Made by a program: the position numbers and the translations under genes
The notes under the pieces: model-generated
What the model saw: only the letters and a program-made list of their open reading frames with translations
The model's database searches: none
Told to the model about the DNA's origin: nothing
Source: Delftia acidovorans NBRC 14950
Lineage (GTDB): Bacteria; Pseudomonadota; Gammaproteobacteria; Burkholderiales; Burkholderiaceae_C
Reading direction: 5' to 3'
Length of the DNA stretch: 32,000 bases
Assembly: GCF_001598795.1 (NCBI RefSeq)
Contig: NZ_BCZP01000014.1
Coordinates: 1-32,000, forward strand
Shown: piece after piece, positions 1-32,000 of the stretch
Layout: each line of letters opens with the position of its first letter
How positions within the stretch are numbered: position 1 is the stretch's first letter

Positions 1-396
1 GCGGCTCATGGCCGCGATCATCACGCCGCCCACGGCGGCGGCATTGGCCGGGCCCGAGCCCGAGATGCCGCCCAGGAACATGGCCACGGCAATCGCCACC
101 AGGGGCAGCATGCCGGGGCCGCGGCCCACGATGGCCACGGCGAAGTTCACCAGGCGCAGCGCCACGCCAGAGCGGTCGAAGATCGAGCCCACGAGCACGA
201 ACATCGGAATCGCCAGCAGCGGGTACTTGCCCAGGCCCGCATAGAAGTTCTGCGGCACGGCCAGCAGGCCGTACCACTGCGTGTCGGGGCTGGCCAGCGC
301 GATGGCGGCGGCGCCCGCCAGGCCCAGGGCCGCGCCGATCGGCACGCCCAGGAACATCAGGCCCAGGAAGGCGATGAAGAGCAGGGTTGCGATCAT
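1..396 (-). CDS. TRAP transporter large permease subunit (DctM family), first 132 codons; the gene runs off the window start
   Basis: Absent from the ORF track because there is no stop in the window. Reverse-strand translation from the ATG at 396-394 reads MIATLLFIAFLGLMFLGVPIGAALGLAGAAAIALASPDTQWYGLLAVPQNFYAGLGKYPLLAIPMFVLVGSIFDRSGVALRLVNF..., a typical DctM N-terminus. ATGA start/stop overlap with the upstream small-permease gene at 393-396. Confidence 0.9.
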   Translation of the reverse strand, partial: MIATLLFIAFLGLMFLGVPIGAALGLAGAAAIALASPDTQWYGLLAVPQNFYAGLGKYPLLAIPMFVLVGSIFDRSGVALRLVNFAVAIVGRGPGMLPLVAIAVAMFLGGISGSGPANAAAVGGVMIAAMSR

Positions 397-938
397 TGCG
401 CCTTCTCCCCGGTGCTGTCATCGAAGGCGCCAGGGCGGCCCTGGCGCTGGAACAGCTGCAGCGCGCGCACTGTGATCAGGGCCGAGCAAATCGGCAGCCA
501 CATCGAATACCACCACTGCGGCACGCCGATGCCGGGCGAGGTTTCCTCGAACCGGTAGTCGTCCCAGACCACGCGCACGCTCAGTGCGGCGATCACGGCG
601 AACAGCAGGGCCACCATCAGCGTGCCGAAGCGCGCCAGGCGCTTCCTGCGCAGGGCGCTGCCGCCTTCGGCGAAGTACTCGATGCGGATATGGGCGTTGC
701 GCGCCACGGCCGCCGAGCCCGCGACCATGGCCAGCAGGATCATCAGGAAGACCGAGATTTCCTCGGTCCAGGCGAAGGAGGAGGAGGTGAAGTAGCGCAC
801 CAGCACATTGGCGAAGGTGATCAGGGCCAGCAGGGCCATGATCACCACGGTGAGCCAGTCCTCGATGCGCAGCGAACGCGGCTCGTCCGGCTGCGAAGGC
901 GTCTCAGCGGCGCCGTTTTCGGTGGGAGGGGATGACAT
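393..938 (-). CDS. TRAP transporter small permease subunit (DctQ family)
   Basis: 181-aa ORF with four hydrophobic segments (LTVVIMALLALITFANVLVRYF, ISVFLMILLAMVAGSAAV, GTLMVALLFAVIAALSV, WYSMWLPICSALITV). Its stop overlaps the DctM start, the usual dctQM arrangement. Confidence 0.85.
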   Translation of the reverse strand: MSSPPTENGAAETPSQPDEPRSLRIEDWLTVVIMALLALITFANVLVRYFTSSSFAWTEEISVFLMILLAMVAGSAAVARNAHIRIEYFAEGGSALRRKRLARFGTLMVALLFAVIAALSVRVVWDDYRFEETSPGIGVPQWWYSMWLPICSALITVRALQLFQRQGRPGAFDDSTGEKAQ

Positions 939-1144
939 GGACGCGGGGAGTCAGAAAATTACACATGGCGGGGCAGATGCAGTCACTGAGCTTCCTCGGC
1001 GTCGTGTGCCGGGGGCCGTGAGGAAAAAATGTCACATTGGGTAAATGCGGCGCAGCGCCATTATGTGCGCATCCATGCGGTGTGCCAGAGGGGCCATCCC
1101 TGCCCCGTCAGGCACCCGTCACGGCCCGGCGGATAATGGCGGGC
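939..1144. promoter_or_regulatory. Divergent control region between the TRAP permease genes and the LysR regulator gene
   Basis: 206-bp non-coding spacer between divergent starts. It holds an odd palindrome AATGT-C-ACATT (1028-1038) and repeated CACAT/ATGTG pentamers at 962-966, 1033-1037 and 1063-1067. No promoter hexamers can be assigned confidently. Confidence 0.35.
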
Positions 1145-2080
1145 ATGGAAACCAAATGGCTAGAAGATTTCGTCAGCCTGGCTGAAACACGCAGTTTCAG
1201 CCGCTCCGCCCAACTGCGGCATGTGACGCAACCTGCGTTCTCGCGCCGCATCCAGGCACTGGAGGCCTGGGCCGGCACCGACCTTGTGGACCGCAGCTCC
1301 TACCCGACCCGGCTCACGCCGGCCGGCAAGACCATGTATGACCAGGCGCTGGAGATGCTGCAGTCGCTGCAGAGCACGCGCACCATGCTGCGTGCCCACG
1401 TCAGCGCGGGCAAAGGCATGGTGGGTTTTGCGGTGCCGCACACGCTGGCCTTCACCTTCTTCCCGAACTGGGTCTCCAGCGTGCAGGCCAAGTTCGGGCC
1501 GTTCCGCAGCCGGCTGTTCGCGCTCAACGTGCATGACGCCGTGATGCGCCTGGTCGAAGGCGGCTGCGACCTGCTGATCGCCTACTTCCATCCGTCCCAG
1601 CCCTTCCAGCTTGACCCGGCGCGCTACGAGATGGTCAGCCTGGGCCATGAGGTGCTCGCCCCCTACGCCAAGCCCGACGCCGACGGCCTGCCGCTGCACC
1701 AGCTGCCGGGCCGCCAGGGCCAGCCGCTGCCTTATCTGGGCTATGCGCCCGGCGCCTACCTGGGCCGGGTGACGGAGCTCATCCTCAAGGAAGCGGCCGA
1801 GGCCGTGCACCTGGAACGCGTCTACGAGACCGACATGGCCGAAGGCCTCAAGGCCATGGCGCTGGAAGGCCATGGCGTCGCGTTCTTGCCGTTCAGCGCC
1901 GTGCGCAACGAGCTGGAGGCCGGGCGCCTGGTCAGCGCCGCGCCTGCGGGCGACAACGGTTTTCGCATGGACATGGAAGTGCGCGCCTACCGTGAAAAAC
2001 CCGCCAGCAAGGACGCGCCCCAGGGCGTGGCCGGCGCGCTGTGGAACTTCCTGCTGGAGCAGGGCGAGACCATCGGCTGA
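1145..2080 (+). CDS. LysR-family transcriptional regulator
   Basis: The ORF 1037..2080 contains METKWLEDFVSLAETRSFSRSAQLRHVTQPAFSRRIQALEAWAG, a LysR winged-HTH N-terminus, followed by a substrate-binding-type C-terminal domain. Start chosen at ATG 1145 to give the usual LysR N-terminal spacing; ATG 1136 is an alternative. Confidence 0.88.
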   Translation: METKWLEDFVSLAETRSFSRSAQLRHVTQPAFSRRIQALEAWAGTDLVDRSSYPTRLTPAGKTMYDQALEMLQSLQSTRTMLRAHVSAGKGMVGFAVPHTLAFTFFPNWVSSVQAKFGPFRSRLFALNVHDAVMRLVEGGCDLLIAYFHPSQPFQLDPARYEMVSLGHEVLAPYAKPDADGLPLHQLPGRQGQPLPYLGYAPGAYLGRVTELILKEAAEAVHLERVYETDMAEGLKAMALEGHGVAFLPFSAVRNELEAGRLVSAAPAGDNGFRMDMEVRAYREKPASKDAPQGVAGALWNFLLEQGETIG

Positions 2081-2103
2081 CACGCCAAACGGCACGCATC
2101 AGG

Positions 2104-2131
2104 AAAAAAGGGGCTCTCGCAGCCCCTTTTT
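2104..2131. terminator. Bidirectional rho-independent terminator after the LysR gene
   Basis: A-run 2104-2109, stem GGGGCT (2110-2115) / AGCCCC (2121-2126), 5-nt loop, T-run 2127-2131. Confidence 0.75.
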
Positions 2132-2206
2132 GCTGCACGTTGGTGCATGCGGTTGCCCGGCAAGAGCCCGACTTGGTGCACGGGTTATGCCTAGGGTAAA
2201 CACCTA

Positions 2207-2225
2207 TTATGCATAGCATGCATAA
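2207..2225. promoter_or_regulatory. Perfect inverted repeat TTATGCAT-AGC-ATGCATAA; candidate activator (UAS) site upstream of the gltI sigma-54 promoter
   Basis: 8-bp arms are exact reverse complements with a 3-nt spacer. It sits in an AT-rich island about 135 bp upstream of the -24 element, a typical enhancer-binding-protein distance. Confidence 0.4.
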
Positions 2226-2341
2226 GGGCTTTTGCAAACGGCATTGGCTGTGCCACCGGCCCTGGCATTAGAGTGCGCGCACAGCAACCACGCCGTGTGC
2301 AGGACCGCCGGTGCGCTGGATCGGGCAAAAAACGCGTGCCA

Positions 2342-2357
2342 TGGCACGGCAGTTGCT
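2342..2357 (+). promoter_or_regulatory. Sigma-54 (RpoN) -24/-12 promoter for gltI
   Basis: TGGCAC (2342-2347), 5 nt, TTGC (2353-2356) matches the consensus TGGCAC-N5-TTGCW exactly. Correct orientation, about 165 nt upstream of the gltI ATG. The -24 element lies inside a 12-bp perfect palindrome GTGCCATGGCAC (2336-2347). Confidence 0.65.
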
Positions 2358-2423
2358 TACCTGAATCCGGCTGACGTGCTGGAAAGCCCTAGCACGTCTC
2401 GGTGCTCCAGCACCGTGCGTGAT

Positions 2424-2452
2424 TGCACAATATGTGTCACATCGTTGATAGT
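2424..2452 (+). promoter_or_regulatory. Candidate proximal sigma-70 promoter for gltI
   Basis: TTGCAC (2424-2429), 17-nt spacer, GATAGT (2447-2452), in an AT-rich stretch about 70 nt upstream of the ATG. Weak match to consensus. Confidence 0.3.
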
Positions 2453-2523
2453 TCGAGCCAGCCCACAAGGCGACTCGACCGTTCTCATCAAGACCGTTTT
2501 CGTTCTCATCTCAGGAGACCCGT

Positions 2524-3423
2524 ATGAAGAAGCATTTGTTGGCCATCGCCGTGACCGCCCTGGCTGCAGGCAGCGCATTCGCGCAGGCTGGTGACACCCT
2601 GGCCAAGATCAAGTCCTCCGGCGCCGTGACGCTGGGCGTGCGTGAATCCTCCGGCCTGGGCTACACGCTGGGCAATGGCAAGTACGTGGGCTTCCACACC
2701 GAGATGGGCGAGCGCGTGCTGGCCGACATCCAGAAGGAACTGGGCCTGGCCAAGCTGGACATCAAGTACCAGCCCGTCACCTCGCAGAACCGCATCCCCC
2801 TGGTGACCAATGGCACCGTGGACATCGAGTGCGGCTCCACCACCAACAGCCAGGCCCGCCAAAAGGATGTGGCCTTCGCCGTGACCACCTACGTGGAAGA
2901 AGTGCGCATCGCCGTCAAGGGCAACTCCGGCATCACCGGCATCAAGGACCTGAACGGCAAGACCATCGTCACGACGACGGGCACCACCTCGGTGCAGACC
3001 CTGCGCAAGAACAAGCGCGCCGACGGCCTGACCTTCAAGGAAGTCATGGGCAAGGACCACGCCGACAGCTTCCTGATGCTGGAAACCGGCCGTGCCGACG
3101 CCTTCATCATGGACGGCTCCATCCTGGCCGCCAACATCTCCAAGTCCAAGGCACCTGCCGACTACAAGATCGTCGGCGAAACCCTGTCGGTCGAACCCAT
3201 CGCCTGCATGCTGCGCAAGGACGACCCTGCCTTCAAGAAGGCCGTGGACGACTCCATCAAGCGCCAGATCGCCGACGGCTCGCTGGCCAAGCTCTATGAC
3301 AAGTGGTTCATGCAGCCGATTCCCCCGGTCAACGTGAAGGTCGGCCTGCCACTGTCCGACGCCACCAAGGACGCATGGGCTCACCCCAACGACAAGCCCA
3401 TGGAGTCGTACGAAGTCAAGTAA
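2524..3423 (+). CDS. gltI: Glutamate/aspartate ABC transporter periplasmic substrate-binding protein
   Basis: 299 aa with signal peptide MKKHLLAIAVTALAAGSAFA. Family-3 binding-protein body with GltI-like blocks (KYQPVTSQNRIPLVTNGTVDIECGSTTN, FIMDGSILA, KLYDKWF). AGGAGA RBS at 2513-2518. Followed by two permease genes and an ATPase gene. Confidence 0.93.
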   Translation: MKKHLLAIAVTALAAGSAFAQAGDTLAKIKSSGAVTLGVRESSGLGYTLGNGKYVGFHTEMGERVLADIQKELGLAKLDIKYQPVTSQNRIPLVTNGTVDIECGSTTNSQARQKDVAFAVTTYVEEVRIAVKGNSGITGIKDLNGKTIVTTTGTTSVQTLRKNKRADGLTFKEVMGKDHADSFLMLETGRADAFIMDGSILAANISKSKAPADYKIVGETLSVEPIACMLRKDDPAFKKAVDDSIKRQIADGSLAKLYDKWFMQPIPPVNVKVGLPLSDATKDAWAHPNDKPMESYEVK

Positions 3424-3438
3424 GCACCAGCTGAATGC

Positions 3439-3475
3439 CGCCCCTTCTGCCATGCGGTTGGAAGGGGCGTTTTTT
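3439..3475 (+). terminator. Intra-operon rho-independent terminator/attenuator after gltI
   Basis: 9-bp stem CGCCCCTTC (3439-3447) / GAAGGGGCG (3461-3469), 13-nt loop, T6 run at 3470-3475. A second hairpin GCCGG-N7-CCGGC follows at about 3483-3500. This is typical for over-expressing the binding protein relative to the permeases. Confidence 0.7.
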
Positions 3476-3535
3476 GTTGCGTCGCCGGTTTTTCTGCCGG
3501 CACGCATTTCGTGTTTTGAATGAAGGGGTGCTCCT

Positions 3536-4288
3536 ATGAGTTGGGATTGGCAGGTGTTCTGCCAGGACACCATTACCCAAGAGGTCGGTCAAAGCTGCTT
3601 CGGCAAGAACGGCGATATCACCTACCTCGACTGGATGCTGTCGGCCTGGGGCTGGACCATTTCCGTGTCGCTGCTGTCGCTGTTGATCGCACTGGTCGTC
3701 GGATCGCTGATCGGCACGCTGCGCACTTTGGAGGGCCGGCCGTGGATCGTGCGGCTGGGCAATGCCTGGGTGGAGCTGTTTCGCAATATTCCGCTGCTGG
3801 TCCACATCTTCATGTGGTACCACGTGGTTCCGTCCTTTGTTCCTGCGCTGAAGTCGCTGCCGGGCTTCGTGCTCGTGGTGCTGGCGCTGGGTTTCTTCAC
3901 CTCGGCGCGTATCGCCGAGCAGGTGCGTTCGGGCATCCAGGCGCTGCCGCGCGGCCAGCGCTATGCGGGCATGGCGATGGGTTTCACCACGTTCCAGTAC
4001 TACCGCTACGTGCTGCTGCCCATGGCGTTCCGCATCATCATCCCGCCGCTGACCAGCGAGACCATGAACGTGTTCAAGAACTCGTCCGTGGCCTTCGCCG
4101 TGTCCGTGGCCGAGCTGACCATGTTCGCCATGCAAGCGCAGGAAGAGACTTCGCGCGGCATCGAGATCTATCTGGCCGTCACCGGCCTGTATGTGGTTTC
4201 CGCCTTTGCCATCAACCGCATCATGGCCTTCATCGAGAAGCGTTCGCGCGTCCCGGGCCTGATCGCTGCCAGCGGCGGAGGACACTGA
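3536..4288 (+). CDS. gltJ: Glutamate/aspartate ABC transporter permease
   Basis: 250 aa polar-amino-acid permease with multiple transmembrane segments and the EAA-type loop (RSGIQALPRGQRYAGMAMGF). Confidence 0.9.
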   Translation: MSWDWQVFCQDTITQEVGQSCFGKNGDITYLDWMLSAWGWTISVSLLSLLIALVVGSLIGTLRTLEGRPWIVRLGNAWVELFRNIPLLVHIFMWYHVVPSFVPALKSLPGFVLVVLALGFFTSARIAEQVRSGIQALPRGQRYAGMAMGFTTFQYYRYVLLPMAFRIIIPPLTSETMNVFKNSSVAFAVSVAELTMFAMQAQEETSRGIEIYLAVTGLYVVSAFAINRIMAFIEKRSRVPGLIAASGGGH

Positions 4289-4289
4289 C

Positions 4290-4961
4290 ATGAACCTGCA
4301 AATCGACTGGTCGTTCTTCACCTGGGACCTGTTCAGCAACTTCGTGCTGAAGGGCCTGTACTTCAGCCTGACGCTGACCGTCATCGCCACCATCGGCGGC
4401 GTGCTCTTCGGCACCGTGCTGGCGCTGATGCGCCTGTCCGGCAAGAAGTGGCTTGATGTGCCCGCCACGCTCTACGTCAACGGCATGCGCTCCGTGCCGC
4501 TGGTGATGGTGATCCTGTGGTTCTTCCTGCTGATGCCGCTGATCATCGGTCGGCCCATCGGCGCCGAGGTCTCGGCCATCATCACCTTCATCGCCTTCGA
4601 GGCGGCCTACTTCAGCGAGATCATGCGCGCGGGCATCCAGTCCATCCCGCGCGGCCAGGTCTCCGCGGGCCAGGCCATGGGCATGACCTACGGCCAGAAC
4701 ATGCGCCTCGTGGTCCTGCCCCAGGCCTTCCGCAACATGCTGCCGGTGCTGCTCACGCAGACCATCATCCTGTTCCAGGACACCTCGCTGGTTTATGCCA
4801 TCGGTGCCTACGACATGCTCAAGGGCTTCGAAGTGGCGGGCAAGAACTATGGCCGTCCCATCGAATCCTATCTGGCCGCTGGCGTGACCTACTTCGTGCT
4901 GTGCTACTCGCTCTCGTGGGCAGTCAAGCGCCTGCACAAAAAGATTGCCATCATTCGATGA
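4290..4961 (+). CDS. gltK: Glutamate/aspartate ABC transporter permease
   Basis: 223 aa. ATG lies 1 nt after the gltJ stop. EAA loop RAGIQSIPRGQVSAGQAMGM. Second permease of the HisM/GltK type. Confidence 0.9.
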   Translation: MNLQIDWSFFTWDLFSNFVLKGLYFSLTLTVIATIGGVLFGTVLALMRLSGKKWLDVPATLYVNGMRSVPLVMVILWFFLLMPLIIGRPIGAEVSAIITFIAFEAAYFSEIMRAGIQSIPRGQVSAGQAMGMTYGQNMRLVVLPQAFRNMLPVLLTQTIILFQDTSLVYAIGAYDMLKGFEVAGKNYGRPIESYLAAGVTYFVLCYSLSWAVKRLHKKIAIIR

Positions 4962-4990
4962 CACACCACCCCCTGAGTCGCTTCGCGCCT

Positions 4991-5078
4991 TCCCCCTTGA
5001 AGGGGGACGACGGCCTTGGCTGCGGGGCGGCCCTTGCTGGCCGTCCCGCCCCCATGACCGCGCCCCTTGTCGGCGCGG
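4991..5078 (+). repeat. Three consecutive GC-rich stem-loops in the gltK-gltL spacer (REP-like element)
   Basis: Hairpin 1: TCCCCCT/AGGGGGA (4991-5007). Hairpin 2: 11-bp stem GCGGGGCGGCC/GGCCGTCCCGC with one G-U pair (5022-5049). Hairpin 3: CCGCGCC/GGCGCGG (5058-5078). Each apex carries CCCTTG/CCTTG. No T-run, so probably not a terminator. Confidence 0.6.
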
Positions 5079-5111
5079 CGATGGACAACTGACACGAGTC
5101 GGAGTGAACCA

Positions 5112-5849
5112 ATGATTGAACTCAAGAACGTTTCCAAGTGGTACGGCAGCTTCCAGGTGCTGACCGACTGCTCCACCAACATCCAGAAGGGTGAGGTCGT
5201 GGTGGTCTGCGGCCCTTCGGGCTCGGGCAAGTCCACGCTGATCAAGACCATCAACGCGCTGGAGCCCTTCCAGAAGGGCGAGATCTTCGTGGACGGCGTG
5301 GCCGTGCACGATCCCAAGACCAACCTGCCCCAGCTGCGCAGCCGCGTGGGCATGGTGTTCCAGCACTTCGAGCTGTTCCCGCACCTGTCGGTGACCGAGA
5401 ACCTGACCATCGCCCAGATCAAGGTGCTGGGTCGCAGCCCGGACGATGCCAAGAAGCGTGGCCTCAAGATGCTGGACCGCGTGGGCCTGACGGCGCACAA
5501 GGACAAGTTCCCGGGCCAGCTGTCGGGTGGCCAGCAGCAGCGCGTGGCCATTGCGCGCGCGCTGTCCATGGACCCCATCGTGATGCTGTTCGACGAACCC
5601 ACCTCCGCGCTGGACCCCGAAATGGTCGGCGAAGTGCTGGACGTGATGATCGGCCTGGCCAACGAAGGCATGACCATGATGTGCGTGACCCACGAAATGG
5701 GCTTCGCACGCAAGGTGGCCAGCCGTGTGATCTTCATGGACGTGGGCGGCAAGATCCTGGAGGACTGCTCCAAGGACGAATTCTTCGGCAACCCGGAAGC
5801 GCGCCAGCCCCGGACCAAGGAATTCCTCAACAAGATCCTGCAGCACTGA
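5112..5849 (+). CDS. gltL: Glutamate/aspartate ABC transporter ATP-binding protein
   Basis: Start taken at the internal ATG 5112 ([12 protein letters not shown]...), preceded by GGAG at 5101-5104. Walker [10 protein letters not shown], signature LSGGQQQR, Walker [12 protein letters not shown]. The 15 upstream codons in the track ORF lie in the hairpin element. Confidence 0.93.
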
Positions 5850-5880
5850 ACCGGTGCGGCCCTTGCGGGCACGGTAATCA

Positions 5881-5905
5881 AGGGGCGCTTCGGCGCCCTT
5901 TTTTT
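5881..5905 (+). terminator. Rho-independent terminator of the glt operon
   Basis: Stem AGGGGCGC / GCGCCCTT with a TTCG tetraloop (5881-5900), followed by a run of 7 T (5899-5905). Confidence 0.85.
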
Positions 5906-5919
5906 GTGGCCAAGGCGAG

Positions 5920-5948
5920 CTGATGATGAGAATAGTTCTCGATACAAT
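5920..5948 (+). promoter_or_regulatory. Sigma-70 promoter with overlapping Fur box for the ECF sigma operon
   Basis: GATGATGAGAATAGTTCTC (5922-5940) matches the Fur consensus GATAATGATAATCATTATC at 14 of 19 positions. A -10 TACAAT lies at 5943-5948 and a weak -35 CTGATG at 5920-5925 (17-nt spacer). About 90 nt upstream of the sigma factor ATG. Confidence 0.65.
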
Positions 5949-6029
5949 CGCCGGCTCAGCTGTTTGCACCGTGCTCCAGATTCCGCCCCCATTACCCCGC
6001 CGCCGGACAACTTCCACGTCCGCCGTGCC

Positions 6030-6650
6030 ATGCCTGCCATGAAGCGCGACGACGCCCCGGGAGAGCCCGGTGGCCATTCCCGCAGTCTCTACACCCGCTG
6101 GCGCAAGCCGCTGCAGCGCATGCTGGCGCGGTACTTCAAGAGCCCGGCCGATATCGAGGATGCCTCCCAGGAGGTCTTCGTGCGCATGCTGTCGGCCGAC
6201 AAGTGCCTGCCCGTGGACGAAGAGCGGCCCTATCTGCATCAGGTCGTGCGCAGCGTGGCGGCCTTCGCGCACCGCACGGCGCCGCAGCAGGCCGGTGTGC
6301 GGCTGGTGTCCGTGGAGGATTGCCGCGACGAGGTCGAGTCCCTGCCGGCCCGCGACAGAGCCGATCATGCGCTGGACGATGAGCGCCGCCAGCGCCTGGC
6401 CCGGCTGCGCGATGCCCTGAACGAGCTGCCCGAGCGTCAGCGCCAGGCCTTCGTGCTTCACCGCGTGCAGGAACTGACGCTGGAGCAGACGGCCGAGCGC
6501 ATGGACATCACCGTGCGCATGGTCTCGCGCCACCTGAGCCGGGCACTGTCCTATTGCGAGATCCGCGTACGCTACGCCAGCGCCGAGCAAATGCGTGCCC
6601 TGCTGCGCGCAGACGAGCAGCGGCCGGGCGCCGCAGAGAACACACGATGA
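6030..6650 (+). CDS. ECF (sigma-70 family, FecI-like) RNA polymerase sigma factor
   Basis: Region 2 (DIEDASQEVFVRML) and region 4 HTH (LPERQRQAFVLHRVQELTLEQTAERMDITVRMVSRHLSRAL). Start at ATG 6030, or 6039. The stop TGA overlaps the anti-sigma ATG (ATGA at 6647-6650). Confidence 0.88.
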   Translation: MPAMKRDDAPGEPGGHSRSLYTRWRKPLQRMLARYFKSPADIEDASQEVFVRMLSADKCLPVDEERPYLHQVVRSVAAFAHRTAPQQAGVRLVSVEDCRDEVESLPARDRADHALDDERRQRLARLRDALNELPERQRQAFVLHRVQELTLEQTAERMDITVRMVSRHLSRALSYCEIRVRYASAEQMRALLRADEQRPGAAENTR

Positions 6651-7693
6651 GCAACGAACTTCCCCCGGGCGTTTCGCCGCAGGAGTTGGTGGGGCTGCAT
6701 GACAGGGCGGCCGACTGGTTCGTGCGCCGCCAGCAGCCGGACTGGACGGGCGCCGATGAGCGCGCGCTGGATGCGTGGCTGGGCGCCAACCCGCTGCACC
6801 GCAGCATCTTCGAAGGCATGTCGCGCCACTGGCATGGCGCGCCACAGCTCAGGGAACTGTTTCCCGATGAGTTTGGCGCAGCGGTGCCGCCCGCCGCGCC
6901 TGCCGTCTGCGCTGCACCAGCGGCCGCGCCGCCGCGCCAGCGCGTTCATGCCCGCTGGCCCGGCCGCCCTGCAGCAGCCCTGTCCGTGCTGGCGGTGGTC
7001 TCGCTGCTGGCTTGGGGGGGCTGGTACCGCTGGGATCACACGCCGGGCTATACGCTGCAGGCCCGCACGGCGCCCGGGCAGACGCAGAGCATCGAGCTGC
7101 CCGATGGCTCGCGCGTGGCCCTCAACGTGGACAGCGAACTTCAGGTGCGCTACTACCCGCGCCGCCGCGAGGTGGTGCTGGATCGGGGCGAGGCCTTCTT
7201 CGAGGTCACGCCCGGCCCGGACAGGCCCTTCACCGTGGACTCCGGCGCCAGCCGCGTCCGGGTGGTGGGCACCGCGTTCAATGTGCGCGCCGGGCCGCCG
7301 CGGCTGGTGGTGAAGGTGCTGGAGGGCAAAGTGCAGCTGCGGCCCGAGCGTGACCGGGCCGGGGGCGATGTCCTGCTGCTGGCGGCAGGCGCGGGCGTGG
7401 CTGTGGACAGCGCCGGCCGGCACAGCACCGTGGTGGCCGATGCGGACAGCGTGGGCGACTGGCGCACGGGCCAGGTGCGCTTCAGCGGCACGCCGCTGGC
7501 GGAGGTGGCGCAGGAGCTGTCGCGCTATCTGGGTGCGCCCGTGGAGCTGGGCGACGAGTCGCTGGGCCGCCTGCGTGTCTCGGGCCTGCTGGCCACGGCC
7601 GCGCCCGAGCGCTTTGTGCGCGCGCTGCCGGCCTTGATTGCGGTACGCGTGCAGCCGCGCAGCGGCGGAGGTTGGCTGATCGTGCGGGGATGA
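6647..7693 (+). CDS. FecR-family transmembrane anti-sigma factor / sigma regulator
   Basis: N-terminal sigma-binding segment (AADWFVRRQQPDW...LDAWL), one transmembrane segment (AALSVLAVVSLLAWGGW), and a periplasmic FecR domain (GSRVALNVDSELQVRY...VVLDRGEAFFEVTP...PFTVDSG..RVRVVGTAFNV). Translationally coupled to the sigma gene. Confidence 0.9.
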   Translation: MSNELPPGVSPQELVGLHDRAADWFVRRQQPDWTGADERALDAWLGANPLHRSIFEGMSRHWHGAPQLRELFPDEFGAAVPPAAPAVCAAPAAAPPRQRVHARWPGRPAAALSVLAVVSLLAWGGWYRWDHTPGYTLQARTAPGQTQSIELPDGSRVALNVDSELQVRYYPRRREVVLDRGEAFFEVTPGPDRPFTVDSGASRVRVVGTAFNVRAGPPRLVVKVLEGKVQLRPERDRAGGDVLLLAAGAGVAVDSAGRHSTVVADADSVGDWRTGQVRFSGTPLAEVAQELSRYLGAPVELGDESLGRLRVSGLLATAAPERFVRALPALIAVRVQPRSGGGWLIVRG

Positions 7694-7986
7694 ATCGAAG
7701 ATTGAAAAACATTTTGTTTCAAATTGACGACCAACCCCAGGTTCCAGCTTTGCACCCGTCCTGGCTTCTATAGGGCAGGGGCGTGGATTTTCCAGGCCCG
7801 CACGGCTGCCAGCCAAGGACCACCGAGGGCGCTCGTCCCTCACGCCCCAGCCAACGGCCGCAACACCTGACGCGCATGCGCGGGTGGGCTGGCATGGCTT
7901 GTCCGGCGCGGTTCCTGATCGCCCGCGACGGCTGCCTGCAGCCTGCCCGTCGCGTGCCCGTGCAACGGCACAGCAACGGAGTGGCA

Positions 7987-10461
7987 ATGAGAGCGCAAGA
8001 AGCAGCAGGCAGGGAATTCGCAGGCAGGGGCACGCATGCCCGACACAGGAACATAAAGGAGCAGGGCGCCGGCCCGCAGGCCAGGCCGCGCCTGCTGGCG
8101 TGGCTGGTGGCCGGTGCCGTGGCCGGCATGGGGGCCGCGCCGTCCGCCCGTGCGCAACAGCTTCAGCAGCCGGCCGCCTCTTCACCGATGCCGTCATCCG
8201 GACAGCGCCTGGCCTTTGACCAGCCGGCGCAGCCGCTGATCAACGCGCTGCGCGCCTTTGGCCGCCAGACCCAGTTCCAGGTGCTGTACGACGAAGCCGT
8301 GCTGGGCGGCCGCCAGGCGCCGGCCCTCCAAGGCAGCTTCACGCCGCAGGAGGCCATGGACCGGCTGTTGGCTGGCACCGGTGTGACCGCGCACAGCACC
8401 GAGCAGGGCACGTTCACGCTGCGCAAGGCGCCTGCGCCGCAGCCTCAGCCGTCGGCGGGCACCACGCTGTCCACGGTCAACGTGACATCGCAGCGCATGG
8501 CCGCGCCGGGCAGCTACGTGGGCAGCGGCAGGAGCGCCAGCACCAAGCTGGACACGCCGCTGATCGAGACGCCGCGCTCCATCTCCATCGTCACCCAGGA
8601 GCAGCTGCAGAACCAGGCGCCCAAGAGCATCGAGCAGGCCCTGTCGTACACGGCCGGCGTGTCCACCGAAGTCACGGGCGCGGACCTGCGCATGACGGGC
8701 GCCATCATCCGGGGTTTCAGCGATGGCAGCTCCTACTACAAGGACGGCCTGCGGCAGTTTTCGGCCGGCACCTATGGTTCGTGGAACGACGAGATCGACG
8801 AGCTGGACAGCATCGAGGTCATCAAGGGCCCGGCCTCCGTGCTCTTTGGCCAAGGGCGGCCGGGCGGCGTGATCAACGTGGTCTCCAAGAAACCCGAGGC
8901 CGACCATGTGAACAGCGTGGGCCTGTCCTATGGCCGCTACCAGCGCGCCCAGGCCACGGCCGATCTGGGCGGCGCGCTGGATGCTTCGGGCGACTTGCTG
9001 TACCGGCTCAACCTCAAGGCGCGTGACAGCGACGGACGCACCGTGGGCTCGCGCGATGACCGCATCTCCATTGCGCCCTCGCTGCGCTGGAACCTCTCCG
9101 GCCGCACCCACCTGACCGTGCTGGGCAGCTACTCGCGCGAGCGCGGCACGCCCAAGTCCTGGTGGCCCAGCCTGTTCACCTACCCGCAGATCAAGGACCT
9201 GCCCGCGCACCTGACGGCCGGCGACCCGTCCTTCGACCGCTTCGACCGCGACACGCGATCGCTGGGCTACGAGTTCTCGCACCAGACCGACAGCGGCTGG
9301 CAGCTCACGCAGAACCTGCGCTACTCCACCATCGACATCGACTACCGCCACATCTACGCCATGGACGTGCTGGCCGACGGCCGAAGCGTCTCGCGCGCCA
9401 GCCTGGCCCAGCGCACCAAGGGCCGCACGCTGGCGCTGGACACCCGCCTGCAGAAGGACCTGCGCTGGGGCGGGCTGCAGCACCGGATGGCCTTCGGCAT
9501 GGACCATGTGAAGTACAGGGAGCGCGGCGGCCTGGGCTTTGGCTGGGATGTGCCCGACCTGGACATGCTCGACCCCGCCTATGGCCAGTCCATCGCCTAT
9601 CCAGAGCTGGAGGACAGCCGCACGGACCTGCGCCAGACCGGCATCTACACGCTCAACCAGTTCAAGTGGGACCGCTGGGTGGCCAATCTCAGCCTGCGCC
9701 ATGACCAGGCGCGCACCACGCAGAACAGCAGCACCCAGCCGCGCATGAGCGACAGCGCCACCACCGGCAGCGCTGGCCTGCTCTACCTGTTCGACAGCGG
9801 CTGGGCGCCCTATGCGAGCTACGCGACCTCCTTCGATCCGGTCACGGGCCTGCAGTACGACGGCAATCCGTTCGAGCCCCGGCGCGGCAAGCAGTACGAG
9901 GCGGGCGTGAAGTACCAGCCTCCGGGAAGCACCTCGCTGATCACGGCCTCGGTCTTCGACCTGCGCCAGACCAACGTCACCACGCTGGACCCTGACCACC
10001 CGCGCTTCAGCATCCAGACGGGCGAGGTGCGCTCCACGGGGCTGGAGCTGGAAGGCCGCTTCGCGCTCACGCGCGAGCTGAACGCGCTGGCCAGCTACAC
10101 CTACCTGGACCCGCGCACCACGCAGAGCAACCGGCCCGCCGAAATCGGCCGCCAGACCATACAGACCACACGCCACATGGCCAGCCTGTGGCTGGACTAC
10201 CGACCGCGCGCGGTGCCGGGCCTGATGGTGGCCGGCGGCCTGCGCTACAAGGGTCGCTCTCCCTACAACGTGGCAGCGGACGGCACGCTGAACATCAACG
10301 ACTCCGCCACGCTGGCCGACCTGGCGCTGGCCTACGAGACGCCGCAGTACCGCATCGCGCTGAACATCAACAACCTGTTCAACCGCAAGTACTTCGCAGG
10401 CATCTTCCGCGGCGTGGATCGCGAGGCCACGCTGAGCTTCAAGTACTACTGGTCTATGTAG
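7987..10461 (+). CDS. TonB-dependent siderophore receptor/transducer with N-terminal signalling (STN) domain
   Basis: STN domain (LAFDQPAQPLINALRAFGRQTQFQVLYDEAVLGG...TGVTAHSTEQGTFTL), plug (RSISIVTQEQL...IEVIKGPASVLFGQGRPGGVINVVSK) and a 22-strand-type barrel. Start set at ATG 7987 with GGAG 5 nt upstream. This leaves an unusually long n-region before the signal peptide (RPRLLAWLVAGAVAGMGAAPSARA), so the start is uncertain. Confidence 0.88.
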   Translation: MRAQEAAGREFAGRGTHARHRNIKEQGAGPQARPRLLAWLVAGAVAGMGAAPSARAQQLQQPAASSPMPSSGQRLAFDQPAQPLINALRAFGRQTQFQVLYDEAVLGGRQAPALQGSFTPQEAMDRLLAGTGVTAHSTEQGTFTLRKAPAPQPQPSAGTTLSTVNVTSQRMAAPGSYVGSGRSASTKLDTPLIETPRSISIVTQEQLQNQAPKSIEQALSYTAGVSTEVTGADLRMTGAIIRGFSDGSSYYKDGLRQFSAGTYGSWNDEIDELDSIEVIKGPASVLFGQGRPGGVINVVSKKPEADHVNSVGLSYGRYQRAQATADLGGALDASGDLLYRLNLKARDSDGRTVGSRDDRISIAPSLRWNLSGRTHLTVLGSYSRERGTPKSWWPSLFTYPQIKDLPAHLTAGDPSFDRFDRDTRSLGYEFSHQTDSGWQLTQNLRYSTIDIDYRHIYAMDVLADGRSVSRASLAQRTKGRTLALDTRLQKDLRWGGLQHRMAFGMDHVKYRERGGLGFGWDVPDLDMLDPAYGQSIAYPELEDSRTDLRQTGIYTLNQFKWDRWVANLSLRHDQARTTQNSSTQPRMSDSATTGSAGLLYLFDSGWAPYASYATSFDPVTGLQYDGNPFEPRRGKQYEAGVKYQPPGSTSLITASVFDLRQTNVTTLDPDHPRFSIQTGEVRSTGLELEGRFALTRELNALASYTYLDPRTTQSNRPAEIGRQTIQTTRHMASLWLDYRPRAVPGLMVAGGLRYKGRSPYNVAADGTLNINDSATLADLALAYETPQYRIALNINNLFNRKYFAGIFRGVDREATLSFKYYWSM

Positions 10462-11401
10462 AAGACCTGCGCGCGGGTGGCTTGCGCGCGGCGCGAGCCG
10501 GCCCGCGCGGCTCGGCCGTCCTGATCAACTGGTGGTTGAACTCCTTCCACAGCGCGTCGCGCCGGGCCAGGGCCTCGGACACATCCTTGTGGCGCAGCTG
10601 GGCCACGGCCGAGACCAGGGCGTTGCACAGGTAGAAGGCCGCCGTGTAGGAGTGAAAGGGCGAGGCATTGGCCGTGCGCACCTGCAGCCAGTGGTGGGCC
10701 ACGGTGGCCAGCGGCGCGGCGGGGCTGTCGGTGATGGCCAGCACCTGGGCGCCGGCGTCGGCAAAGCGCTGCGCTATCTCGAAGGTGCCGCGCGAATACT
10801 GGCTGACGCTGAAGGCCAGCAGCGTGTCCGAGGGGCCGATCCACAGCAGCTGGTCGGCCGGCGCGATGGCTCCGGCATCCAGCTCCTGCACGCCGGGGCG
10901 GCACATGTTCAGGTGCAGGGCCAGCCAGGCGGATACCGGCGAGCTGTTGAGCTGGGCCAGCACGAACACGCGGCCCTCGCCCTGGGCCAGCTTGCGGGCC
11001 ATGGCCTCGAAGGCCGCCATGTCCAGCCCCTCGCGCGTGGCCTGGATGTTGTGCTGGTCGTGCAGCAGCGCATCGTCCACGCACTCGCTCAGGCTGCGCT
11101 GCGCGCCCAGCAGCACGGGCGCGCGCTGGGCGGCCGTCTGCAGCAGCGCCGTCACCTCGCCGCGCGCCTCGCGCTGGGCCTCGGCATAACTGGCATAGCC
11201 GAGCTTGGCGAACAGGCGCACCACGGTCGAGGCGCTGGTGCCCGTGTGCGCGGCCAGCGCCGTGGCCGACTCCAGCAGCGCATGCGGGTAGTTGCTGCCC
11301 AGGGTCTGGGCCAGCGTCAGCTCGCTGGCCGTCAGCTCCGCGCCCTGCTGCGCCAGGCGCTGCGGCAGCAGCAGTGTGGCTTTTTGCAATGGTGATTTCA
11401 T
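10454..11401 (-). CDS. MurR/RpiR-family transcriptional regulator (HTH + SIS domain)
   Basis: 315 aa. N-terminal HTH_6-type segment (TASELTLAQTLGSNYPHALLESATALAAHTGTSASTVVRLFAKLGYASYAE) and a SIS domain (RVFVLAQLNSSPVSAWLALHL...DTLLAFSVSQYSRGTFEIAQRFADAGAQVLAITDS). The 3' end overlaps the convergent receptor gene by 8 bp. Confidence 0.85.
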   Translation of the reverse strand: MKSPLQKATLLLPQRLAQQGAELTASELTLAQTLGSNYPHALLESATALAAHTGTSASTVVRLFAKLGYASYAEAQREARGEVTALLQTAAQRAPVLLGAQRSLSECVDDALLHDQHNIQATREGLDMAAFEAMARKLAQGEGRVFVLAQLNSSPVSAWLALHLNMCRPGVQELDAGAIAPADQLLWIGPSDTLLAFSVSQYSRGTFEIAQRFADAGAQVLAITDSPAAPLATVAHHWLQVRTANASPFHSYTAAFYLCNALVSAVAQLRHKDVSEALARRDALWKEFNHQLIRTAEPRGPARAARKPPARRSST

Positions 11402-11415
11402 ATTTTTCTTGTATA

Positions 11416-11431
11416 TGCAACGTGTGTTGCA
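11416..11431. promoter_or_regulatory. Candidate RpiR operator: perfect inverted repeat TGCAAC-GTGT-GTTGCA
   Basis: Lies in the 77-bp divergent spacer between the RpiR gene (start 11401) and the M20 gene (start 11479). A third TGCAAC half-site is at 11447-11452 and a TGCATGCA palindrome at 11455-11462. Confidence 0.5.
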
Positions 11432-11478
11432 AAATAGGGGGTCGCGTGCAACACTGCATGCACTCTGGAGATTCCACC

Positions 11479-12663
11479 ATGCACGATACCCTCGAACAAA
11501 GCCGCGTGCAGCAGCGCGCGAGACTGCTGGACTGGCTGGGCGGCCAGCAGCAGGCCATGCAAGACCTGTTGCACAGGATTGTCGATATCGACAGCGGCAG
11601 CCGCGATGAAGCCGGCATCCTGGCCGTGGCCCAGGCGCTGCGCGAGCGGCTGGAGGCGGCCGGCGTGGCCGTGCGTTTCGAGGACGTGCCAGGCTACGGC
11701 GTGCTGCTGCATGCCGATGTCGTCGGTCCCGACGGGGACGGCCCGGCCGAAGGCGCGCCCATCTATCTGATGGGCCATATGGACACCGTCTTCCCGGCGG
11801 GCACCGTGGCGCGCCGCCCCTTCCGCGTGGAAGAGGGCAGGGCCTACGGTCCCGGCGTGGCCGACATGAAGTCGGGCCTGGTGCTCAACGTCTTCGTGGC
11901 CGAGGCCTTTGCGCGCTGTGGCGGCCTGAAGGCGCCGCTCAAGCTGTTCTTCTCGTGCGATGAGGAAATCGGCTCGCCCGCCACGCGCCAGACCATCATG
12001 GACACGGTGCGCGGCGCGCGCGCCGTCTTCAATGCCGAGCCCGGCCGCGTCAGCGGCAACCTGGTGACCAGCCGCAAGGGATCGATGGCCGTGGAGTTCG
12101 AGGTGCAGGGCGTGGCCGCCCATGCGGGCATCAACCACGCGGCCGGCGCCAGCGCGCTGGAGGCCATGGCGCGCAAGCTGCTGGCCCTGCATGCGCTGAC
12201 CGATCCTGCCACGGGCACGACCACCAATGTGGGCGTGCTGCAGGGCGGCATCGTGCCGAACATGGTGGCGCCCCACGCCAAGGCCGAGCTCGATGTGCGC
12301 TACACGGCCCAGACCGATCCCGATGCGCTGATGGAGCGCATCCGCGCCATCGTGGAGGAAGAATCCGTGCCCCGCACCCAGGGCCGCGTCACCGCCGTGC
12401 GCCGCACCCTGCCCATGGCGCCCACGCCTGACGCGCTGCTGCAGCTGTACCGGCGCGGCGCGCAGTCGCTGGGCTTCGACGTGCAGGGCGAGTTCACGGG
12501 CGGTGCGGCCGACAGCGGCCTGACCGCGTCGGTGGGCGTGCCCACGCTGTGCGCCACCGGCCCCGTGGGCGGCCATCCCCATACCGAGCGCGAGTACTGC
12601 GAGCTGGCCACCTTCGTGCCGCGTGCGCAGGCCGTGGCCCTCGCCATCTTTGATCACCCCTGA
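11479..12663 (+). CDS. M20-family metallopeptidase, carboxypeptidase G2 / glutamate carboxypeptidase-like
   Basis: Start at the internal ATG 11479 with GGAG 8 nt upstream. Metal and catalytic motifs GHMDTV, GPGVADMKSG and CDEEIGS are present, plus a C-terminal GGHPHTEREY. The central dimerisation (lid) domain is present. Confidence 0.88.
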   Translation: MHDTLEQSRVQQRARLLDWLGGQQQAMQDLLHRIVDIDSGSRDEAGILAVAQALRERLEAAGVAVRFEDVPGYGVLLHADVVGPDGDGPAEGAPIYLMGHMDTVFPAGTVARRPFRVEEGRAYGPGVADMKSGLVLNVFVAEAFARCGGLKAPLKLFFSCDEEIGSPATRQTIMDTVRGARAVFNAEPGRVSGNLVTSRKGSMAVEFEVQGVAAHAGINHAAGASALEAMARKLLALHALTDPATGTTTNVGVLQGGIVPNMVAPHAKAELDVRYTAQTDPDALMERIRAIVEEESVPRTQGRVTAVRRTLPMAPTPDALLQLYRRGAQSLGFDVQGEFTGGAADSGLTASVGVPTLCATGPVGGHPHTEREYCELATFVPRAQAVALAIFDHP

Positions 12664-12677
12664 TTGCGCTGATACCC

Positions 12678-13694
12678 ATGAAAAACCTGTCCGTGAACCC
12701 CTCCCTGAACACCCGCCGCAAGCTGCTGGGCGCAGGCCTTGGCCTGGCGGGCCTGTCCGCGCTGGCGCCGCTGGCCGCACGCGCCGATGACAAGTACCCC
12801 TCGCGCCCGATCACGCTGGTCGTGCCGTTTCCGCCCGGCGGTTCGGTGGACATCATGGGCCGCCAGTACGCAGAGCCTCTGTCGCGCATCCTGGGCGTGC
12901 CCATCGTGGTGGAGAACCGGCCCGGCGCGGGCGGCTCGGTGGCCACGCAGTACGTGTCGCGCGCCAAGCCGGACGGCTACACCCTGGTCGTGTCCTCGCA
13001 GAGCAGCCACCTGGCCAATCCGCTGACCCAGCCCAAGGTGGGCTACGACCCCATCAAGGACTTCGAGAACATTGCCATCCTGGGCCGCCAGCCCAATGCG
13101 CTGATGGTGCATTCCAGCCTGCCCGTGAAGAACTTCCAGGAGTTCATCGAGTACGTGAAGAAGCGCCCCGGCCAGGTCAACTACGGCAGCGCCGGCATCG
13201 GCAGCATGGGCCAGCTCAATGTGGAAATGCTCAAGGCCGCCACGGGCATCTTTGCCACGCACATCCCCTACCGTGGCGGCTCGCCGCTGGTCACGGCCGC
13301 TATCGGCAACGAGGTGCAGTTCATCCTCGACAACCTGGTCTTCATGCTGCCCCACGTGCAGTCGGGCAAGGTGCGCGCCCTGGTCGTGGCCTCGGAGCAG
13401 CGCCTGCCCATGCTGCCCGACGTGCCCACCATGGCCGAGGTCGGCTATCCCCAGCTCAACATGAGTTCCTGGACCGGCATCGCGGCGCCTGCGGGCACGC
13501 CCGACGCCATCGTCCAGACGCTGTACAAGGCCATCCGCCAGGCGGCCACGGCGCCGGCCATGGTGGCCAGCCTCAAGGAGCGCGGCGTGGTCGCCCCCGA
13601 GGAGATGAGCCCCGCCGCCTTCGAGAAGATGATGGCCGAGCGCCTGAAGCTCTTCGGCGAGGTGGTGCGCAAGGCCCATATCGTGGCCGAGTAA
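12678..13694 (+). CDS. Bug-family (TctC-like) tripartite tricarboxylate transporter substrate-binding protein
   Basis: 338 aa. Tat-like signal TRRKLLGAGLGLAGLSALAPLAARA. Bug signatures YPSRPITLVVPFPPGGSVD, VENRPGAGGS, PDGYTL, DPIKDF, PYRGG, LPDVPT. Confidence 0.92.
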   Translation: MKNLSVNPSLNTRRKLLGAGLGLAGLSALAPLAARADDKYPSRPITLVVPFPPGGSVDIMGRQYAEPLSRILGVPIVVENRPGAGGSVATQYVSRAKPDGYTLVVSSQSSHLANPLTQPKVGYDPIKDFENIAILGRQPNALMVHSSLPVKNFQEFIEYVKKRPGQVNYGSAGIGSMGQLNVEMLKAATGIFATHIPYRGGSPLVTAAIGNEVQFILDNLVFMLPHVQSGKVRALVVASEQRLPMLPDVPTMAEVGYPQLNMSSWTGIAAPAGTPDAIVQTLYKAIRQAATAPAMVASLKERGVVAPEEMSPAAFEKMMAERLKLFGEVVRKAHIVAE

Positions 13695-13770
13695 GCAGGG
13701 CACGCCCAGGGTGCCCCCAGGGCGCCCCGGATGGCCGGGCGCAGCCGACGTATTTCCATAAGGAGGAGAC

Positions 13771-14799
13771 ATGAGCATGACCCCTATCGCCCGCCAGGCT
13801 GCCAGCCACCCTTCCCGCCGCCGCGTGCTCGGCGCGGGGCTGGGCCTGGGTGTGCTGGCGCCGCTTGCGGCGCTGGCCGCCGAAGGCAAGGCCGCCGGCT
13901 ACCCCACGCGCCAGATCAGCTTCATCGTGCCGTTTCCGGCCGGTGGCTCGGTGGACGCCATGGCGCGCCAGTATGCCGAGCCCATGGCGCGCATCCTGGG
14001 CGTGCCCATCGTGGTGGAGAACCGGCCCGGCGCGGGCGGCTCGGTGGCTGCGCTTGCCGTGGCGCGCGCCAGGCCCGATGGCTACACCCTGGTCGTGTCC
14101 TCGCAGAGCAGCCATCTGGCCAATCCGCTGACCCAGCCCAAGGTGGGCTACGACCCCATCAAGGATTTCGAGAACATCGCCATCCTGGGCCGCCTGCCCA
14201 ATGTGCTGGTCGTGCCCGCGAGCCTGCCCATCCGCAGCTTTGCGGAGTTCATCGCCTATGCCAAAAAGCATCCTGGCCAGCTCAACTACGGCAGCGGTGG
14301 CACGGGCAGCATGGGCCAGCTCAACATGGAGATGTTCAAGGCCGATGCGGGCCTGGACATCACCCATGTTCCCTACCGGGGCGGCACGCTGCTGGTCACC
14401 TCGGTGCTGGCGGGCGAGGTGCAGGTGTTCTTCGACAACCTCATCTCCATGCTGCCCCACATCCAGGCAGGCAAGGTGCGCGCCCTGGCCGTGGCCTCCG
14501 AGCAGCGCGTGGCACAAATTCCCGATGTGCCCACGCTGGCCGAGGTCGGCTACCCGCAGCTGAACATGAGCTCCTGGACCGGCCTGGCCGCGCCGGCCGG
14601 CACGCCCGCGCCCGTGGTGCAGGCCCTCTTCAAGGCCGTGCGCCAGGCCGCCACGGCGCCGGCCATGGTGGCCAGCCTGCAGGACCGTGGCGTGACGCCG
14701 CCCGAGGAAATGAGCCCTGCCGCCTTCGAGGCCATGATGTCCGAGCGCCTGAAGCGCTTTGGCGAGGTGGTGCGCAGGACGGGCATCGTGGCCGAGTGA
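13771..14799 (+). CDS. Bug-family (TctC-like) substrate-binding protein, tandem paralogue of the preceding gene
   Basis: 342 aa. Tat-like signal SRRRVLGAGLGLGVLAPLAALAA. AGGAGGAG RBS at 13761-13768. By eye about 70% amino-acid identity to 12678..13694, with near-identical nucleotide tracts. Confidence 0.92.
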   Translation: MSMTPIARQAASHPSRRRVLGAGLGLGVLAPLAALAAEGKAAGYPTRQISFIVPFPAGGSVDAMARQYAEPMARILGVPIVVENRPGAGGSVAALAVARARPDGYTLVVSSQSSHLANPLTQPKVGYDPIKDFENIAILGRLPNVLVVPASLPIRSFAEFIAYAKKHPGQLNYGSGGTGSMGQLNMEMFKADAGLDITHVPYRGGTLLVTSVLAGEVQVFFDNLISMLPHIQAGKVRALAVASEQRVAQIPDVPTLAEVGYPQLNMSSWTGLAAPAGTPAPVVQALFKAVRQAATAPAMVASLQDRGVTPPEEMSPAAFEAMMSERLKRFGEVVRRTGIVAE

Positions 14800-14823
14800 G
14801 CCTGGCCCGCCAAGGGCCTGCCC

Positions 14824-15813
14824 TCAGTCCAGCTGCACGCCCACCTCGCGCACCAGCCGCCCCCAGTCCGCCAGGTCCTGGCGCAGCGTGTCGGCGAATT
14901 GCGCGGGCGTGGTCCGGGGCAGATCGGTCAGGTTGAGCTCGCCCAGCTTTTTGGCCGTGGCCGGGTCCTGCAGCAACTGATTGATGGCGGCGTTGAGCTT
15001 GTCCACGATGGGCTGCGGCGTCCTGGCCGGCGCGAAGACGCCGTACCAGGAATAGTTGTGGAACGGGTAGCCCGCCTCGGTCAGGCTGGGCAGGTCCGGC
15101 TGGCTGGGAATGCGCTTGTCACCGCTGTGGGCGATGGCGCGCACGCGGCCCGCACGCACCAGCTCCACCGTTGACGAGGTGTCTGCAAACGCCGCCTGCA
15201 CCTGCCCGCCCAGCAGGCCCTGCACGCAGGGGCTGCTGCCCTTGTAGGGCACATGCTGCATCTGCAGGCCGGCCTGCTTGAGCAGGAATTCCATGGTCAG
15301 GTGCCCGCCCGAGCCCTGGCCCCAGGAGCAGTAGCTGAGCTGGCCTGGCCGTGCGCTTGCATAGGCCACGAACTCCTTGAGCGTGTGCACGGGCAGATCG
15401 CGCGAGACCAGCAGCAGATTGCCGGCGCGCCCTATCTGCGCAATGGGCGTGAAGTCCTTCACCGGGTCATAGGGCACCTTGCGGTAGAGGCTGGGGTTCA
15501 CGGCCATGGACGCCGTGTAGGTGAACAGCAGCCGGTAGCCGTCCGGCGCACTGCGCGCGGCCTGCTCCACGCCGACCAGGCCGTTGGCGCCGGGCCGGTT
15601 GTCCACCACGAAGGGTTGCTTGAGCAGCCGGGTCAGGCCTTCGGCAAACACCCGCGCGATGGTGTCCGTGCCGCCGGCGGCGGCCGTGGGCACGATCAGC
15701 GTGACGGGGCGGGCGGGGTAGTTGCCGGCATCCTGTGCCGGCTGGGCGTGGCCTGTGCAGGCCATGGCCAGCAGCAGTGCCAGGGCCATGCCGTGCTTCT
15801 TCATCGTCTTCAT
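14824..15813 (-). CDS. Bug-family (TctC-like) substrate-binding protein; last gene of the minus-strand operon
   Basis: 329 aa. Sec signal MKTMKKHGMALALLLAMACTGHA. Bug signatures YPARPVTLIVPTAAAGGTD, VDNRPGANG, PDGYRL, DPVKDF, PYKGS, QPDLPS. AAGGAG RBS. Confidence 0.92.
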   Translation of the reverse strand: MKTMKKHGMALALLLAMACTGHAQPAQDAGNYPARPVTLIVPTAAAGGTDTIARVFAEGLTRLLKQPFVVDNRPGANGLVGVEQAARSAPDGYRLLFTYTASMAVNPSLYRKVPYDPVKDFTPIAQIGRAGNLLLVSRDLPVHTLKEFVAYASARPGQLSYCSWGQGSGGHLTMEFLLKQAGLQMQHVPYKGSSPCVQGLLGGQVQAAFADTSSTVELVRAGRVRAIAHSGDKRIPSQPDLPSLTEAGYPFHNYSWYGVFAPARTPQPIVDKLNAAINQLLQDPATAKKLGELNLTDLPRTTPAQFADTLRQDLADWGRLVREVGVQLD

Positions 15814-15819
15814 GCACTT

Positions 15820-15849
15820 GTCTCCTTGTGTCGCCTTGAGTCGCCTTGC
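15820..15849 (-). repeat. Three tandem 10-mers upstream of the Bug gene, the proximal copy forming its RBS
   Basis: Plus strand reads GTCTCCTTGT GTCGCCTTGA GTCGCCTTGC. On the coding strand this is GCAAGGCGAC TCAAGGCGAC ACAAGGAGAC, followed by AAGTGC-ATG. Confidence 0.6.
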
Positions 15850-15864
15850 CTGTGCGCGGCCCCG

Positions 15865-17118
15865 TCAGCGCAGCCCCAGGCGCGCCTGCGTGCCTTGCTC
15901 GATCATGTCGGCCCCCACCCGGTAGAGGTTGCGCGAGACATAGCTGTCCACCTCGCGCGCACGCTCGCGCAGCCAGGCGGCCTTCAGGCTGCGGGCCTGG
16001 CCGATCTCGGGCGCGTCTCCGGTCGCCGTGGCCAGCACGTCGATCACATGCAGGGCCAGCTGCCACTGGCCCGCGTCGGCCAGCGCCTGGGCGCTGGCCA
16101 CCAAGCCGGGCTTGTCGGTGATGGCATCGGCAATGGCGGCGCCTGCGGCCTCGGGCGGGGCCGGGTGCAGCGTGGTCGGGTTGCGGTCCCACCAGCCGTT
16201 TTCCGAACGGTAGATGTCGCGCACGATGTAGCTGGGGTCGCCATAGGTGGGCTTCATCCACTCCACGCCGAACAGCTCCTGCGGATAGTCCATGGCCGCG
16301 AGCACCTGCTGCTCGTTCAGGCCCTCGTTCATCAGGTGCACGACTTCGGCGCGCAGCCAGCGCAGCGCCTGTGCGGTGTGCAGCAGCACCTGCTGCACGG
16401 CCTGCTCGCCCTCGATCACGGGACCGAACTCGCGCACGGCCTTGAGCGGGCGCAGCGCGGCCATGGCCTGCAGCGTGTCGGCCCAGCGCACGGTGTCGCG
16501 CAGCGTGCGAAACGGCGTGCCGATGTTGGGGATGGAGTCCAGCAGCGCCGCGCCGCCGTACAGCACGCGCTGGCCGGGGCTCCACAGCGCGATGGCGTCG
16601 TCGGTCTCGGACGGCGCCCAGAACAGCTCGATGCGGCTGTCCCCGCTGCCTATCTCCAGCCGCGTGTCGAAGGTTTCGGTGGGCTCGTGCATGTCCAGCC
16701 GGTGCTCGAAAAAGCCCGCGCTGCGGTTGAACTGGATCTCGGCCATGCGGTGCTGCAGCGCCCGGGTCTCGCGGTAGCGTGCCTGGCGGCGCGGCAGGTT
16801 GCGGTGCGCGATCAGGCGCGGCACAGGTTCTCCGCGCGCGGCCGCATGCTCCAGCCAGGCGGGCACGCCCGCGTTGTAGCCGATGTGGCCGTGGCTGTAG
16901 CACAGCGCATGCACGGGCGCGTCGCTGAGCTGGCGCAGGCTGGCGATCATGTCCTGGCTGACCTTGCCGCCGGGGCCGGCGTCGATCACCACCAGGCCCG
17001 CGTCGGTCTCGGCCACAAAGGACTGGCCCTGGCCGCGCAATATGTGCAGGCCCGGCGCCACGGTTTCGCTGCCGGTGCCAACCAGCAAAAAGGGCTTGTC
17101 GTCGTCTCTGGCGTTCAT
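15865..17118 (-). CDS. Metallo-beta-lactamase-fold protein related to type III alkyl/aryl-sulfatases; MBL and dimerisation domains present, no SCP2 domain
   Basis: Start at the internal ATG 17118 (MNARDDDKPF...), in an ATGA overlap with the upstream stop and with a GGAGAC RBS. MBL core ...GLVVIDAGPGG...VHALCYSHGHIGYNAG. The C-terminal helical part (GQWQLALHVIDVLATATGDAPEIGQARSLKAAWLRERAREVDSYVSRNLYRVGADMIE) resembles the alkylsulfatase dimerisation domain. No signal peptide. Confidence 0.75.
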   Translation of the reverse strand: MNARDDDKPFLLVGTGSETVAPGLHILRGQGQSFVAETDAGLVVIDAGPGGKVSQDMIASLRQLSDAPVHALCYSHGHIGYNAGVPAWLEHAAARGEPVPRLIAHRNLPRRQARYRETRALQHRMAEIQFNRSAGFFEHRLDMHEPTETFDTRLEIGSGDSRIELFWAPSETDDAIALWSPGQRVLYGGAALLDSIPNIGTPFRTLRDTVRWADTLQAMAALRPLKAVREFGPVIEGEQAVQQVLLHTAQALRWLRAEVVHLMNEGLNEQQVLAAMDYPQELFGVEWMKPTYGDPSYIVRDIYRSENGWWDRNPTTLHPAPPEAAGAAIADAITDKPGLVASAQALADAGQWQLALHVIDVLATATGDAPEIGQARSLKAAWLRERAREVDSYVSRNLYRVGADMIEQGTQARLGLR

Positions 17119-18458
17119 GGGGTCTCCGGGTCTGGTTCGATGGGGGGCAGGGCGTAGCGGCCGTCCAGCAGTTCGGGCCGTGGCATGTAGGCGCGCAGGC
17201 ACAGGTAAAAGCCTTCGCGCGGCGCGGGCAGCCAGTTGGCGCGGTGGTCTTCGCTGGCCGGCGGCGCATGGCTGATGTGGATAGTCAACCCGCCATCGCC
17301 ATCGCCATCAGCGTCGGGGCGCAGGCCCGGCGTGCGGTCGCCGATGGCATAGCGGTCGATGGGGTTGTCCACCAGCATGCAGTCGTGGGCGCCGTAGAGG
17401 GTCAGGGACCAGAAGGCCTGCACGGGCGGCAGCGCGCCTGGGGCAAAGCGCAGCCGGTAGCGGCGGCTGCCATGCAGGGGCCGGCCCTGGGCGTCATGCC
17501 AGGCCAGCGGGTAGATGGCCTCGCGGCTTTCCAGCATGCCGATGTACTTGAGCGCAATTTCGGCGCGGGCCTGGAAGTCGTCGCCAAAACTGCCTTCGAC
17601 CAGGGCGGGGAGTTCCCAGCCCGAGTCCAGGCGCCGGCCCGTGCTGGCCGCGCGCAGCCGGGGCAGCACGCTGTCCAGGGCGCGCTGCAGTGCGGCTTGC
17701 TGTTGCGCATCGGGTGCGCCCAGCCCGGCGCCCAGGCCGACGGCAGCAAAGCGCGCGACCCGTGCGGCATGCCCTGCCGGCGGCGGGTTGTCGCGCAAGG
17801 CGGCATTCACCTGGGCTGCATAGTGCTCGGCATTTGGCGGGGCCTGGGGATCGCAGTCCGGGTCGAAGGCGCGGGCCTGCGAGGGCGTGCCCGCCTGCCA
17901 GTCGGCCAGCGGGCGCACCGCAAAGCCGTCCTGCAGCGCGTGCACGGCGGGCAGGTCATGCTCGCCATCGACCAGGATGCGGCCTATCACCCACAGCCAG
18001 GGCGTGGGCGCGGCAATGTGTGCGCCGGGCGCATCGAACGGTGGCGGCAGCGCCCCCTGCCAGCCGGGCGGCGTGACAAGGAAGGAGCGCGCAGCCGTGC
18101 CCGTCAGGCGCTGGCCCAGGTGGGCGAAGGGGTTGGTGAAGAAGTCCAGCAGGCCCAGGACGTAGTAGCGGCCCGCCGTGTCGGGCACGTCGATCACCAG
18201 CGGCCCGGCGCCCAGGTCCAGCCAGGCGTTGGTGTAGAGCGTGTCGTTGTTGGGCGTGACCACGCGGCTGGTGCCGGCGCGCAGCAGCTGGCGTGCATGC
18301 ACGAACTGGTTGCACCAGCGCAGCGGTGCGGGCGCGGCCTCGCCCGCCGCATTGCGCCGGGGCGAGGTGGCCGCGCGCATGCGGCGCATCTCGTACAGCG
18401 GGCAGGTGTGGATGACGGCCTCCTCGGCCAGGGTGCTCAGGTCCATGGCGTGTCTCAT
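17115..18458 (-). CDS. DUF1254 + DUF1214 domain protein of unknown function (paralogue B)
   Basis: DUF1254-type block VVTPNNDTLYTNAWLDLGAGPLVIDVPDTAGRYYVLGLLDFFTNPF. DUF1214-type block EAIYPLAWHD..PL.GSRRYRLRF..PPVQAFWSLTLY...NWLPAPREGFYLCLRAYMP. Start placed at ATG 18458 (ATGA overlap with the upstream stop at 18455-18457); alternatives are 18446 and 18491. No signal peptide. Confidence 0.8.
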   Translation of the reverse strand: MRHAMDLSTLAEEAVIHTCPLYEMRRMRAATSPRRNAAGEAAPAPLRWCNQFVHARQLLRAGTSRVVTPNNDTLYTNAWLDLGAGPLVIDVPDTAGRYYVLGLLDFFTNPFAHLGQRLTGTAARSFLVTPPGWQGALPPPFDAPGAHIAAPTPWLWVIGRILVDGEHDLPAVHALQDGFAVRPLADWQAGTPSQARAFDPDCDPQAPPNAEHYAAQVNAALRDNPPPAGHAARVARFAAVGLGAGLGAPDAQQQAALQRALDSVLPRLRAASTGRRLDSGWELPALVEGSFGDDFQARAEIALKYIGMLESREAIYPLAWHDAQGRPLHGSRRYRLRFAPGALPPVQAFWSLTLYGAHDCMLVDNPIDRYAIGDRTPGLRPDADGDGDGGLTIHISHAPPASEDHRANWLPAPREGFYLCLRAYMPRPELLDGRYALPPIEPDPETP

Positions 18459-19840
18459 GCGGCCACGGGCTGCAGGGGCGGAACAGGCCATTGGTGCGCG
18501 TCTGCCTGCGGGTGGTACATGCGCAGGATGAGGTAGAAGCGCCCGTGCGGCGTGGGCAGCCAGTTGGCGGCGCCCTGTGCCGGCCGGGCATGGCCCAGGT
18601 CGATCTGCAGGCTGCCGTCGGCCTCGCGCAGCAATCCCGGCGTGCGGTCCCCTATGGAGTGGCGGCCGATCTCGTTGCCGTAGAGAAAGCGGTCGGCGTC
18701 ATACAGGGTGACCGACCAGAAGGCGTCGGCCGGCGGCATGTCGGCGGCATTGAAGCGCAGCACATAGCGCTGGCTGCCGTCCAGCGGCTGCAGGCCTGCG
18801 TCGTGGTGGGCGGCGGCGTAGATGGCCTCGCTGGTGGCCAGCGCGCCCAGGCCCAGGTAGGCGGTGCGTGCGCGGCCCAGGTACTCGCTGCCGTAGCGGC
18901 CGGTGGACGGCGTCATGGTCCAGGGCCGGGGACGGCGGTTGCGCCCCATGGCGGCCACGGTGCGCACGCCGTCGGCAAAGCCCTCGGTCAGGCCTTCGCG
19001 CACGGGCTCCTCCAGCTGCTCCCACGCCATGTGGGCGCTGGCCACCAGGCCGGCCTGGCCGAACCAGGCCAGCAGCCCCTGGTCCTCCTTGCGGCCAGGC
19101 GCCTCGGCCAGCGCATGGCAGAGGTTGGCAAAAAATCGCGGCGCAACCTCGGCCGCAGGCTCCTGGTTCTCGAAGGCGGCCGCCATGGCGTCCACGGGCG
19201 GGCCGACCCAGTTCGTGACGGCGGCCGGGCGGCCTCCTTTCGGCGTGCCTGGCGCGGGCTCCAGCCGGATGTCGGCCTGCAGTGCGCGGGCTGCAGGCCA
19301 GTCGGGCGCATCGCCCACCACGGTGCGGCCGATCAGCCAGACCAGGTTGCTGGGGCAGTGCACCAGGCGGTGGCCGGCCAGGTGTTCCGGCACCTGGCCG
19401 CCCGGCCCGACCAGGACCACGGTCTCGCCTTCGGGCGCGCAGTTGCGCGGTCCCAGGTTCTCGAAATTCTCGGTATAGGCGTCGTACAGGGCCAGCACGA
19501 AGTAGCGGCCCGGATGCGCGGCGCTGGAGGGCACGGTCAGCAGGCGCGGGCCGTCGGCCAGGTGGATCCAGGCCAGCGAGTACAGCAGGTCGTTGGCGGG
19601 CGTGACCACGTCGCGGTCCTCATGGGTGGAGGGGCGCTGGCTGTGGTGCAGCGTGTCGAAGTCGCCGCGCATGTCCAGGCCCAGGCCGGTGGCGCGCGCG
19701 GCGCCGGCATCGGTCTGCAGGCGGCAGGTGCGGTAGGTCTCTATCAGCGGATAGCCGTAGACAAAGGCGGCCAGGCCGATGGAGCGCGCCAGGGCGCGGC
19801 GGACTTCGGGCAGGGAGGGAGGGGTCGGGTTCATGTCCAT
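18455..19840 (-). CDS. DUF1254 + DUF1214 domain protein of unknown function (paralogue A)
   Basis: 461 aa. VVTPANDLLYSLAWIHLADGPRLLTVPSSAAHPGRYFVLALYDAYTENF (DUF1254) and EAIYAAAHHDAGLQPLDGSQRYVLRF...PPADAFWSVTLYD...NWLPTPHGRFYLILRMYHP (DUF1214). No signal peptide. Confidence 0.85.
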   Translation of the reverse strand: MDMNPTPPSLPEVRRALARSIGLAAFVYGYPLIETYRTCRLQTDAGAARATGLGLDMRGDFDTLHHSQRPSTHEDRDVVTPANDLLYSLAWIHLADGPRLLTVPSSAAHPGRYFVLALYDAYTENFENLGPRNCAPEGETVVLVGPGGQVPEHLAGHRLVHCPSNLVWLIGRTVVGDAPDWPAARALQADIRLEPAPGTPKGGRPAAVTNWVGPPVDAMAAAFENQEPAAEVAPRFFANLCHALAEAPGRKEDQGLLAWFGQAGLVASAHMAWEQLEEPVREGLTEGFADGVRTVAAMGRNRRPRPWTMTPSTGRYGSEYLGRARTAYLGLGALATSEAIYAAAHHDAGLQPLDGSQRYVLRFNAADMPPADAFWSVTLYDADRFLYGNEIGRHSIGDRTPGLLREADGSLQIDLGHARPAQGAANWLPTPHGRFYLILRMYHPQADAHQWPVPPLQPVAA

Positions 19841-19864
19841 TGTTTTCTTCAGGGCAGGAGGGGG

Positions 19865-20845
19865 TCAGTCGAGGGTCACGCCCGTGGAGCGCGCCAGGTC
19901 CAGCGCCACGGGCAAAAAGGCGGCGTAGGCGGCGCTGGCCTCGGCCGGGCTGTTGCCCTGGGCCTCCAGGCCCAGCGCCTCGACACGCTGGCGCACCTGG
20001 GGCTCGCGCATCACCGCGGCGACCTCGCGGCCCAGGCGTTCGACGATGGCGTCGGGCGTGCGCACGGGCGCCATCAGCGAGATCGATCCCGTGATGGCAT
20101 ACACGGGCTCGCGGTAGCCCTGCTCGGCAAAGGTGGGCACATCGGGCAGGGCCTTGCTGCGGCGCGGTCCGGCCACGGCCAGGGCGCGCAGCTTGCCGGC
20201 GTCGATGAAGGGCTTGAGCGTGGCGGCCGAGCCCAGCGTCATCTGGATCACGCCGCTGATCAGGTCGATGGACATGGGCCCCTCGCCCTTGTAGGCCACG
20301 TGCAGCGACTGCAGGCCGTAGGCCTTGTCCATGAAGACCTGGACCTGGTGCGGCTGCGTGCCCGCGCCCCAGGAACCCATGGCGTACTTGCCCGGCGACT
20401 GGCGCACGGCCTCGACCAGTCCCTTGAAGTCCTTGGCCGGCACGGCCGGGTTGACCGCCATCACCATGGAGGGCGAGACCACGTCCGAGACCATGCGCAG
20501 CTCGGTGCGCGGGTCGTAGGGCAGCTTCTTGTAGAGCACCAGGTTGGCCGTGATGGGCCCGGGCACGGTCAGCAGCAGGGTGTGGCCGTCGGGCGCGCTC
20601 TTGGCCACATGCTCGGTGCCGATGATGCCGCCCGCGCCGCTGCGGTTGTCCACCACCACGGGCTGGCCCAGGCGCTTGGCCAGGCCCTCGGCCAGGATGC
20701 GCGCCACGGTGTCGGTGGAGCCGCCTGCCTGGTATTGCACGACGATGCGCACGGGCCGGGCGGGATAGCCGTCCTGGGCCAGCGCGGCGCTGCAGGCCAG
20801 GGCAAGGCAGGTCAGTGCGGCGGTGCGCAGCAGGGGTGTGTTCAT
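19865..20845 (-). CDS. Bug-family (TctC-like) substrate-binding protein
   Basis: Start at ATG 20845 (MNTPLLRTAALTCLALACSAALA signal) with GGAGG 6 nt upstream. Alternative ATG 20887 forms an ATGA overlap with the upstream stop. Bug signatures YPARPVRIVVQYQAGGSTD, VDNRSGAGG, PDGHTL, YKGEGP, LPDVPT. The longer track ORF (to 21241) overlaps the acyl-CoA synthetase gene. Confidence 0.9.
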   Translation of the reverse strand: MNTPLLRTAALTCLALACSAALAQDGYPARPVRIVVQYQAGGSTDTVARILAEGLAKRLGQPVVVDNRSGAGGIIGTEHVAKSAPDGHTLLLTVPGPITANLVLYKKLPYDPRTELRMVSDVVSPSMVMAVNPAVPAKDFKGLVEAVRQSPGKYAMGSWGAGTQPHQVQVFMDKAYGLQSLHVAYKGEGPMSIDLISGVIQMTLGSAATLKPFIDAGKLRALAVAGPRRSKALPDVPTFAEQGYREPVYAITGSISLMAPVRTPDAIVERLGREVAAVMREPQVRQRVEALGLEAQGNSPAEASAAYAAFLPVALDLARSTGVTLD

Positions 20846-20883
20846 GGTGGCCTCCGGGTGGGAGATGGAATGGGCATTGGCTT

Positions 20884-23010
20884 TCATGCAGCCTCCCTGC
20901 CGATGACCAGCGCATCGACGGCCACGCAGCCGCCGTCCTCGCGCGGGCGGGCGATCAGGGGGTTGATCTCGGCGCTTTCCAGCGTGGCGCCTGCGCGCTG
21001 CGCAAAGCCGGCCAGGGCGCACAGCGTGTCGGCAATGCTGTCCAGATCCACGCGGGGGCGGCCGCGCGCGCCGTCCAGCACGGCAAAGGCCCGCAGCTCG
21101 CGCACCATGGCCAGCGCGTCGTCGCGCGTGATGGGCAGCAGGCGCAGCGAGACATCGCGCAGGATCTCGGCATGGATGCCGCCCAGCCCGAACATCAGCA
21201 CCGGGCCGAACACCGGGTCGCGGTGCACGCCGGCGATGCACTCCACGCCGCCCTGCACCATGGGGGCGGCCAGCGCGCCGTCGATGTGCGCATCGGGCCG
21301 GGCCTGGCGCGCATTGGCCAGGATGCGGTCGAAGGCGGCCTGGGCGCCGGCCGCATCCGCCAGGTTCAGTGCCACGCCGCCCACGTCGGACTTGTGGGCG
21401 ATGGCATCGCTGCAGACCTTGAGGGCAATACGTCCGCCCATCTCCTGCGCTGCCTGCACGGCTTGCGCTGCCTCGGCCGCCGTGCGCACCAGCCGGTGCG
21501 GCACCACGGGCACGCCGGCCTCGGCCAGCAGGGTCATGCTGCGCTGCTCCGACAGCGTGCCCGCCGGCAGGTGCAGCGCGCTGCCTGCATCGGCCATCGC
21601 GGGCAAAGCCTGCGGTGTTTCATGCAGGCGGGCCAGCGCGCCAATGCAGCGTATGGCCGCGCCCGGGTCGGCAAACACCAGGCAGCCCAGCGCCTCCAGC
21701 GCATCGCGGCGCTCGGGCGGGCACAGCGTGCTGACGGCCAGCAGGATGTCGGGATTGTGGGTGCGCAGCGTCTGCACCAGGCTTTGCAGCACGGGCCAGA
21801 AGGCGTCGGACAGGCCGCCTGCCGCGAAGAAGCCCAGCCAGCTGTCGAACTGCCGGTCGGCCAGCATCAGGCGGGCGCTGCGCTCCAGCAGCGTCATGTC
21901 GTTGGTGACCTGGCCCGTGATGTCCACGGGGTTGCGCGGCGCGGCAAACGGCACCCATTCGCGCAGCTGGCGCTGGGCCGCATCGGACAGCGGTGCCACA
22001 TCCAGGCCGGCTGCGCTGGCATCGTCGGCCATCATGGCGCCCACGCCGCCCGAGACCGTGAACAGTCCGATGGACCGCCCCTTGGGGGCCCGCGCGATGG
22101 AGGCACTGGCCGCCAGCGCGAAGAAGTCGGTGATGGAATGCGCGCGCAGCACGCCGTAGCGGCGGAACACCGCGTCATAGACGGCATCGTTGCCCGCCAG
22201 CGAGGCCGTGTGCGATGCGGCAGCGGCCGCGCCCAGGGCGCTGGTGCCCACCTTGCACATGACCACGGGCTTGCCGCGCTCCTGCGCCAGGGCCAGGGCC
22301 GCGCGCAGCCGGGGGCCGTCGCGGCAGCCTTCCATGTAGGCCATGATCACGTCGGTCTCGGGGTCCTGGGCCAGCCAGGCCAGGCCATCGGCCAGCTGCA
22401 CATCGGCCTCGTTGCCCGTGGTGGCCCACAGCGACAGGCCCAGCCCACGCTCGCGCGCCAGGCTGTAGGCATAGGCACCGAAGGCGCCCGACTGGCTGAC
22501 CATGCCGATGCGCCCGGGCCGCACCAGCCCGCCGCCCGGCGCGGGCGAGAACGTGGCGTAGACCTGGTGGCCGGGGCGCATGAAGCCCAGGCAGTTCGGG
22601 CCGATGAGGCGTATGCCCGCCTCCTGCGCGCGCCGCGCCAGCGCCTGCTGGGCGGCCGTGCCGTCGGAGCCGGTCTCGGCATAGCCCGAGGAAAACAGCA
22701 CCATGGACTGCACGCGCGCGGCGGCCGCATCCTCCAGCACGCCGGCCACCTGCGACTGCGGCACGGCGACGATGGCCAGGTCCACCGGCGCGCCGATGGC
22801 GGCCAGCCGCTCGTGCGCGGGCAGGCCCTGCACGCGGCTGGCGCGCGGGTTCACCGCATACAGCGCGCCGCCGTAGCCGAAGCGCAGCAGGTAGTCCAGC
22901 GGAATGCCGCCGATCTTGCTGGCCTGGTCCGAGGCGCCGACCACGGCGATGGAGCGCGGCGCAAACAGCGCGTCGAGCCGGGAAGTGTCGAAGCAATGGC
23001 TGTCGGTCAT
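20884..23010 (-). CDS. Acetate--CoA ligase family protein (NDP-forming acyl-CoA synthetase, fused alpha/beta, ACD type)
   Basis: 708 aa. CoA-binding N-terminus (PRSIAVVGASDQASKIGG), CoA-ligase domain (GIRLIGPNCLGF), phosphohistidine loop SHTASLAGNDAVYDAVFRRYGV, and a C-terminal ATP-grasp (GGRIALKVCSDAIAHKSDVGGVALNL). No GNAT domain, so it is not a Pat-type acetyltransferase. Confidence 0.88.
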   Translation of the reverse strand: MTDSHCFDTSRLDALFAPRSIAVVGASDQASKIGGIPLDYLLRFGYGGALYAVNPRASRVQGLPAHERLAAIGAPVDLAIVAVPQSQVAGVLEDAAAARVQSMVLFSSGYAETGSDGTAAQQALARRAQEAGIRLIGPNCLGFMRPGHQVYATFSPAPGGGLVRPGRIGMVSQSGAFGAYAYSLARERGLGLSLWATTGNEADVQLADGLAWLAQDPETDVIMAYMEGCRDGPRLRAALALAQERGKPVVMCKVGTSALGAAAAASHTASLAGNDAVYDAVFRRYGVLRAHSITDFFALAASASIARAPKGRSIGLFTVSGGVGAMMADDASAAGLDVAPLSDAAQRQLREWVPFAAPRNPVDITGQVTNDMTLLERSARLMLADRQFDSWLGFFAAGGLSDAFWPVLQSLVQTLRTHNPDILLAVSTLCPPERRDALEALGCLVFADPGAAIRCIGALARLHETPQALPAMADAGSALHLPAGTLSEQRSMTLLAEAGVPVVPHRLVRTAAEAAQAVQAAQEMGGRIALKVCSDAIAHKSDVGGVALNLADAAGAQAAFDRILANARQARPDAHIDGALAAPMVQGGVECIAGVHRDPVFGPVLMFGLGGIHAEILRDVSLRLLPITRDDALAMVRELRAFAVLDGARGRPRVDLDSIADTLCALAGFAQRAGATLESAEINPLIARPREDGGCVAVDALVIGREAA

Positions 23011-23019
23011 GTGTGTCCC

Positions 23020-24084
23020 TCAGAAGTTGTGGCGCACACCCAGCGCCAGGGACCGCACGCCGTCGCCGCTGTTGGCGGCCACCGGCACGTTGGCAATGGC
23101 GGCCGAGGCATTGGCCGCGTTGCCCAGCTGCAGCCAGCGCGCGTAGAGCACGGTGCGCTTGCTCAGCGCGTAGTCGTAGCCCAGCGTCCAGGTGTTCTGG
23201 GCGCGGTCCGTACCGCCCACCTCGCGCCGCGCCACCGAGACCAGCAGCTTGGAGCGCGCATCCAAGCTCCAATCGGCGCCCAGCTGGGCCAGCTTCGCCT
23301 TGGGTGTGCCGGCACGGTCCACGCGGTTGATGACGTAGTTGCCCGTCAGGCGCAGGCCGTCCAGGGCTTCCCAGCTGGCCGACAACGCCTGGTAGTGGCT
23401 GGTGGCGGGTGCGGCCACAGGTGCGGCGGCGCTGCCTTCCACGGACTTCTGGAAGCTGTAGGCCAGGAACCAGGGCTTCTGGTTCCAGCCCAGCGTGGCG
23501 CCGTAGAGGCGGCCGTTGTTGCTGTTCGGCGAAGCCACTTCGCCGAAGGAATAGGCCAGGTCCGCCAGCCAGGGCTGGCCTGCCGGCGTGCGGTAGCGCA
23601 CCAGGTTGTTGGCCCGCGCCGCAAACGGCCGCAGGCTGGCCTGGGCATCGGTGGCCGACACCAGGTTCAGCGAGGAAAACAGCGCGTTCATGCCCAGCGG
23701 ATCGGCGCGGAACAGCGCGCCGAACATGGGCGTATACATGCGGCCCATCTCCACGGCGCCCCAGCCGCTGTTCAGTCCTACCCAGGCCTGCCGCGTGAAG
23801 GCCAGGCCCGGGCCGGGAATGGTGCCCAGGCCCGTGTCCGGCGCCACGCCGGCCTCCAGCATGAACTGGGCGCGCAGGCCGCCGCCCAGGTCCTCGCTGC
23901 CGCGAAAGCCGATGCGCGATGCCGCGCTGCCCCCGTCCTCCAGCCGGCTCAGGCGCGTGGCGCCCGACCTTGCGCTGTTGATGTGGACGTCGACGATGCC
24001 GAACATCTCCACGCTGCCCTGCGCCCACGCGGACGTGCCCAGGGCCGCCATGCCGCCGGCGGCCAGCCAATGCTTGTGCTTCAC
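23020..24084 (-). CDS. Outer-membrane porin (Gram-negative general porin, Omp32/OmpC-like); first gene of the operon
   Basis: 354 aa. GTG start at 24084 with AAGGAG 8 nt upstream. Signal peptide ...AAGGMAALGTSAWA. GSVEMFGIVDVHIN first strand, alternating beta-strand pattern, and the C-terminal LALGVRHNF motif with terminal Phe. Confidence 0.9.
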   Translation of the reverse strand: MKHKHWLAAGGMAALGTSAWAQGSVEMFGIVDVHINSARSGATRLSRLEDGGSAASRIGFRGSEDLGGGLRAQFMLEAGVAPDTGLGTIPGPGLAFTRQAWVGLNSGWGAVEMGRMYTPMFGALFRADPLGMNALFSSLNLVSATDAQASLRPFAARANNLVRYRTPAGQPWLADLAYSFGEVASPNSNNGRLYGATLGWNQKPWFLAYSFQKSVEGSAAAPVAAPATSHYQALSASWEALDGLRLTGNYVINRVDRAGTPKAKLAQLGADWSLDARSKLLVSVARREVGGTDRAQNTWTLGYDYALSKRTVLYARWLQLGNAANASAAIANVPVAANSGDGVRSLALGVRHNF

Positions 24085-24165
24085 GAACTTGTCTCCTTGG
24101 TAGCGCCCCGGATGCTTTGCCCGGTGGCTTGCTTGCTACTATCCCGAGCGACAGGGGATGCACTC

Positions 24166-24181
24166 TGTCAAGCCATTGACA
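24166..24181. promoter_or_regulatory. Perfect 16-bp palindrome TGTCAA-GCCA-TTGACA; candidate operator of the Crp/Fnr-family regulator
   Basis: Located in the 153-bp divergent spacer, 82 bp from the porin start and 57 bp from the regulator ATG. Dyad geometry (two half-sites, 4-nt spacer) fits Crp/Fnr-family dimers, but the half-sites are not the canonical FNR or CRP sequence. Confidence 0.5.
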
Positions 24182-24237
24182 AATGGCGGTACATGGGCAC
24201 CGGACTAACCCGGGGCCTTCGACATCGTGAGAGAACC

Positions 24238-24975
24238 ATGCGCTCCAAGCCTGCTCCCGTGGCCGACCCTTCGGCGCTGATCCGCCGCGCCCTGGGCCTG
24301 TGCCGCATGCTGCGCAACTGGCCGCCCGAGGTGCTGGATGAGCTGACGGCGCTGTCCCGCCTGGGCCGCTACGAGCGCCACCAGCAGGTGCGCGCCGCCG
24401 ACCCCAAGCGGCGCGAGGTGCTGGTGGTGGCTTCGGGCTGCGTGGAAGTGGGCGGCGTGGACGCCACGGGCTCGCGCTTCGTGCTGTCCATGCACAGCGC
24501 GGGCGACATCGTCGGCCTGGCGCGGCTGCTGGAGCACACGCAATTCGTCTACGACTACCACGCGCACCAGCCCACGGTGCTGGTGGAGATTCCCGGCGAG
24601 TCCTTCCTGGCCCTGCTCGATGCCCATCCGCCGCTGTGGAAGGACATCTGCCTGCTGGTGCTGGCACGCATGCACGAGCTGATCGTCGTCCAGCAGCGCC
24701 ACGCCTTCAGCAACATCGACAACCGCGTGGCCGAACTGCTGGCGCGGCTGGCCCCCACGCATGGCCAGCCCGCGCCCGACGGGCAGGGCGTGGTGCTGCG
24801 CATCTCGCAGAGCGACCTGGCCGCCATGCTGTCGGTCTCGCGCCAGACCATCAACAAGGAGCTGCGCCTGCTGGAGCAGCGGGGCCTGCTGCAGGCCGCC
24901 TATGGCCGGCTGACCATCGTCGACCTGGCGGGCCTGCTGCGCCTGTCCGATGCGGGCGCGCGGCCGGGGCCCTAG
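24238..24975 (+). CDS. Crp/Fnr-family transcriptional regulator
   Basis: This is the last 245 codons of the 1386-aa track ORF; only this part looks like real protein. It has a beta-roll effector domain (VLVVASGCVEVGG..GSRFVLSMHSAGDIVGL) and a C-terminal HTH (ISQSDLAAMLSVSRQTINKELRLLEQRGLL). No FNR Cys cluster and no obvious cAMP phosphate-binding R-[ST]-A. Alternative start at 24193. Confidence 0.85.
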   Translation: MRSKPAPVADPSALIRRALGLCRMLRNWPPEVLDELTALSRLGRYERHQQVRAADPKRREVLVVASGCVEVGGVDATGSRFVLSMHSAGDIVGLARLLEHTQFVYDYHAHQPTVLVEIPGESFLALLDAHPPLWKDICLLVLARMHELIVVQQRHAFSNIDNRVAELLARLAPTHGQPAPDGQGVVLRISQSDLAAMLSVSRQTINKELRLLEQRGLLQAAYGRLTIVDLAGLLRLSDAGARPGP

Positions 24976-24991
24976 CCCCGGTCCGCGGGAA

Positions 24992-25921
24992 TCAGTCCTC
25001 GTCCAGAGGCGAGGCATCCTCGCCGAACAGGGCCTGGCCGTCGGCGCGCAGCAGCTCCAGCATGTGCCGGGCTGCGGGCGACAGATAGCCGTCGCGCCGG
25101 CAGGTCACGCCCAGGTGGCGGCGCAGCGTGGTGGCCGGCAGGCGCACTTCCCTGAGCGTGCGGCTGCGCTCCAGCCGCAGCGTGTGGCGCGAGACGAAGG
25201 TCAGCAGATCGGTCTTGGCCACCATGCGCGGCAGCAGCGGGATGGAGCCCGCCTCCACCTGCACCGTGGGCGCCGGCATGCCGCGCGAGGTGAAGGCCTG
25301 GTCCAGCCATTGCCGGCTGGGAATGTTGGCGCTGGGCAGGGCCCAGGGATGGCGCAGCAGCGCGGCCATGGTGATGCGCTGGCGCTCGAAGACGGGATGG
25401 TCCTGGCGCGCCGCGACCACCACCACATCCTCGGCAATCGGGTGGGAGACCAGCTCCGGATCGCCCTCGGCCGTGAGGCCGATCAGCAGGTCCAGTTGGC
25501 CCTCGCGCAGGCGGTCGCGCAGTTCCCAGCTGGGGCCGATCACGATGCTGATGGTGATGCGCCGCCCGTCGGCCAGGGCTTTGCTGCACAGCTCGGGCAG
25601 CAGGTGGTCGGCGGCCACCGGCCCGCTGCCGATGCGCACATGGCCGGCATGGCCTTCGTTGAAGTCGCGCACCTCGCGCAGCGCCTCCTGGCTGGCATTG
25701 CGTAGCATGCGTGCGCGCGCCAGCAGCACATCGCCCAGCGGCGTGAGGCGTATGCCGCGCCCGGCACGCTCGAACAGCGCGCCGCCCACGGTCAGTTCCA
25801 GGCGCTGTATGCATTTGCTCAGCGCGGGCTGGGTGCGCCCCAGCTGTTCTGCGGCCCGGCCCAGGTGCCCGAGGTCGGCCACGATCTCGAAGAAGCGCAG
25901 GTCGCGCAGGTGCAGGTCCAT
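24992..25921 (-). CDS. LysR-family transcriptional regulator
   Basis: 309 aa. MDLHLRDLRFFEIVADLGHLGRAAEQLGRTQPALSKCIQRLE HTH plus a LysR substrate-binding domain. Divergent from the dehydrogenase/aldolase operon. Confidence 0.9.
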   Translation of the reverse strand: MDLHLRDLRFFEIVADLGHLGRAAEQLGRTQPALSKCIQRLELTVGGALFERAGRGIRLTPLGDVLLARARMLRNASQEALREVRDFNEGHAGHVRIGSGPVAADHLLPELCSKALADGRRITISIVIGPSWELRDRLREGQLDLLIGLTAEGDPELVSHPIAEDVVVVAARQDHPVFERQRITMAALLRHPWALPSANIPSRQWLDQAFTSRGMPAPTVQVEAGSIPLLPRMVAKTDLLTFVSRHTLRLERSRTLREVRLPATTLRRHLGVTCRRDGYLSPAARHMLELLRADGQALFGEDASPLDED

Positions 25922-25941
25922 CGATGAATAAAAGTGATGTT

Positions 25942-25954
25942 TGAATGAACATTA
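25942..25954. promoter_or_regulatory. Candidate LysR T-N11-A box (TGAATGAACATTA)
   Basis: T-N11-A spacing with an internal dyad AATG-AA-CATT, inside an AT-rich spacer. GAATG pentamers recur at 25943, 25957, 25966 and 25985. Located 21 bp from the LysR start codon. Confidence 0.35.
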
Positions 25955-26021
25955 TCGAATGGACGGAATGGATGGCGCTCACAAGAATGCGGTGCATCGA
26001 CAAAGCGAATTGCCCGTTTCC

Positions 26022-27023
26022 ATGACCGCCACTACCCACCCGCCCACCGTTTTCGTGACCGCGCCACGCCTGGCGCCCGCCGGGCTGCAGCGACTGCAGG
26101 CGGCGCACTGCCGCGTGCTGTACCTGCAAGACGGCGGCGGCGAGGCCGAGGTTGCCGCCGTGCTGGCACGCGAGAGCGTCGATGCCGTGATCTCGCGCAC
26201 GGCCACGCTGTCGGCCGCTGCCATCGCGGCCTGTCCCACGCTCAAGGTCATCTCCAAGCACGGCGTGGGCGTGAGCAATATCGATGTGGCCGCGGCCAGC
26301 CAGCGGGGCATTCCGGTCTATGTGACGCCGGGCGCCAATGCCCAGTCCGTGGCCGAGATGACGCTGGGCCTGATGTTCGCGGCCGCCCGCCGCATCGCCT
26401 GGATGGATGCCGAGCTGCGCGCCGGCCGCTGGTCCCGCGCCCAGGACGGCCTGGAGCTGAGCGGCCGCACCCTGGGCCTGCTGGGCTTTGGCCAGGTGGG
26501 CCAGCGCGTGGCGCGCGTGGCGCTGGCGCTGGGCATGCAGGTGGTGGCCTTCGATCCTGCGTTCGATCCGGCCTGCGCCCCAGGGCCCGGCACCGTGGCC
26601 GGCGTGCGCATGCTGGGCTCGGTGGACGAGCTGCTGCCCCTGTCCGATGTGCTCAGCCTGCACGTGCCCCTGAATGCCCGCACGCGCCATCTGCTGGATG
26701 CCGGCCGCATCGCCCAGCTGCCGCGCGGCGCCCTGCTGGTCAACACCGCGCGGGGCGAGGTGGTGGACGAGGCGGCGCTGATCGACGCCCTGCGCAGCGG
26801 CCACCTGGCCGCCGCCGGCCTGGACACCATGGCCGAGGAGCCTCTGCCTGCGGGCCACGCCCTGGCCGCGCTGGACAACGTGGTGCTGACGCCCCATGTG
26901 GGCGGCTCCACGCCCGCCGCGCTGGCGGCCATGGCCGACATGGCCGCCGCCAATGTGCTGGGCTGGCTGCAGGGCAGCCCGGCCGACCCTTCCCACTGCG
27001 TGAACCCCGAGGTTCTGCGCTGA
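26022..27023 (+). CDS. D-isomer-specific 2-hydroxyacid dehydrogenase family protein (NAD-binding, phosphoglycerate dehydrogenase-like)
   Basis: Start at the internal ATG 26022 (MTATTHPP...). Rossmann motif GLLGFGQVGQRVA. Catalytic-triad context LVNTARGEVVDE and LTPHVGGST. Confidence 0.88.
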   Translation: MTATTHPPTVFVTAPRLAPAGLQRLQAAHCRVLYLQDGGGEAEVAAVLARESVDAVISRTATLSAAAIAACPTLKVISKHGVGVSNIDVAAASQRGIPVYVTPGANAQSVAEMTLGLMFAAARRIAWMDAELRAGRWSRAQDGLELSGRTLGLLGFGQVGQRVARVALALGMQVVAFDPAFDPACAPGPGTVAGVRMLGSVDELLPLSDVLSLHVPLNARTRHLLDAGRIAQLPRGALLVNTARGEVVDEAALIDALRSGHLAAAGLDTMAEEPLPAGHALAALDNVVLTPHVGGSTPAALAAMADMAAANVLGWLQGSPADPSHCVNPEVLR

Positions 27024-27046
27024 GCTGTTTTTCCCGGAGATTTGCC

Positions 27047-27742
27047 ATGACCACCCCATCCAGCCAATGGCCTGCGGGCTACCGCATCCATCCGCGCGCC
27101 GCAGGCCCCGAGGCCGGCGTCGTCCAGGCCTTCAAGGCCATTCCCGTGGCCGCCATCGGCGACGCCATGAGCCGCAATGTCGGCGCCATCGGCCTGCGCC
27201 AGTACCACGCGCGGCTGGAGGCCGTTCTCTGCGGCCCCGCCGTCACCGTGCGCGTGCGGCCCGGCGACAACCTCATGATCCACAAGGCGCTGATGATGGT
27301 GCAGCCCGGCGATGTGCTGGTCATCGACGGCGGCGGCGATGTCTCGCAGGCCCTGGTTGGCGGCCTGATGCGCACCACCTGCCTGGCGCGCGGCCTGGGC
27401 GGCCTGGTCATCGACGGCGCCATCCGCGACCTGTGCGAATGGGCGCAGGACGGCATGCCCATCTTTGCGCGCGGCCACACGCACCGCGGGCCCAGCAAGG
27501 ACGGCCCGGGCGAGATCAATGTGCCCGTGGCCTGCGCCGGCCTGGCCGTGCTGCCCGGCGACCTGATCGTGGGCGATGCCGACGGCGTGATCGCCGTGCC
27601 CGCGGCCGAGGCCGCCGAGGTGCTGCGCCGCAGCCAGGCCCACCTGGCCCGCGAGGCCGTCATCCGCGAGACCAACCGCAGCGGCACGGCCGACCCCGAG
27701 CGCTTCGACGCCGTGCTGCGCGCCAAGGGCCTGCCGGTCTAG
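27047..27742 (+). CDS. RraA-family protein (class II aldolase / oxaloacetate decarboxylase-like, HMG/CHA aldolase family)
   Basis: 231 aa. Family motifs GDNLMIHKAL, PGDVLVIDGGGDVSQALVGGLM, LVIDGAIRD, PGDLIVGDADGVIAVP. GGAGA RBS at 27036-27040. Confidence 0.85.
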   Translation: MTTPSSQWPAGYRIHPRAAGPEAGVVQAFKAIPVAAIGDAMSRNVGAIGLRQYHARLEAVLCGPAVTVRVRPGDNLMIHKALMMVQPGDVLVIDGGGDVSQALVGGLMRTTCLARGLGGLVIDGAIRDLCEWAQDGMPIFARGHTHRGPSKDGPGEINVPVACAGLAVLPGDLIVGDADGVIAVPAAEAAEVLRRSQAHLAREAVIRETNRSGTADPERFDAVLRAKGLPV

Positions 27743-27803
27743 CGTCTAGCGCGCAGGCCGCGCCCGACTTTTTCCCGCCATAACGATCCCAAGGAGACAA
27801 ACA

Positions 27804-28787
27804 ATGACAATGCGCAGACGGCATCTTCTGGGCGGCGCTGCCGCCGCCCTGGCCACGGCCTTCCCTGCACTGGCGCTGGCCCAGGGCGAATGGCCGCAGC
27901 GGCCCGTGCGCCTGGTCGTACCGTTTCCGCCCGGCGGCGGCACGGATGCCACCTCGCGCCTGGTGGCCGACCGGCTCAACCTCGCCATGGGCTGGACCAT
28001 GGTCATAGACAACAAGCCCGGCGCGGGCGGCAACATCGGCCTGGATGCCGTGGCCAAGGCCGCGCCGGACGGCTACACCATCGGCATGGGGCAGGCCGCC
28101 AACCTGGCCATCAATCCCAGCCTCTACGCCAATATACCCTTCGATGCGCTCAAGGACTTCACGCCCATCGCCAGCGTGGCCCTGCAGCCCGTGGTGCTGA
28201 CCGTGCGGCGCGACTCGCCCTTCAAGAACCTGCAGGACTTCATCAAGGCGGCCAAGGCCAGGCCCGGCACCTACGGCATCGCCCAGGCCGGCAATGGCAC
28301 GGTAGGCCACCTGGCCGGGGAAATGCTGGCCCGCCGCGCGGGCATCGAGGTGCTGCAGGTGCCCTACAAGGGCGCCAATACCGCGCTCACCGACCTGATG
28401 GGCGGGCAGGTGGACCTGTACTTCGGCAACACGGTGTCGGTGATGTCGCAGCTGGCCACGGGCAAGATCCGTGCGCTGGCCGTCACCTCCGCCCAGCGCG
28501 TGCCGTCCCTGCCCGATGTGCCCACGGTGGCCGAGCAGGGCTATCCGGGCTTCGAGGCCTCCACCTGGCTGGGCCTGGTGGGGCCGGCCAACCTGCCCGC
28601 CCCCATCGCCGAGCGCATTGCCGACGCGACCATGAAGCTGCTGGCCACCAAGGAGGTCAAAGAGAAGCTGGCCCAGGAAGGCAGCATGGCCACGCCCGCC
28701 AATGGCGCGCAGTTCGGCGAGTGGATTCGCAGCGAGCACGCCAAATGGGGCAAGCTGATCCGCGAGGGCAAGTTCCAGATCAACTGA
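27804..28787 (+). CDS. Bug-family (TctC-like) substrate-binding protein
   Basis: 327 aa. Tat-like signal MTMRRRHLLGGAAAALATAFPALALA. WPQRPVRLVVPFPPGGGTD, DNKPGAGGN, PDGYTI, PYKGA, LPDVPT. AAGGAG RBS at 27791-27796. Confidence 0.92.
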   Translation: MTMRRRHLLGGAAAALATAFPALALAQGEWPQRPVRLVVPFPPGGGTDATSRLVADRLNLAMGWTMVIDNKPGAGGNIGLDAVAKAAPDGYTIGMGQAANLAINPSLYANIPFDALKDFTPIASVALQPVVLTVRRDSPFKNLQDFIKAAKARPGTYGIAQAGNGTVGHLAGEMLARRAGIEVLQVPYKGANTALTDLMGGQVDLYFGNTVSVMSQLATGKIRALAVTSAQRVPSLPDVPTVAEQGYPGFEASTWLGLVGPANLPAPIAERIADATMKLLATKEVKEKLAQEGSMATPANGAQFGEWIRSEHAKWGKLIREGKFQIN

Positions 28788-28789
28788 CC

Positions 28790-30025
28790 ATGGCAGCCCC
28801 AATCGAGGTCGACCGGCTCGACACCCCCAGTTCCTCCGCACCCGCAGGTGCGGGCCAGGACTCCTCCACGCCGCACAGGCTCAGGCGCATCCTGTCGCTC
28901 GATGATTTCGAGCGGGCGGCGCGCCACCACCTGCCTGCGCCGATCTTCGCCTACGTCAGCGGCGGCTGCGAGACCGACAAATCCCTGCGCGCCAACCGCG
29001 AGGCCTTCGATGCCCACCGCTGGGTGACGCGCGTGCTCACCGACACTTCGCGGCGCACGCTGGCCACACCGCTGCTGGGCCAGACCTGGGCTGCGCCCTT
29101 CGGCATCGCGCCCATGGGCATCAGCGCGCTGTCGGCCTACCGGGGCGACCTGGTGCAGACGCGCGCGGCGGCGGCCGCCCGCATCCCGGCCATCCTGAGC
29201 GGCACCTCGCTGATCCGCATGGAGGAGGTGGTCCAGGCCAATCCCCAGGCCTGGTTCCAGGCCTATGTGCCCGGCGAGACCGAACGCATCGTGCAGTTGC
29301 TGGGGCGCGTGGAGGCCGCAGGCTTCGCCACCCTGGTCGTCACCGTGGACACGCCCGTGTCGGGCAACCGCGAGAACAACATCCGCGCGGGCTTCTCGAC
29401 GCCGCTGCGGCCCGGCCTGCGCCTGGCGTGGGAGGGCATCACCCATCCGCGCTGGCTGCTGGGCACGGCGCTGCGCACCCTGGTGCGGCATGGCATGCTG
29501 CACTTCGAGAACTCGCAGGCCACGCGCGGCGCGCCCATTCTCTCGTCCACCGTCACGCGCGACTTCGGCGCGCGCGACCACCTGAGCTGGGAACACCTGG
29601 CCCTGATACGCCGGCGCTGGAAGGGCCGCCTCGTGGTCAAGGGCATCCTCAGCCCGCAGGACGCGCTGGCCGCGCGCGATGCCGGGGCCGACGCCATCAT
29701 CCTTTCCAACCACGGCGGCCGCCAGCTCGATGGCGCGGTCGCGCCCCTGCACATGCTGCCCCTGGTGGTGGAGGCGCTGGGCCCGGACTACCCGGTGATG
29801 ATCGACAGCGGCTTTCGCAGGGGCAACGACGTGCTGGTGGCGCTGGCCCTGGGCGCGCACTTCGTCTTCGTGGGCCGGCCCTTCAACTATGCGGGCGCCG
29901 TGGGAGGCGAGGCCGGCGTGCTGCACGCCATCGCCATCCTGGCGGCCGAGATGCGGCGCAACATGGCCCTGATCGGCGTGCAAAACCTGCAGGAGCTGGG
30001 GCCGCAGCACCTGCGACCGCGTTAG
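28790..30025 (+). CDS. FMN-dependent alpha-hydroxy acid dehydrogenase/oxidase (L-lactate / mandelate dehydrogenase family)
   Basis: Start at ATG 28790, 3 nt after the Bug stop; the first 300 codons of track ORF 27890..30025 are an out-of-frame shadow over the Bug gene. Motifs FAYVSGG, FGIAPMG, VVTVDTPV.GNRE, VVKGI, ILSNHGGRQLD, DSGFRRG.DV. Confidence 0.88.
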   Translation: MAAPIEVDRLDTPSSSAPAGAGQDSSTPHRLRRILSLDDFERAARHHLPAPIFAYVSGGCETDKSLRANREAFDAHRWVTRVLTDTSRRTLATPLLGQTWAAPFGIAPMGISALSAYRGDLVQTRAAAAARIPAILSGTSLIRMEEVVQANPQAWFQAYVPGETERIVQLLGRVEAAGFATLVVTVDTPVSGNRENNIRAGFSTPLRPGLRLAWEGITHPRWLLGTALRTLVRHGMLHFENSQATRGAPILSSTVTRDFGARDHLSWEHLALIRRRWKGRLVVKGILSPQDALAARDAGADAIILSNHGGRQLDGAVAPLHMLPLVVEALGPDYPVMIDSGFRRGNDVLVALALGAHFVFVGRPFNYAGAVGGEAGVLHAIAILAAEMRRNMALIGVQNLQELGPQHLRPR

Positions 30026-30097
30026 CCACGCGCCAGTCCCGAGGGTGGCGTGCCCCGCAATTGGCCCGCGGTTTCGCGGCGATGGGAAAATGGCGGA

Positions 30098-31138
30098 ATG
30101 ACCGCCTCCACCAACACCCTCACGATCACCCGTCCCGATGACTGGCACCTGCACGTGCGCGATGGCGAAGCCATGCGCAGCGTGGTGCCGCATACGGCCG
30201 CGCAGTTTGCGCGCGCCATCATCATGCCCAACCTCAAGCCGCCGGTGACCACCGCCGAGCAGGCGCTGGAGTACAAGCAGCGCATCCTCTCGGCCGTGTC
30301 CGAGGGCATGGCCTTCGAGCCGCTGATGACGCTGTACCTCACCGACAACCTGCCGCCCGAGGAAATCGTGCGCGCCAAGGCGGCCGGCGTCGTGGCCTGC
30401 AAGCTCTACCCGGCAGGCGCCACCACCAACAGCGACCACGGCGTCACCGACCTGCGCAAGATCTACCCCACGCTGGAAGCCATGCAGCGCGAAGGCCTGC
30501 TGCTGCTGGTGCACGGCGAAGTCACCAGCAGCGACATCGACCTGTTCGACCGCGAGGCCGCCTTCATCGACCAGCACCTGATCCCGCTGCGCCGCGACTT
30601 CCCCGAACTCAAGATCGTCTTCGAGCACATCACCACGCGCGAAGCCGCCCAGTACGTGACCGAGGCCGACCGCTTCGTGGGCGCCACCATCACACCCCAG
30701 CATCTGCTGTTCAACCGCAACGCCATCTTCACGGGCGGCATCCGTCCCCACTACTACTGCCTGCCCGTGCTCAAGCGCGAGACGCACCGCCTGGCCTTGG
30801 TGGAGGCGGCCACCAGTGGCCTGCCCAAGTTCTTCCTGGGCACCGACAGCGCGCCGCACGCGGCCCATCTCAAGGAACACGCCACGGGCTGCGCGGGCTG
30901 CTACAGCGCCCATGCCGCCATCGAGATGTATGCCGAGGCCTTCGACAATGCCGGCGCGCTGGACAAGCTCGAAGCCTTCGCCAGCTTCAACGGCCCGGAC
31001 TTCTACAGCCTGCCGCGCAACACCGGCAAGATCACCCTGGTGCGCGAAAGCTGGACGCCGCCGGACAGCTTCGCCTTCGGCGAGGCGCAACTGAAGCCCC
31101 TGCGCTCCGGCGAAGCCCTGCCCTGGAAGCTGGTTTAA
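30098..31138 (+). CDS. pyrC: Dihydroorotase, homodimeric type (class II)
   Basis: Start at the internal ATG 30098 ([23 protein letters not shown]). Metal ligands HLH, carbamylated-Lys context [28 protein letters not shown]. Length of 346 aa is typical. Confidence 0.93.
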
Positions 31139-31139
31139 G

Positions 31140-31162
31140 CTGGCGGGACTGCCACCCGCCAG
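31140..31162 (+). other. 8-bp GC-rich stem-loop between pyrC and the NYN gene
   Basis: CTGGCGGG (31140-31147) / CCCGCCAG (31155-31162) with a 7-nt loop. No T-run. The 3' arm abuts the AGAGGA RBS of the next gene. Confidence 0.45.
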
Positions 31163-31171
31163 AGGATTGCC

Positions 31172-32000
31172 ATGCCTGAGCCGCAACCGCGCATCGCCCT
31201 GCTGATCGACGCCGACAACGCGCCGGCCGAGATGATCGACGAGATCCTGACCGAGCTGTCGACCTTCGGCGTCATCGACATCCGCCGCGCCTACGGCAAC
31301 TGGACCAAGCATTCGCTCAGCGGCTGGCAGCGCAAGCTGCTCGATTTCGCACTGCGGCCCATGCAGCAGTTCGACTACTCCAAGCACAAGAACGCCACCG
31401 ACATGGCGATGACCGTGGACGCCATGGAGCTGCTCTACACCGAGCGGCCCGACGCCTTCGGCATCGTCTCTTCCGACGCCGACTTCACGCCGCTGGTGAT
31501 GCACCTGCGCTCCAAGGGCGCGGCCGTCTACGGCTTCGGCATGGCGCAGACGCCCCAGCCCTTCGTCAATGCCTGCTCGCGCTTTCTGTATCTGGAGGCG
31601 CTGGGCGAGGCGGTGCCCGCCAACGGCAATGGCCAGGACGCCACGCATGAGGCGGGCCAGGCGGCGGTGCCGCCAGTGGCTGCAGCTGCGGTGGCGGCCT
31701 CTGTCCAGCCCTCCACTGGTACGGGCAAGGAGCGCGCCCAGGCCGAGCAGGCACCTTCCTCTTTGTCCGCTCCCGAGCCGCAGCGCCCCTGCCTGCGTGT
31801 TCCTTCGCAGGAACTGCGCCAGGACACGCGCCTGCTGAGCATGCTGCGCAGCGCCGTCAACGCCACGCAGGACGAAAGCGGCTGGGCCCATGTGGGCGCC
31901 GTGGGCGCGCAGATCGGCAACAAGGCATCGTTCGATGCGCGCAACTACGGCTACGCCACGCTCACCAAGCTGCTGGCGGCCACGCAGGCGTTCGAGATGC
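31172..32000 (+). CDS. NYN-domain (LabA-like) protein with C-terminal OST-HTH/LOTUS domain; 3' end beyond the window
   Basis: Absent from the ORF track because there is no stop in the window. Translation from ATG 31172: MPEPQPRIALLIDADNAPAEMIDEILTELSTFGVIDIRRAYGNW...ATDMAMTVDAMELLYTERPDAFGIVSSDADFTPLVMHLRSKGAAVYGFG (NYN nuclease fold). This is followed by an Ala/Pro/Gln-rich linker, then LLSMLRSAVNATQDESGWAHVGAVGAQIGNKASFDARNYGYATLTKLL (LOTUS-like). Confidence 0.85.
   Translation, partial: MPEPQPRIALLIDADNAPAEMIDEILTELSTFGVIDIRRAYGNWTKHSLSGWQRKLLDFALRPMQQFDYSKHKNATDMAMTVDAMELLYTERPDAFGIVSSDADFTPLVMHLRSKGAAVYGFGMAQTPQPFVNACSRFLYLEALGEAVPANGNGQDATHEAGQAAVPPVAAAAVAASVQPSTGTGKERAQAEQAPSSLSAPEPQRPCLRVPSQELRQDTRLLSMLRSAVNATQDESGWAHVGAVGAQIGNKASFDARNYGYATLTKLLAATQAFEM

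Follow-up and report, generated by a model that had tools for sequence, protein, structure and literature searches.

Several described systems resemble parts of the Delftia operon analyzed here. Type III alkylsulfatases (SdsA1, Pisa1, SdsAP, and YjcS) are built of an MBL domain, a helical dimerisation domain, and a C-terminal SCP2-like domain. The terephthalate- and isophthalate-binding proteins TphC and IphC of Comamonas are orphan Bug proteins, with TpiBA encoded elsewhere. Proteins of the 'VPA0735-like' two-domain fold, such as VPA0735 and VPA0106 (2P3Y, 3VB9, 3U07) and Burkholderia 6ANS, are structural-genomics entries without function. In the window, i.e., the whole 32-kb stretch of Delftia acidovorans DNA that was analyzed, relatives of all three groups are encoded side by side together with an acyl-CoA synthetase, and we consider it rather probable that they form a ligand-induced operon for the uptake and CoA-dependent breakdown of an anionic organic acid.

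A seven-gene operon and its divergent regulator

Seven co-oriented genes span positions 14824-24084 of the minus strand, bounded by a divergent regulator gene on one side and a convergent gene past the last gene, Bug2, on the other. The features are as follows:

24238-24975, plus strand: Crp/Fnr-family regulator gene (245 aa), divergent from the operon
23020-24084, minus strand: porin gene (354 aa, GTG start, signal peptide; Pfam Porin_4, 9.1e-40)
20884-23010, minus strand: ACD gene, fused alpha-beta NDP-forming acyl-CoA synthetase (708 aa)
19865-20887, minus strand: Bug1 gene, periplasmic TTT-family (TctC) solute-binding protein (Pfam TctC, 2.2e-61)
18455-19840, minus strand: DUF-A gene (461 aa, no signal peptide; DUF1254/DUF1214, Pfam 1e-37 and 1.1e-34)
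17115-18458, minus strand: DUF-B gene (447 aa, no signal peptide; DUF1254/DUF1214, Pfam 4.2e-48 and 3.6e-34)
15865-17118, minus strand: MBL gene (417 aa, 'group A'; Pfam Lactamase_B and Alkyl_sulf_dimr)
14824-15813, minus strand: Bug2 gene, second TTT-family solute-binding protein (Pfam TctC, 1e-71)

Counted from the porin gene, the junctions measure 9, -4, 24, -4, -4, and 51 bp. The preliminary description had given this gene order with gaps of at most 51 bp, two ATGA overlaps (18455-18458 and 17115-17118), and a possible third (20884-20887); all its coordinates agree with those re-measured, all three 4-bp overlaps are present, and the start at the third is plausible because a GGGAGG Shine-Dalgarno sequence lies 6 nt upstream of it. 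Its domain calls for the operon and regulator proteins were likewise each matched by Pfam. A search for terminator-like sites in the intergenic gaps of the operon found none, which, together with the 4-bp overlaps and a single conserved operator-promoter, is consistent with the presumed co-transcription of the seven genes. Among the operon proteins, signal peptides are carried only by the porin, Bug1, and Bug2, and the MBL, DUF-A, and DUF-B proteins are predicted to be cytoplasmic.

The divergent Crp/Fnr-family gene, already recognized in the preliminary description, encodes HTH_Crp_2 (3.2e-15) and cNMP_binding (2.4e-10) domains; the protein scores 45.7 bits against the NCBIfam CRP equivalog (cut-off 266), and its N-terminus contains no Fnr-type cysteine cluster. 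The gene is nested in a spurious high-GC open reading frame of 1386 aa that ends at 24975. A divergent homolog of the regulator was found in 37 of the 80 related loci. The spacer shared by the regulator and the porin genes contains two further elements:

24166-24181, strand not applicable: operator-like inverted repeat TGTCAA-N4-TTGACA (letters TGTCAAGCCATTGACA) in the shared 153-bp spacer
24138-24143, minus strand: -10-like hexamer GATAGT, 22 nt downstream of the operator on the operon strand

The inverted repeat occurs once in the window (chance expectation 0.02). It had been called a perfect palindrome, which holds for its 6-nt arms but not for the element as a whole, since its 4-nt centre, GCCA, lacks self-complementarity. 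Of 38 Crp-type spacers in other genomes, 26 contain an exact copy; ten of the remaining 12 were examined, and all had a degenerate operator, with the promoter-proximal half-site TTGACA intact in seven. The distance of 21-22 nt from the operator to the hexamer (GATAGT, CATAGT, TATCGT, or TACAGT) holds across genera and would place the operator centre near -41.5/-42.5. This geometry fits a predicted class II activator site, and we infer that the regulator acts by activation rather than repression.

The acyl-CoA synthetase and the Bug proteins

The ACD comprises CoA_binding_2, Succ_CoA_lig, and ATP-grasp_5 domains (Pfam), and its phosphohistidine loop SHTASLAG, described earlier as intact, is indeed so (residues 266-273). 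Its nearest solved relatives are 3-hydroxypropionate-CoA ligase (5.5e-91), 4-hydroxybutyrate-CoA ligase (1.4e-85), and the DMSP lyase DddX (4.7e-71). Since it scores only 337-362 bits against NCBIfam equivalogs, in every case far below the cut-offs of 1200-1300, no substrate was assigned to it.

Bug1 and Bug2 are 36% identical. A Bug1 ortholog occupies the same position across Comamonadaceae, while Bug2 resembles solved Bug-family binding proteins, among them the terephthalate-binding 8HKA (1.8e-54) and entry 5OEI, the adipate-binding AdpC. Because Bug genes are very abundant in the Delftia genome and five lie in the 32-kb window, a Bug neighbor alone carries little weight. No TctA/TctB gene was found within the window; the preliminary description had pointed out this absence, which stands, but it is usual for orphan Bug genes and not a peculiarity of the locus.

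An alkylsulfatase-like protein with an altered metal site

The MBL protein combines the MBL fold with an alkylsulfatase-dimerisation domain and has no SCP2 domain. It had been described as truncated, which is misleading because the SCP2-less architecture of about 417 aa is conserved across hundreds of homologs; judged from its sequence, the protein belongs to a distinct, conserved subfamily of about 420 aa (group A). The view of it as a decayed or truncated sulfatase was therefore rejected in favor of a conserved subfamily with one metal site lost. The motif SHGHIGYN stands in place of HxHxDH. H76, H78, and E171 are invariant, and the substitutions D80G, H81Y, D190A/P, and H231F are fixed in group A down to 36% identity; other relatives of about 420 aa retain all metal ligands. 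With the roles of the ligands in the alkylsulfatase-type site assigned according to PMC5426288, the second metal site is lost, as its Asp, His, bridging carboxylate, and His are all replaced. The active-site loops were modeled with pLDDT below 50 (residues 77-79, 195-203, and 309-320), and given the four lost ligands the protein could be non-catalytic.

These features bear on an alternative that we consider unlikely, namely that the substrate is a carboxylate with a sulfate ester, used for carbon, sulfur scavenging, or both, and that the MBL protein is still a sulfatase or a sulfate-eliminating lyase. Its nearest folds and sequences are those of the type III alkylsulfatases Pisa1, SdsA1, SdsAP, and YjcS, and N198, T201, R207, and Y292 are conserved at the positions of Pisa1 N318, T321, R328, and Y417, which Knaus et al. 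are said to have described in 2012 as sulfate contacts. However, the replacement of four ligands precludes the binuclear zinc centre with which this enzyme class activates its nucleophilic water, Pro197 is aligned with the sulfate-protonating histidine of alkylsulfatases (presumably the general acid His317 of Pisa1), and the SCP2 domain is missing. The neighborhoods are likewise divided. Genomes L065 and L073 have a Cys-type sulfatase (motif CSPTR; cytoplasmic, without signal peptide) inserted directly upstream of ACD-DUFA-DUFB, a canonical unit of a 639-aa alkylsulfatase, ADH, and Bug adjoins the group-A cluster in L088, and sulfotransferase domains are fused to canonical short relatives; yet sulfatase neighbors occur in only two of 80 loci, the operon proteins do not show the Cys and Met depletion typical of sulfate-starvation proteins, and the locus regulators are of Crp, TetR, LysR, and IclR types, with no evident CysB link.

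The DUF1254/DUF1214 pair

DUF-A and DUF-B are 36% identical, and DUF-B is an ancient paralog of DUF-A: A-type and B-type copies can be told apart in Comamonadaceae, Verticiella, Herbaspirillum, and Cupriavidus. An alignment of 38 sequences including both paralogs contains about 60 invariant columns. The AF2 model of DUF-A (pLDDT 91.5) matched only the uncharacterized entries 3U07, 2P3Y, 3VB9, and 6ANS in Foldseek, and the two proteins probably form a heteromer. A search of the PDB, NCBIfam, and a library of full-text papers found no homolog of DUF-A, DUF-B, or the MBL protein with an assigned pathway or function, in agreement with the preliminary description, which had given the three proteins no chemistry and had named no characterized pathway with this gene combination: their PDB matches are structural-genomics entries or true alkylsulfatases, and no NCBIfam family scored above its cut-off.

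Conservation of the gene cluster

The seven-gene order is not confined to this strain. Of 80 related genomes, 27 have it unchanged, and each of these that was inspected also has an adjacent Crp-family gene. The block occurs in many soil Betaproteobacteria, and its flanks differ between six genera (Delftia, Comamonas, Xenophilus, Variovorax, Pseudorhodoferax, and Pseudacidovorax). In other Burkholderiales the genes are reshuffled but remain linked, as seen in Verticiella (MBL-ACD-Bug-Bug-DUFA-DUFB), Herbaspirillum (DUFA-DUFB-Bug-MBL-ACD-Bug-porin), Rhodoferax-like genomes, and Cupriavidus. In 67 of the 80 loci, the gene next downstream of the group-A MBL gene encodes a Bug protein; a porin homolog lies within 10 kb of the MBL gene in 56 loci, and an ACD gene adjoins it in 53. 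The tightest evolutionary core is MBL-Bug, followed by the DUF genes, with ACD, porin, and Bug1 as frequent but dispensable partners. Since the ACD is missing from about a third of the loci and a variant cluster with IclR and an alpha/beta hydrolase has two MBL copies but no DUF genes, the seven genes represent one combination of modules rather than an indivisible machine.

Other neighbors of group-A MBL genes are CoA-transferase III, enoyl-CoA hydratase, thiolase, 4HBT thioesterase, and paired PimC/PimD-like acyl-CoA dehydrogenases; like the ACD, they speak for a link to CoA chemistry in the preferred reading. A further, also improbable alternative is uptake of a pimelate- or adipate-like dicarboxylate and its entry into beta-oxidation, in which the ACD would be a dicarboxylyl-CoA synthetase while MBL and DUF would play an accessory part, e.g., in hydrolysis of a mono-ester or another derivative. 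In Cupriavidus and in L091, the MBL-Bug unit adjoins such a dehydrogenase pair, whose best NCBIfam matches are the two subunits of pimeloyl-CoA dehydrogenase, the large PimC (342-350 bits) and the small PimD (236 bits), along with a succinate-glutarate CoA-transferase-like enzyme, enoyl-CoA hydratase, thiolase, Bug, and porin. The ACD family also includes PauA, the pimeloyl-CoA synthetase of Pseudomonas mendocina, and the likeness of Bug2 to 8HKA and 5OEI points the same way. However, all these NCBIfam matches fall well short of the curated cut-offs (624-750 bits), such beta-oxidation genes are absent from the Delftia window and the Comamonadaceae blocks, and MBL and DUF, the genes with the strongest conservation, are left without a role.

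That there is no single pathway, the Bug genes being juxtaposed with unrelated enzymes by chance or synteny or DUF-DUF-MBL serving as non-enzymatic sensors or scaffolds, is very unlikely: Bug genes are indeed frequent, the MBL metal site is degenerate, DUF1254/DUF1214 have no known function, and more distant group-A MBLs (36-44% identity) have unrelated neighbors, but six genera keep the complete block between unrelated flanks, its linkage outlasts extensive reshuffling in four other lineages, three junctions overlap by 4 bp, one conserved operator-promoter precedes the first gene, and both DUF paralogs match both domains strongly, with their invariant columns.

A candidate pathway

What we have before us is a real, conserved, and uncharacterized CoA-linked catabolic module. 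In the preferred reading of induced uptake and breakdown of an organic acid, the substrate would pass the outer membrane via the dedicated porin and be captured in the periplasm by the two different Bug (TctC-type) proteins, which would pass it on to a TctA/TctB membrane unit whose genes lie at another locus. Inside the cell, the substrate or a compound formed from it would become a CoA thioester through the ADP-forming ACD, and the pathway-specific chemistry would fall to the group-A MBL protein, putatively of alkylsulfatase descent and no longer holding a two-metal centre, together with both DUF1254/DUF1214 paralogs; this direction and order of reactions, including the preliminary description's sequence of CoA activation before the three uncharacterized proteins, are tentative. 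The Crp-family regulator would bind TGTCAA-N4-TTGACA and activate transcription once its effector is present. Our best guess for the substrate, a lead and not a result, is a mono- or dicarboxylate of small or medium size that is O-substituted, bearing a hydroxy, ester, or sulfate-ester group. As a lead to a new catabolic pathway, the operon is solid without being extraordinary.

Comparison with known systems

The Delftia MBL protein shares with type III alkylsulfatases the MBL domain, the helical dimerisation domain after it, and the zinc-site-2 ligands (His-x-His and Glu), whereas their SCP2-like domain has no counterpart in it, and it carries Gly and Tyr where HxHxDH has its Asp and His, Ala for the bridging carboxylate, and Phe for the final His. 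The Delftia ACD has the fused architecture of about 700 aa, the phosphohistidine loop, and the ATP-grasp domain of 9Y43 (3-hydroxypropionate-CoA ligase), 8WZU (4-hydroxybutyrate-CoA ligase), and 7CM9 (DddX), but its operon partners differ from theirs. As in TphC/IphC-type operons, a Bug gene sits inside a substrate-specific catabolic operon with the TctA/TctB-type membrane unit elsewhere; in place of dioxygenases, however, the Delftia operon encodes an ACD, an MBL protein, and DUF proteins, and it has a dedicated porin as well as two different Bug proteins. The Delftia DUFs share the two-domain fold of VPA0735, VPA0106, and 6ANS (Foldseek E 1e-24 to 1e-26, TM about 0.7) but, unlike these, are tandem paralogs without signal peptides in a CoA-linked operon. 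Finally, counterparts of the Rhodopseudomonas palustris pim genes (TIGR03203 and TIGR03204), i.e., the below-cut-off PimC/PimD-like pair with CoA-transferase and hydratase, adjoin MBL-Bug in Cupriavidus and L091, whereas the Delftia operon contains none of them.

Organization of the operon

We consider that the seven minus-strand genes from the porin through Bug2 probably make up a ligand-induced operon for the uptake and CoA-dependent catabolism of an anionic organic acid. Their layout is as proposed in the preliminary description, and each domain assignment is backed by Pfam:

23020-24084, minus strand: porin, with a GTG start
20884-23010, minus strand: fused ADP-forming acyl-CoA synthetase (ACD), by Pfam
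19865-20887, minus strand: TctC-type periplasmic binding protein Bug1, by Pfam PF03401
18455-19840, minus strand: DUF-A (DUF1254/DUF1214), by Pfam
17115-18458, minus strand: DUF-B, its DUF1254/DUF1214 paralogue, by Pfam
15865-17118, minus strand: MBL-fold and alkylsulfatase-dimerization protein (MBL protein), by Pfam
14824-15813, minus strand: Bug2, by Pfam PF03401
24238-24975, plus strand: Crp-family regulator, by Pfam

From the porin to Bug2, the junctions measure 9, -4, 24, -4, -4, and 51 bp; all three ATGA overlaps are present, including the one at the start of Bug1 that had been called only possible, and the genes are presumably co-transcribed. The divergent Crp-family gene marks one boundary of the operon, and a convergent Bug gene whose end lies at 14799 marks the second. 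The regulator gene forms the last part of a long spurious high-GC open reading frame, which accounts for the end coordinate, 24975, of the preliminary description. Because the DNA has about 70% G+C, long spurious frames, the largest of 1386 aa, lie antisense to real genes (e.g. 20815-24975, plus strand), and real frames were told apart from them by the GC content of third codon positions (GC3) and by Pfam matches. Four terminator-like sites were detected (2.7 expected), none of them within any intergenic gap, and an Rfam scan of positions 14000-26000 gave no family at the gathering score.

Among the operon proteins, signal peptides are restricted to the porin, Bug1, and Bug2; ACD, DUF-A, DUF-B, and the MBL protein look cytoplasmic, judged from their N-termini. 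An identical 13-mer, CAAGGAGACAAGT, lies on the minus strand at 15816-15828 and 24087-24099, directly upstream of the start codons of the last gene (Bug2) and the first (porin), the products of which are both exported. It is absent elsewhere in the window (0.01 occurrences expected by chance) and may be a common strong translation-initiation region of these two genes. The spacer between the MBL gene and Bug2 carries three tandem CAAGG(C/A)GAC units.

Conservation of the gene order

A scan of one genome per species yielded 352 stretches with a match; the best 80 loci were retained, and the eight window proteins were mapped onto them by tblastn. A crude GC3-based gene caller was also applied to high-GC loci; since it fails on lower-GC loci such as Herbaspirillum, the co-occurrence counts are based on tblastn with the window proteins. 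Among these best 80 of 352 loci, a Bug gene lies directly downstream of the MBL gene in 67, at least one DUF1254/DUF1214 gene lies within 10 kb in 64, and at least two such genes are found in 46, while the locus contains an ACD in 53 cases, a porin in 56, and a Crp homologue in 37. Conservation outside this strain, on which the preliminary description had made its proposal depend, was evident, as the exact seven-gene order occurs in 27 of the same 80 loci. The block is intact in six genera (Delftia, Comamonas, Xenophilus, Variovorax, Pseudorhodoferax, and Pseudacidovorax), with flanks that vary by genus. Other orders were as follows:

Acidovorax: Crp / ACD-DUFA-DUFB-MBL-Bug-Bug
Verticiella: MBL-ACD-Bug-Bug-DUFA-DUFB
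Herbaspirillum and Noviherbaspirillum: DUFA-DUFB-Bug-MBL-ACD-Bug-porin
Rhodoferax-like genomes: DUFB-DUFA-ACD, divergent from TetR-MBL-Bug
Cupriavidus: LysR-MBL-Bug, adjoining divergent genes for CoA-transferase III, enoyl-CoA hydratase, two acyl-CoA dehydrogenases, Bug, and porin

This linkage has withstood rearrangement and the exchange of one regulator type for another (Crp, TetR, LysR) and thereby provides good evidence that the operon genes form a functional unit.

The MBL protein and its subfamily

Pfam detected Lactamase_B (3.4e-12) and Alkyl_sulf_dimr (1.5e-34) in the MBL protein and no Alkyl_sulf_C domain (SCP2-like, PF14864), the chain ending at residue 417, after the dimerization domain. 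Although the preliminary description had called it truncated, it is not a decayed or shortened sulfatase, since its length is conserved in a large family of about 420 aa. There are 926 word-sharing homologues with E ≤ 1e-10, the full-length ones among the matches listed being almost all 411-425 aa, and in a library of representatives at 50% identity the family comprises 94 clusters at E ≤ 1e-30 and 801 at E ≤ 1e-10. The protein is 99% identical to its counterpart in D. tsuruhatensis NBRC 16741 and 97% identical to that in D. acidovorans. With its AF2 model (pLDDT 78.5, lowest confidence at the active-site loops), the best Foldseek matches were Pisa1, YjcS, and SdsA1, and the CoA-thioesterase PqsE came next.

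We use the term group A (MBL-A) for the relatives that share at least 36% identity with the MBL protein; those at 36-44% identity stand in unrelated or very short contexts. All group-A members carry S-H-G-H-x-G-Y-N in place of the canonical H-x-H-x-D-H. When 13 group-A and 54 canonical sequences were compared column by column, His76, His78, and Glu171 proved invariant in both sets, and it emerged that canonical Asp80, His81, Asp190, and His231 are replaced in group A by Gly, Tyr, Ala/Pro, and Phe, respectively. The window protein itself reads H76-G-H78-I-G80-Y81, retains E171, and has Ala at 190 and Phe at 231; its set of ligands for a binuclear zinc site (HxHxDH, Glu, bridging Glu/Asp, and His) is incomplete. 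In a profile alignment to Pisa1 and YjcS, these positions fall on the HxHxDH motif, on the TAD aspartate, and on the final histidine. In SdsAP, His192, His194, and Glu303 bind one zinc and Asp196, His197, and His367 the other, with Glu322 bridging (PMC5426288); the binuclear cluster of alkylsulfatases activates the attacking water, and the leaving sulfate is protonated by a histidine (reviewed in PMC3920027). Since the replacements leave only a 2-His-1-Glu site, group A cannot, to judge from its sequences, build a binuclear metal center. Pro197 of the MBL protein aligns with Pisa1 His317, presumably the sulfate-protonating histidine, and the residues aligned with Pisa1 N318, T321, R328, and Y417, which we take to be sulfate contacts, are conserved. 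Polar residues newly fixed in group A are Y81, N82, D208, R229, E230, E306, R312, and D335. In this group, a scaffold derived from alkylsulfatases has cleanly and consistently lost one metal site, which suggests that it either performs a new mononuclear chemistry or has a non-catalytic role.

In several longer relatives (P0162, P0166, P0176, P0191, P0196, P0202, P0222, and P0245 in the protein listings), the MBL and dimerization module is fused to START lipid-binding, Sulfotransfer_3, or SAM methyltransferase domains. These architectures appear undescribed and suggest sulfation or desulfation of lipids. None of the long relatives bears a DUF1254/DUF1214 or ACD domain.

The DUF1254/DUF1214 pair

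DUF-A and DUF-B each match both DUF1254 and DUF1214 strongly in Pfam and are 36% identical to one another. Copies of the A and B types are separately recognizable from Comamonadaceae through Cupriavidus, so the duplication is old and both copies have been maintained, which, together with the 4-bp overlaps, suggests a heteromer. Comamonas composti, Ottowia, C. gilardii, and C. metallidurans CH34 have one copy only. About 60 columns, many of them Arg, Asp, Tyr, or Trp, are invariant across the A-type orthologues and the B paralogue. The confident AF2 model of DUF-A (pLDDT 91.5) has a VPA0735-like fold (3U07 and 2P3Y at E 1e-24 to 1e-26), and Foldseek against the PDB up to April 2026 returned only uncharacterized structural-genomics entries (3U07, 2P3Y, 3VB9, and 6ANS). 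NCBIfam holds no model for either protein, and the 120 listed homologues are unnamed, DUF1254, or hypothetical, with the exception of P0376, which has the UniRef label phosphatidylserine decarboxylase.

The family occurs in bacteria, archaea, and fungi and has had crystal structures since 2007, but we know of no function for it. Full-text literature searches on DUF1254/DUF1214 (VPA0735, VPA0106, COG5361, PF06742/PF06863) retrieved no functional study, and those on alkyl sulfatase dimerization and ACD with genus names no functional work; a paper on Malassezia only speculated that the DUF family is a glycosyl-hydrolase-like jelly roll. Nor does the literature searched describe the present gene combination, in agreement with the earlier statement that no characterized pathway has it. 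The operon places the apparently cytoplasmic pair in a defined, regulated, CoA-linked setting, in which the function of the family is directly testable, and the hosts (Delftia, Comamonas, Variovorax, and Cupriavidus) are easily grown and genetically tractable.

Acyl-CoA synthetase and uptake proteins

ACD belongs to the ACD superfamily by its Pfam domains (CoA_binding_2, Succ_CoA_lig, Ligase_CoA_2, and ATP-grasp_5) and by its phosphohistidine loop, since SHTASLAG, previously reported as intact, was found at residues 266-273. Among proteins of solved structure, it is closest to 3-hydroxypropionate-CoA ligase (5.5e-91), to 4-hydroxybutyrate-CoA ligase (1.4e-85), and to the DMSP lyase DddX (4.7e-71), and its PDB relatives are ADP-forming ligases. 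Against the NCBIfam equivalogs for acetate-, 3-hydroxypropionate-, and 4-hydroxybutyrate-CoA ligases it scored 362, 361, and 337 bits, far below the respective cut-offs of 1200, 1300, and 1300, and hence no substrate was assigned.

Bug1 and Bug2 match the TctC family PF03401 (2.2e-61 and 1e-71) and are 36% identical; Bug2 is about equally similar to BugE, BugD, the terephthalate-binding protein 8HKA, and 5OEI, which we take to be the adipate-binding AdpC. The window contains five TctC-type Bug genes (12678-13694, 13771-14799, 14824-15813, 19865-20887, and 27804-28787), which fits the expansion of Bug genes typical of Comamonadaceae and Alcaligenaceae. As noted previously for the operon, no TctA/TctB gene or domain is present, and this holds for the whole 32-kb window. 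In Bordetella, Cupriavidus, and Comamonas, orphan Bug genes normally depend on a TctA/TctB unit encoded elsewhere, so the missing membrane component is expected. No TctA was found among the multi-span proteins sampled from related loci, which were MFS, EamA, CDP-diglyceride synthase (cytidylyltransferase), and ABC permease proteins; an MFS transporter is present instead in a few loci.

Regulator and promoter region

The regulator consists of an N-terminal cNMP-binding-like domain (2.4e-10) and a C-terminal HTH_Crp_2 domain (3.2e-15), and it reached 45.7 bits with the NCBIfam CRP equivalog (cut-off 266) and 28.4 bits with Fnr (cut-off 228). Its cysteines are few and scattered, with no N-terminal Fnr-type cluster, and its predicted effector is likely a small molecule. 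The spacer shared with the porin gene carries TGTCAA-GCCA-TTGACA at 24166-24181, first described as a perfect palindrome: the 6-nt arms are indeed perfect, but the center is non-palindromic. This operator-like element is single in the window (0.02 matches expected by chance). With a variable center (TGTCAA-N4-TTGACA), it is found in 26 of the 38 spacers that separate a Crp homologue from the first gene of the operon; in the 10 examined of the remaining 12, it is degenerate, with the proximal half-site TTGACA intact in 7. In Variovorax, the arms reach 11 nt (GAATCTGTCAA / TTGACAGATTC). A -10-like hexamer (GATAGT, CATAGT, TATCGT, or TACAGT) invariably follows 21-22 nt past the operator, which would put the operator center near -41.5/-42.5, as in class II activation of the CRP/FNR type. 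The scan detected no sigma-70 consensus promoter (-35/-10 pair), which fits an activator-dependent promoter although it is by itself uninformative. The Crp-family protein would thus be an effector-responsive activator of the operon and might also regulate its own gene.

Variant and neighboring clusters

Group-A MBL genes also occur in clusters devoid of DUF1254/DUF1214 genes:

C. necator N-1 plasmid pBB2 (locus L085): ACD, three Bug, two tandem group-A MBL, alpha/beta hydrolase, IclR
Locus L088: Bug, MBL-A, alpha/beta hydrolase, ACD; a second, divergent MBL-A; 4HBT thioesterase
Locus L091: LysR, MBL-A, MBL-A, alpha/beta hydrolase, IclR; beside Crp, two dehydrogenases, hydratase, and thiolase

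The recurrent module (L085, 10553-14140; L088, 7549-14333; L091, 9875-14214) comprises two tandem or divergent MBL-A paralogues, an alpha/beta hydrolase, and IclR, together with ACD and Bug or with MFS transporters. For the hydrolase, the nearest models are of the haloalkane-dehalogenase and HsaD types, with scores below cut-off. The annotated pBB2 record gives generic gene names only. The DUF pair and the second MBL protein with its hydrolase may be alternative solutions. On a stromatolite contig, MBL-A is followed by an NMO/FabK-like protein and a CoA-transferase III. The CoA link of group-A MBL genes is robust, since an ACD, CoA-transferase, dehydrogenases, hydratase, thiolase, or thioesterase recurs beside them.

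Such hints as there are favor an O-substituted or a dicarboxylic acid as the substrate, none of them being decisive. Two Comamonadaceae/Burkholderiaceae genomes (L065, 6828-9092; L073, 6816-9080) have an insertion between the divergent promoter region and ACD-DUFA-DUFB that encodes a cytoplasmic 754-aa Cys-type (CSPTR) sulfatase with no signal peptide, and in L088 a canonical alkylsulfatase-ADH-Bug unit adjoins the group-A cluster. These genes and the retained, presumed sulfate contacts speak for a sulfate-ester pathway in which the sulfate group is the target of the MBL protein; as the ligands of the water-activating metal cluster and the presumed protonating histidine are replaced in it, we regard this as improbable. 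The paired dehydrogenases of Cupriavidus and L091 best match the PimC/PimD subunits of pimeloyl-CoA dehydrogenase, and the CoA-transferase best matches succinate-glutarate CoA-transferase, each below cut-off. They would suit a dicarboxylate entry module with the MBL and DUF proteins as accessories, which we find equally improbable: PimC/PimD and their partner beta-oxidation enzymes are absent from the window, and PimC/PimD-like genes lie beside MBL-Bug only in Cupriavidus and L091. Sulfur scavenging was considered and rejected: the operon proteins contain 1.7-3.8% Cys+Met and other window proteins 0.6-6.1%, with no clear depletion in the former, so that sulfate-starvation proteins are unsupported. 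In L065, a second sulfatase and a class III aminotransferase are encoded nearby.

As for the surroundings of the operon, FecI-like ECF sigma, FecR-like anti-sigma, and TonB-dependent receptor (with STN domain) genes at 6030-10461 on the plus strand are predicted to be a cell-surface signaling iron-uptake unit, adjoined by an RpiR regulator, an M20 peptidase, and two Bug genes. In Comamonas testosteroni, ABC transporter/LysR/TRAP genes come immediately after Bug2; in Delftia, the stretch from the iron unit to these Bug genes is inserted in between. Beyond the Crp gene, a second candidate catabolic cluster (24992-31138) comprises LysR on the minus strand and then a D-2-hydroxyacid dehydrogenase, an RraA-like/HMG-aldolase-type protein, Bug, an FMN-dependent alpha-hydroxyacid dehydrogenase, and an amidohydrolase. 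An NYN ribonuclease plus OST-HTH/LOTUS protein occupies 31172-32000 and continues past the window end; the NYN-domain gene on pBB2 (L085, 18574-19401), a few kb from the group-A MBL cluster, is probably a coincidence.

Proposed function and comparison with known systems

In the catabolic operon that we favor, the acid would enter through the porin, be captured by Bug1 and Bug2, cross the inner membrane by a remote TctAB unit, and be activated by ACD; the pathway-specific step(s) would fall to the group-A MBL protein together with DUF-A and DUF-B. The DUF pair and MBL-A, with its 2-His-1-Glu site, might even be a new enzyme system for a CoA-linked transformation unlike any described so far, such as the elimination or cleavage of an O-linked group (a sulfate, an ester, or another) from an activated acyl-CoA; we put this forward tentatively, as possible but rather doubtful. 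If true, it would give DUF1254/DUF1214 its first biochemical function and the MBL superfamily a new catalytic type. That the genes serve no single pathway, or that the DUF and MBL proteins are non-enzymatic, is compatible with the lost metal site and, given the conserved linkage, the least probable of the explanations.

Conserved operons of unknown function are common, and the present cluster is well supported and experimentally tractable, with nothing yet surprising in kind. Its study could deorphanize DUF1254/DUF1214; the identity of the substrate would do so for two Bug binding proteins and would add a missing route of carbon, and possibly sulfur, cycling in common soil and wastewater Betaproteobacteria.

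In layout, the Delftia operon is like numerous other Burkholderiales operons for the catabolism of specific substrates, in which a porin and an orphan Bug protein accompany a CoA-activating enzyme. With type III alkylsulfatases, the MBL protein shares the MBL and dimerization domains; however, it is devoid of two defining features, the full zinc ligand set and the SCP2-like domain, and on these grounds would fall outside the functional alkylsulfatase family. The type of system is therefore familiar, whereas its central enzymes are uncharacterized, one of them with a remodeled active site.

Follow-up and report, generated by a model that had tools for sequence, protein, structure and literature searches.

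A conserved, anciently duplicated pair of DUF1254/DUF1214 genes within an acyl-CoA synthetase and MBL-fold gene cluster of Delftia acidovorans

The window, that is, the whole 32,000-nucleotide stretch of Delftia acidovorans NBRC 14950 DNA that was analysed, carries two adjacent genes, A and B, inside a larger gene cluster (Table 1). The original prediction placed two complete DUF1254+DUF1214 genes at 17115-19840, and the Pfam matches agree with this, both domains being full length in each protein. PF06863 scores 129.7 bits in A (E=1e-37) and 163.3 bits in B (E=4e-48); for PF06742 the values are 119.8 bits (E=1e-34) and 118.1 bits (E=4e-34). All lie above the gathering cut-offs of 22.2 bits for PF06863 and 25 bits for PF06742. 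BLASTP aligns A and B over 397 columns with 35% identity (E=7e-48). Such a similarity is well outside what chance would give, and the identity falls at the lower edge of the 35-45% first estimated. The blocks VVTP.ND.LY..AW... and FWS.TLY...NWLP.P.G.FYL.LR.Y.P, picked out in the same prediction, are common to both proteins in this alignment. The two ATGA overlaps it described can be read directly in the sequence. The stop codon of A and the start codon of B share the ATGA at 18458-18455 (reading ...GCC GCA TGA, with the ATG at 18458-18456). The stop codon of B and the start codon of the gene for the MBL-fold protein (MBL) share that at 17118-17115 (reading ...CCC CAT GAA, with the ATG at 17118-17116). 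A second possible ATG of B lies 12 nt downstream of the overlapping one.

Table 1 Features of the gene cluster in the window
Feature	Position	Strand	Description
Second Bug/TctC-family periplasmic binding protein	14824..15813	(-)	last cluster gene
MBL-fold protein with alkyl-sulfatase dimerisation domain (MBL)	15865..17118	(-)	417 aa; PF00753 E=3.4e-12, PF14863 E=1.5e-34
Gene B, DUF1254+DUF1214	17115..18458	(-)	447 aa from overlapping ATG; no signal peptide
Gene A, DUF1254+DUF1214	18455..19840	(-)	461 aa; no signal peptide
Bug/TctC-family periplasmic carboxylate-binding protein	19865..20845	(-)	signal peptide MNTPLLRTAALTCLALACSAALA
ADP-forming (NDP-forming) acyl-CoA synthetase (ACS)	20884..23010	(-)	708 aa; CoA_binding_2, Succ_CoA_lig, ATP-grasp_5
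Outer-membrane porin (Porin_4)	23020..24084	(-)	first cluster gene
Crp/Fnr-family regulator	24238..24975	(+)	divergently transcribed

Conservation extends beyond the A-B pair to ACS, the Bug proteins and the alkylsulfatase-like MBL. At a threshold of at least 45% identity, ACS was found in 61/80 loci, MBL in 50/80 and the porin in 32/80. ACS lies upstream of A wherever it is seen. It keeps an SHTASLAG loop at residues 266-273, which we take to be the phosphohistidine loop, and it scored far below the cut-offs of all NCBIfam equivalogs. In most loci the second Bug gene is kept on the downstream side of the MBL gene. The two Bug proteins have carboxylate binders as their closest solved homologues, and Bug proteins in known cases bind carboxylates. 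Most Comamonadaceae loci have the Crp/Fnr gene at the same place, and its product likely regulates the cluster. MBL had been proposed as a possible participant beside A and B. The case for it has grown, as detailed below, but ACS, the strongest partner, had been overlooked.

Pairing of A and B is not unique to this genome. Among the 76 informative loci, defined as those with room downstream of A, B directly follows A in 65; they belong to Comamonadaceae, related Burkholderiales and Cupriavidus. The gaps between the two genes in these 65 pairs are mostly -4 to +30 nt, with a maximum of 194 nt. ATGA overlaps are common in GC-rich operons generally. Taken alone, ATGA coupling is weak evidence; no more than about 16-20 of the 65 pairs show it. 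In a neighbour-joining tree, the A clade and the B clade are each monophyletic (61/61), and the duplication is older than the split between Comamonadaceae and Cupriavidus. Median dN/dS is 0.14 for A and 0.18 for B, compared with 0.15 for MBL and 0.115 for ACS. Both paralogues are thus under purifying selection.

Loss of one copy in relatives, which would have spoken against the pair, is observed in part. A is kept and B is missing in 10 loci, and in L004 (L numbers are our locus labels) B is truncated to residues 274-443, making 11/76 loci in all; relaxed selection is not what the dN/dS values indicate for either copy. These losses, together with a dN/dS slightly above that of A, could mean that B is a superfluous copy in the course of being lost and that the pair has no joint function. 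We regard this as most improbable, since a duplication that predates the Comamonadaceae/Cupriavidus split has left B in 65/76 loci, a dN/dS of 0.18 is clear purifying selection, and B is the family-typical paralogue, closest to the consensus, and the copy found fused to MBL and to ACS.

Such natural fusions are found at several points of the cluster. On 3 NCBI contigs, B and MBL are called as one gene, an ORF of 850 aa in which the four Pfam domains are all present; a second B-MBL fusion, of 878 aa, has a different linker. B-MBL fusions were found at L032, L034 and L161 and represent two lineages. In Allopusillimonas and Alcaligenaceae, ACS is fused to a B-like DUF1254/DUF1214 module in a protein of 1118 aa, of which 7 members, one a RefSeq entry, were found. 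Tandem pairs of DUF1254-DUF1214 modules in one protein occur in several lineages, among them Methanospirillum stamsii and a Planctomycetota MAG. These are independent duplications and not A+B orthologues, and therefore support the principle only; the model of one natural double-module protein, built from a shallow alignment, has a pTM of only 0.64. The module is also fused to CBAH and to the sulfotransferase Stf0, each on a single contig. Taken together, the fusions support an assembly of the parts that is functional and probably also physical. Evolutionary distances point the same way. With ACS controlled, the partial correlation is 0.66 for A-B and 0.83 for B-MBL, the highest of the pairs tested.

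Conservation and natural fusions thus link A, B, ACS and MBL; a direct contact of A with B is our inference. A and B might instead be separate enzymes or binding proteins of one pathway, working on successive steps or on different substrates without forming a stable complex, their adjacency and overlap being ordinary GC-rich operon organisation. Several loci carry A only (L023, L026, L042-45, L080 and others), and B-like single modules accompany ACS without A at L081 and L162, so that each paralogue can function without the other. That the ATGA overlap is present in only about a quarter of pairs also suits separate proteins, as does the divergence of A at many family-conserved positions, which fits a new specificity. 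On the other hand, independent module-module, B-MBL and ACS-module fusions are a classic signature of physical cooperation, A, B and MBL co-vary beyond the ACS-controlled phylogeny, and the invariant core is one and the same in the two paralogues, not a different site in each. We therefore hold this explanation to be possible but less likely than an A-B assembly. The heteromeric cytoplasmic complex first proposed, possibly including MBL, gains from a pair that is conserved, ancient and apparently cytoplasmic and, for MBL, from the fusions and the correlation of 0.83. Nevertheless, with B missing or truncated in 11/76 loci and B-like modules occurring without A, an A-B heteromer, if it exists, is not obligatory.

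The absence of signal peptides from A and B, claimed at the outset, extends to their orthologues. By a simple hydrophobicity test of N-termini, a hydrophobic stretch ahead of the domain was found in 0/61 orthologues of A and 0/61 of B, compared with 47/72 members of the wider family. A and B thus appear cytoplasmic, whereas DUF1254/DUF1214 members appear mostly exported. Many family members are stand-alone exported proteins without an obvious enzymatic partner, and the neighbours of the wider family are heterogeneous. Exported proteins cannot use CoA or ATP, so an activity common to the family would have to be cofactor-independent.

The AlphaFold2 model of A (pLDDT 94.3, pTM 0.92) shares the fold of solved DUF1254/DUF1214 members. 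Foldseek matched it to 3U07 (E=2.6e-27), to 2P3Y (E=5.5e-25) and also to 6ANS; by sequence, the PDB matches are 3U07 and 2P3Y/3VB9. Two beta-sandwich/jelly-roll domains make up the fold, and the weak structural neighbours in Foldseek are binding modules and lectin-like domains. In agreement with the prediction that the family has structural-genomics models and no established function, 3U07, 2P3Y/3VB9 and 6ANS are all uncharacterised and our full-text literature searches found no functional study of DUF1254/DUF1214 proteins. Both clades retain the family-invariant residues, among which Arg, Tyr, Trp, Asp and Asn are frequent; in A numbering, these are D84, R112, D120, R132, R172, W307, R323, Y341, FWS374-376, Y380, N389, R393, NWLP426-429, R440 and Y442. 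In all, about 40 residues are invariant, with clustered Arg, Tyr and Asp among them. Across the family, no conserved His, Cys, Lys or Glu was found. The identical invariant set and the lack of conserved His or Cys suggest a functional anion-binding site in each paralogue and no metal binding. A is the more diverged paralogue. It departs from wider-family conservation at many positions. Its differences from the consensus lie at secondary positions, among them N82A and T85L, which make it read TPANDLLY where the family motif is TPNNDTLY.

These features also bear on whether the modules are enzymes. They could be non-catalytic and serve to bind ligand or as a scaffold. The actual enzymes (ACS, MBL or a sulfatase) would then owe them their substrate specificity or their assembly, and the duplication would widen or tune binding. 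The domain pair with its binding-module neighbours, the missing family-wide His, Cys, Lys and Glu and the fusion of the module to catalytic domains as unrelated as ACS, MBL, CBAH and Stf0 would all suit such a role. Yet dN/dS values of 0.14-0.18 and some 40 invariant residues fit a cofactor-free enzyme, for instance a lyase or hydrolase, as well, and the stand-alone exported members have no evident enzyme to serve. We consider purely non-catalytic modules unlikely.

As for the substrate, sulfated or otherwise anionic carboxylates are suggested by several clues, all of them weak. In about 10 Rhodoferax-type loci, the gene for a cytoplasmic type-I sulfatase is the immediate upstream neighbour of ACS-A-B, sulfatase-family genes directly adjoin 3 unrelated single-module family members, and an Stf0 gene is found near a double-module gene. 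The alkylsulfatase-like MBL, the nearby sulfatases and Stf0, as fusion partner and as neighbour, are clues toward sulfate esters; the carboxylate-binding homologues of the Bug proteins are a clue toward a carboxylate.

We propose that A and B, ancient duplicates located in the cytoplasm, belong to a single conserved catabolic module and act closely with ACS and MBL, likeliest as an A-B hetero-oligomer; for this reading as a whole we judge the chances to be about even. An anionic organic acid would enter through the porin and be bound in the periplasm by the two Bug proteins, as family knowledge suggests, and ACS would activate it in the cytoplasm. A and B would act on or hold the same substrate, close to ACS and the atypical MBL. 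Most likely the two paralogues would be arranged as an A-B hetero-oligomer that goes back to a unit with a natural use for two modules, and B would dock to MBL. More speculatively, the substrate may be a sulfated or similarly esterified carboxylate, our preferred guess, which the modules might either bind or convert in a cofactor-independent step. In its most specific form, which we consider highly improbable, the module would be an as yet unrecognised, cofactor-independent enzyme or receptor for sulfate esters: ACS would first make the CoA thioester of a sulfated hydroxy acid, and A-B with the degenerate MBL would then remove the sulfate from this activated thioester by beta-elimination. If true, this way of desulfation would depend on CoA and differ from every known class of sulfatase, and a family of thousands of proteins would gain a function. 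The conserved operon and the natural fusions offer a first testable context for a large uncharacterised family.

The A-B pair is an unpublished variant within this known, uncharacterised family. Its solved members, VPA0106 (3U07) and VPA0735 (2P3Y/3VB9) of Vibrio parahaemolyticus and 6ANS of Burkholderia cenocepacia, are structural-genomics representatives of the 'VPA0735-like' fold. They have the same two-domain architecture and fold (Foldseek with the A model, E=2.6e-27 to 5.6e-12), and 3U07 and 2P3Y superimpose on the A model with a TM of about 0.67. They are only 13-21% identical, and as uncharacterised single proteins they hold no functional information. Unlike most of the wider family, which appears exported, A and B would be cytoplasmic, and they are paired inside an ACS-MBL operon. 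A Malassezia protein that also carries PF06742 was guessed to be a jelly-roll glycosyl hydrolase (Wu et al. 2015, PMC4634964). This proposal concerned a fungal protein and drew an untested analogy from structure, namely from the same jelly-roll plus Ig-like fold. In contrast, the context of A and B (a CoA ligase, carboxylate-binding proteins, sulfatase-like partners, a cytoplasmic location) does not suggest polysaccharide hydrolysis.

MBL resembles the type III alkylsulfatases SdsA1 (2CFU) and Pisa1 (2YHE) in that an MBL domain is followed by an alkyl-sulfatase dimerisation domain. Unlike them, it lacks the SCP2-like C-terminal domain and, with an N-terminus reading MNARDDDKPF..., a signal peptide, and it measures 417 aa compared with 633-668 aa. 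The HxHxDH binuclear zinc motif of SdsA1 and Pisa1 is not found in it. Its metal motif is SHGHIGYN, where HxHxGY replaces HxHxDH; across 164 orthologues the pattern SHGH[IVL]GYN does not vary. The second metal site thus lacks its Asp-His, and the positions aligned with SdsA1 E299 and Pisa1 H317 are Ala and Pro. With these residues replaced, MBL may not be a sulfatase at all.

ACS has the full domain set of ADP-forming acetyl-CoA synthetase (ACD) together with the SHTASLAG loop. In Pat/PatZ acetyltransferases, an ACD-like domain is joined to a second functional domain, and Pat carries a GNAT domain. The Allopusillimonas ACS, with a DUF1254/DUF1214 module of no known activity at its C-terminus, resembles Pat with its GNAT domain.

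The interval 17115-19840 of the window is filled exactly by two adjacent minus-strand ORFs, A and B (A first). As the original prediction held, each carries a complete DUF1254-DUF1214 unit (hereafter, a module), with full-length Pfam matches to both domains. Reading of the sequence also bears out the two predicted ATGA joins, one between the A stop and the B start (18458-18455) and one between the B stop and the start of the next gene (17118-17115), which encodes a metallo-beta-lactamase-fold protein (MBL). In a pairwise alignment of 397 columns, A and B are 35% identical (E=7e-48), and this alignment includes the sequence blocks quoted in that prediction. GC3 is 0.89 for A and 0.81 for B, high values that would be expected of real genes at a genome GC of 70%. 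Chance or an annotation artefact is ruled out by the E-values, by the GC3 range of 0.81-0.89 across both ORFs and by conservation. In Delftia tsuruhatensis (L001), the A orthologue shows 99% identity to the window gene.

The pair belongs to a packed cluster that also contains an ADP-forming acyl-CoA synthetase gene (ACS) upstream of A and genes for periplasmic carboxylate-binding proteins of the Bug/TctC family (Bug). The SHTASLAG motif of this ACS is taken to be the phosphohistidine loop. A simple scan of the cluster found no operon promoter or terminator above background.

Coordinates of the cluster genes, of further Bug genes of the window and of selected genes at other loci
Feature	Locus	Coordinates	Strand	Description
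A	window	18455-19840	minus	461 aa; PF06863 (DUF1254) + PF06742 (DUF1214), both models matched end to end
B	window	17115-18458	minus	447 aa from ATG overlapping A stop; PF06863 + PF06742, both full length
Porin	window	23020-24084	minus	same packed cluster
ACS	window	20884-23010	minus	CoA_binding_2, Succ_CoA_lig, ATP-grasp_5; SHTASLAG loop
Bug/TctC binding protein	window	19865-20845	minus	between ACS and A
MBL-fold protein	window	15865-17118	minus	with alkyl-sulfatase dimerisation domain; directly after B
Second Bug protein	window	14824-15813	minus	after MBL
Crp-family regulator	window	24238-24975		divergent from cluster
Other Bug/TctC genes	window	12678-13694; 13771-14799; 27804-28787		
Type-I sulfatase	L055	5497-7761		stop codon overlaps ACS start; same position in L047, L050, L051, L053, L056, L059, L070
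B-MBL	L034; L161	2502-5054; 2503-5055		Comamonadaceae strains 2FH, 2FC; 3 NCBI contigs; single 850-aa ORF
B-MBL	L032	2518-5154		MAG locus; single 878-aa ORF, linker unlike 850-aa form
ACS-module	L162	8001-11357		Allopusillimonas ginsengisoli; 1118 aa; complete ACS + B-like module

Five Bug/TctC genes lie within these 32 kb; no TctA/TctB membrane component is found in the window. Elsewhere, the 2001-6000 block has a GC of 0.61-0.63 versus about 0.70 in the rest and encodes an ABC transporter (SBP_bac_3 binding protein, two permeases and an ATPase). This block may have been acquired horizontally. What looks like a cell-surface signalling unit spans 5904-10461. Next to a FecI-like ECF sigma factor, it encodes a FecR-like anti-sigma factor at 6554-7693 and, at 7783-10461, a TonB-dependent receptor whose N-terminal part is an STN signalling domain. 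An NYN ribonuclease + OST-HTH/LOTUS protein (31139-31999) runs past the end of the window.

The DUF1254/DUF1214 family is large and is found in bacteria, archaea and fungi; of the representatives of a 50%-identity clustered library, 9196 match it at E<=1e-3. Solved structures have been available since 2007. Sequence matches in the PDB were solely VPA0106 (3U07) and VPA0735 (2P3Y, 3VB9). An AF2 model of A (pLDDT 94.3, pTM 0.92) used as a Foldseek query retrieved the same entries plus 6ANS, and no further match of meaningful probability. All four are uncharacterised structural-genomics entries, and full-text literature searches with the DUF names, Pfam/InterPro accessions, PDB protein names and locus tags found no functional study. 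The view of a family with structural models and without an established function is thus upheld. No NCBIfam model matches A or B. A paper on 'duf1214' of Pseudomonas plecoglossicida concerns LexA regulation only, and the sole functional proposal, made for a Malassezia homologue (Wu et al. 2015, PMC4634964), is an untested analogy with jelly-roll glycosidases. In the wider family, 100 genes directly next to unrelated members gave a heterogeneous set of Pfam domains with no dominant partner, which speaks against one general context. The A/B set is an unpublished, well-defined variant of this known, uncharacterised family. With its fixed ACS partner and its conserved, atypical sulfatase-like MBL, the A/B subfamily gives DUF1254/DUF1214 proteins an unusually informative context.

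One genome per GTDB species was scanned with an alignment of A orthologues and the best 80 of 170 relatives were kept. Among these, 76 loci have at least 1.5 kb of downstream sequence, and in 65 of them B, located by tblastn, immediately follows A. The pair is therefore not a peculiarity of this Delftia genome, which would have counted against the original interpretation. Within Comamonadaceae, the loci represent Delftia, Comamonas, Variovorax, Xenophilus, Pseudorhodoferax, Acidovorax, Ramlibacter, Pseudacidovorax, Rhodoferax and Hydrogenophaga; the others are from Rubrivivax-like MAGs and Cupriavidus. A-B spacing is usually -4 to +30 nt (maximum 194 nt), with an ATGA-type overlap in about 16 pairs and TGATG or TAATG in about 4 others. 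A neighbour-joining tree built from 61 pairs and 73 other family members places all 61 A sequences in one clade and all 61 B sequences in another. Mean identity is 0.61 inside each clade but 0.36 between A and B. These clean clades and identities indicate an old duplication, predating the split of these families. Median pairwise dN/dS values between close species are 0.14 for A, 0.18 for B, 0.15 for MBL and 0.115 for ACS; A and B are thus both under purifying selection.

Localisation was assessed by a crude but uniform test, in which a signal-peptide-like segment is a 10-residue window upstream of the domain whose Kyte-Doolittle hydropathy averages 2.2 or more. Such a segment is present in 47 of 72 proteins of the wider family, many of these upstream segments having AxA-type ends and several a possible lipoprotein Cys. 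In contrast, none was detected in 61 A and 61 B orthologues. The predicted lack of signal peptides in A and B therefore holds in these orthologues and separates the subfamily from most relatives.

The A and B clades were also compared, position by position, with 73 other family members seeded on B motifs, a comparison that is biased towards B. Relative to this B-biased set, B retains nearly every family-conserved position. A is altered at many secondary positions of the DUF1254 half, TPNNDTLY becoming TPANDLLY and W133 (B numbering) becoming Gly. A core is common to both proteins (A numbering): D84, R112, D120, R132, R172, D180, Q188, W307, R323, Y341, FWS374-376, Y380, N389, R393, D408, NWLP426-429, R440 and Y442. 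No family-wide conserved His, Cys, Lys or Glu was found in the A and B clades and these 73 members. This residue profile would suit a cofactor-free enzyme, or a site for anions or sugars, better than a metal site.

Some loci contain one paralogue only. B is missing or truncated while A is kept in 11 of the 76 loci with room downstream, and a clean A-to-MBL junction is observed in Comamonas composti (L023), Ottowia (L026) and three further loci (L042/43/45). In one of the 11, a Comamonas MAG (L004), only residues 274-443 of B are found between A and the MBL gene (11391-11884), as a result of either natural truncation or an assembly artefact. Conversely, a metagenome contig (L081) carries a B-like gene after Bug-ACS, with no A, and in Allopusillimonas (L162) ACS is fused to a lone B-like module, neither another module nor MBL being found close by. 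These A-only and B-only loci indicate that each paralogue can work without the other. The pair, with B family-typical and A diverging, offers a clean case of duplicated-module evolution, for which lineages devoid of B provide natural controls.

Natural fusions point to the proteins that may act together. B and MBL form single ORFs in two related lineages. The 850-aa form is called as one gene with PF06863, PF06742, PF00753 and PF14863 domains; in RefSeq, a separate 415-aa MBL protein is annotated for strain 2FC. In the three assemblies (L032, L034, L161), the frame is open from B to MBL, with no stop codon between. The 1118-aa ACS-module protein also occurs in other Alcaligenaceae (7 members including WP_414182725.1), its ACS part being 46% identical to the window ACS and its module 43% identical to B. 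Its neighbours in L162 are a Bug gene, a LysR regulator and an SDR. Several lineages encode proteins of 891-962 aa with two full DUF1254-DUF1214 modules; examples come from Methanospirillum stamsii (WP_181391485.1), from a Planctomycetota MAG and from a cluster that has several members of 948 aa. In the majority of these proteins each half is closer to B than to A, showing that they derive from independent duplications and are not A+B orthologues. The fusions show that a two-module unit arose repeatedly in the family. A model of one such natural protein (P0366), built with only 15 sequences, gave a pLDDT of 76 and a pTM of 0.64, with the two modules neither clearly packed nor clearly unpacked. 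Two other module fusions were each seen on one metagenome contig only: one with a choloylglycine hydrolase (CBAH, an Ntn amide hydrolase; P0503, 808 aa, 3-kb contig) and one with a Stf0 sulfotransferase (PF09037; L163, 350-2581).

Fusions are classic evidence for close cooperation of the parts, and those described here make their physical association likely. Partial correlations of evolutionary distances, controlled for ACS, are 0.66 for A-B, 0.69 for A-MBL and 0.83 for B-MBL, weak evidence since pairwise distances are not independent. A, B, MBL and above all ACS, found in 61 loci of the best 80 of 170 relatives, make up a single conserved functional unit. When paralogues descend from self-associating proteins, they often retain mutual interaction. 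Because of this, and because two-module units recur, an A-B heteromer is plausible. It cannot be obligatory, as B is lost in about one seventh of the loci. The interpretation originally proposed, a cytoplasmic heteromer possibly with MBL, is partly supported. The natural fusions tell which proteins to co-express, and tractable organisms include Delftia, Comamonas testosteroni, Variovorax and Cupriavidus.

As to the substrate, two Bug proteins flank the A-B-MBL genes. Their nearest solved homologues are BugE, BugD and terephthalate- and adipate-binding proteins, which bind carboxylates. Hints of CoA chemistry are ACS itself, acyl-CoA dehydrogenases preceding A-B in two loci (L041, L071) and a nearby family III CoA-transferase in another (L076). 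In about 10 Rhodoferax-type loci, a type-I sulfatase gene (PF00884, ca 754 aa, no signal peptide) is directly upstream of ACS-A-B. A TetR regulator is found in these loci in place of the Crp-type one. A further contig (L164) has a separate Stf0-like gene (13160-13879) about 4 kb from a two-module gene, and sulfatase-family genes adjoin 3 of 78 unrelated single-module members, with 2 more within 2-4 kb. Together with the alkylsulfatase-like MBL and the Stf0 fusion, these observations are only suggestive of a sulfate-ester link. Two loci (L062, L063; about 12820-16260) have genes for an SDR, a RuBisCO-like protein and a four-carbon acid-sugar kinase (SBD_N/NBD_C) after A-B, and no ACS is found within 10 kb. 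These genes are reminiscent of pathways for acid sugars (tetronate or apionate). In a possible scheme, an anionic and possibly sulfated carboxylate would be taken up and activated with CoA, and the A-B pair and the atypical MBL would ensure binding or cofactor-free conversion.

MBL differs from a standard sulfatase. Its cross-genus identity (77-85%) is higher than that of A or B, and a variant motif, SHGH[IVL]GYN in place of HxHxDH, is invariant in 164 orthologues. MBL is clearly functional. Its alignment with the alkylsulfatases Pisa1 and SdsA1 spans the MBL and dimerisation domains. However, the metal motif, YSHSHIDH in Pisa1 and YSHAHADH in SdsA1, is YSHGHIGY in the window MBL, and Ala and Pro occupy the positions that align with SdsA1 E299 and Pisa1 H317. 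MBL is therefore probably not a binuclear-zinc alkylsulfatase and may represent a separate, non-binuclear branch among alkylsulfatase-like MBL proteins.
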